A stretch of DNA of 63,404 nucleotides, the filler included, from Hausera hauseri (taxonomy: Eukaryota), in NCBI GenBank assembly GCA_046269625.1. It is 12 parts of 12 records of this genome, joined end to end, with 100 filler letters (N's around TTAATTAATTAA, not from the genome) between each part and the next. Parts side by side here need not be neighbours in the genome. Positions count along the whole stretch, not along the records: positions 49,995 to 54,617 come from JBJURY010499574.1; 11 more parts are not named here. One strand, given 5' to 3'. The notes beneath the pieces were generated by a model, which saw nothing but the letters and a program-made list of their open reading frames with translations, did not search any database and was not told where the DNA came from. Positions 1 to 63,404 of this stretch are shown here, in pieces. The stretch's first letter is position 1. The number at the start of each line of letters is the position of its first letter. A program made the position numbers and the translations under genes.

Positions 1-1945
1 AGATTGCAGCTGGTGCATGCCGCGCATCAATATGTGCCTGCAAAATGGTAGTGATCCCTGACTTTTTGATTTTCCTTAGTGAAGGACTTGTCACACAAGC
101 AACATGCTGTTCCCTTGCGTCATTCTTCATCTTGCTTCTTCGACATGCTCATGTTATACTTATGCTGCTGCAACATATCGCCAAACCTATGAGACATATC
201 TTCAAGTTGCTTCATGAAATGAGCTGCTGCGCCTGGACCCGTGAATAGACATGGTTCACTGTCCAGTCCTTTGGCATACACGCAATATGAGAGCTCATAA
301 TATTGGTATGCTGTTGTGCTGCTACGTTGTGGATTAGGACTGCAGCTCTGTACTGGACACAGAATGGCCTCAAAGTCGCAATAGATAACTAAATCGGACC
401 TTGATCTTCTTCTCGAACTTTATGAATTCAGTGTAATCCTCCTTAAATAATTCTTGTCTGATACAGTAATTGTTGTTGCAGTACATCTTGTGCTCTGCAA
501 GCTTGTCCACTGCTGCATCACCACTAAAATGGGACAGGCATCGTTTGCATATTTCGATTCTTATTGTGTTTTGTAATTTGAGATCTGACTAAACGCTCAA
601 AGTCTTAGATTCAAACATAATGTTTCTTTTCTCAATCGTCTAGTAGGAGCAGATCCCTATAATCTTCCAGTTCAGTACCAAATATCTGCAGGGGATAGAA
701 TTTGTCCTCCTCATCCAATCGAAAGATATTGACGTACATGTTGACTTTTTCAAATTTTTTGACTTCATGTATGGATGGCTGGAACTTAATACGTTGGAAG
801 TCATTGCTGTGCTGCAGATCCTTATGGAGCGACACACGGTAAGCATGCATTTGATCCGTTAGGAGTTTTGATGGAATGTCATACTTGAAACACATGTTGT
901 CGCTATTACTGACATTGATGCATGCTTTTTTATTGACGATCCATTCAGGGAGCTGAATATATAAAGTGCATTACATGGAGGAGTACTCGTGCACGTATAT
1001 AATCAATCTCTTAATGGTTGCCAGAGTTCATCCGATCTTCTTATCCTGGCTCTCCCCGATTTCACGGATCAGCTTCTTGTGCGCCTCTTGCAGCCATTCT
1101 AAAATATTGGTGTTTTCCAGCATGGGCCTATTTTTTAGTTTTGAAAACCTTATTGGATTCTTGGCCATAAACATTGATGTATGTGGCCTCCAGTTTCATA
1201 TTCACTTTAAGGGATTTGAGCTCCGCCGTGTTGTTCCGAAGAATTCCCTCTGTGTCTTCCTTTGTTTATATGAGGGTTGCATCAATAGCAGGTCTGAGGA
1301 TTTTTTTCTTTAATGCTGCCGCATCTACTGGCTGCTGTCTTTGGATTTTTGATGGAGCATCTGCTGCTGCCGCTGCTGCTATACGTTTTAGTCCTGCATC
1401 GGGCCTTGTTGCCGAATCAGACTGTACAACTGGCTGTGCTGTCAAAGCAGGCTTATGCTGCTTATTAAAGATGACCTTCTTTGACTCTGACTTGAAATCT
1501 TTTAAATGGACAATATGATCTTTGTAAAACTGCATGTATTCTCCATCACAAACAACCTCACATCCTGGGAAAATATAATAGAGGGTCCTACTGAATCTGT
1601 ATCTATAATAGCTTCTCGTGGTATTATGACATATCTGATAGTTGTGTATTGCACATGTGCAATACACGTATGAACTGCATCTTTGATTTTCCTTAGACAT
1701 GAAAGTCATTATTGGTATATTGATATTGAATATTTGCTTCTTCGACTTGGTGAAGGAAATCAGGTATTGTTGTGGGCATTTTAATAGTTTTCATAATTGA
1801 TTTTGCACACTACCTCACATGTAGGGCATACATAACACTCAGTCCTGTTGTAAAGATGGCTGAAATATTTCTTCATACTGTTTTGAAAATTTTCAGGCTT
1901 CTGGATTTCAGCCAAGCATTCTTTGTATAGATTGCACATCTAAAA
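1..1945 (-). pseudogene. Polinton/Maverick-type protein-primed DNA polymerase B, N-terminal half, degraded (copy A)
   Basis: Minus-strand fragments 1266-1709 and 632-895 (NMYVNIFRLD...YPLQIF...DLLLL); preceding YIQLPEWIVNKKACINVSNSDNMCFKY; endonuclease-VII-like AACTSCNL at window start; several stops and frameshifts. Confidence 0.85.
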
Positions 1946-2267
1946 GTCAATCAATTTTCTGCGGAGCACAAATAAAAATCGCACCATTTGTGGAAGTGAC
2001 TTCGGAAATAATGCAATATGTAGCCATGTCAACGGACGCTGCCTCATTTGTGGATTTTGTAAATTTTGAATTTTTTGAACATTCTAGAAAACCTTGTTTT
2101 TATGCACAAAATAAATTAAATGCACCTAGGCGCCAAATTTAAAAGGTTCTAATATATGGGGATTTGAATGCCTTCACTAGATTATTCGAATAATGCATGC
2201 TTGACCGAATTTTCTAGTTCGGATAACTAAATATTCGAATTTTAAGCTCAAATTCGAATATGCGATG

Positions 2268-4363
2268 TTGAATTGGAAGATAATAGGGATCGGCTCCTGC
2301 TAGACAATGGAGAAAAGAAATATTACGTTTGGATCAAGAACTTTGGGCGTCTAGTCAGATCCCAAATTACTAAACACACAAGAAGGATCGAATATGCAAA
2401 CGATGCTTTTCACATTTCAGCGGCAAGTTAGCTGTGGAGAAGATAAAGGAGCACAAGATGTATTGTAACAACAATTAGTGCACCAGGCCAGAATTTTCCG
2501 AGGAGGACTACATTGAATTCAAGGAGTTCGAGAAGAAGATCAAGATCACAATAGTAATCTATTGGGACTTTGAAGCTATTCTCAGGCCAGTTCACTGCTG
2601 CAGCCCTAATCCTCAACACAGCAGCAGAACGGCATATTAATATCATGAACTCTCATCATATTGCATGTATGCCAAAGGACTGGACAATAAATTATTTCTA
2701 TTCAGAGGTTCAGGTGCAGCAGCACATTTCATGAAAGGACTTGAAGACATGGTTCATAGGCTTGAAAACATGCTTGAGCAGCATATGAATAATATTGGCA
2801 TGTTAAAGCAGCAAGAAGAAGAATGGTGCAAGGCAACAACATGCTACTTGTGCGACAAGTCATTCATCAAGGATAATCATAAAGTCAGTGATTATTGACA
2901 TTTTACAGGCAAATATCGAGGTGCAGCATGCACCAACTGCAATCTGCGTTGCAAAACATGCACATATATGCCTGTAGTGTTCCAAAATCTCAGTGGATAT
3001 GATTCACAATTCATTGTTCGGTAACTGGGCAACATTGATGAAAACATTGATTTCATTCCAAATAGTGAGGAAAAATACAACACTTTCATTAAGCATGTTG
3101 GAAGAATTAGGCTTTGCTTCATAGACAGTTTCCGTTTCATGCCGCCTTCACTGTATAGTTTAGTGAAGAACCATCCATCAGGAGAACTCAGGGAGACGAA
3201 GCGATTCTTTTCCACTAACTTTGACCAAGTTAAAACGAAAGGAGTGTTTCTATAAGACTACATAACATTATGGGAAATACGGAATAATGCCTCATTACTG
3301 CCCAAGGATGGTTTTTATAGCCAATTGTCGGACTATGATATCAATAATGAGGACTACCAGCATGCTCAGAACGTCTGGCAGGCATTACTTTGCAGGACAA
3401 TAGGAGAATACAGCGATGTATACCTCAAGACGGATGTGTTGCTTCTGACAAATGTCTTTGAGTGTTTCAGGGATGTTACAATGAAGAGCCCTGCCTTGGA
3501 TCCTGCTCATTTCGTTACGGCTACATGGGTGAGCTGGGAAGCTATGCTGAGATATACTGATTTTAGGCTGCAGATCATTAAGGATTATGATATGATCCTT
3601 ATGATTGAGAGAGACATTAAAGGCGGAATATGTCAAGCCATTCATCGGTATAGCGAGGCCAACAACAAGTATATGGCCCAGTTTGATTTATCCAAGGAAT
3701 CATCATATATCATACCTGGATGCCAACAACTTGTATGGATATGCAATGAGCGTCCAATTGCCATATGATAACTTCAATGGGTCGCGAATCCTTAACACAT
3801 CCCTATATTAAACCTGGATCCCACTAAAGATACGGGATACATACTGGGAGTGGATATGGAATATCCGGCTTCCACTCGCACGAAACACCAACAGCTGCCT
3901 TTGCTCCATGAGAACAAGCCTCTGCCCCATGGAAAGTATAGAAAGCTGCTCTATTATCTGGATAGTAGGGTGAGGTATGTAGTCCACTACATACATCTCC
4001 AGCAAGCGGTAAGAAATGGACGCCGTATTACTAAGATCCATCGGGTACTGAAGTTCAGCCAGTCCTTATGGCTGCAGCCCTACATAGATCTCCATTTTAA
4101 GTTCCGGACAAATGCCAAAAGCAACTTTGAGAAGGATCAGTTCAAGCTTTACAACAACAGCATTTTTGGCAAACGATGGAAAATATCCGCAACAGGATCA
4201 ACATCGTGCTAGTATGTGACTGGAAACGGGCAAAGAAGCTCATTGCCAAGTCTAACTTCCATAGAAAGACCATATAAACTGAGAAGTTGGTCAGCATCCA
4301 TATGCTGAAAACAGCATTGATATTCAATACGGCCATATATGTGGGTATGATAATATTGGATCT
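2268..4363 (+). pseudogene. Polinton/Maverick-type pPolB, 5'-truncated and degraded (copy B)
   Basis: CYLC...TGKYRGAACTNCNL; QNLSGYDSQF; FIDSFRFM; YLKTDVLLLTNVFECFR; motif A YLDANNLYG; motif B FKLYNNSIFGK; runs into linker. Confidence 0.92.
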
Positions 4364-4463
4364 NNNNNNNNNNNNNNNNNNNNNNNNNNNNNNNNNNNNN
4401 NNNNNNNTTAATTAATTAANNNNNNNNNNNNNNNNNNNNNNNNNNNNNNNNNNNNNNNNNNNN
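4364..4463. other. Artificial scaffold linker (44 N + TTAATTAATTAA + 44 N); repeated at 8611, 13964, 18706, 25738, 29867, 39088, 45095, 49895, 54618, 58805
   Basis: Same 100-bp structure 11 times; the 12-mer places stops in all six frames. Confidence 0.98.
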
Positions 4464-4473
4464 CATGTAATTT

Positions 4474-4592
4474 GCTGTGGATGTGTCTTCTATGCGCTCC
4501 GTATATGTATAGGTGCTGTGGATGTCTTCTAGGCGCTCCATTTACGTATAAGTGCGGTGGATGCGTCTTCTAGGCGCCCTTTATATGTATAT
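4474..4592. repeat. Minisatellite, about 3 copies of a ~40-bp unit
   Basis: tgc(t/g)gtggatg..tcttcta(t/g)gcgc...gtata repeated three times in tandem. Confidence 0.85.
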
Positions 4593-5108
4593 GTTAATAT
4601 CATCGACAACAGTGGGTGTCGCATCCATGGTGTGGTTTTTTTTTTTTTTTTTTTGTATTGTGAATTGCTTGTGAAGATTTACAGTTCTCTAATACTCCAG
4701 GCGAAGTAAGGAGCACTGACTTACGGGTTGTTGTAATTGAATATAACACCGCCATGTGTCGACGTAACCTTTTAGAATGCATATATTTACCTGGTTAGGA
4801 GATGTAGAGAAATGTTGGCTGAGATTGTCCAGACTTCGTAATATCCGCGGTTGTCGTCTAGACCAGAGATAAATATTGTAACGTCGGCGGAACTTTTGAT
4901 TCAATCAAGAAGCGCATCAGACATTTAAGTGGACGACATTTTGAGTTATGCGATGATGTTGGAAGATGCTGAAGTAAAGACTTGAATATCAGGATGATTA
5001 GTGGTTGTAGGTTGTAGTGGCGTGCTTGAGCATGTCCGTTGTCCCCCAGGTTTACCGTAACAGGGCACGTGACATGCTTTTAGCCAATCGAGGACTAGAA
5101 CGAATATA

Positions 5109-5295
5109 GCCAGTATATCGTTGTCATGGCAGCACACGCGCGTTATGCAGATGGCGAGTCTCGGTCATCCAGGGCAAAGCTTTGGGGTCAGATCCGAGAC
5201 CGCTGCACCCCAGTTAACCAACTATAAATGCGTACCTGAAATGTTTTCTCTTGGAATTTAAAGTCGACCAGGCATGATGCCGACCATGCAACCCG
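5109..5295 (+). mobile_element. SINE-like repeat fragment
   Basis: ccccagttaaccaactataaatgcgtacctg...taaagtcgaccaggcatgatgccgacca resembles the conserved central domain of invertebrate SINEs (from memory). Confidence 0.4.
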
Positions 5296-6289
5296 CCCGC
5301 GTCACCCGATGACCCCGAGCCCCCATCTCCCGGTGACCCGATGACCCACCATCCCCGTCCGCCCGCCTCGCCTGGTGACCTGCTCCGGGCTGCTCCAGCC
5401 TGCTCCGGGTTTTTTCTTCTTTGCGCTATAGATTGCAGGAGCTTGCAGGATATATAGCTTATATAAGCAATCCTGCAAGGAAATGATAATCATTAGTGAT
5501 CTCATATACTACTTACAGCTGCGGCTGCTTGTTGATCTCAGGTTAATATTGAGGGTTTACATTAATAATACAGTGTATGAAAGTCGGGTTTATAGGCCCA
5601 GTCTATTTCTGCATATTTTCAAGCAACTTATTGTCCAGTAGCTGTGGCATGTCTGCTGTGGTTGGATCTGGTTGGATAGAGGAAATCGCTGGTAGTTAGT
5701 TCTTAATATCTTAATATCTTATCTCCATTTTATGGATTTCTTCTTTTCCTTACAGACCAATGGCTTTATCTTGTATTAGAGACGAGTATCTAACCGGATT
5801 GATGTCTAAATACTTTTATTAGAAATTTCATTCTAGCTGTTTTATTATTTTCGAAGATTACCCTCTTTTAATGGGGCAACTATCGTATAGCAGATAATCT
5901 GGTATGGATCATGAGATTGTGTTTTCAATGCCAGGATTGGGGAATTAAATTTTTCCAAGATTTCGCCATCTGTGATTCATCTAGCCTAAATATGGGGTTC
6001 AGTTTTAATAGGTTGTTGTGGATTACCATATAGATTTTCTGGGAAATTAAGGTTGTCTACCTTTATGCTGATAACATACCCAATTACGTGCCGTTGGCCA
6101 ATGAAAAATGTGAACACTAACTCCACGTTCCCTTATACGTCTTCAAGGGGTGAATGGGGTCTTTTAATTTTTTAACTATCATCATCACCGATCATTTCCA
6201 TCAATTAAATTTGTTGTATCCTCGTGATAACCATCGATATCAGTTGATTATCATTAATGATTTGTACATTTCTTTGCCTTTGAGCGTCA

Positions 6290-6480
6290 TCTACAGTTCA
6301 CCTTGCTGTGGTACTGTGCAGTGTTAATAGGTTGTTGTGTATTGCCATATAGGGCATTGTCTATGTTTGGTAGCAGTCTTTTTTAGTTCACAAAGTGTAG
6401 GGCAAATAGCAAGTAGTGTTCCACAATCTCATACAGTTGTGTAATGATTTGTACATAGACTATAATTTTAAAAAGGGGAG
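6290..6480 (-). mobile_element. Possible 3' remnant of a non-LTR retrotransposon (C-terminal CCHC region)
   Basis: Minus-strand EIVEHYLLF resembles the ETxEHxLxxC knuckle; heavily degraded. Confidence 0.3.
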
Positions 6481-8039
6481 CGTGAAGAAATTATATTGCC
6501 AAAAATCTCTTGTCTTTTTTCAATCCAATTTGCCTCCAATTCGTTACGTTTGTAGCTGTCTTTTCAAACGATTTGCACTGATGATTATCCTCATTTCATT
6601 TGTACCGTACCTTTCACCTTCACACTATCGTCATTGTTAGGAATGATTTGAGTCCTAGCATTGTCATAACTTCTGCAAAAGCAAGAAGACCTTACAGTCA
6701 ACGAGATACTAGAACAGTTTGTGCGAATAATCTTCGGTGGCTACTGGTACAGGGAGCGGAGAAGATATTGAAATGTCCTGAATGCTGTCGTGCTAGTTCA
6801 AATAGCACATAGAACATGACTTGCAACAGTGTTTTTATGCTGCTGATATTGTTTTTTTTTTTTTGTTCGATCTCCACATCACTGAGCGGCAGCTCTTTTG
6901 TATGAGCCCTGAGAACGACTGGTTCAGACCTAAGAAGGACTATTATGGAGGATTATGAGGTGAACAGAGGCCCTCCAAGCTTTATTGCAATGCTTGGCCT
7001 CCTATGATAGACCACTTAGCTGGGGACCATCTCGATCACCTCAGACAAAAACGACTCTATTTCAGAAAAGCTAACTTAGTTCATACATTAATGTGTCCAC
7101 TTTATTTTTTGTTTGTCTCACTTTCCACCATGACATTCACACCTAAAACAAAAATTACCGCCACCTACTACAATCACCACAACAGACATCACCTTTACCG
7201 AGCTGGCCAGAGAATGATTGTACATTAATCACTGAATTTCTAAAAACGTAATGACCGGTTTTGGAGTTTTAGCTGTAACAAAATTAACTGGTTTATAAAC
7301 ATTTCATTTTTCCGGTTCTACGTTTATGGCAAGATAGAAGGCCATCCTGAAGCATGTCAATTAAACTTGCAAGCCAATGAAAAATTGGAATTGACATTAA
7401 TTACCTTGTTTATACATCTGGGAATTGTCAGCGTGAGTTATTGATTTGAAGAATGCGCACACAATCACGGAAACATGAATGGTTAGTTGAAAAAATAGTT
7501 ATGCAAATTGCGGTGTGTTAAAACACTCGTTTTATTATGTATAAACATCTGCTTATCTTTAGAATCTGTCATATCATCAGAGGGTTTCAATAAGTCAATG
7601 ATGAAGATATAAGGAAATGAAAATAAAGAAACATAAGCAGTAAGGTTGTAGAAGAGAGAATTGCAGTAGAGACAACAGAAGAAGTAATAAACGATGGCTT
7701 TTTTCTCACTATTAGTGATATGTTAATTTGTGTCGCTGACAACCTTCAACTTTAGCTCCACTACTAGCCTCTTTTCACGCTTTTTCTTACTATCAGCCTT
7801 TATCCATGTGTGTGCGTCTCTCTCTCCTATGTTCCTGATGTAGTTGTGCTGTTTGCTGTCTATTGTACCTCTTTTGTTTTATGCATCAGATGAAGACCTC
7901 GAGTTCGTAACGCAATGTTTGTACCTGTTCATTGTTGTCCTCTGGTAAGACTTCCTAACCCTTTTTTTCATTTTTTTACGCACTTTGATTTTGTTTTTTC
8001 CGATGTTCATTTATTTTAGGTTAGTTTGCTGATATGAGA

Positions 8040-8290
8040 TCACGGTGGCGTAGTGATTAGTGCAGGCGTCTGCTAAAACAGTAACGCGGGTTCAACTGCC
8101 TACAATGACGAATTTGTTTCCGGCCAATCAGATCTTCGGTCCAGCCATTCTGAAATAGGCACCGGAGTAAAACTTGAGAAAACTAAATATGTGGTATTGT
8201 CCCCACTCACAAAAAGCCGTAAGCAAAGTATAGAATAGGCAGTAACACCTTATTCCCCTATGGCATTAATTACATGGGATTTTGCCTTTT
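8040..8290 (+). mobile_element. tRNA-derived SINE-like repeat
   Basis: Pol III A-box-like GGTGGCGTAGTGATTAG and B-box-like GGTTCAACTGCC at tRNA spacing; no cloverleaf 3' end; followed by ccagcc...gaaataggcacc core-like sequence. Confidence 0.55.
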
Positions 8291-8769
8291 TATGTTTTTG
8301 CCTCTTTTTACATGGATGTAAACTGCTTGCTTTTATAGACTATAGTACCGATTAATCATCTGTAACGTCTGGAATCCGAAATCCCTAAGCATTTATCCGA
8401 AACGTCACATACACGAAATTGCTTGACCTGTAATGACCAGTAGGCAGCACTGGTTTGGAGAACTTTACCCACCTCTCAAGAATATTTTTGTGAATGTAAT
8501 TACGGCATGTACGTTTGTACACCTACACGGCTGGTCACCCTTGTCAGTGGTTTATTTCTTAATTTCGACACGGGAAAATGAACGAGTCGGTAGTAGTATA
8601 TGGTGGGATANNNNNNNNNNNNNNNNNNNNNNNNNNNNNNNNNNNNNNNNNNNNTTAATTAATTAANNNNNNNNNNNNNNNNNNNNNNNNNNNNNNNNNN
8701 NNNNNNNNNNAAAGAGATGATGATGAAACACTGAGAATAACAATTGGCATCTCAGGTGGGACACTCTCG

Positions 8770-9606
8770 ATGTTCCGAAGAGAGAAACCGATAATTCCTC
8801 CTCCAAAGATGCAATTAGAAAGTTCCAGCTGTCGTTTAAGAAGAAAGAATCAAACGACAACGAAATCACCCTACAACTATTTTAACATGCAGAAATTATT
8901 CAATTATGTATTTAAAAAAGATTATTTGTTTATATGTATCAGCAAAATTGAACTACCTAATCCAATGAAGAAAAAGAAAGTAATTTCGGTATCGCAGTTA
9001 TTTAAAAAAGATGTTGATCATTCTAAAATTATAATACCTCTTCTAAGAAGTGCCATGGAGCCCTACTGGTGTTATAAAGCAATCCGAATGATGCAAATGT
9101 TATGTGTACTTGTGGGTGAGAAATATATGGATTGTAGAGATTATGTTCAGACATTGAAATGCGTCTATGAAGTATCAAACGAATATAGAAGTGAAAAATG
9201 GAACTATTTGTTAACAATGGCTTTGCTAAATTCGTTGAAATGTATGTTTATTGTGGCTTTAGTTCCGGATTATATATTAATTTGCTTAGAGCTCATTAAT
9301 GAAAATATTAAATTGAATCCGGTTGATAAAATACGAATTCATGATAACTTAAATCGAGTTTTAAAAAATGATATTCCAGATGCTGAAAGCTGTTTTAATT
9401 CTCAACAAATAGACGAAGCCATTTCAATGTGGAAAACGAGATCTGCAGAATTCCAAATTGCTGAATATAAGAAAAAGAAATTCTTGTATGAATTATATGT
9501 AGTATGTGTATTGCATGATGGTATATATATTAATGCGTTAAAGATTTCCGCATCGATCGATTGTTATTATTCTACATTCATTCAGTGGAGTTATTATGTG
9601 GGCTAA
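8770..9606 (+). CDS. TRAPPC11: Partial TRAPPC11 (Foie gras domain); homology limited to about 9005-9450
   Basis: HSKIIIPLLRSA...YKAIRM...GEKY...DY...YRSEKWNYLLT.AL...LKC...DYI..CLEL...KIRIHDNL.RVLKN matches the TRAPPC11 pattern. Confidence 0.8.
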   Translation: MFRREKPIIPPPKMQLESSSCRLRRKNQTTTKSPYNYFNMQKLFNYVFKKDYLFICISKIELPNPMKKKKVISVSQLFKKDVDHSKIIIPLLRSAMEPYWCYKAIRMMQMLCVLVGEKYMDCRDYVQTLKCVYEVSNEYRSEKWNYLLTMALLNSLKCMFIVALVPDYILICLELINENIKLNPVDKIRIHDNLNRVLKNDIPDAESCFNSQQIDEAISMWKTRSAEFQIAEYKKKKFLYELYVVCVLHDGIYINALKISASIDCYYSTFIQWSYYVG

Positions 9607-12600
9607 AAGTTTAAAAGATAGTGTAATGTTTTCAGCAGTTATAACAATTCTTCATGTTACTGTCGATATAGAAAATGTCAATGTTTCTGGGAATCCTTTG
9701 GAAATGTTAGATATTCATCGGGGATATGTGGATTTAGTGAAATATACACTCGTACTACTTGAAGAATTGATAGTAATGAATGAGGAACTCGGAATGCAAT
9801 TTTTAGAATGTAACAAAGAAGAGAAAACAGTCAGATTAAAGATCGGTTCGATTTCGAGAATGAAAAAGATTGAAAATAAATATTTTGTAAGTTCTGCAAT
9901 TAATTTAAATGAAATGGAAATATTTTCACGTATTGTAGATAGTATATCACATAATCTGTCCAAAGAAAACTATCACGACCAAGACACGATAACGAACAGA
10001 AATGATAAAATACAACGGCGATGGAAAGAATTACAAAATCTTGTTTCTGCAAAATTATCCGATGCAGAACGTTTGGAAATTCTTATCTCACTATTCAGAA
10101 CGTTGGATACGATAAATTTGGAATATGAATATTTAGAGCCTCAAATTAATTCAAATGAATACGGAAAGCATCTGAAGGCCGAAGAAGATTTACTCGAAAA
10201 GCACAATCTATTGGATGTTCAGTTGAAACCACTTTGTGATCGATTTAAAACCGTGAAGTTTAAAGCAATTGAATTTATGGAATCTCCAAAATCCAAACGC
10301 GTTTTATGTACGTATGTAAAAATTGAATATTCTATGGATTTATGGCTCATAATTTTTAGAATCATTAGTTCAGCATTTTCATTGGAATTAAAGTCACTGA
10401 ATAATGGTACCATTTTTACTGTTGTGGAAAAGAATTCTGTCGATCAGTTAAGTTATGAAAAATTAGCTGTTGATGAGTCAAAACAAATTATTCTAAACTT
10501 TTCGTTGACCGGGACAACTGATACATCAAGTGAGAAAGTTGTATTATACATAAACTCAGTGAAATCTAAGGTCAAAGTTTTTGATAACTCAAAAAATGTA
10601 AATAAGGCCCAAGACGTTTATATTGTTAAAGAAATAAAAAATGATTCAGTTTCCTATGACATTAATTTCTCAAAATTGGATAAAGTTCAAGCTGGAGTTT
10701 ATAAATTATCGATTACACTCAGAGATCAAAAGTTAGAAGATGAGTCATATTTATCATCCGTTCTTCGTTTAATTCGGAGACATCAAGTGTATGAGTCTGA
10801 AATTGATGCTCATCGCCCATTGTTTAGCAAGCTCCAAAGTACGGCCACTAAACTTATTTCTGATTTACAATTACCGCCAAAGAATATTGAAGATCGTCTT
10901 AAGTTACTTTCTGAAGGGTGGAAAAATCTTGAAGCTGCAAAGTTACATCATAGAAATATTCTAAAAGACGCTCATGAAAGTCAAAAATATTATGTTGATG
11001 CTGATGATGCTGATCAATGGATGACGGAACATTTTCCATTAGTCTTGACGAAGGAAAATGGGGAAGATTCAGGTTCATCACAGGCATTACTCAAAAGACA
11101 TACAGTATTATTGGAAAATATTAAAACCTTTGGTGCTAATGACATGAAACGATTGAGTGATTTAGCAACGTTGATGACAAAACCTCTTGAGAAGCACAAC
11201 GTTCGTCCAGATAACATTTTAGAGAAATTAGATCGCACAACTTCTTTGGACATCAACTTTAAGATCGAAAACAATATGATCGAAATTCCCATCGACAAAG
11301 AACCAGAAGCCGCAATATACGAAGACGATTCAAAAGGTCCCTTGTACGTTGCTATTACTAGTTACGACGCACGTGATCCAAACAGGAAAGACATCTCACT
11401 CATTAAAGATGAAGCTTACAAAGTACTAAATACAAGAAATAATGATTGGTGGTTGGTTGAGTCAAAAGATAAAGTTAAAGGATATGCTCCCGCCAACTTC
11501 CTCAAAGAGAAACCGAAGCCGTTTCGTATGCAGAAACCGAAAACGAAATGGGTTCATCTGGATTCACCAGAAGCCCAACAATTTATGGATAAGAATAACC
11601 GAAAGTCGATCAACGAAAAGATATTCTCAGAGCCGACCGTTCGTAATCAAAATAAATTGCATTTTGACAAGACGAATATTGAAAAACGACAGGCAGAACT
11701 CGATAATAAATACACAGACGTTAAGAAACGACACAATGAAATTCTTAATCGGTGGAACAACTTGAATAAATTGAAATGCGAGAAAGAAAAATCACTTGCC
11801 GGAGCATCCAGCATTGATTTGTTTAATAAAACCGGCGACGAACTTAAAAATTCAATACAACGGAAACTCGAATTGCTTGTCGATGATAACGTTGGTCATG
11901 ATAAAGAATCAAATGAAACTTTGAAACGGAAATTCCAAAATTTATTACGAGAAATTGATCCAATAAGGAATAGAATGGAACGTTTCAAATATCTCGGTGA
12001 AGGTGTAAAGAACACATCTCAATGAATCGAAATTTGTCGACGATAAAATCAAAGACATTCAGAATTTGTATAATCAACTGCAGAAAGCTCTCGATAACCG
12101 AGATAAAGATTTAAACAATGCTGGAAAAGTTCATAAGTTCATCAACGATGCAAAAGACATGGATATTTGTTTAACAAACCTACTGGAAACAATGGAAGAA
12201 CCAATTGTTGTAAAAGATGTCGGTTCTGCCAAGAACGCAATTCAGCAACACGAACCGTTGAAATATGAAGTTAGCACTGCTGAACTAAAATTTAACGATT
12301 TATCGAAATTGGGTAAAGATGTATTATTAGATCACCCAAACGACAAAAATGTTAGTCAGTATCTGCCAAAATTGAATGAAAAGTTACAAGCTTTGAAAAA
12401 TAGTGAAGCAAAACGTTCTAAAGATCTGGAAAACGCATTGCAAACTCAAATTTTTAACCAAGGATGTGATGTTTTAGAATCTAAAATCAATAATCAGTTT
12501 CGAGAGCTGGATTCCATTCATCCAGAGCCAACTACGACAAATGTTGAAACAGCATTGAAAAAACTCAATGAAATTGGAACTAAAATTGGACAATTAGACG

Positions 12601-13963
12601 ATCGTCTAAATGAATTGAATAATCAGAAGCGAAAATTGGACGACTTTAAAATACCAGATAAGGAAAAGTAATTAACCATAACGTGAAGCTTATCTTTATA
12701 CTTCTTTTCATTAAGAATTATCAGCCGATTGAATAAAGTCATAGAAAAAATGAACGACTTAAAATCAAAATATGGTCAGAAAGAATCAGCTTTGAATGAA
12801 GAGTTAGAGTTTGCACAATTCAAAGAAAAAGCTGATGAGATCAACGAATGGGTCGACGACAAACTTATAGCAATTCACGATGACAATTACAAAGAGCTGT
12901 ATAATTTACCGGAGAAGCTGAAAAAACACAAGGCACTCGAGGCGGAAGTAAAGGCAAATTATCCGGTTTTGGAGGAAATCAACAAAAAAGGCCAGAAATT
13001 GATTACTGAAAATCATCCTCGGAAAGTTGAAGTTAAATTGATTCTTGACGGTGTAAATGATCGTTGGAAAAAACTAAATTTCGGTACGGATGATAAAGAG
13101 AAAAGGTATCAACAGGCTCAGGAGGAATGTCAGTTGAACGAGGAAGTCACCGAGTTGTTGGAAATGTTAGAAGCAAACGAGAATTTGTTAAAATCCGGAA
13201 AATTGGGAGATGATCTTCGAACAGCGAAAGTGTTGCTCGGAAAACATAATGAATTGGAAGGTGAATTGGACGGCATGAAAGCTAAATTGGATCAGCTGCA
13301 AAAGAGGGCCAATAAAATGGCGAAAGATGGCCATTTCGATTCTGATCGAATATTAGATGCCGTCGATAAGTGGTTTCGAGAAAAGGAGGATTTGGCTGCT
13401 GCAAATGCAATTGGAACCGACTTGAGTCATTGTCAGTCTCTTCAGTCTGAGTTGGATGAACCTGTTGATGGAAAAAAGGTGGACAATGACAGAATTAATT
13501 ACATAATTAAAACAACCGAAAAATTACTGAAGCAGAAAACTATTAGTCCGAATGAAGCAAACAATGTTAAATCCAGAAGCAGTACGATTGAAAATCGTTG
13601 GAATCGATTGAAGCTAGGTCTTGATAAATATCGAAAGGCCTTCAATGAAGCCCATAAGATGCACAAATATTATGCTGAATTAAGTGTACTCAGAGATCAG
13701 ATAAAAGATCGATTGAAAATGGTAAAATCGAAAGACCTCGGGAGCGATATTGATTCTGTTGAGAAACTTAAAAAGAAAGAAGAATCTATCGAAAGGGAGA
13801 TATCAGTTCTGAAAGAAAAGTTTGAGAACCTCAAAAGCCACGATACATTTGGGGAAAATTTTGATGAAACGCACAAGAACCGAAAAAAGACATCCTTGGG
13901 AATGTTAACGGCTCTCTTCAGAGCCACAATTATTGATTTTAATGAGGCTACGGAACCTCTTGA
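9596..13963 (+). CDS. Beta-heavy spectrin (karst/SPTBN5-like), partial; spectrin repeats plus SH3; frameshift near 12010 and intron 12668-12715
   Basis: Beta-type repeats ENYHD...YGKHL..EDLLEKH; SH3 at about 11339-11510 (NNDWWLV..GYAPANFL); LAGASSIDLFNKT; DDNYKELYNLPEKLKKH; joins ORFs 9596-12025, 12066-12671 and 12729 onward. Confidence 0.88.
10334..10745 (+). CDS. Ribophorin II/SWP1-like segment embedded in frame within the spectrin ORF
   Basis: Signal-peptide-like MDLWLIIFRIISSAFSLE, then beta-rich VDESKQIILNFSL...YDINF...GVYKLSITLRD; clearly not a spectrin repeat. Confidence 0.4.
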
Positions 13964-14063
13964 NNNNNNNNNNNNNNNNNNNNNNNNNNNNNNNNNNNNN
14001 NNNNNNNTTAATTAATTAANNNNNNNNNNNNNNNNNNNNNNNNNNNNNNNNNNNNNNNNNNNN

Positions 14064-14534
14064 TACTGGTAGTAAAGGTAACGGTCTAATAATCTGTTCG
14101 GTACGATAATGTGGATGTGGTATTGAGGATGGTTGTTGTAGTATGGACGTGACGTTCATGTGAGGTAAAGGTTTTTGGTATGTAATTGGTGGTGGTCTTA
14201 CTATTGTGGATTGGCTAAAACGATGGACGGGAAATTCAACTCTAGCCGACGATTGTTTCTCTAATTGGAAGTATCTTCTTGGAAGTAATTGAGGGATGGG
14301 CGTGTTGGTGATAATGAGGAGGGCTCTTCTAGAGTGGTAGAAGTAATAATATATGAATTGAGGGTAAAAATAACATATGCTACAAATCAGGTGTCGATGA
14401 TGAGATTCCATTTGGTAACAATGGGAACAATATTCGGCATTACAGCAACTAAACTGGTAGTCTGTCTTATTGGGTTTACGGCATAAGCAGCATGTAAGAA
14501 GTTGGAAATAATGAATAGAAAAAGGAGCTGACAC
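14064..14534 (-). CDS. RING-like Cys-rich protein with Pro-rich tail (runs into linker)
   Basis: CCLC...SCCNAEYCSHC...ICSIC. Confidence 0.6.
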
Positions 14535-14537
14535 ATC

Positions 14538-14800
14538 CTAGGTATAGTAATATGTAATGTGGTCAGTAGGTTCGATAATTTCAAACGTTTTGGCGTCGAG
14601 TAAGGATTGTTCAGCATAAGATGGATAAGCATTATGTTGGATGCAGTAATTGATCTCAGATTTACAAATTGGACAATATGGTGTTGTATTGGCCTGAGAA
14701 CGGGATTGATCTATGTAATAAAGACATAGCATGTGTAGACATGGTGTAAGTCTGTACACTACACTGAGGATTACTCGGCATTCCATGCAATCACGGAGAT
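14538..14800 (-). CDS. RING finger domain
   Basis: CMEC-x11-CLHMLCLYY...CPIC (C3HC4-like, one ligand replaced). Confidence 0.7.
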
Positions 14801-14816
14801 CTGAAAATACATAGAA

Positions 14817-15896
14817 TTAATTGAGATGTAATTCAATGGTATTAAGATCTATACAATTATCAGTGTCTTCAATATAAAATGAGGTGGTTAAGTAGTTGTA
14901 TAATTGTCTAAGCAGGAGGGCTTGTATTAATGGTAATGTATACGTAGGAATGGTGGTGGTATGTAATAATTGTTCACTTAGACGAATTATGAATACTGGG
15001 TTTGTGAGGAAGTTTGTAGCAGTAGAGTGACGGCTAAGATTGAAGAAGCCATTGGTACGAGTGATGGGTAGTCTTAATGAGCATAGGAATAGATTTATTT
15101 GTGTTGTTATAATAGATTTAGGCTTCAGCATATCTTGTATGAGGGGTAAGAAGTCTTCGTCATCGATGTGATTTAGAGTGAGATCGTCGGTTATGCCTGT
15201 AAAGGGTGTTCTCCAGTTGATGACTTTATGCATCGGGTGCATTTGTTGCTGTAATAAAATTTCGCCTTTATAATCTAATATGGCAGTGTCAATGATAGTT
15301 TGGTTGACAGTTCTTGGGCTGGGTTGGGTGGTGACGTTATTAGAGGATACGAAGGTAAATAACGGTTCTAAATCTGATAGATTTAATCCTTCTGGTGTTG
15401 AAATATATTCATTTATTGGTGAGAGTGGTTTGAGTGTATAAATCGGTTGATCGTAGTCCTCAATGTGTGTGTATATGAGAGTTGGTTGGATTACTTCTAC
15501 AGCATATATACAGTTAGCTGAAGAGGAAATTGTAAAAGACAGTAATTCTACAGGAGGAATAGTGATAATTACATTGTAGTTATCGAGCAGTTCGTGATTA
15601 ATATCGAATATAGGATCATTATAGTTGATGCTGACAGTTAATTTGCCACTGGGGAGATAAATGGATATAATACCGAATTTTCTTGGCTTGTCGGTAAGTA
15701 TTAATTGAGACAATGAACTAGTAATGTCGGCTGATATTTGTATCATAGACGTTTGTCTGGGATCGAGTTGGAATTTTTCAGACTTTAGGTTATTTGGGAT
15801 AACTGTTTGATTGGAAAAAATATGATACAATTGATCTACACTCATGTAGGACGCCAATGCGTCATAAAAAGTTTGTGAATCAGTATAGGACTCCAT
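14817..15896 (-). CDS. Protein with C-terminal REX4/ISG20-like DEDDh exonuclease fold, apparently inactive
   Basis: AILDYKGEILL...HP..KVINWRTPFTGIT...FL..IQDMLK.K.II fits the REX4-like pattern; DxE and GH...ND motifs absent. Confidence 0.65.
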   Translation of the reverse strand: MESYTDSQTFYDALASYMSVDQLYHIFSNQTVIPNNLKSEKFQLDPRQTSMIQISADITSSLSQLILTDKPRKFGIISIYLPSGKLTVSINYNDPIFDINHELLDNYNVIITIPPVELLSFTISSSANCIYAVEVIQPTLIYTHIEDYDQPIYTLKPLSPINEYISTPEGLNLSDLEPLFTFVSSNNVTTQPSPRTVNQTIIDTAILDYKGEILLQQQMHPMHKVINWRTPFTGITDDLTLNHIDDEDFLPLIQDMLKPKSIITTQINLFLCSLRLPITRTNGFFNLSRHSTATNFLTNPVFIIRLSEQLLHTTTIPTYTLPLIQALLLRQLYNYLTTSFYIEDTDNCIDLNTIELHLN

Positions 15897-16143
15897 TTTC
15901 AGTCTTAATACAAAATAACAATAAAGGTTTATTTACATTAATGACTTATAGGTTGAAATAAATTATAACTTACAATACTATATAAATTAGGAATTATATA
16001 CAATGGTTATAAGATGAAGAGTGTTAATAGTTGTATGACGCAAGGGACGTCAGTGATTAAGAATAAAAATAACAACAATATAAAGAACTAAGTAGTCATA
16101 CTAAATATATATACAGATAAGAGTTCGGAAAATGTCAAATCGT

Positions 16144-16623
16144 TTATATTACTATCTCACGACGAATAATGGCTAACAAGGGTTTTTGTTCGAAGGAGCT
16201 AATCATTGGATCTCGTATCAGAATGTCATTGATCGTTAGGTTTCGGTAATTGTGAGTTTCTGGGTGAATATCTGGTCGTCGCATCAAAATGGCGACTGCC
16301 CTATAGGCTCGAGTCAAAAGCGCAGTTATGAGAGGTGTTTCTTCATATGTGCCATGAGCGTAGTTTACATCGAATAGATAGGTTCCGTTGTCGAATTTCT
16401 TATTTCGGAAGGTTTCCAAGAGGAGGAATCGTTTGAATACTATCGCATGATGTAGTGGTGTACTACGTAACTGAGGTTGGAAAATGGATTGAAATACTTT
16501 GTTGTCGTAGGCATAATCGAATATTAGTGTTGCAAAGTTATGTCGACCATGGCGTATAGCAAGTAGTAAGGGTGCTTGTGATTGAATGAGCATGAGTATA
16601 TAGAAATCATGACATTCGCTCAT
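16144..16623 (-). CDS. Ankyrin-repeat region
   Basis: Three TPLxxA-type repeats. Confidence 0.85.
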   Translation of the reverse strand: MSECHDFYILMLIQSQAPLLLAIRHGRHNFATLIFDYAYDNKVFQSIFQPQLRSTPLHHAIVFKRFLLLETFRNKKFDNGTYLFDVNYAHGTYEETPLITALLTRAYRAVAILMRRPDIHPETHNYRNLTINDILIRDPMISSFEQKPLLAIIRREIVI

Positions 16624-18636
16624 AATGGCTAAGTAGATAATGGTGTTGCCATTTGTATCTTGGAAGTTAAGTGTTTCAGCTGCTTCATCGCCTACTTGGG
16701 TTATAGCTTTTCTGGCTCTAGTGGGGTTTTTCCAGCGTTATTTACTGTTGTATAGTCTACTGGATCAGCTGGTTCATCAGTACATCCTAACATGTAGCGT
16801 GTCGACTTTGTTAGAATTTGTTCCTCGTGAGTTTTTACATAAGGGTAATATTCTTCTTCCTTGATGATTGGTAACCATTTTTCATCGCCGTAGATTTTGA
16901 AGTCATATTCTAGATTAGTTAGAGAAATTTCGAATAGTTTGTTATCAAGTGTTGCTCTATGACGGGGTATATTTCTTTTCTCGTATTTATGTTTATATAC
17001 GCATATAGCGATGATTGTTGCTATGATAAGTATAACGCTGATGGGTACTACTATTACTATTAGCAGAAATAAATTATAATCTATTTTAAATTGTTGTATT
17101 GGTTTAACTGACGGTGATATGATGTTCATATGATGTCATTAGGAGGATTGGCAGATTTTCTGAAGATAAATTTCCGCTTTTCATTATATCATCGAGTGTT
17201 GGAAACCGAAATAATGAATTTATTCCATTTTGAATGTACTTCTAATAATGCAACTGTTCATGGTTTTTGTAATGGGTCATAATAGGGTAACTTAATATAA
17301 GCTAAGTAAGGATAACCTAATATCAATTGTGTACATTCAGCGTAAGTACTGGTAACTAGGAAACAGGCGTCGTTAGCATTTTCCAATGTGACGATAAAGT
17401 CGGAATTCGGCAAGCTGAACATTACACGGTTGGATCTCACTTGAAGGTAAATATCCAATGATCTGAATGGAATCACTTTGATTTGTTCTGGAGTTTGCCT
17501 TAATCCTGCTATTATATAAGGGATTTTATTATGTACAGAGTAGCGAAAACTAGTCAACCAATATGTATTTGGACATGAGGATTGCAACTGTAAGGTTAAG
17601 AATATTTGTCGATTATCACGTTTTGTACACGATACTGGGTATCGTGGACTTGTAACCTCTAGAGTATACACTTTCTCACTGTAGCGTTTTGCAACATAGG
17701 ATAGTGCATAGTGAGCTTTACTAATTTGAGGTGCTACTACTAAAATTTCGTTTTCCTAAAATATTTTTGCATTAATTTATTGATTTTTTACAATGGCAGG
17801 GGTGCGTAGCATTGTTGGTGCTTTTCGTTCAATTCCTTCTACAGTATTTCGCCATATACCATTTAAGACACGGAACATGGCGAATATTAACGAATATTCC
17901 TGATCAGACCGTGCAAATATACAGGTAGATTGATTATGTTCTCGGGCATAATGAAGGTTGTTATTGGTGATGGAAATGTCGGAGTAACGAGTGGTTATTT
18001 GCATTTCTCTGCCTTTCGGTATTTTTCTATCCCATTCAACTAGTAAGCACTGCTTCTTGTAATTAGGTTGACCTATAAATATTCTCTCTTCTAAGAACAA
18101 TCTGTGTATATTAGTTTGCTCTTTTTGTTCAGGTGAATTGTCTGTCAAAAATAGCGTAACTGTCTTCTGTTCTGTGGGCATCATTATTTCAATTGTCTGA
18201 TTTTTAGTGAGGGGCAAATCCTTACTTCGTAATGCATGTATTTGCACCAAATAAATAGATCCAGGGGCAACTTTACAACACTTTTCTGTGTGTGTGGATG
18301 CAGACGTACACATTACCTTTGATTTTCTGTCGAGAGTTAATGTTCCCCATTCTTTTTTACCGGTCTATCATTTGTTTTATTCTGTTTAGGAGAAAATTTT
18401 ATAAGTACGCACCTTTTCTTATGGTTATAGTTGATGAAGAGGTTCCCTTGTGCAGTTTCCTGGATGTTCCATGGTTCTGTTTTCGGATTTCTTTTTAGAT
18501 ATTTCATAAAGCCCGAGAATACATCCAGTGATGTCTGATTGGGCAAGATTGTTGTTATTTTTTGAGAACTTAAAGTTAGCTGTGTTAATGAATTTGGTAT
18601 ACAGCAAACTAGTATACTCAATGGTAGAACATTCAA
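16144..18636 (-). pseudogene. Putative type I membrane protein: signal peptide, FN3-like ectodomain, TM, ankyrin repeats (interrupted)
   Basis: Collinear ORFs 18337-18636 (signal peptide), 17777-18313 (VAPGSIYLVQIHA), 17258-17671, 16701-17129 (TM followed by YKHK; NNAGKTPL), 16144-16623 (PLLLAIRHG, TPLHHAI, ETPLITAL). Confidence 0.55.
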
Positions 18637-18805
18637 ATGTGATTTCGAGTTATTTCCTAGTTGTACTTGGTGAGATGTGGTGTTCTTTCTAATCTGTCGG
18701 TGACTNNNNNNNNNNNNNNNNNNNNNNNNNNNNNNNNNNNNNNNNNNNNTTAATTAATTAANNNNNNNNNNNNNNNNNNNNNNNNNNNNNNNNNNNNNNN
18801 NNNNN

Positions 18806-21800
18806 GATTTTTATGAGGTGCACAAGCATCATCTTGGGACGTTTACGCGGTCGAAGATGATGGTTGTGCATTGCCCACGTACCCGCGATACTGTAGTAAT
18901 AGAGTGCATGACGTTGATGGCTGCCAAAGTGTAATGGATCAGTACTATGGCGCCACAGCTGTGCACAGTAAACGGGCCTAAGTTTGTCCTGGTTGCTGTT
19001 CTATAGTTGATGAAATCAACGATGAATAATTTTATAATCTACACAAGGGCCACTTAAACCAGTTTAAGCGGTCGAAAAAACAACCAGTTATGGACTCAAC
19101 CAGCAGCAGCAACCCCTCAATAACCAGTAGGATACGTCAGGCCTCAGCATGTCATGGAGACTTAATCAGAAACAGTACCGAGCAACAGCATCAAAAAGAA
19201 CAACAAGAACAACAACAATAACAGGAGCAACATGATTTCAATCTGCCCAATATTGGATTCAAGTACGACTTAAACAGATTGTACGTGGACATAAAAGCGA
19301 ACATGTCGGCGAAAATAACAACAATAACGCAATCGAGACATGTTCCGCAAAATTTGCGCAACCAGTTGGAATCAGAAGTGGGGAAATTCCAACACCAACA
19401 CTGCAAAGTTCAATATTATGCACTTGCACAATTTGAAAACGTTGAAGGTGAGAGGAAACAATTGTACCTGTCACATCGAGCTGTACCATATGCCAATGAT
19501 TTTATTGTCGACGTAAGCGAAAAGCTCGAGGAGAAAATCACCAACTACACGGAAAAGGGTAGTGGATGACGAATTATATGAATTGTCACCCTCGGCTTTA
19601 TCATAAAACGTCGAGTGACATAATATATTTGTCTGGACGATCATTCATACCGACAACTGCAGCTCTGAAGCAGTCTCTGGCGGTAGTTAATGTAAAAAAT
19701 ACTAACGATAAATACTGTTTTCTTTACAGTATTCTGGCGGTATTGAAATATGACGAAGTGAACAGACATAGTGCACCTCGTCCAAAACAGTATCAGAAAT
19801 ATTTTTCTGAATTGGATTTCGATGAAAGCTGGATGCCGATGAAATTGAAATTCATTCTGGCTTTTGAACGGCGTAATCCGACACTGACAATCAACGTGTT
19901 CCGGTACAATACAATCGTAGAAATACTGGCGGATGAAGAAATGTACAAAAATCCTCATGTGGATATAATCTATCATAGTCGGTACCCAAATGGCCGCTCA
20001 GTAAATTTGTTGCTATTGGAACAAAAAGAAAAGTACCATTGCGTTGCAGTTACAAATCTGGACAGACTACTGAAGATGGCGCATTACCATTTCCTCCAAA
20101 AACAGATACAGTGTAAATGGTGTCCTATATGTCTTCATGGATTCAGGTCGGAAACAATATGGGCGAAACACGTGACTCTGTGCAGACAAAATTCGTCAGA
20201 AACCACAATGAATGTCATGCCTGTCAAACAGGAACTCCGGTTCACTGATTGGTCAAAAACAGATAGTCCGGCGTATGTAGTATATGCCGATATCGAAGCT
20301 ATCTTACCACGGCACAACATAAATGATCAAAAACATGTTCCAGTCGCCGTTGGTATGTTGGTTGTCTCAATAAAAGCTGCAGGTCAACCTCAATATTATG
20401 TTTTCCACGGATGGAATTGTGTACGCGATTTCTTTCAGCAGTTGCAAACCATAGTGGAAACGGAAATAGCACCCTGGTACAGTAGAAATAGTAATAAACC
20501 ATTGAGGTGGACAGATAAAGATGAACGCCTGAAGTTTGCAGTCACAGATGAATGTTACATGTGCCCCAAAATATTACCGTTTGATGCATTGGAACGGCTC
20601 GTACCGGATCACGATCATTTTACCGGTCGATACCTCGGAGCAGAATTTAATTCATGCAATTTGGTAAGGCATGTGCGGCCATTCTTACAAGTGGTATTTT
20701 ATAACTTCAGGGATTATGATTGTCACCATATTTTGAAATGGGCTATAAACGGATTTCCGCACAGGGAACTATCCATAATTCCGACCATGATGGAGAAATA
20801 CCTGTCACTGTCGGCTTGTATAAACCGGTACCAGGTACGCTTCCTTGATTCATTGCAATTTCTCAACGAATTATTGGCAAAGGTGGTAAATCCCTTGCCA
20901 AATGTAACGATAGCACTGATGCAGTTCCCCACACATATTGCGCGTAGCAAATGCATATTCCAGTACTGGAGTAGCATGTAATTCATACAATTTGGCAAGG
21001 CGTGTGCGGCCATTCTTACCGATGGTATTTTATAACTTCATGGGTTATGATTGTCACCATATTTTGAAATGGACACTAAACGGATTTCCCTACTGGGAAC
21101 TATCCATAATTCCGACTACGATAGAGAAATACCTGTCATTATCTGCTCGTATAAACCGGTTCCAGGTACGCTTCCTTGATTCATTGCAATTTCTCAATGA
21201 ATCATTGGCAAAGGTGGTAAATCCCTTGCCAAATGTAACGATAGCACTGATGCAGTTCCCCATACATATTGCATGCAGCAAACGCATATTTCCATATGAC
21301 TTTGCAACATCATATGAGCGACTCCGGACAACAGAGGAATTACCGCCGCGATGGACAGGTATTGCAGAGGATGAATACCGGAAAGCACAGATGTGTTGGA
21401 CATAGCTCGGCTGTAGAAACATGTTGGATTACAAGCTCCAGTATCTTAAACTGGACGTGTACTTATTGACCGATGTGTTCCAGGCGTTTCGAGTGAAAGC
21501 GTTGGCTGAAGATAGGCTGGAGCCCTCAACTTTTATTCCATACCGGGAATGAATTGGGCATCAGCTCTAATGTCACTGGATCGAGACATTGAGCTGCTGC
21601 AAGACCCGGAAATGTACCGGCTGTTTGATTCTGGTATTCGGGGCGGCATGACATTTGTCAACAAGTATCAGGTCCGTGCTACCGATACCACATCACTGCT
21701 GTATATTGATATTAATAACCTGTATGGCTGGGCGCTTTTGCAACCCTTGCCGTACACTTCATTCGAATGGGTTGTCGACAGACAAGATCTGGACGACATA

Positions 21801-22934
21801 ATGGTCAACGTACCACAAGCAGACATGGCAGGCTCAGTCGGATACCTGATGGAAGTCGATCTCGAGGTATCATATGAGCTACATGACGTTTTGGACGATT
21901 TAACGGTCGCACCATTTAACAAATGTCCGCCAGGCTCAAAAGTGAAGAAACTGTTCATGATGCATGAACCGAAGCTGAATTACGTGGTCCATTGGCCTCT
22001 GCTAAAGTTCTACATGCAGCTCGGTGTACGCGTCACACATCTGCATCGTGCAATCCGATTTGCTCATACTCCCATATTCAAGACGTACATAGATAGAAAT
22101 TCATAGAAAAGAGCCACAGCTTGTACAAAGTTCGAAAAGGACTACTACAAGCTGAAAAACAATTTTCTGTACAGAAAGACAGTGGAGAATCTGAAAAATC
22201 GGCTTAATGTACGCCTATGCAATAGCGAAAAGCAGTTGGTCACGTACACGAGTAAGGCGCAGTTTCGTTGGTCAATGCGCATTGCCGATATATTGGTTTC
22301 GTTGCTATTAAATAGAGAAGAAGTCGTTCTGGACCGGCCAAGTTACATCGGACAAGTAATATTGGACCTGAACAAGTTGCGGATGTATGAGCTACAGTAT
22401 CGCGATTTGGCACGTTACCGGCAAAAGTTTGATGGCTGTGACAATAGTATAATTGCTGGTAACACAGACAGTTTTTTGTGCGGCTGAAAAAAGTCAATCG
22501 CGAACAGCTACTGCAGCAAATGCAGTCAGATGGATTACTGGACACGCCCAACTATCCACTGGATCATCCGTTCTACAGCAGCGCAATCAACAACAAAATC
22601 GGTTGCTTCAAGGATGAAAGTGAAGGTCGGGTTCAGTATCGGGAATGGATATTTCTACGGCCAAAATGTTAGTTTTTTAACTGACGGTGGACCGAAAATG
22701 CGCACCAAAGGAGTTCATTTGGCCCAGACGGAAATAAACCACGGTGATTATCGCAGTATTTATGAAAAAGAAGGATAACAAAAGGCTGTTGTGTCACAAA
22801 CGATCATCCGATCGATTGAGCACCAGCTGTATACGATGACCAATACAAAAGTCGCTTTATCATGCAATGATGATATGCGTAAGTGGGTGGAACGAAATAA
22901 GAATTGGACGTACGGACATTGACGTTTGGAATAA
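18806..22934 (+). pseudogene. pPolB, near full length, frameshifted
   Basis: YTEKGSGW; VVNVKN..KYCFLYSIL; ExoI VYADIE; DHDHFTGRYLG; ExoII FYNFRDYDCH; YLKLDV; YIDINNLYG; KLKNNFLY; motif C AGNTDSF; FKDE; TYGH. Confidence 0.95.
20631..21294 (+). repeat. Tandem duplication of about 332 bp within pPolB
   Basis: RPFL.VVFYNF..YDCHHILKW...RFLDSLQFLNE.LAKVVNPLPNVTIALMQFP occurs twice. Confidence 0.95.
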
Positions 22935-23186
22935 AACACGCACGCATGAATTCGGTGCAGACAGATCACATAACTGTGACTATTCATTGTGATCTGTTTG
23001 TCTTGTATAAATAATGTATATTATTCGGTGTTTTTGCCTTTTGTTTTATTATCATTTAATTTATCTATTTAACTTAATGTGACGAGGAACAATATGAAAA
23101 ACAAACAAAATCAATAAAATTTATTAATCATCATAAGCTAAAATCAAAAACAAAGTAAGTCAAATCAGTGTAAACTTTCCAAGCTT

Positions 23187-23465
23187 TCATTTTGGTGATT
23201 TAACGCCGTGCAGATCCTTGTATCTTTCCAAATTCATTATTAGATGACATATAGCTCCTTTCGGTGGCAAAACTGCTTTAACTGCTGCTACTGTCTCTCC
23301 GCCATGTGAACTGACAATTTTCGCCACATTTCCTTTGAGAAAAATCGACGATGTATCTCGGCTATCGTTGTTCAACGCTAAACCACTGTAAACTTTTCTA
23401 ATTGTGTCTTCCATCGTATCCACATCATCGTTGCTGATTTTTTTCACCAATAGATCATATTTCAC
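23187..23465 (-). pseudogene. Uncharacterised Polinton accessory protein (putative SSB paralogue 2)
   Basis: Homologous to 35116-35478 (KY.LLVK.I...D.DT.E.T..KV...L.L.N..RDTSS.FL.GN.AKIVS). Confidence 0.7.
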
Positions 23466-23824
23466 CGCTTTGATTTTGACAGTTTGTGTACATACATAAA
23501 CTGACAGTCTCGTACTTTGTCCATTATTTTTTCTTTCAAGTTCTTTAATTTACAGCGTACCTTTTCAATAGTCTTAAAGTAATTTGTATCGTACAATCGG
23601 TGAATGTACATTTGATTTAATGCAATAATTAGATTTTCTATAGAGCTGCAATCTGTTGCCGTTGCTGTCGTCAATGCTATTGACGCTAAATCTTCTTTAA
23701 ATCCAAGATTACCTGTTGCTGTCGCAACCAGCTCACTATCAAGTACTTTCCACCATCATACCCAGTCTAGAATTGATAATCCATCAAAATTTTGCAACTG
23801 CTTCAATTGATTAACTATTTCCAT
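23462..23824 (-). pseudogene. Uncharacterised Polinton accessory protein
   Basis: MEIVNQLKQLQNFDGL matches MEIVNQLNQLQNFNGL at 34551. Confidence 0.6.
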
Positions 23825-23934
23825 GATGAGTAATATTATTTCCTACCCGTATTTATAGTTTTGGAATTATTCAACTGACCAATACGGCGTAACTTATTTA
23901 CGGAAAGAAAAAATAACAGAGAAATACATTATTC

Positions 23935-24427
23935 ATTTGCAAGAACTATAGTCAAAACAAAGCTGTAGACATTTTTAGTAAGCACAATGTGGTCAATGAT
24001 CGCGATACGGATATCGGATATTGTTAGATACCATCGTCAGCTAGTTGTTTGATGTTGATTTTGAATACATCGTCATTCTCAACTCGAGAAACTGTAAATG
24101 AAGTTGTGTAAAATTTTGCCTGTCAATTTGACCTTTAATGTAAAATATTGTATTTTCTATGTCAAAACGATTACAAATCTTTTCCATAATGCACATCGCA
24201 CAGAAAATTGAATTGCCTTCATGACAATGAAGTCCATGACGACATCGAAAGAGAAATCCGTTTGTAATTTTTGCTTTTCCGTCAGGTCATTCCACACAAT
24301 ACCGGGCTTCAATATGTACACAAGAGGTTGGAAAATTTTATGGACGTCCATAATGCATAATTCCTTTATTATGTACGGGCATTATCATCTTGGAAATCTT
24401 GAATATCTATAAATCCTGTCGCTATTA
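23935..24427 (-). pseudogene. DEDD/RNase H-fold nuclease-like protein with C-terminal Cys/His cluster
   Basis: GFIDIQDF...IIKELCIMDV...VYILKP; ends YPYRDH.PHCAY; orthologue of 33967. Confidence 0.6.
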
Positions 24428-24489
24428 CTTATCATGTACAAAATCATTTTTTGTTTATAACGCAAACAAAACAACTAAGTATTATTATT

Positions 24490-24980
24490 ATTATTATCAT
24501 CACAATAATTAAATATAGGTGGTTTTGTCCATATCACCAAAGCCAAATTCTTTGCGTTCATTTTGTGTTGTTTTCGATTCATTAACGCAAAACCGTCCAC
24601 AATGTTCCGGTGACATTACACTGAATTCTGCCTCTTTAAAGCGAAGAAAAAGACTTGTGCGATTGCAGTGTCTTTCGAAAACGCTTACGGTTCACCGGAT
24701 TAGTTTTTCAGCAACATTTTAATTTCATCACGAAAATTTGAATCAGTGACGCGGCCCACAACCGTCAGTCCGAGCTTTGCCAGTCCGCTTTTGGATAAAC
24801 GTTGGCCGTAATAACCCGATGGAATCGCCAGTCAAATCCCAATCGTTATGCCTTTGATTTTGCTGTCCAGAATTGTATTGACATTGGAAACCACATCGTA
24901 ACCTGCACTGTTTGATGTAACACGTCTCGGTACAAAGGCATTTTCGTCTGTTAAGACAATCTTTACATCATTCATTATCA
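24490..24980 (-). pseudogene. dut: dUTPase, frameshifted
   Basis: PRRVTSNSAGYDV; PSGYYGQRLSKSGLA; TDSNFRDEI; IAQV; RKEFGFG. Confidence 0.9.
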
Positions 24981-25068
24981 TTATTTTTATACAAATACTA
25001 AAATTACACGTATATTTATACTCGTTAATTGGGTTGATGAAAGAAGAAGAAGAACGGTAAAACAAAAT

Positions 25069-25443
25069 TTATTGATAATTAAAATGTGCTTCAGCTACAC
25101 GCCAAATCGGGATTTTGATACCGACTTTTTCCTTGTATCCTTGCAATTCAATATTCAGTTGACACTTTAAACCACCACCACCATCATCATCACTATCGGG
25201 TACATGAGACATTTCGCTACTGATAAAATCAAACAATTTCGTTTTCTGTATCGGTAAATCGACAGACTGCTGTTTCACGGTTGTTTCGTTTAACTTTAAA
25301 TCCACGTTTGATTGATGCAGCGCATCAGAAAGTTTATCCAAATTTTCACCCGAAAGCCGTTTTGCACGATAGCTGTACTTGAGTGCACATAGAGACACGG
25401 GATCATTCAATGAAATCAGTATGGGCGTTTGCAGAAAATGCAT
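25069..25443 (-). CDS. Uncharacterised Polinton accessory protein (putative SSB paralogue 1)
   Basis: HFLQTP...LKYSY...KCQLNIELQGYK...IPIWRV; degraded orthologue at about 32990-33345. Confidence 0.6.
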   Translation of the reverse strand: MHFLQTPILISLNDPVSLCALKYSYRAKRLSGENLDKLSDALHQSNVDLKLNETTVKQQSVDLPIQKTKLFDFISSEMSHVPDSDDDGGGGLKCQLNIELQGYKEKVGIKIPIWRVAEAHFNYQ

Positions 25444-25837
25444 TTCATATTTGCGAAAAATTCGTTTCTGTAAAAATATCTGTGTTTGGCGCGCCGACGG
25501 TTTTGATTTTCATTTACGTATTTCAATCATTCATTTCGCCTTTTTAATGTCAATCTTGCTGCTGCTGCTGATGTCGATTTTTGAGCAAGTTCGTGCTTCG
25601 ATTCCAGACAATTGCTCGGTTTTTCTAATTGTTGGACAGGTTCCAGCAGTTTGATATTAGAATTGTCCTTTTTGTAGCCAAACAACCACGACCAATCTGA
25701 ACTTTTATCATTGGCATCATTAAGTAGAATCGTTTTGNNNNNNNNNNNNNNNNNNNNNNNNNNNNNNNNNNNNNNNNNNNNTTAATTAATTAANNNNNNN
25801 NNNNNNNNNNNNNNNNNNNNNNNNNNNNNNNNNNNNN

Positions 25838-26300
25838 TTTATACACGTCTTTTAATTTTGCTAACGCATCACATCCAAGCATAGCTTCAGCTACTAGTTC
25901 ATCAGCTATTCTAAATTCTTATTCAGATTTTTGGTTGAGGATTTTGTTTCACATTTAGTCAAATCTTTCACTTGTATTTTAGTTCCAAATGCTTCAGTCT
26001 TCGTAATATCTTCTGTGGGTTTTTGTAGTTTCTTTTTTAATTGTTCGGGCAACTGTTTTCGCGAAATCATTCAAGCCGATACTCCTGTGTCAATTATTGA
26101 GGTAATGGGATAGCCATCTATCCAGATTATCGTTCTTGGTATTACTTTGCCTCCATCTATACTGGTTATCAATGCCTCTTTCGGGAAGGATAAGTAAAAC
26201 GTCAATTTTACATGCTTTGGATCATAATTGTCTATATCGCTCGAACAATGTATTTCTATGCATTCGTTAGGAGACATGAAATGTTGTTGTTCTATTGGAT
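25838..26300 (-). pseudogene. Retropepsin-type aspartic protease
   Basis: IWIDGYPITSIIDTGVSA and downstream AMLGCDAL. Confidence 0.85.
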
Positions 26301-26404
26301 ATTCATTCTACCTTTTCATTTGAGGAATATCCGATAGCAGGGTTCTTGGTTTCTTACTTTGGGCAGTAACTAAACTCCATGTTCTTTTAGTACCTTCAAT
26401 TGAT

Positions 26405-28356
26405 TTAAATTTTTTTCTTTGTCTTCTTTACTGAGGGTTTGTTCTCATCAATACTATTATCATTGTCACCATTTTTGTTTTTATTTTTCTGTTTCCATTC
26501 AGCATCCTTTTTTATCAAAAAGCAAATGGCTATGGATGGAATCAGTGCATAAATAATTTTCCAGGTACACCCAACAGCTTGTTTGATACCATATTCCTTG
26601 GTTACCATAGTCAAAATTGCTTTTATAAAGGCAAAAGCGTAATAAAATCCCAGCCATCCTGAATTAAACTGACCGAACTACATGTACCATCCCTATGCGG
26701 TTGCAAATATGTTGCAAATATGAGCGATACGCTTAGCATAATTGGGTCCCATTAAATTTTTTCAATTAGCTCTACCGGTATGTTCAGACAACACCTTCAT
26801 GGCCATCTCCGTTAACACATTTTTGCCTTTGTTGCGGGAACATCATCATTCTCCTATGATTTTCCATATCCTGTTGTGAATATACACCCATCTTGACTAA
26901 GTCCGTTAGTGGTTTATATGTTTGATCTGTTTTCGAATTGATTAAGCTGATCCTTCTGGATGAGATAATCTGTTCTTTGTCAGGCATTCGTATCCAATAG
27001 TCGTTACTCAACCTAAATGTTGGAGACATCGTATACGTACAATTTTGATGTACAAGTGGCTTTTCCATAGGATCTAACAATATTTTAGTAATAGGTTGTA
27101 AAAAGCGTGGCTTTTCCTTATACCAAACAGGTAGTTCCATAGTACATTCTGTAATCGGTCTTAGGTTAACAGCTACTCTCGCACATTCAAAGGTTACGAG
27201 AGCTTCACCCATTGTTCTTGCAAATTTCCCTTCCGCGTCAGGTGATTTGGCTGGGTCTTTTATTGTACCATCCGTTATTGCTGACAAGTATATTTGATTT
27301 ATGATTATTTCCCTATTCAACTTGCAGTCATTTAATATTATTTCACTATACATTGCATAGATATTTTCTTGTTGGAAGTGATAGATAAAGTCAATTTTAT
27401 TGTCAAAATAAAAAATGTAGTTTTACTTCTGATTTATCTATGCTTCTTTTCGCTTCGGTTATTCTAGTTGTTGATAAGAATATGCCTTTATAATTAGTTC
27501 TATATATTACTTAATTACATTTTTTTGTATCAACTACTATTTTGAATCTCATCTCTTCACTTGCGTCTGCTGAGTATACTATAGTTGGTGTTTCGATTGT
27601 ATCCGATACTTGGTCTAATAGACTTTTAGATATTTCTTCATTATATATTTTTCCTTTTGTTTTATTGAACTTCACACTTCGTAACAAAGCTAACTGACAC
27701 TTATCCCTGTCGACTTCGTATTACATGATCGACTCACCAGTTTCACATTCTTTATTATAATAATCGCATTCGGGGAATGTCATAATTTTTCCCGATGATA
27801 ACTCAAAACAGCATCATATTTCATTAACTCAACTTGATAATCCTCAATAGCTACAACATTATCGACGATTTCACCATTAATATTATATGATTCACCTTTA
27901 CAATATCCCGTTTTGTCGATAGTTCCAGCCACAAAAATTCTCTTATTTATAATTTTTCCTTTTTGAGCTTTGAGTCGAATATTTCCGATATTTATTTGTT
28001 TTGTTACAAAGGCTTCTATACACATTCGCTTACTTATCAAAAGTGGTTCGAACGGAGTAGTTGGTTCAACTACAGTCGAATTTCGGTACCAGTATCCACA
28101 GATAAAATGAAAATAATTTTTTCGAACGAAACATTCTCTAACCTTGGTTTTCGCAAATTCTGATTCCTGATACACATAATATTCTTTTTCTGACATTGTA
28201 GTTAGTGACGCTGGATTAGCGAATGGACATTTTTCTAAATCTAATAAGAAATATGTTGGACCTTCCTTGGCTTAGCTGCAGTCATAAGCAATAATTGAAA
28301 GTGTTTTTGGCATCAGACTAAACAGAAGAAGTATGGGTATAACTTTGGTTAGCCAT
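26405..28356 (-). pseudogene. Chuvirus-like envelope glycoprotein (element E1)
   Basis: IIAYDCS...LLDLEKC; FICG; GYCKGESY; DCKLNR; GKFARTMGEAL..FEC...C..ELPVWY...FLQPITKIL; C-terminal TM region. Confidence 0.85.
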
Positions 28357-28478
28357 GATAAGTCGAAAACTGGTTGTTGGTTTCGTTGTCTCACTGATTT
28401 CTGAGGTGGAAGATATTCCATTTGCTGTTGTGTAGTTGGTGACAATTCATGTATTGTTGTATGGACCAGACTAGTAAT

Positions 28479-29589
28479 TCATTCACCTCTGCACTTTACC
28501 AATCCCTCAACATTGGCCTTTAAAGCTCTTGTAACAATTTCTATATTTCTCACTATCTCTTCCTGATTCGGATTTACACCATTCATTACCATTATCTTAT
28601 ATAAAAGATAGGATATTACTGTCATGATTTTATTTCGGGATATACCGGACCCCATCATTCTAGATAATATATCTCTTTCCTGGATTTCATTTATCCTCTC
28701 ATCCGTAGGGATATCTGCAAATTGTTTACTAATCTTTGCGATCTCATTCATTATAACTTGCATTAATGAATCCGGTATTTGTAGATTAGTATTAAATTCA
28801 ACGAATGTATTGTGCATTCTTGCTAGCAAAGTTTGTAGTAATGTTGCCAGCGATACATTATCTACGCCGTATTCATCTTCCGTTGTTAGCAATATTCAAA
28901 CGATTTCGTCATCTCTGGCTTTCCTGCCTTTCAACTGATAAAGTTTTGTTGTTCCTTTTGGTCTGCCACGATTTCTTTTATCCGTTTGTTTTTGTTCTGA
29001 TATTGGAATGTTCACCCCGTTTCTACTTGTTGAGCCTCATGCTTATGTTCGATTTTCTGTGTTTCTTTTTGCCTAACGTCGGTGATGATTTCGTCAATTA
29101 TTTCTTGTTCAAACTATTTATAAGTAATACACACAGGATTTTATCAGTTTTTACAGATACCTACTTCATATAAGGTTTCGTAATCCAGCAGAGTGCGTCC
29201 ATTTAAACGCAACTGTATTTCTCCTCGAGGCTGAATAAGCCATTAATATTATTTTTCAGTGTCATTATTTTATCCAATGACTTCATTCTTGGAACATAAA
29301 AATCTTGGTTATACTGTTGTAGCGTAACCATTACTTCAGGGTTTTCTCGGACTGTCCTTACTCTATCCGCATATCGATAAATTATATATCGTACGATATT
29401 CTGATATGGGCTTGTGCCCGCATCATACATTAACAGCAAATCCAATAAATTAGCAAATTGTTTATGGCTGATTGTTGGCGATAGTAGCATAGACAGATAT
29501 TGCCTAAACCGAGTGACATCGATTAGTTCTTGGTTAGCATAGCTAGATATTTTCCGAACTACTTCTACGCCATCCTGATCTAAATCCAC
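28479..29589 (-). pseudogene. AT-hook-containing ORF upstream of the glycoprotein (E1), interrupted
   Basis: ORFs 29203-29589 and 28479-28892 with KRNRGRPKG between them (about 28950-28980); homologous to 51326-52369. Confidence 0.65.
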
Positions 29590-29966
29590 AAATGATGACT
29601 CAAAACTTGGGGATTTTTCCTTTATTTTCTTTTTCCTTATTCTTTTTATCTTTTTTTTGGTTCAATTTCTCCACTTGACTCCTTCTTTTTACTTTCAGAA
29701 GGTAAATTGGATTTCGGAGTCTTCAGTTCTTCTTTCTGTATCAAAGGTTTATTCTTCTTCTTAATCCTTTTTTCTAGGTATCCGATTCTGATACGACAGT
29801 CTTTTTGGGTCTACCAATAGGAGTAATAACTGAATTTTTATGATTCATTTTCTGTCTTCTCTCATANNNNNNNNNNNNNNNNNNNNNNNNNNNNNNNNNN
29901 NNNNNNNNNNTTAATTAATTAANNNNNNNNNNNNNNNNNNNNNNNNNNNNNNNNNNNNNNNNNNNN

Positions 29967-30735
29967 TGAAATTCGGAAAACCTCATCGCTCCAGTTCTGA
30001 TTGAAATTCTTAATGAATGGTGTCGTACTCAGCTTTGAAATACGTACATAATCACCGATTTTATACTTGGGATGTTTAGTTGGTAGTCGTTGTGGTCAGT
30101 TTTGGTAATACCACATGTCCAGATCATCGATTACGTCAACCGGTCATAATCCATTGATGCCACGATGTGTTGAATGATTGTATGCATGAATAATACCCGG
30201 CAGTACATCTACCCAGAGTTTGTTGCCTTGCTTCGTAAAAAATTTGTTTCGGCGACCGCGCAATGTTCGATTAAATCTTTCAACGAGTGCAGCCTTGTAT
30301 TAGGAAAACAGCAAACCGTTTCAAGACCGCTGCAACGTGAGCGTTGTAGAATTTCTTACCCAAATCCGTTTGTAAATGCTTCGGCTGTTGTTGTTGTATC
30401 AATATTTGAACAGCGTTGGTAAACTCTTCACCGGATTTAGATTTCACAGCAATTGCACGTGCAAAACGACTAAACACATCAACGCACATCAGCACATACC
30501 CATACGCATCGTTGATGCTTGCGTACGGAACCATTTCCATCAGGTATATTTGCTATACATTATTTACACCGACAGAGCGGTATGTACGAGTTGGAAACCG
30601 CCTTCATATCGGTTTGTTTAGGCTGTATGCTAACCGTTTCCCGAGCCAACGTTGGGTCTGTTGCCGAGTCTGTTTGACAGTCTTTGCCAGTATACCAGAC
30701 GGGATGACGCGGATCGAACAACACGTCGTCCATCG
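29967..30735 (-). pseudogene. Polinton retroviral-like (rve) integrase
   Basis: YSLNKP..RRFPTR; YVLMCVDVFSRFA; LQTDLGKKFYN; KYKIGDYVRIS...NWSDEVF. Confidence 0.92.
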
Positions 30736-30868
30736 TTGCCGTCGGTGTCGATTATATCGTTTTTATTACAATTAGAAATTAGAACAAAACGTAAATGAAA
30801 GATTCGGTAAACTGGGGCACAATATGAAAACCATGCACCCATATCGCTGAATTATCACATGCTTACCA

Positions 30869-31252
30869 TCATTGTTTATAATATGCTGCAGAACCAATGA
30901 ATCCACCCAATAATGACGTGACAATCGATAGAATTGTACCAAGGAATCCGCCGTCTTGCTTGTACATGACCTCTCGTTTCAGTCGTTTACTACGAGCGTT
31001 GGCAAGGCCAATGAGTCGTTTTCGATACTTTATTAAATTCCGTTTTGCACTACCAATGTCAACGTGACCCACAACAATATTGTACAAAACTTCCATCAAA
31101 TCGTGCACAACAAATTGCGAGAATGATCGCAGCATGTTTCGCTCATGTCTCGTAGATGCCTTAAGCAAAGCAATAAAGTACGTCTGACAACGTTTGGATC
31201 GCTTTTTTGGACGTATTGACGCTGAGACGTAGTTGTTTATAACCGTTTCCAC
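30869..31252 (-). CDS. Small basic Polinton protein with QxGGFL motif and amphipathic tail (adenovirus pX-like)
   Basis: EVLYNIVVGHV...KYRKRLIGLA...KQDGGFLGTILSIVTSLLG. Confidence 0.75.
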   Translation of the reverse strand: METVINNYVSASIRPKKRSKRCQTYFIALLKASTRHERNMLRSFSQFVVHDLMEVLYNIVVGHVDIGSAKRNLIKYRKRLIGLANARSKRLKREVMYKQDGGFLGTILSIVTSLLGGFIGSAAYYKQ

Positions 31253-31398
31253 TGTGACGGTAATTTGCGTCTAGATGCTGTTCGAAGCACAGAATTAATT
31301 AATCGCTTGACTGTAGCGGTTCGTTTTAATACACGTTTCTTACCGGACACCCTCTTGGTAGGTTTACGTTTAACAATTGTTTTTCGGAAATTCTTCAT
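31237..31398 (-). CDS. Small K/R-rich protein, possible DNA-condensing core protein
   Basis: MKNFRKTIVKRKPTKRVSGKKRVLKR...WKRL directly after the ATPase. Confidence 0.5.
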   Translation of the reverse strand: MKNFRKTIVKRKPTKRVSGKKRVLKRTATVKRLINSVLRTASRRKLPSQWKRL

Positions 31399-31399
31399 T

Positions 31400-32010
31400 T
31401 TATCGCAATCGTGTCGTCGATTTTCGAATTTGTTTACAGACGTGTACACCTTTCTGATTGAAAATATCTGTTCGTACACGCATGTCATCGGGACACTGTT
31501 GTGCAAAGTCAATAAACAGATAGCCATGCGGTTTGTGCGTAGCATTATGATATGCGTCTATTAAGTAGGCTCGGTTGAGGAAATGCTTGTCGTGCAACAT
31601 AATCAATGATAGTCTGATCACGGGGATTTATGAAGAACACTAAGTAGTGTTCGTTTAAATTTCTTGTTCGATGCTACCCGCCCTGATGTAACATGTTTTG
31701 CGTAATGAAAATAACCGTCACACCAGGGTGTCGTGCAATCTTCGTGAACAGGTTGTTGAAGTCGGTTTGACAATAACGTCACCGATGCGTAATCATTCAG
31801 ACCAGTTCTCATCAAACCCATCAATTGCGGTTATCAATTTCAGTTTACAAAATTCCTGTTGCCAGTAAATGTGATTTAACAGCGCCGATTGCAATATGTC
31901 ACGGTAGTTCGGAAGCAATTTGCAAAGTGCGTTTTGCCACTTCCACTAGGGCCTATAATCTGGAAAATGGCACTATTCTGCAGCTTCATGTCGTTCGTGA
32001 TGCATTTCTC
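31400..32010 (-). pseudogene. A32/FtsK-like packaging ATPase, frameshifted
   Basis: Walker A IIGPSGSGKT (about 31930-31960); C-terminal DAY..AT.KPHGYLFID...DDMRVRTDIF. Confidence 0.9.
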
Positions 32011-32066
32011 ATATTTTGTTTATAATCACACAAATAGGTGCAACATGAACACTATTTCAATCAATT

Positions 32067-32530
32067 ATGATAGCCAATATCAACTACCACGGAATTATTG
32101 AGTGCATTAATGCACTGCCCTTTAATCAATGGAAGCCGAGGCATTATGTCCGCCAATGTCCACCGGATATTAAATGCATTATATTTCAATCGGGAAAGTG
32201 TCGCATTATGGGTTGTCGAAAACGAATCACAAATGACAGACATCTACCATTCGGAATTGTCATTGACCAAATTCAATCAATAACAGTAACGAATCAGTTA
32301 CATCGCTCACCTCCACAACCACCACAATCAATTAATCTACACAAATTAGCAATGTGTACCGAATGTATTTATGAGCTCGAACTGTTTCCTGCACTGCGAA
32401 TAACATTATTCCGCCCGCTTTGTGTCAATGTGTTTATTAGTGGAAAAATTGTATTGGGGATTCGGTCAATCAACCATGAGACGACTATTGATCAAATTAA
32501 ACACCACATAAGTGTTTTACTGAATCAAAG
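32067..32530 (+). CDS. Divergent TATA-binding-protein-like protein (ORF reads through to 32792)
   Basis: Two TBP half-repeats: IIFQSGKCRIMG and IQSI...INL..LA...YELELFPAL...VFISGKIVLG. Confidence 0.8.
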
Positions 32531-32573
32531 TAAATGGACTATAAATATCACTCATATTCGCTCAAACATTACT

Positions 32574-32934
32574 ATGATGGAAAACGATGATAAAACGACT
32601 CTGCTCAATAATACTACTGACAATGACGAAAGTACACATTGGTCATGGCTGTTTGGTGACAAGAATGACAATGACAACTGTCTGGAAACGAAACCTGTCC
32701 AACAATTAGTAAAACCGATATTAAAACGGCAAGGGAGAATTATTGGTGGTAAAAGAATGTCAGACAAAGATAGCGATAATACTCAATGGTGATGATGATA
32801 AGAGTTACGATTTGTCACGAGTGCTTGGTAGCAACAATTCTAATGTCAACTGTCTGGAACCGAAAACAGAACCTGTCCAACAATTAGAAAAGCCTAAATT
32901 AAAACGACAAGCGCGAATGACTAATGGAATATAG
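32574..32934 (+). pseudogene. Low-complexity accessory ORF with internal duplication
   Basis: NCLE...PVQQL.KP.LKRQ.R twice; WSWLFG also at about 25680-25700 on the minus strand of copy C. Confidence 0.5.
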
Positions 32935-33420
32935 AAACAAAAATTAAAGCCCACGCATCAAACACCGACATTTTTACAAACGCGACGTTTTCGAAAGTAT
33001 GAAATGCATAATCTGCAAACACTCGTACAAATTACGTTGAATGACCCTGTGTTATTGACCACACCCACGTACAGTTATCGTGTATAGCAGCTATCGACTG
33101 AAAATTTTGCGAAACTTGGTGATGCTATAAGTCAATTAAACATGGACTTAAAGTTGAACGAAAAAGCCTTAGAACAGCAATATGTCGTTTTACCGGCAGC
33201 AAAATCTAAACTGATTGATTTTATCGGTCGTGAAATGTCTAGTGCCCGATGATTTAAAATGTCGACTCAACACTGAATTGCACGGATACAAAAAGTACGG
33301 TGTCAAAAGCCCGATTTGGCGTTTGTCTGAAGCACTTGATTACCAATAAATGTTGTTGCTGTTTTAAGTTTCTTCAACAATGAGTATAAATATACATGTG
33401 TAATGGGCTTTTTAATAATA

Positions 33421-33890
33421 ATGATAACGAATGACGTAAATATTATTTTGACGAATAAAAGTTCTACTGTACCGAGACGTGTTACGGCAAGCAGTGCGAG
33501 ATACGTGTTTTCAAATGTCAATGCGACAAATTCGGACAGCACAATCAAATGCATAACGACTGGGATTCGATTGGCAACTCCACACGGTTACTACGGTCAA
33601 CTTTTATCGAAAAGCGAACTGGCAAAGCTCGGACTAACGGTTGTGGGTAGTGGTTTCATTGATTCAGACTTTCGTGGTGAAATTAAGGTGTTGCTAAAAA
33701 ACCAATCCAGGAAACCGTATGCTTTTTTGAAAAAGCAGTGCAATCGTACAAATCGTTTTTCATCGCTGTGAAGAGGTGGAATTCAGTGTAATGTCACCGG
33801 AACAATGGGAATTGTTTTGCATCAATGAATCGACACGAAATAAACGCAAAGAATTTGGCTTTGGTGATATGGGCAAAACCACCTATGTTT
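33421..33890 (+). pseudogene. dut: dUTPase, frameshifted
   Basis: PHGYYGQLLSKSELA; GFIDSDFRGEIKVLL.N; RKEFGFG. Confidence 0.92.
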
Positions 33891-33966
33891 AATGATTGTG
33901 ATAATAATATTAGTTAATTGTTTTGCTTGTATTATAAACAAAAAATGATTTTGTACATGATAAGTA

Positions 33967-34455
33967 ATGGCGACAGGATTTATAAATATTGAAGCTTTCC
34001 ATGATGATAATGCCCGGTACATAATAAAGGAATTATGCGTTATAGACGTCGATAACATTTTCAAACCGCTTGTGTACGTATTCAAGCCTTCTGTTATGTG
34101 GAATCAGTTGACAGAAAAGGCGAAAATTACCAATGGATATCTCATACGATGTTGTCATGGACTTTATCGGGACGAAGGTAATTAAACGTTTTGCGTATCA
34201 TGTATCATGCTAGACATTTGTGATCGTTCCGACATTGAAAATACAATATTTTGTATTAAAGATCAAATTGACAAGCAAAAGTTTGCGCAACTACATTCAC
34301 ACTTTTCCGAGTTGCGAATGGCGACGTATTCAATATCAAACATCCGGCTGGCTATGGTAGGTGATAATATTAGATGTCCGTATCTGAATCATTGACCGCA
34401 TTGTGCTTACAAAAATGTCTACGGCTTTGTATTAACTATGTTTCATGCAAATAAA
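33967..34455 (+). pseudogene. DEDD/RNase H-fold nuclease-like protein
   Basis: GFINIEAF...YIIKELC...VFKP...NGYL...HGL...G; CPYLNH.PHCA. Confidence 0.6.
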
Positions 34456-34550
34456 TTTATTTATTTGTTTCTTTCTTACTGTAAATAAGGTCCGCCGTAT
34501 TGACCAGTTGAATAGTTCAAAACTATAAATACAAATAGGTAATAATAATC

Positions 34551-34800
34551 ATGGAAATAGTTAATCAATTAAATCAATTGCAAAATTTTAATGGATTATT
34601 AATTCCAGACTTGGTACAATGGTGGCAAGTACATGATAATGATTTAATTGCGAGAGCAGCAGGAGCATTTACTATGAATGACTTTTAATACGGACAGCAT
34701 CACAAGTGTTATTGACCATTTGTCTACTGTTTACAATGAAAGCAAATAGATTGGAACAAATTTGATCACTGGCTTCATTGACCGTTTGTGTATTGTTTAC
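34551..34800 (+). pseudogene. Uncharacterised accessory protein
   Basis: Orthologue of 23462-23824; TATA box about 25 nt upstream. Confidence 0.5.
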
Positions 34801-35103
34801 AATGACAGAAAGCTAATTGGTACATACTTGATCCATTGTTTACAACGAAAGTAAACCGATTTGAACAAATTTGGTATAAATATGGATGTCTTTTCATTTC
34901 ACTTTGCCTCTAAAATATCTGCACAACAAAAGAACATCATTTGAATAAACAGCAACAACAACAACAATACCGACAATTCAATTGTGAAAAGTTGCAGTAA
35001 GTCCATTTCATTTTGACCTTTTCTCCTTAATGAGTCCAAGTACGGCCCGTGTTCCCTCAGACAGTCCAGAGCGTACAACGTGTTCAATCTACACTTCCTG
35101 TAA

Positions 35104-35478
35104 ACTCCCATTCTAGTGCAATTACCAACACCGATCAAAATGAAGCAGGTAAAATATAGCCTGTTGGTAAAGAGAATCGGCGACAGTGACTTGGATACAT
35201 TGGAGGAAACGATGAAGAAAGTGGACAATGATTTGATGTTGTCGAATAATATTCGGGACACATCCTCGCTTTTCCTTAATGGCAATATGGCAAAAATTGT
35301 GAGTGCAAGTGGACAAACAGCATTTTTGCCAACGGAAAGGGTAAAAGGATACCTTACAATGAAGCTAAAAGGATATAAGGAACTGAGCGGTATTAAATCG
35401 CCAATGTGGAAGTTTGGGAAGTTTGCCCTAATGAATAGACTTGACCTTCTCTTAGTTATTCGTGTTGTTAGTTTATGA
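35104..35478 (+). CDS. Uncharacterised accessory protein (putative SSB paralogue 2)
   Basis: TPILVQLPTP...VKYSLLVKRI...LTMKLKGYK..GIKSPMWKF. Confidence 0.65.
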   Translation, partial: TPILVQLPTPIKMKQVKYSLLVKRIGDSDLDTLEETMKKVDNDLMLSNNIRDTSSLFLNGNMAKIVSASGQTAFLPTERVKGYLTMKLKGYKELSGIKSPMWKFGKFALMNRLDLLLVIRVVSL

Positions 35479-35769
35479 TTCATAATAAAATTTATTTGAC
35501 TTTTTGGTGTTGTTTTAGATTAATATCAAAAAGTATTTGAGTTTACAAGTAATGCGATTTTTCAATTTATTTTCGATAACCCAACTTAAGCCCCATTTCC
35601 TTGTTATAAAACAGAAGACAAAAACTAGTGTACAAATACCTTACTGATAATATATAACAAAACATGTACAGCAGATGAATGTAAAATAAAGATCACAAAT
35701 GTCAATGATCTAGCTGGACTGAATTGCATGTTTGCACTGAACTGTTTGTGAACACTAAACGTGTGTTAT

Positions 35770-47524: not shown

Positions 47525-49894
47525 AACAACAAAAACAACAGCAACTTTAACAACCATAACAGCATCTACAACAAAAATAACAACAAAACAACAACAATAT
47601 CCACAAAAGAACAACAAGGACAACAACAAGAACATCAATAACAACAAAAACAACAACAAAATCAACAAAATCAATATAAACAACAACACTACCAAGAACA
47701 AAAAAAACAAAATAACAACAAGAAGAACAACATCAACAACAGCAACAACAAGAAGAACTGAAAAACAACAACAGCAGCAACAAGAACAAGAACAAAAACG
47801 TCAAGAGCAACAATAAAACAACAACAAAGCAACATCAACAACATGAAGAAGGACAACAACATCAACAAAAAGGACCACAAAAACAAGAAAAAGTACAACA
47901 AAAACAACTACAACAACAACAAGAACAGCAAAACATAGAAACAAAACAATAAAAAGAAGAACAACAAGAACAATAAGAAGAAAAACAACAACAAGATGAA
48001 GAACAACAACAACAACAACAGCAAAAAATAACAAAAATAACAACAACAACAACAACAAGATTCACACCAACAACAACAACAGCAACAGCATTAACAACAA
48101 GAAGAACAGCAAAACATAGAAACAAAAAAAATAAAAAGAAGAACAACAAGAACAATAAGAAGAANNNNNNNNNNNNNNNNNNNNNNNNNNNNNNNNNNNN
48201 NNNNNNNNNNNNNNNNNNNNNNNNNNNNNNNNNNNNNNNNNNNNNNNNNNNNNNNNNNNNNNNNNNNNNNNNNNNNNNNNNNNNNNNNNNNNNNNNACAA
48301 AAACGAAAGCAACAAAAACAACGACAACATCAATAACAACAACAACAACAGTAATAAAACCATGAACAATAACAACAACAACAACAGCAACAAGGACAAC
48401 AGCAACAACAACAACAACAATAACAACATTAACAACAACAACCACGACAACAACATCAACAACAAAAACAAAGACAACAACAGCAGACACATCAACAACA
48501 TGAAGAATGACAACAACAACAAATAAAACAATAAAATGAACAAAAAAATAACAAAAATCAACTACAACAACAACAAGAACAGCAACAGAAATAGAAAAAA
48601 GAAGGAGAAAAAGAAGAAGAAGAACAACAATAATAAGAAATCAACAACAAATTGAAGAACAACAACGACAACAGCAACAGCTACAAAAGCAACAACAACA
48701 ACAGCTTTAGCAACAACAACAACAACAACAACAACCAAAATAACAAAAATAAGAGCAACAAAAACAACAACATTATCAACAACAACGACAACAAAAACAG
48801 CAACAACAACGACAACAAAAAGTACTTCAATAACAACAACANNNNNNNNNNNNNNNNNNNNNNNNNNNNNNNNNNNNNNNNNNNNNNNNNNNNNNNNNNN
48901 NNNNNNNNNNNNNNNNNNNNNNNNNNNNNNNNNNNNNNNNNNNNNNNNNNNNNNNNNNNNNNNNNNNNNNNNNNNNNNNNNNNNNNNNNNCAAGAACTTC
49001 AACAACAACAGCAACAACAGCAACAGCAACAACATCAAAAAGAGCACAAAAAACAAAAATAACAACAACAACAACAAAAACAGCAACAACAAAAAAATCA
49101 ACAACAATAACAAAAACAACAACAACAACGACAACTGCAACAACAAGAATACCAACAACAACGAAAACTACAACAATAAAAACAACAACAACAACAGCAA
49201 AAAGAACAACAACAACAATTGCGACAACAACAGCAATAACTACAACAACAATAACAACAACAACAAAAACAACAGCAACAGCAACAACAAGAAGAAAAAC
49301 AACAACAACAAGAACAACAGCAACAAGAAATAAAACTATAAAAACAACAGCAACAACAACAACATGAAAAGAACAAGAACAACAACAATTACAACAACAA
49401 CAGCAACAACAACGAAAACAACGGCAACAACAGCAACAAAAACACTAACAACAACAACAACAAAAATAACAATTACAACAACGAAAACAACAACAGCAAG
49501 AAAAACAACAAGAATAACCACAAAAACAACACACAACAACAACAACAACGTCAACAAGAACAACAGCAGCATAAACAGAAAAAAAAAGGACAGCAACGAC
49601 TATAAATGCAACAACAACAACAACAACAATAACAACAAAAACAAAAACAACAAAAACAATAAAAACTACAACAACAAAAACAAAAACATCAACAACTACA
49701 ACAATAACAATTACAACAACAACAACATCGACAACAACACCAACAACAACAACAACAATAAGAGTAACAACAAAAACAACAACAAAAACAACATCGACAA
49801 CAACAACAAGAACGACATCAACAATAACAACAACAATAATAACAACGATAACAACATCAACAAAACAGAAACAACAACAAGAACAACAACAATA
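45195..49894. repeat. Degenerate (AAC)n/(AAG)n low-complexity satellite with gaps
   Basis: Directly visible; strongly A/C-biased on the + strand. Confidence 0.97.
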
Positions 49895-49994
49895 NNNNNN
49901 NNNNNNNNNNNNNNNNNNNNNNNNNNNNNNNNNNNNNNTTAATTAATTAANNNNNNNNNNNNNNNNNNNNNNNNNNNNNNNNNNNNNNNNNNNN

Positions 49995-51212
49995 GTTTTG
50001 ATATATGACCGGCAATTCTTGAATACAGCGTTTTTCTTCCACGTTTAAAGATACTTCCCGTTTTCCGCATTCGTAGGTCAGCAAGATTTCTCCGGTCACT
50101 CTTCCAAAAATGCCTTCTTTCATTGAAATTACTGGCGATGCTAGTTCTGGATTTGCTTATATTAAGGCTAGCTTGGTCCTCATGATTTCCATATCCAATC
50201 TACAATCATTCGCAATCACTTTGTTATATAATTCTGCTAGTCCAATTTGTTCTTTATAATAGAAGAAATCATCTCTATTATTTAAATAGTCTTCTATTCT
50301 TACGTCTTGTGTTTCCAAAGCAAATGTAGTTATTGCGGCTTTCGCCACAAAAATGCTTCATAATTGGTGGCGTACATTACTACGTTGCATTGAGAGAGCA
50401 TTTGCTTCTTAATGATTTTCAATCCGTGGTCCTCGGATATCACTATCGTAGGTGTAGATTGTTCAGCCACGTCCTTTCTTATCGTAGCATTGTTGTCGCT
50501 CGTGTCCACATATCTTTTTCCCGTGGATTTGTTAAAATTTATCTCTTTTATTTTAATAAAGTTACAATCATTAGTAGGTGGTGGAGTCCAAATGACTATC
50601 GAGTTCCTGAAAGTACAGGCACCATCTTGGATGTGACACTTCTGATTTTCGGTATATGTTTTGTGACACTATTGAACATCACTTTTGGTTCTTCATCTCT
50701 ATCTCATAGAAATCGACCACTACTATTCCTGATTCTCTTCCTTTTCCTGTATCGTACTCACCTCCTTTACAATATCCTGTGTGCATATCCAGTTTTACAA
50801 TTGCTATCTTATATACTCAAATTATTTTTCCCGGTTGGGCTTCTAACTCCATTCCATCCCATCTTAATCTTCCGGTTTCTTTAGCTTGCTTACACTGTTG
50901 TCGATCTAAATCCATAGGGATCAGTGGGGTCGTCAGTTTTACTATCGACGAATGTCTATGCATGTTTCCGCAGTGGAAAATGCTCCGCGAACTTCGCAGC
51001 ATGCACTCTATTCCGTCTATTGCAATTAACTTGCGCTGCTTATATAAAAAGTACTTTTTCTCAATCGTTACTAACTTGTGAGGTCGGGCGTCTTCGCATA
51101 ATTCCAAATCCATTAAGGAATATCTTTGACCTACCTTAAATTTATCGCAGTCGTATACCGTGATTGCGCATAGTCGTCCTAATAGCATTATAAGCGTTAT
51201 CAGTTTAATCAT
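49995..51212 (-). pseudogene. Chuvirus-like envelope glycoprotein (element E2), frameshifted, truncated by linker
   Basis: Signal peptide; ITVYDC...YSLMDLELC; FHCGNMHRHSS; GYCKGGEY; NDCRL; GIFGRVTGEI...EC...CIQELPVIY. Confidence 0.87.
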
Positions 51213-51325
51213 TAAGTTTGATTCACTATCTCGCGCTGAGTTAGATGGTATTAAATTTCTTACTACATTTTCAATTCGAGTGGTCAGCCTGTTTCCATCT
51301 TCGTCATCGAATAGCCTCGACCAAT

Positions 51326-52369
51326 TTATTTCCTAGCAGCTTTTCTGATCAATCCAATGGTTCTATTGAATTCATTTTCTTTCAGAATGTTTGCTTTGAT
51401 TGCCAAGTACAATATTACTTTCCTTAATTTATCCTTAGAATTCTCTACCATAATTTTCTCAATTAGAACTTCGTCAGGTAAGTTGCCTTTGTTCATTTTC
51501 AACCAAAATGTCCTCATTATCTTTTCCGCATTATATATTGCATTTTCTTTTTCATCTAACATCTCGTTCCTTGGTCCCGAATAGTTCACTATTTTGATAA
51601 TGTATCCCAGCAACTCGTTTAACTCTTCGCTATCGGAGTTAATCCCGGGAATGGATAATTGCATTAGTTCTCGTATCAAGGCTTCACTCCGGTCACTATC
51701 ATCTCTTATTTTTCTCGGCCTTCCAACTGGTCGTTTTTGTTTCGGCGCAGTTGGTATTTCTTCGCTCATCGATACTATATTCTTATCATATCGTTTCTTA
51801 TCTTCCTCACTCTGGAGGTAGTCAAAATACATGACAGGGTCTCTGACTCCCATAATGCGTCCTACGCAGTGTTCATCTCTTGCTTTTCTCGTAGCCTCAT
51901 CTTTTGTCTGTTCGTCGGTAATTATAGCCACTATTCGATTTGATTCCTCCGGAATAATTCCAACATCTATTAATAGCTCAGATTCGTCCAGTATTCTACC
52001 TCGGAAATATAATCGGTAATTTACTTCATCTTTTCCACCGTTTCGTACTATCCATTGTTTTACTGCTCTAACCGATGTCATCGTTGTGCATTCAGTTTCT
52101 TTTCCTTTCATCCATTCAGCAGATAATTTTACCTTAACCGTCGTCTCGGGTTTAGCTTTTAAGAAATCAGCGTATTTCTTTATCAGTAATCTGGGTACTG
52201 AGCTATAAACGGTATTTTCGCTTGATAGTTTTGTCAATGTAGGGATCAATTGTCTCAATTTGCTCCCCGTCATGTTGACGTTAATCTGCTCAATTAATTC
52301 TCTCTCGGCTAATGCGGGATTCAATATCATTTCCACATTAAATCGTCGATCGATTTGATGGGTATCCAT
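51326..52369 (-). CDS. Intact ORF with ubiquitin-like domain and AT-hook
   Basis: TSVRAVKQWI..NGG....YRLYFRGRILDESELLIDVGI (UBL); KRPVGRPRK (AT-hook). Confidence 0.75.
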   Translation of the reverse strand: MDTHQIDRRFNVEMILNPALAERELIEQINVNMTGSKLRQLIPTLTKLSSENTVYSSVPRLLIKKYADFLKAKPETTVKVKLSAEWMKGKETECTTMTSVRAVKQWIVRNGGKDEVNYRLYFRGRILDESELLIDVGIIPEESNRIVAIITDEQTKDEATRKARDEHCVGRIMGVRDPVMYFDYLQSEEDKKRYDKNIVSMSEEIPTAPKQKRPVGRPRKIRDDSDRSEALIRELMQLSIPGINSDSEELNELLGYIIKIVNYSGPRNEMLDEKENAIYNAEKIMRTFWLKMNKGNLPDEVLIEKIMVENSKDKLRKVILYLAIKANILKENEFNRTIGLIRKAARK

Positions 52370-52379
52370 TAGTTAAAGT

Positions 52380-54617
52380 TGGATGGGCGTCTTCGGATTT
52401 TGGTTGTATAATTCATATATATAAGCATCCTATCCTGAGTCATCTGTAACATCTGGAATTCCACAATCTAACAATGCCATAAACGTGCTTCGTGCATTTT
52501 CACGGATTTCGTTTAGTCTTGGCTGTATTTCCTTCATCAAGTTACTTCGAAATTCTACTCCGTTTCCACACGCAAGTTGTATCGTTTTCAGTGTGGGTCC
52601 TAATTCGTCTGTAGGAAACAACCCTTTTATTTCATAGTCCGTTAATTCGGTTGTTACATCTGTTTACCATCTTTGCACGAATTCTCTTCGATTCGTTAAC
52701 TCTGATTGCGTGATCTTATATTTATTCTTCTAAGCATCCAATTTTTTGCCTAATTCATCTAGCTTCGTAGCCTTTTGCTTTGTGCGAATCCACAATTCTT
52801 CTATATCCTTGACTTGAGTTGTCAATTGTCGTGTCTTATCGTCATCTATTTCTGCCATTGTCGATAGTAGTGATATTAATTCGTACATTTCTTTTAGAGA
52901 TTTCGAATCAGGATCTATTTCTTCAATCAGCCTCTTTACGAATTTAGCTTCGTCTGGTGTAAGGCGATGATCATTGGTTATTTCTATTAATTCAGCGTGA
53001 CCATTCTGGTCGGTATCTGATGCCCACTCAAAAGGACGATGTAGGTATTTTAGTACTTCTTCTAGCGCTTTCCGATGATTTGGACAAATATCCAATGTCG
53101 ATAGATCACATATGGATATTTCATCTATAGGCCTTCTTATCAAATGTCATACACCTTCTAGGCGGACACCCTTTAGTTTCATCGATAAGGAGGAGATCTT
53201 TTCCTGTTTAGCCGATAATTTCATTTCTTTGATTATGTTATACAATTTTTCTGTGAGTTTTATTTCCTGACCGTTACTCATAAATCTTAGTCTCAATAAC
53301 GCGTTTAATTCAACTCGAAGGTTTGCCTCTATTTTGTAAACATCTAGGTTGCGGAGTATTTCTTTTAACTGTTGTTTCAATATCGGTTCACGTTCCAACT
53401 ACTTTATTAAACGGTATTTCGTTAGACTCATTAATCTGTCTAATACTTCAATCCATTCTTTGAGTTGGTTATTTATCATTTGTTTCGCATTTATTAAATT
53501 TTCTAATCGTTCGTAGGCGTCATTCAATTTATCATCTGGACCCTTAATATAGTCCATTACTCCTTTTATGTAGTTAATGTCCTTCTTATATTCGTCTAGT
53601 TCTAAAATACATTGTCCATTATGATTTGTACTTCTTCGTTCTCCGCATACATTATTTTATTCCTACATCTGTAGATTTTGGAGCCCCTTTATCTTGGAAG
53701 GTTATGCGAATTCCTATATTTGCATATTCATTTGGTGCGTTGAACGCGATCTTACACATTTTCATTATGAGAGGAATGTCTACAAGTTCCATGCCTAGTA
53801 TTGAAAATTCGTTTACATCCAATTTGTATATTGGTTTATTTTTGAGGTGATAGATTACTGCACTCTCTATTTCTACCATTAACGTCTCTAAATTCCGTTT
53901 TGTTCGCTTCTGTTTTGAATCCATTTCTAGTGTCTTTAGTAATCCTTGGGCAGTTGCCACTTTATTCTTAATTTCTATCTCCTGATTATTCCATGTGTCG
54001 GTGAAGTTGATTCCGCTTTTTATCTATGAATCAAGTTTTGCTTCCATTCGTCAATTGACTTCTCCATAATTTCATACATTTCTTCTGGTTCTTTCTCTTT
54101 GTTAATGTCTTCCTTAAGGTATTGTTTGAATTCTTTATACATTCTTTCGGCGAATTGCTATTCCTTTCCTGACACATCTACTTGAGTTTTTATATGCATT
54201 AATTCTTCCAGATTGTGACGTATTGTCTCCGTATCTGTTGGTCCATCCTAATTTCTTTTAATTTCTTTGCATTTTCCAGGATTTTTTTATCCTTTCCGTC
54301 TAGCTTTTTGATTCGTTCTGTGCCATCAATCTCGTTTTCGCTATCAGGTAATGGACATATCTCATTTATCTCATTGTTCGCATCTCCTACTGTTACACTT
54401 GTGCTTGGATTATCCGTAACTTCAGTAAGATCCACATGTGGAGTGTCTAAGTTCGGAGTGTCCTCTACGTCAGCATCTCGGACTTGAGTTATCTTTGCAT
54501 TATCTCTTTTTAATGGCGATCTTGATCGACCCTTTGACTCCCTTTTAAGTGATGGACTACGACCTCTATTTTTCGTTATTTTAAGGACTAATGGGGCTAT
54601 ATATTCACTTTCGATTT
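52380..54617 (-). pseudogene. Long degraded coiled-coil ORF of E2 with RS-rich N-terminal part
   Basis: Same-strand collinear fragments 54199-54435, 53652-53960, 53147-53398, 52730-53143, 52430-52621. Confidence 0.5.
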
Positions 54618-55818
54618 NNNNNNNNNNNNNNNNNNNNNNNNNNNNNNNNNNNNNNNNNNNNTTAATTAATTAANNNNNNNNNNNNNNNNNNNNNNNNNNN
54701 NNNNNNNNNNNNNNNNNATGCCGTAGACAATCCAATCTGCATCTATCACGCAAAGTACCAGTCCAAGGCTAGGTCATGCGTGCCAGGATGTAAACATTAT
54801 AAAAGGAATTCTAGTTCTCCATTTTCTTCGCCTCCGCGCACTCACCATTCCTCCTCTTTCTACCTAAATGTCTAGAAAAAAACAAATAATGCCATCAGAT
54901 GCCACTGCACATTCTGGTATAGGCAATGGCATTCAATCTCCTGGCAGTTTCAACACCACCTCTGCAGTCTTTTTGTTGAAAGCTTATCTGTTATTTGGGG
55001 AGACATCACACATAGACTTCCTTATTGATTCAGGAGCTGAATTTTCACTTCTTCCTTTGCTTTTCGCTCCTACACCTAACACAGTTTTCTCTCCTTCACT
55101 TTTCACTGCCTGTGGTTAACCTTAAAATATTGTAGTTACCACAAAACTGACCTTCACATTCTCCAACCTACCAGACAAATTTTCCTGGAATTTTCACATA
55201 GCCAACATCAGATCGCCCATAATAGGCTCCGATTTCTTGGCTGCATAGGACTTGTTAGTCGATTGTAAGCATAAATGCCTCCTGCGCAGAAACTTTACTG
55301 CAAATTCTAACAAATACTCACGAAACGACCATTCGGACACTTTGTCTTCCTCAGATCATTCATATGTCAATGTGACATCCAGTTCATCGGTTGACAACAA
55401 CACGTTTAACATTTCATCAATATTTTCAATCTCGTCAAGTGGGAACAAATCAATCCTGAAGCAGTCGGTTGAACCAAATGTCGCTAATGAAGTATTTAGT
55501 CAATCTACATCAATTACAGCCACTGATTCTTTAAATGGTATGCCCTCATCATTCTTATCGTTGGGTTCTGATCTCAAATCCTACATTAAGACTTCTTGTT
55601 CCCGTACTCTTAAGAAGGACATCAGTTTCAAACCGCATTCTACAACATATCACAACAGTGACCAAACACCAAAGACCTGTCAGACAAAAGGTAAGGCTAC
55701 TTTCACCTCGCAGACGAAAAGCTGTTGAATCAGAGTTCAATAAACTCGAAAAGGCGGGCATTATTCGACGAACTAAATTTACCATGAGCTTCGCCTTTGC
55801 ATGTTGTGACGACGAAAG

Positions 55819-56451
55819 ATGGCACATACAGACCATGCGGTGATTATTGGCGGTGACTATGCTTACCCTTTACCTCTCATAAATGACATCCTGCATAGCC
55901 TTACCAACACTATCACGTACTCCACAATTGACTTGCATAAGGCATATCATCAAATTCCCGTTGCACCTGATGATATTCCACAAACTGCTATTATCACTCC
56001 ATTTAGCCTATACGAATATATCTTTATGCCATTTGATTTACGTCGTGCTTCTCAAACTGTCCAACGGCACATTGATACTGTACTCTCAGGCCTAGATTTC
56101 GCTCCTCCATATATTGATGACATACTGGTTGCCTCTACCTCTGTCAAACAACATCAAGAACACCTTCGTATTATCTTTCACAGATTACATCATAGCAATT
56201 TGCAAGTCAACTTCGCCAAGTGTCATTTCTTTCAAAAACGCGTAAATTTTCTAGGTCACGTCATCACTCCTGACGGCCACTCTCCACAACCGAATCGACT
56301 ACAACAATTAAAGAACATAACTCCACCAACAACTACCACTGATATAAGAAGCTTTTTAGGCACACTCCACTTCATCCACAAATACGTGCCTCATTGCTCT
56401 GAGCTCACAGATCCTTTCGCACATCTATCATCCGGTAAAAAAGGCAGTTGA
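55819..56451 (+). pseudogene. Gypsy reverse transcriptase
   Basis: YPLP.I; DLHKAY; MPF; YIDD; FLGH. Confidence 0.95.
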
Positions 56452-57159
56452 TCCACTGGACTCCTCATTTCGTAATTAAGTTTGATCACTTGCGCGAAGG
56501 TCTTAAACCATAATACTGGCTTATCCGAAATCCAAGGCAGATCTTATTCTTACAACCGATGCCTCAACCAAAGCTACTGGCTCTCTACTACACCAGATCT
56601 CTAATGGGGTCGACGAGCCATTAGAATTTTATTCTAGGAAGCTGACACAACCCGAGAGCCGTTACTTCACATTTGACCGTGAGTTACTCGCCATAGTTTT
56701 AGCAATAAAACCTTTCAAACACTTACTTTTCTCTCGTCCATTTGTCATTCAAACTGACCAAAACCTCTGTTGCACATCATGTCGTTGAAAGAACCATCAC
56801 CGAGGCAAGAGTGACATATTTCATACCTATCTACGTTCAGTTTTGCTCTGGAATATATCTCAGGCACGGATAAATTGGTAGATGATTTTCTATCGCGGTC
56901 AATTTGATCCATCACTGTTGAGCCGATTTTCGCATCTGAAATCTTAAAGGCCAATTAACTATCTGCTGATTTCCTCAGTTCCTTCAAATTCTTTGAGATC
57001 ATTGATGGAATAGCTCTTGATACGTCTAATACAGGTAATTAAAAGGTTATTCTAGTACCACCTTTAAAAAAGCCAACTTTTGTTCATACGCATTCACTCT
57101 ATCATCAGGGTTCGAAAGCAACTTTTCGCCTGCTTCAACGTCATTTAGTTTAGCCATCA

Positions 57160-57612
57160 ATGAGCAAAGATGTGCAGGACTGGGTTAAAGAATGCAAGGC
57201 CTGTCAAAAATATAAAATCAATAAACACCTTAAACCACCACTTTACCACTTTCCCTGTATATCACGATTTCATACAATTCATCTTGATTTAGTTGGTCCT
57301 TTACCTGCCGACAACGTATATGAACACATACTTACCATGATGGATCGTGCTTCTCGTTGGCCTAAAGCCGTTCCTGTTCGTTCAACAAACACTGATTCAG
57401 TAGCCGACGCTTTTATTAAAATCTGGATCAGTCGCTTTGGTTCCCCACGTTACATAGTAACGGATCAAGGTCCACAATTTGAGTCTGAGTTTTTCAAATC
57501 ACTTGTCAAACGCTTGGGGGTATCCCATTTTAATACTACTCCATATCATCTTCAAGCAAACGGCCTTCTTGAAAGGTTCCATCGAACAATGAAAGTATCA
57601 TTAAAAATCTAG
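57160..57612 (+). pseudogene. Gypsy integrase core
   Basis: D,D(35)E motifs. Confidence 0.95.
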
Positions 57613-59138
57613 GCTGACGCTCATCGCAATTGGACTTCCATTCTACCTTTTGTTCTATTAGTGTGGCTCAACACACCTTCAACCACTACCGGTTGTGCTC
57701 CAGCTGAAGCACTCTTTGGGACTCCAGTTCGAGACTTATTTGATCTCTCTGATCTCGACGACAACCCCACAGACAAAAACATTCGTGCGGCACAATCTCA
57801 CTACGTCGAGGTCAGCTCAGATTCATTCTGTCGCCTTTTTAACAACAACAAATCCTATATTCCGAAGGATTTATACTTCTATAAGTTTGTCTGGTTAAAG
57901 AATCAACCTCTTCAGGTTTTAAACCTCAATATGTTGGCCCATACAAACTGCTAAATCTGTCATCTCATACGGCTACCGTTTTACGCCAAGACAAGCCTTA
58001 CGAAGTCCACATTTCGAATCTGAAGCCTGCTTTTTTCATTGACGACATTGCAAATAACAATTCTACATTCAATTCAGACTCAGATAGCATTTCTACTGAC
58101 TTTCTAAACGATTTTGCGCCGGTGCAGCAATTACTACTAGATTACACTCAATCATCATCACCACCTTCATCTCCTTTCTTGCTTGACTCATCTTCGCTAT
58201 CATCCCCATTACAAAACAACGCACAACAGCCCAGAACAAATCTATCGAGTAAGCTACGCAGGGTAACATTCAATACGTACAGCAGAAAAAAGTTCATTGA
58301 TGGTACACAACACATAACTCACACTAAACCGAATAGGCACCAAACATTGCTCTTTTTCATGACTCCTTTGCTCTCATCTATATTATCTTCATTTTTTCCT
58401 TTTCATCTTTACATAATTTCTCTTCTTCCAAGGGGGCGGGGGTGATGTGGTGCCGCGGCAGTGGGCGTGCTTGTTTCCTCGCCGGATTTGCAAGTCGTCA
58501 ATCTCAGATATTGCGGACACAATTCAATCAATTGAAATGAAACTACAATTGGAAAAGAAACTGAATGTAAGGGACATGAGTGTCATAGCCCATTTTTACA
58601 ATACTGGTCGCTACAATGATAGTTCCTTTATCAGTGTGTTACAAAACAAGAACGTATTCTATTTATGAAAATATTGTACGTATCGGATAGTGAAATATGT
58701 GCAGAATTTTGTCAAGATGATTGATATAAGCAACGCATAAAATCATTGCTAATAGCTGAGCACATTATTCTTGTTTTCAAACCAATTGAAACGTGCTAAA
58801 CTGTNNNNNNNNNNNNNNNNNNNNNNNNNNNNNNNNNNNNNNNNNNNNTTAATTAATTAANNNNNNNNNNNNNNNNNNNNNNNNNNNNNNNNNNNNNNNN
58901 NNNNGTATAATATTCTTGATTAGATCAATTTTAAAAATTACATTTTTCTTATTAGAAATTTTAATTTGAACTAGGATTGAATTTATTCATTTATTCATCC
59001 AAACTTCAAATTGTTATAATGCGATCGAGGTGAGGGTCGATCAGTCGACTCGAAAACCATTTTCTGACAATGATTTCTTTTATAAATTTTATTGATGAAT
59101 CAATTTATCAGCTCGAGTTTATTGTCAATTAATGAGTA

Positions 59139-60560
59139 TTAACCCTTTCATGCCCAAATGTTTTGAAAAACGTCTTCAAAACTACAGTGATTTCACAAGA
59201 AATATAACATGCATAACCCTTTCCTGTCCAAATTTTTATATGATGAGAAATCTTTCCAGTACATTTTTCTACTTAAAATGATGCGTGTTAGCTGTCCGAT
59301 ATGAAACAGCACTTATTTTATCATTATTATGCAAATTATTCAATTTTGCCATATGGCAACAATGGTCACGTATGGGGTAAAAGCTGAAGGTACAACAATC
59401 TGACAAACAACCAAACTTTACAAAGTAAATGCTCCATAGTGACGTACAAAACAATTCAACAGTTCTTCAAAAGACAGTTGTGCACAAAATGTAAATTATT
59501 AACAATATTGGCAGTGGTACGGTGAATTATATCGACAATATTACGGTATATACAAAATTACATTAGCGCAGTACATGCAAAGACAGATGCGCAAAACAAT
59601 TCACTAACATCAGTTTTTTTAATATGTAGTGTAAATGCAGCCGGTATGGGACAAATAAGTAATCTCATATTTACTCTGAATTTCATTAGTTACATTCCCA
59701 AAATAATTAACAATTGAACATCAATTAAAACAATGATAACTCTGCAAAACAATTCTGCTAATTTTTCGGTTCTTAATGCTTATGGCTTTGTATGATAATC
59801 AATGTAACACTGTTTATCTGCAGTCAGGCACAAGAAAATTTCACATTTTATGCATGAAATACGAATTATTGATGTTTTACACAGTCCATAGCGGTCTTTG
59901 TCAGATTTGTGGCAGATGAACCTCTGTCAAAGGTGCAGCTACCACAGCTGTTTTCTGTCATGGTTTTTCCATGTCTGATTCCTCATTCTCTGCTACTGTT
60001 GCAAGGGGCGGACATCCAAGATTTTACTCCAATGTTGGTCCTGGCTTATTGACTATGATCAAAGCCTGCGATATGTTAGTCAAATCCAAGGAGATCCAAT
60101 GTTTTTTCTGGAACACCAAGTTGACTACAGTGTCGACGGTACAGAATCGAGCTGTTAATACAGGCAACGCTGAGGACCCAGTAAAAATGCGCCGGTACCA
60201 ATTGAAATTCTTGTAGTCACCGATGTTTATGTTGTACTCAGCCACAGCAGCTGGACACTGCACTTCAATGAACTTCTTTGACTTGTTATCCCATCGTTTC
60301 ACCATCTTGACGAATTCAATCCCAACATGTTACGATGAAATTTGAACTGCACGGTTTTCAAACCATCGGATGATACACAGTCCACTGTTTGCATCCACTT
60401 TTGAATTATAGCACCCATGCCCATTCTTACCTAATTCAGATTCCATAATTTGCTAATAGTACATCGCCATCATCCGTGCCGACATCCGATTCATCAAGTG
60501 GACATTCCTTGTTCCCAGCTGAAATATAGTCTGTACCATATGGCAACATACGGACAAACA
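59139..60560 (-). mobile_element. piggyBac-like DNA transposon remnant
   Basis: IIRWFENRAV...VKRWD...IEVQCPAAVAEYN; C-terminal CIKC..FLCL...CY..YH; terminus TTAA-CCCTTTCATGCCC at 59139. Confidence 0.8.
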
Positions 60561-63123
60561 CATGGCATAACTAAACTAAGTTGCAAAATTGTGCTTATCG
60601 TATATAATGATATAAATTATTAATTTTTAAGTACATTGGAAATTGTTCCTGTTGGCCGCTGACGCGTCCACGCCGTCCACATCGTCGCCCAGTTTGGATA
60701 GGGTTGGAAAATCCCCGTCCCCTAGTATGTCAGCTAAAGCAGAATTTGACCGCCTGTAATCACTCATTGCAAAGTAAGACCAGTTGTTGAAAATTTTATT
60801 GTATCTCAAAATACTCATTTGGAAACAAATTTTCCGAAAATTCCAAAATTAAACTATACTTTTAATATTACATTTTTAATTTAAATTCATCGTCGAATTT
60901 TAAAATTTAAAAAAACTTTTAATTTAATTTTAGAATTTCAGTTCTCGATTATATCCTCACAATTATATTTTGCATATCTCTCTGACTATTTGTTATAAAA
61001 ACCCAAATTTACAAAAAATTCGATTTTTGTAAGTCACAAATGGCTGAATATGGTTGAACAGGGTGAGGCCAGCCAATGAAATACAGTGCATTTTACATCA
61101 ATAGTTGCAGCCTTATTATCATGTTATGTATGGTGGTGTTTGAATAAAACCACTATGAACAATCGACAGGGTGTTATGTATAAACGTGTTTTCATGTGTA
61201 ATTATAAAATTGTCATAATTCTTACTTAACATTTAAACCATAAAAACAAAAATTCGAGAGTAATGTTTGTGTTACAAATAACATAAGTTGTAAATAATAA
61301 TACGGTTTATGTTAATGTTCCAGACGAGTATTATGGCTAGTAGTAAGATCTTAGAAAGGAATCTCGAGATTTCAAGAAAAGAACTTATATGAGTGTGAGG
61401 AGGAATTTAAACGGATATTAATGTTTAAATTCAATTCGAAGTTAATTCAATAAATAGCCAATATAAAGTCATGAAATTAAGAAAAGGATGAAAATAAGAC
61501 TCATTTAATGAGTGAAGGAGATAATTGTTATACAAACTTTCATAATAAATCTCTTATGGATAATTCTGTTTTACATTCATCAAGTCAGGTTGAGGTCGGG
61601 ATGGTAGAGGCGCGATCTACTAACACAAATGATTACTAATTCCAAACGAACATACATAGAAGGTCGAACTTTAATTTCACTTGATTTTACTATATTCCCT
61701 GCTAAATTCGACCATCTTTTGCAACAAAACCTCTTTAATTGTTGCTAACTCTTCAACGGCCGTTTCAATTTGCCTTTGTTTGACCACTGTAACATATGCC
61801 TTTTTGTAAATAATAAAACCAGTTCTCATGTTAATGATTACGGCCAGCATTTCCTCGAATTTTTCGAAATCATTCGTTTGTTTTCGTTCCAGTACTCTTT
61901 TGTTTGTTTTCCCTAAATTGATTTTATTTTCATTTGTACCTTTACCAATTTACCCTGTCGATCCAAACGAGCATTCAACATTCCATGTGCTGAAATGAAA
62001 AATACATATTTTTCAGCTTCAATCGGAGATAGGCCGCATTCTTCCGATAGAACCTTGACGCACACCTCGCGCATTTGCTCCATATTCTACGACTACGTAA
62101 TATACTTCTTACAATGAAAGCTAACTGTGACAAAATGGGTTATACGAAAATGAGTCAGTTACGATGCATATTGGCCCACATTAACCGAAAATCAAACACT
62201 TTTAATCTGCCGTTTTTTGCATTTCAATTAATTTAGCGCAGTGTGCAGACTTTGAGAGATTTTATCTACAGCTCAATTTCAATTTCAACTTGTTATCTGA
62301 CAATTTTTCAATTCTCCAGTCATTCAGTTTCATCAGTTTTGTTCAATTCTAGCCGATTTTCGTTCGAACTTAGTATTTTGGCTGATTCCCTTTTTGAAAA
62401 ATGTAGTCCTGTTTCAGTTGAAATTTTTACACATTCTGTACAAAATCCCCAGTGTTGTTCCATTCAGTTGATTCTAAAACTCTATAGTTTTTTGATGGAA
62501 CTAACATCTGTACTTGTTCAATTCGACGATATTTTCGCCCTACCTTCGACCAAACATCTTGATGGTCTGTCGAACTAAAAATAGTCATCTAATATTCAAT
62601 CGTAGATACATTAGTGGCCAAGTACTATGAAATTTAGAACTTGTGTTCTAATATTCATAAAATCCTAGTAGTCACAGTTGGGTCACTTTCTCATTCATAA
62701 TAAATTTTTATGCATGAACTGTTCTGCTTGGATCATCATTGTCAGAATGTTCACATTTATTTATCAGAACAAACATATCAGGTCGCATTGAATGGGTCGA
62801 TTGAAATAAAATAAACCGTTTCTCTTAAAATACTTTAAATTTAAATAAATATAAGAAAATAGTTTGGAGTAGCACTTATCTGACTACAGATTCACAAGTA
62901 CAAAATTTATACTGTTTAATAATAAGTAGGGGGAAGTGAACGCACTGCGCCAACCCCCCCCCCCCGGGGAAGAAAATTTTTGAGGTTGACCAATCAGAGA
63001 GCAGGAAGGGGAAGAAAAAAATGAGATTGACCAATCAGAGTGGAGGAAGTGTGTGTGTCGGTGAAGAAAATTAACCAATGAGAGCGCAGGATTCCCAGCT
63101 CTAAATTTTATATAGGAAAATGT

Positions 63124-63404
63124 GGCGCAGTCGTGGTTTCACTATTCCCACCACCTTTTTGTTTAAATTTTGGTTGTGAACAAAGCATTTTTTGGCGCAG
63201 TCGTGGTTTCACTATTCCCACCACCTTTTTGTTTAAATTTTGGTTGTGAACAAAGCATTTTTTGGCGCANNNNNNNNNNNNNNNNNNNNNNNNNNNNNNN
63301 NNNNNNNNNNNNNNNNNNNNNNNNNNNNNNNNNNNNNNNNNNNNNNNNNNNNNNNNNNNNNNNNNNNNNGTCGTGGTTTCACTATTCCCACCACTTTAAT
63401 TTTG
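63124..63404. repeat. Tandem repeat of about 70 bp, collapsed across a gap
   Basis: ggcgcagtcgtggtttcactattcccaccac...tttt at least 3 copies. Confidence 0.9.

Follow-up and report, generated by a model that had tools for sequence, protein, structure and literature searches.

A minimal TBP-like protein encoded by Maverick/Polinton elements and a candidate promoter word before their late-type genes

We found that a gene in the Hausera hauseri window, by which we mean the whole analyzed stretch of 63,404 nucleotides, encodes a small TBP-like protein belonging to a family carried by Maverick/Polinton elements. The earlier note on this DNA had proposed a mobile-element-encoded minimal TBP-like protein, a proposal borne out by fold, family, tree, selection and gene context. 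From the sequences, it is likely that the family protein recognizes TATAAACA, a promoter word of the elements' own that stands before packaging and capsid genes. Our results favor a model in which an early, element-encoded TBP turns on late genes together with host TFIIB and RNA polymerase II (Pol II), in the manner of the herpesvirus vTBP; we give this reading a probability of roughly 0.6.

The window consists of 3–9 kb pieces joined by 100-base spacers, each made up of 44 N, 12 letters and 44 N, and neighborhood across spacers is unproven. The TBP-like gene lies within one gap-free piece, 29967–39087, where an uninterrupted frame on the + strand runs from the ATG at 32067 to 32792 and encodes 241 aa. 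It divides into two parts:

32067..32534, + strand: TBP-like coding region, 156 aa, with an N-lobe lacking helices H1 and H2 and a full C-lobe bearing an E-x-E-x-F stirrup (Pfam, AlphaFold2 model, Foldseek, VIA, family alignment)
32535..32792, + strand: C-terminal run-on of 85 aa into duplicated sequence downstream (stretches D11 and D12), not found in relatives (ORF, relatives' lengths, depth)

The motifs that the earlier note had read as both TBP repeat signatures (IFQSGK..IMG, YELELFPAL and VFISGKIVLG) all fall within this frame, and residues 1–156 match the Pfam TBP family (PF00352) in two stretches, with 38 bits and an E-value of 1.5e-9 (the curated cut-off is 22.9 bits), so the reading was sound. 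Its size of about 150 aa applies to the TBP part and not to the ORF as a whole. It was right that there is no N-terminal extension, the TBP fold beginning at the start of the ORF, and that the gene is intronless. The closest relatives (23 matches among 30 candidates) are 109–166 aa long, most of them 144–160 aa, and the summed depth of related contigs in sequencing run X1 falls from 97,809 to 58 just after 32534. Because the relatives are shorter and the depth drops at this point, the 85-aa tail is a trait of the window copy or of a small subfamily.

An AlphaFold2 model of the window protein, built on a 24-row alignment, has a pLDDT of 90.1 and a pTM of 0.77 and takes the form of a TBP saddle. 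Residues 1–60 make up five strands with no helix of four residues or more, in line with the shortened first repeat described earlier, and the second lobe is complete with both helices. Foldseek returned 44 PDB matches at E ≤ 0.001, the ranked rows all being TBP chains. The top 38 rows from VIA were likewise TBP-containing entries, led by human TBP (7egb_P; Z 12.1, rmsd 2.8, 144 aligned residues), with the first unrelated fold at Z 6.6. By model confidence and VIA score, the protein has the two-lobed saddle that marks the TBP superfamily. The Pfam TBP HMM and structure prediction, both suggested as checks by the earlier note, were positive, and an absence of the saddle fold did not appear. Viral TBP-like proteins match the family model more weakly, the named BFVD matches being at 7–16% identity.

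The element that surrounds the gene is a dead Maverick/Polinton. A protein-primed DNA polymerase B (pPolB), an rve integrase and a packaging ATPase occur together in the piece, all of them broken, alongside several smaller genes:

29967..30672, − strand: rve integrase (Pfam), broken, in 2 frames with 5 stops, cut by the contig end
30890..31192, − strand: small basic core protein, pX-like; a relative has a weak adenovirus pX-like match (E 0.017, below the cut-off)
31430..31989, − strand: A32/FtsK-like packaging ATPase, broken, in 3 pieces and 3 frames with an internal stop; ATG at 31989; intact relatives match Pox_A32
32989..33171, + strand: piece of an SSB-like gene, broken, of a kind that often neighbors the TBP-like gene; weak fold likeness to T7 gp2.5-type SSBs
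33403..33771, + strand: partial dUTPase (E 1.1e-11)
33964..34407, + strand: conserved ORF of ~160 aa with an N-terminal D-x-E motif and 2 stops; no Pfam match
35074..35412, + strand: second SSB-like piece, 1 stop
35769..38024, − strand: pPolB, broken, in 5 pieces with 8 stops

We take the D-x-E ORF to be exonuclease-like. Capsid proteins and protease gave no match in the window, where the contig ends in the integrase and the ends of the element do not lie in one assembled contig; they are present in relatives (L013, L021, L026, L029 and L032). The ATGs of the TBP-like gene and the ATPase are divergent and 77 bp apart, so the head-to-head arrangement that had been pointed out holds in the window, but it is not a family trait: among 13 ATPase-bearing loci, the ATPase is co-oriented with the TBP-like gene in 11, divergent with genes between in 2, and directly head-to-head in none. 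Contigs that align to the stretch at a likeness of at least 85% number 54,642 in run X1 and 2,751 in run X2, numbers that would suit a very abundant repeat family. Two sequencing runs were listed as containing the sequence, with no RNA run among them, a listing that has no bearing on expression. Many related contigs turn to unlike sequence immediately before the ATPase start at 31989 (30 in X1, 6 in X2), so other subfamilies of those genomes have a different arrangement near this point. A second copy of the same Maverick family, ~80% identical and in the opposite orientation, lies at 18806–25737 and holds pPolB, the SSB-like gene and the D-x-E ORF with TATAAACA at 24452–24459. More pPolB pieces are found at 3–4364 and 40507–40815.

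Decay of the window copy of the TBP-like gene appears to be neutral. Its sequence differs from that of the family at positions 104 and 124 and by a one-residue gap in the last strand, all within two of the motifs quoted in the earlier note, and it carries a 7-residue insertion after residue 79. Compared with other genomic copies, 34 of the 40 differences listed (out of 77) lie in the TBP region, distributed 11/11/12 over the codon positions; because they are so even, the window copy is probably nonfunctional. In a quick tree its branch length is 0.26, against 0.06 and 0.09 for its two nearest relatives. This copy, lying in a broken element, is probably a fossil, and the biology discussed here is that of the family.

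An exhaustive search for that family gave 151 clusters at 50% identity, and those among the matches listed all carry motifs particular to the family and different from the ones in cellular TBP. Its proteins are mostly 145–200 aa long with the TBP fold from residue 1. Among 53 metagenome loci, 51 are real; L052 and L053 were dropped as chance matches, and a second motif scan for relatives gave four loci, all unrelated. An ATPase, core, integrase, penton-like, capsid, protease or pPolB gene is held by 17 of the 51 loci, and at least one gene of the shared set by 44, the remaining 7 being contigs of ≤2.1 kb. Relatives carry pPolB, the rve integrase, the A32-like ATPase, an adenovirus-type protease, a double-jelly-roll capsid, and penton-like and pX-like genes; genes commonly found close to the TBP-like gene are the ATPase (13 loci) and the SSB-like gene (20 loci). 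No close relative was found in IMG/VR in 31 candidate stretches from the TBP-like alignment or in 37 from the capsid, nor was a close Maverick lacking the TBP-like gene found there; two distant ATPase loci are without it.

Inside Mavericks the family is under purifying selection. The dN/dS comparison across copies that had been suggested gave a median of 0.24 for 25 genes, from 52 usable pairs of 300 (dS 0.05–1.5) that are not independent of one another. Across five nearly identical pairs, 6 changes are silent and 17 replacing, the pattern expected once an element has inserted. Quick trees were built from 76 rows (42 family, 22 eukaryote-type and 12 archaeal TBPs), the eukaryote-type rows being picked by likeness to one viral-contig TBP and divergent giant-virus TBPs being absent. 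With this sampling, the family lies on a separate long branch in the tree that the earlier note had called for: a branch with an SH-aLRT of 100 separates the 42 family rows from the eukaryote-type and archaeal TBPs. The helix-less subclade that includes the window copy has 24 rows and a support of 95. Despite the family's own branch with support 100, a grouping with three TBP rows, two of them animal, was not rejected (AU p 0.43), and an ancient origin from animal TBP is compatible with the tree.

This latter result, together with the intronless gene and the neutral drift of the window copy, could be taken to mean that the gene is a recent neutral retrocopy of host TBP, or even a chance match, but we regard this as hardly credible. 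Identity is 20–25% to cellular TBP and 39–73% to element-borne relatives, and the separate long branch and the dN/dS of ~0.24 also speak against it. Family and tree exclude a "recent" retrocopy, and one confined to a single element, as the earlier note had envisaged, did not appear (151 clusters, own branch, Maverick neighbors).

Which features of cellular TBP have been kept and which lost was surveyed in 130 of 193 family rows (135–235 aa, both motifs present) aligned with 34 eukaryote-type and 23 archaeal TBPs. The N-lobe asparagine (N4) is kept, and three intercalating phenylalanines (F40, F107 and F123) are retained in 98–100% of the 130 rows; the column of the fourth, in the N-lobe stirrup, is proline in 88–94% of rows in the sequence alignment. 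Relative to cellular TBP, the family has V → R46 (98–100%), T → M48 (100%), N → S/T71, V → T/S73, I → R111 (94% in the short subclade), L → N121 (98–100%) and V → C119. From TBP–TATA structures, we take these columns to face DNA, and the DNA face of the family is accordingly predicted to be polar. The stirrup glutamates E103 and E105 are E in 91–100% of the 130 rows and otherwise D; this E-x-E pair of the C-lobe is the TFIIB contact (PMC7221094).

The N-lobe has been pared down in part of the family. In the short subclade, the span of helix H2 (S5 to S1′) is ~19–21 residues, compared with 32–33 in TBPs, and that of H1 is ~18–21, compared with 27; the spans are short in 85 of the 130 rows and longer in 45, with distant members keeping the longer ones. 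The window's subclade is without both N-lobe helices, the surface where TFIIA, Mot1 and TAF1 dock; the docking patch for these factors and Brf1/2 lies largely on H2 of the N-lobe (PMC7221094). Measured against a canonical cellular TBP, the TFIIB-contact glutamates are present, and the full set of four phenylalanines and H1 and H2 in both lobes are not. One family member of 219 aa, P0213, has an apparently duplicated C-lobe.

The putative promoters of the elements fall into two classes by sequence, with an ATAAAC word before late-type genes and an ordinary TATA box before the TBP gene. In the window piece, the word occurs at these sites:

30873..30880, − strand: TATAAACA before a small MG-starting ORF that precedes the integrase
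31234..31241, − strand: TATAAACA before the pX-like core gene
32017..32024, − strand: TATAAACA 35 nt upstream of the ATPase ATG and within the 77-bp divergent spacer
33933..33940, + strand: TATAAACA before the conserved ~160-aa D-x-E ORF

The form TTATAAACAA stands before the window ATPase, which has no co-oriented gene upstream, and before three other genes, and the whole-window count of the pattern is 25 against 17 expected, only a mild enrichment. We counted motifs on the sense strand in the 60 nt before each ATG, after near-duplicate loci had been removed by hand (leaving 10 of 13 ATPases, 6 of 8 core genes, 4 of 5 capsids and 22 of 49 TBP genes). Among these loci, which are related to one another, ATAAAC was present before all 10 ATPase and all 6 core genes, 3 of 4 capsid genes and 4 of 5 D-x-E ORFs, and before 1 of 22 TBP genes. 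Shuffled means were 0.2–1.2 for ATAAAC (0.3–0.6 for the ATPase, core, capsid, D-x-E and penton classes), and antisense ATAAAC was found 0 times in the ATPase, core, capsid, D-x-E, penton-like and GSGW classes. The zero before SSB-like genes (0/12) is a weak test, the ATGs used there lying after an intron. A counterpoint to our reading is that the motif is uneven by class within 60 nt, with 3/6 for penton-like genes, 1/4 for GSGW and 0/6 for integrase, the last a weak test given the small ORF that precedes the integrase; further ATAAAC sites exist upstream of the 60-nt windows in these three classes. The TBP genes have TATAWAWR in 10 of 22 cases (shuffled 2.4), many at 35–39 nt, and a strict TATA is missing in 12 of 22.

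Across 26 sites, ATAAAC is preceded by T in 19 and followed by A in 23 and, one position further on, by A in 21. The motif lies 31–51 nt before the ATPase, core and capsid genes of relatives, and its distance to the ATG is 31–38 nt in 17 of 20 sites; its distance to the upstream stop ranges from −13 to +364. That stop is within −13 to +22 nt of the motif in 9 of 19 sites, and the motif may have a second, poly(A)-type role. ATAAAC inside coding sequence is retained despite a residue change (YKQ to HKR). Within penton-like coding sequence, TATAAACA is found exactly 98 nt before the next ATG (L021 6573 and 7586, L029 3818, L032 5480); L013 lacks it at that place and has one 32 nt before that next ATG.

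Two apparent ORFs near the TBP-like gene are in fact one SSB-like gene split by a GT-AG intron of 43–46 nt in 7 of 7 loci (L002, L006, L009, L012, L013, L016 and L022; for example, L013 1745–1787), the second exon having a weak SSB-like fold. Because these introns restore one frame in every case, they point to nuclear transcription by Pol II. The commonest neighbor of the TBP-like gene was considered as a TFIIB-like partner and rejected: its folds are beta-rich, with weak matches (E ≥ 0.08) to T7 gp2.5-type SSBs. IL-17A matches that turned up in a separate search (E ≥ 0.08) were taken as chance. Pfam found no TFIIB-like gene in 49 neighbor ORFs (29 + 20), a scan that a very divergent one could escape and that included two loci covering 12.6 of 12.9 kb and 12.8 of 14.2 kb of their contigs.

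These observations are consistent with a model in which a single protein would act as an early-to-late switch. Host TBP would transcribe the TBP-like gene early from its ordinary TATA box, and the product would then bind TATAAACA via its altered saddle, in preference to TATAAAAG. The C of the motif lies at the 3′ end of a TATA box, which is contacted by the altered N-lobe. The C-lobe stirrup would recruit host TFIIB and Pol II to TATAAACA promoters, and the protein, without the N-lobe helix surface, would escape control by Mot1, TAF1, TFIIA and Brf1, so that the packaging and capsid genes could then be expressed. The earlier note had suggested a viral transcription factor or a dominant-negative decoy. 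In favor of the former are a motif at promoter position that is restricted to late-type genes, the polar DNA face and the retained TFIIB glutamates, with binding and expression as predictions; the decoy is less likely. The fullest version of the idea, a Maverick lineage with a herpesvirus-like early/late cascade run by one 150-aa TBP of saddle plus TFIIB stirrup that has acquired specificity for TATAAACA and ignores the regulators of host TBP, we advance tentatively, at somewhat short of even odds. One consideration that runs against the model is that loss of one phenylalanine and both helices could weaken DNA binding.

Other roles would account for some of the same features. A protein that kept the TFIIB glutamates and had shed the activator-binding N-lobe helices might shut off the host, by binding its TFIIB or TATA boxes without forming a working complex, and host factors would then be the readers of TATAAACA. 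ATAAACA also fits the Forkhead consensus RYAAAYA. Host TBP itself may read the word, a cellular TBP having been crystallized on a C(−25) TATA variant (PDB 1qn3). Still, such a decoy would have no need of invariant new polar residues across the DNA face. The motif is as far from the ATG as the canonical TATA of the TBP gene is, and which of the two words is present depends on gene class. Shutting off host Pol II would moreover hurt an element that, from its introns, apparently depends on it. We consider this explanation unlikely. It is rather less probable that the protein stands in for host TBP at every AT-rich promoter of the element with no new specificity, as a Mot1/NC2-resistant factor useful where host TBP is scarce, for example in germ cells. 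Retention of three phenylalanines, N4 and the stirrup would suit this role, as would a motif that still starts with TATAAA and the general loss of the N-lobe signature in viral TBPs (PMC7221094). However, a C at position 7 marks the late-type motif, which is nearly missing before the TBP gene, and most hydrophobic DNA-face columns now hold invariant other residues.

A role outside transcription, in which the saddle would bind or bend the element's DNA during packaging, replication or integration, seems highly improbable. The frequent proximity to ATPase and SSB-like genes is in its favor, and TBP lobes are general binders of double-stranded nucleic acid (PMC7221094), but such a role gives no reason for two TFIIB-contact glutamates to be kept at 91–100%, and the position relative to the ATPase varies.

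Like cellular and archaeal TBPs (PF00352; 7egb_P, 1ytb_A, 2z8u_B), the family has a two-lobed, ten-strand saddle, a complete C-lobe, the E-x-E stirrup, three of the four intercalating phenylalanines and the N-lobe asparagine. It differs from them in its low identity (~20–25%), in the proline at the N-lobe stirrup and in DNA-face positions changed from V/T/I/L to R/M/N/S/T, and the window's subclade differs further in missing both N-lobe helices. TRF2/TLF (TBPL1; row P0257) is another TBP relative without intercalating phenylalanines and one with changed specificity, but it has retained the two helices of the N-lobe, and in the tree its place is among eukaryotic TBPs.

Viral TBPs are already known as a kind. 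The KSHV ORF24 protein is a viral TBP mimic with a polar DNA face that acts at TATTWAA before late genes with host Pol II (PMC12529657). The family shares with the herpesvirus vTBPs (KSHV ORF24, EBV BcRF1, HCMV UL87) the polar face and a variant TATA word before late genes, its function being predicted, and BcRF1 and UL87-type proteins are weak structural matches to the family model. ORF24 is a large, multi-domain protein with five viral partners, all four phenylalanines, no TFIIB glutamates and direct Pol II binding; the family protein has ~150 aa, no identified partner, retained glutamates and the promoter word TATAAACA in place of TATTWAA. The vTBP layout, an N-terminal Pol II-binding domain followed by a C-terminal DNA-binding one, was not seen in the family among the lengths searched (mostly 145–200 aa). 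NCLDV TBPs are also virus-encoded, two-lobed TBP folds, and named ones are among the best BFVD matches. Nearly all of them are accompanied by a viral TFIIB, and conservation of the stirrup glutamate among them is ~40% (PMC7221094), in contrast to glutamates at 91–100% and no TFIIB-like gene among the 49 neighbor ORFs here.

The gene set of the relatives is that of Mavericks/Polintons and adintoviruses (Starrett et al. 2021, PMC8502044). The legend of Fig. 5 of that paper, in a section on non-animal datasets, carries a label that may refer to this family; this figure-legend label is all that we found in print for the element class. The accessible text of Starrett et al. describes neither the family nor its structure or promoter word, and we found no description of the family or motif in the literature searched, Polinton papers included (subscription journals and Repbase lay outside the search).

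Mavericks encode capsids, and particles have not been observed, according to PMC8097293. With subscription journals outside our search, we found nothing on how Maverick virion genes are switched on, and a dedicated factor with a matching promoter word would be a direct handle on their activation. The protein is also a natural test of what a TBP needs, keeping the TFIIB contact and dropping the whole N-lobe regulatory surface. Its opposites are the giant-virus TBPs, which are supplied with a TFIIB of viral origin, and the herpesvirus vTBP, for which TFIIB is bypassed. A TBP of altered specificity that works through the host's TFIIB could serve as an orthogonal transcription tool. Should the model hold, Pol II would have in this protein its smallest orthogonal promoter-recognition factor, and the elements a switch for their capsid genes.

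Several minor observations were made along the way. Accessory genes in relatives include a ubiquitin-conjugating E2 (L021 222–719), a RING finger (L032 1710–2171), a dual-specificity phosphatase (L006 4008–4319), an LRR membrane protein (L024 1918–3330), a C2H2 zinc finger (L045 1513–1911) and a PLA2-like gene (L051 2–361). A near-canonical eukaryote-type TBP lies in a viral contig (L054 1338–1898) and was used as a reference; by reading of its sequence, the adjoining ORF resembles an NCLDV capsid protein. Elsewhere in the window, pieces of a Monjiviricetes fusion glycoprotein family occur at 26784–28271 and 50817–51332, and reverse transcriptase and integrase pieces at 55810–57708, a few kilobases from the latter and across spacers; with the same proviso about spacers, the second glycoprotein piece and these may represent an envelope-carrying LTR retrotransposon. 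Long ORFs at 8659–14015, likewise across spacers, encode an SH3-bearing alpha-spectrin and part of a Foie-gras/TRAPPC11 protein; their introns are few or very short, and they hint at an animal host. (AAC)n arrays occupy 45203–49892.

Follow-up and report, generated by a model that had tools for sequence, protein, structure and literature searches.

Among the closest described systems is Burro/GYPSM1, a giant planarian Ty3/gypsy element in which one polyprotein carries Gag with CCHC knuckles, a Ubi2/SUMO-like domain, a BCL-2 domain, an in-frame Env of the mononegavirus type and a protease (Arkhipova and Yushenova 2019, PMC6431247, citing Jurka 2007 and Grohme 2018). Its ORF1 of about 4,900-5,100 aa, in elements of >30 kb, also holds MATH/TRAF, BIR, ankyrin, SMC-like and dUTPase parts; stops and frameshifts are reported from decayed copies, and the authors propose that the element meddles with apoptosis and ubiquitination (PMC6431247). 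Errantiviruses with the order GAG-ENV-POL and an ENV of the HSV/gB type have been described in Nematoda, Bryozoa and Platyhelminthes (Chary and Hayashi 2026, PMC13524379), and a chuvirus glycoprotein is carried by the BEL/Pao element Anakin (Dezordi 2020, PMC7642597). Capture of cargo by LTR elements is also described in rotifers (PMC5408684), and Bcl2 cargo in adintoviruses (PMC8502044). Troyka (PMC12440569) was considered and ruled out, as it has no envelope.

Herein we analyse a window of 63,404 nucleotides from Hausera hauseri (GCA_046269625.1), along which all positions are counted and which holds two copies of an env-adjacent block, E1 on a contig of 4.0 kb (25838-29866) and E2 on a contig of 4.6 kb (49995-54617). 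The two contigs are separate and not physically linked, being joined in the window by artificial N-TTAATTAATTAA-N spacers. Our reading, with a rough probability of 0.75, is that the segment of interest is an accessory block of a decayed Gag-Env-Pol polyprotein, likely serving host-cell management rather than capsid building; the narrower statement that it is the accessory block of a decayed polyprotein of Ty3/gypsy type, placed before the Env signal peptide, is very probable. The kinship to Burro is one of domain order (architecture).

In both copies a class III fusion protein (PF24664) lies directly downstream of the block, and all features of E1 and E2 are on the minus strand. A hydropathy scan of E2 places the hydrophobic Env signal peptide at 51156..51221, the first hydrophobic stretch of the whole frame, followed by a broken class III (gB/chuvirus-type) ectodomain at 49995..51155 (E 2.7e-14) that runs off the contig end. 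The signal peptide and class III Env of E1, likewise broken and with its transmembrane end, occupy 26410..28370 (E 1.6e-32 and 5.8e-14), and a retroviral aspartic protease follows at 25909..26307 (Pfam RVP E 0.0024, which misses the curated cut-off), so that Env comes before Pol. This protease is the sole Pol domain on either contig, RT being absent from both. Using E1's Env as query yielded one protein, P0001, and phmmer with P0001 against 1.84 billion representatives gave 663 matches, the best 150 of which were listed; the relatives stem from records of ENA, JGI or a MAG that looks mislabelled, and their DNA context was not found in viral contigs, metagenome contigs or phages. P0014 (1130 aa) belongs to the E1 family (65-74% to E1 over residues 369-1002) and is intact; in it Gag, block and Env are seen directly in a single frame: a capsid-like N-terminus, a CCHC knuckle (197-212), an AT-hook, a helical domain, ubiquitin (473-522), an AT-hook, Bcl-2 (651-748), the signal peptide and Env from 793. 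The continuation into Pol is equally direct in P0007, P0009, P0016, P0018 and P0152, where one ORF runs from Env through protease, RT, RNase H and integrase, the PR-RT-RH-IN order of Ty3/gypsy elements (Metaviridae).

Several side features of these relatives are recorded here. Some polyproteins hold several aspartic protease domains (P0152, P0006, P0009 and P0003), with seven Pfam stretches in the 4,844 aa of P0152 and four in P0006; P0152 also has ankyrin and C2H2 domains. Exonuclease-like inserts, of the DEDD type by eye, lie between Gag and Env in P0013 (~660-770) and P0016 (~110-290) and gave no Pfam match at the thresholds used. P0007 (HBK71150.1), a 2,627-aa Env-Pol polyprotein labelled as a Flavobacteriaceae MAG protein, probably reflects eukaryotic contamination of the bin.

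The preliminary description had proposed that E1 and E2 share a block composed of a helical domain, a ubiquitin-like domain (UBL), an AT-hook and a second helical domain, and this is borne out. In E2 a small helical domain (52154..52339) sits directly before an integral, beta-grasp UBL (51917..52144) and is kept with it in relatives; an AT-hook with a GRPR core and basic flanks follows (51701..51736), and then a C-terminal helical domain (51329..51697). The E1 block begins with an additional AT-hook (29801..29824) upstream of its helical domain and UBL (29024..29610; tblastn with P0014 residues 369-493 at 66% and 499-566 at 68%), continues with a second AT-hook (28899..29036) and ends in a Bcl-2-like domain that holds one in-frame stop close to the end (28420..28895; one frame with P0014 570-1002 at 74%, 33 bits in leave-one-out). 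Apart from a single stop, the E1 block continues in frame into the signal peptide. As judged by sequence comparison, the homology of E1 and E2 becomes clear only when the relatives are added. Against a leave-one-out profile built from relatives without E2, the helical domain and UBL of E2 score 36.1 bits over residues 26-153, which 0 of 500 shuffles reached. In direct pairwise shuffles the score was reached by 3835 of 5000 for the N-terminal helices and 442 of 5000 for the C-terminal ones, compared with 15 of 5000 for UBL against UBL and a modest 24 of 5000 for the X-bridged whole. The three motif pairs quoted earlier as matches are all present in the two copies, yet not significant singly, being reached by 122, 173 and 241 of 2000 shuffles. 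Nothing was returned for the E2 segment by a word-based homologue search, for P0014 385-760 by a word-based search among shorter proteins, or at significance by phmmer with only E2 as query against the PDB sequences and the fetched proteins, and a single-sequence AlphaFold model of E2 was of low confidence with no meaningful fold match. The first helical domain has four helices in the E1-family model (pLDDT 74-89). A TFIIS-N/LEDGF-IBD-like fold suggested for it by eye is supported by no listed match, the lists being filled by ubiquitin.

The last helical domain, which had been left unnamed, is likely Bcl-2-like. Pfam Bcl-2 is matched in four of ten alignment rows (best E 2.3e-5; 0.013-0.055 for P0014), and a profile of the domain matches Bcl-xL at E 0.0035. 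The structural model has five helices (pLDDT 60-79), and its best Bcl-2 structure match is the adintovirus Bcl2 (probability 0.99, E 0.025, TM 0.41 by target); the other fold lists, filled by ubiquitin, contain no Bcl-2 row. All five relatives that carry the domain have a BH2-type GGW (W-x-x-x-GGW-type), which lies 52-82 residues ahead of mature Env. The BH1 motif of the Bcl-2 family is NWGR, which is also missing from divergent viral Bcl-2 folds; here it was not found, the basic residue alone being kept in six of six rows. The E2 domain matches the Bcl-2-like profile weakly, at 4.1 bits (17 of 500 shuffles) or 4.5 bits (23 of 1000). It is conceivable, albeit unlikely, that the last helical domain of E2 has lost the Bcl-2 fold or never had it, and that E2 shares only the helical-UBL-AT-hook part and carries other helical cargo at this place. 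Such scores, reached by 2-3% of shuffles, speak for this, as do the GGW, which was not seen in E2, where the BH2 end is shortened and frameshifted, and the long branch of E2 in the Env tree. Against it, the weak match falls at the right place and in the right register, with a hydrophobic core helix and a basic residue at the BH1 position; the domain sits between the AT-hook and the signal peptide; and E2 groups with E1 and P0014 in the Env tree (88/78, not firm). The Bcl-2-like assignment is retained for the E1 family and held as marginal for E2. Viral Bcl-2 homologues, including the adintovirus (Polinton) Bcl2 (PMC8502044), likewise represent Bcl-2-like cargo on a mobile element, but as stand-alone DNA-virus genes, whereas the present domain is fused to the Env signal peptide.

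The UBL matches Pfam ubiquitin in E2 at E 0.011, or E 0.00086 on the segment alone, and the beta-grasp fold predicted for the central segment can be seen directly in the model, whose beta-beta-alpha-beta-beta-beta topology superposes on ubiquitin. It had been stated that only E2 shows a clear UBL, described as an optional insert; both copies carry it, that of E1 being split over two frames near 29230. The further statement that the E2 UBL lacks a di-Gly end holds, and no di-Gly follows the last strand in P0014, P0006 or P0007 either, while P0013 has a GG several residues further on, past a lysine run. Five rows have Y, H, D, W or Q where ubiquilin has its hydrophobic-patch Ile, and this variability, together with the lack of di-Gly, argues against conjugation, deubiquitinase cleavage and classical proteasome binding. 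In having a beta-grasp fold without di-Gly, embedded in a larger protein, the domain resembles the type II integral UBLs (ubiquilin, Rad23, parkin, BAG1), from which it differs in its identity of 10-24%, in the unconserved hydrophobic-patch position and in its pairing with an N-terminal helical domain.

An alternative view makes the UBL the working core of the block and the Bcl-2-like domain a passenger, with the UBL acting as a signal for processing or turnover, by a deubiquitinase cut behind it or by proteasome targeting of the Gag-cargo precursor. Such a signal would balance Gag, Env and Pol, which are made one-to-one from a single ORF. In its favour, P0006 and P0007 retain the helical-UBL unit although no Bcl-2-like domain precedes their signal peptide. 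The best sequence matches of the UBL are ubiquilin UBLs, which bind the proteasome, and BVDV polyproteins are among the fold matches, the ubiquitin inserts of pestiviruses being a precedent. The missing di-Gly stands against a cut behind the last strand, and the changing hydrophobic-patch residue against conserved binding to a proteasome receptor; we regard this alternative as improbable.

The AT-hook named in E2 is recovered by Pfam (AT_hook E 0.19), and such motifs are concentrated before Env: the core occurs five times in 6,668 pre-Env residues of 15 polyproteins, where 0.16 would be expected, and not once in the 17,861 residues after. Their predicted function, chromatin tethering, is plausible. 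A nucleocapsid or matrix role for the block in its own right, as had been suggested, does not fit, given that the polyprotein already has a capsid and a zinc knuckle ahead of the block (P0014, P0006, P0018). Neither Pfam and profile searches nor the proposed structure comparison listed a match to gag CA or chuvirus N, the fold lists being filled by ubiquitin.

The decay of both window copies is observed directly, and it bears on how the E2 reading frame is to be understood. The preliminary description called this ORF intact; a stop-free frame of 347 codons is present (52369..51329), although it is part of a longer decayed frame rather than a gene. Stop counts and the comparison of copies identify it as the longest stretch without a stop (347 aa) in what was once a Gag-Env(-Pol) polyprotein frame, now decayed. 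Over 53656-51326 this frame contains 7 stops in 777 codons, compared with 101 and 68 for the two alternative frames. The upstream part of the same polyprotein (52375..54617) comprises an RS-rich basic stretch and a coiled-coil-rich region, with no capsid on the contig and five stops private to this copy. E2 exists as a family of many copies. Run X1, which may be the source sample and so is not independent of the window, gave 3,535 contig pieces that align to it, mostly 80-95% alike and covering 30 of 30 bins; X2 gave 166 pieces and X3 32. The copy comparison covers five of the six upstream E2 stops (all except 53149), and most other copies differ at each, with changes that leave no stop: in summed depth, 457/539 at 52375 (17 contigs), 524/539 at 52432 (22 contigs), 226/291 at 52666 (16 contigs), 702/737 at 52732 (24 contigs) and 65/65 at 53401 (7 contigs). 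The supposed start, an ATG two codons past the upstream stop, varies among copies (155/329 summed depth), and one contig has a frame-changing indel at the junction of block and Env. A stop-free gap of 347 codons has a chance probability of 0.20 with 6 stops in 776 codons, and of 0.19-0.55 with 12-18 lesions on the contig. Because the stops are private to the copy, the ATG is variable and the gap is compatible with chance, the E2 ORF is the longest survivor of random decay and not a free-standing gene. A separate and selectively preserved gene, whether domesticated or a stand-alone nucleocapsid or matrix gene beside env as first implied, can point to the open stretch and its ATG, and is by now largely refuted and extremely unlikely in view of the private bounding stop and four more upstream, the variable ATG and the gap probabilities, in addition to the broken E1 copy and the relatives that carry the block within one ORF; a false lead is thereby removed. 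Stop-codon reassignment was also ruled out, as the stops in the E2 frame are a mix of all three codons and private to the copy. The ~430 coiled-coil-rich residues upstream of the block (52400-53656, minus strand) have no family match and no match in the fetched relatives, and constitute further cargo.

The composition of the accessory block varies among relatives. P0014 and P0013 have both the UBL and the Bcl-2-like domain, P0006 and P0007 have the UBL followed by the signal peptide without a Bcl-2-like domain, and in P0012, P0018 and P0019 neither lies between Gag and Env; P0001, P0003 and P0005 begin downstream of where a UBL would be visible. A UBL seen by eye in P0011 failed leave-one-out (-1.8 bits) and was not counted. 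In an Env tree of 28 rows all cargo carriers fall in one group (86/91, not firm), with the cargo-free long leaders outside. The retention of the UBL without the Bcl-2-like domain in P0006 and P0007, along with the grouping of carriers, suggests that the Bcl-2-like domain is a part that has been gained and lost.

As to function, we read the block as an anti-apoptotic domain combined with a tether to AT-rich DNA and a non-conjugatable UBL adaptor, all putative, a proposal that we hold tentatively and at slightly under an even chance. From the polyprotein topology, Gag and the block would be made in the cytosol, Env would be passed into the ER by the signal peptide, and Pol, which follows the Env transmembrane helix, would lie in the cytosol again. 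After the signal peptidase cut the peptide may stay as a tail anchor, about 50-80 residues behind the BH2 motif, which would put the Bcl-2-like domain on the membrane in the manner of cellular Bcl-2 proteins until the protease of the element trims it. The putative Bcl-2-like domain could then hold back apoptosis in producing cells or in newly infected ones, and the predicted AT-hooks may bind AT-rich DNA as a chromatin tether for the incoming complex or for genome handling. Paired with the helical domain, the UBL would be a putative non-conjugatable adaptor or decoy for the ubiquitin system.

Compared with Burro, Env lies in frame between Gag and Pol here too, as pieced together from relatives (Gag-Env in P0014; Env-Pol in the five single-ORF proteins above) and from E1, in which Env is followed by the protease. 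A ubiquitin- or SUMO-like domain and then a BCL-2 domain directly before Env are found in the E1 family and P0013, E2 having the UBL and a marginal Bcl-2 part, and the PF24664 Env of both copies is related to mononegavirus fusion glycoproteins. The E1 family differs in being compact, with about 810 aa up to the end of the Env signal peptide and the extra parts of Burro missing from this stretch, and BIR or MATH gave no match in P0014 or the E2 frame; ankyrin, a Burro cargo, is found in the relative P0152. AT-hooks have no mention in the text of PMC6431247 (0 matches). What these elements appear to add is AT-hooks, a conserved helical-UBL unit, a Bcl-2 domain that is optional and a compact natural version. 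The errantiviruses share the gB/chuvirus-class Env between Gag and Pol in Ty3/gypsy, while the main text of that report leaves Bcl, ubiquitin and AT-hook unmentioned and Gag-to-Env cargo undescribed (PMC13524379). Anakin has the same glycoprotein class on an LTR retrotransposon, but one of BEL/Pao and not of Ty3/gypsy. We know of no such cargo block in Anakin. It is possible, although on balance doubtful, that Burro-type cargo is a clade-wide module of enveloped Gag-Env-Pol retroelements, here compact and possibly in another animal group, with an undescribed helical domain fused to a UBL and AT-hook chromatin tethers as its core, a Bcl-2 part that is gained and lost, and an Env signal peptide that doubles as membrane anchor of the anti-apoptotic domain. 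Two divergent families and at least seven metagenomic relatives are hereby added to the little-studied envelope-carrying retroelements with host-control domains in their polyprotein, and P0014, as a compact natural version with separable UBL, AT-hook and Bcl-2-like domains, makes the apoptosis and ubiquitination idea put forward for Burro easier to test by single-domain assays.

Other contigs of the window hold spectrin and TRAPPC11-like genes, Polinton-like pieces and gypsy pol, which point to an animal host. Ankyrin repeats (Pfam E 3.7e-7) lie on the contig at 14064-18705 (minus strand), together with a membrane protein, part of which may be FN3-like, and an ORF resembling an exonuclease; the likeness by eye of this contig to the post-integrase cargo of P0007 and P0152 gave no tblastn match. 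Decayed Polinton/adintovirus-like pieces lie at 29967-39087 and 18806-25737, with PolB-like ORFs (by eye), a dUTPase (E 1.4e-11) and a TBP-like domain at 32049-32792 (E 5.9e-9), and these two contigs share long inverted matches of 80-87%. The scaffold at 45195-49894 is a long degenerate (AAC)n-type microsatellite with gaps. Host genes with very short or no introns occupy 8711-13963 (plus strand), where a Foie-gras/TRAPPC11-like domain is directly followed by spectrin repeats with SH3.
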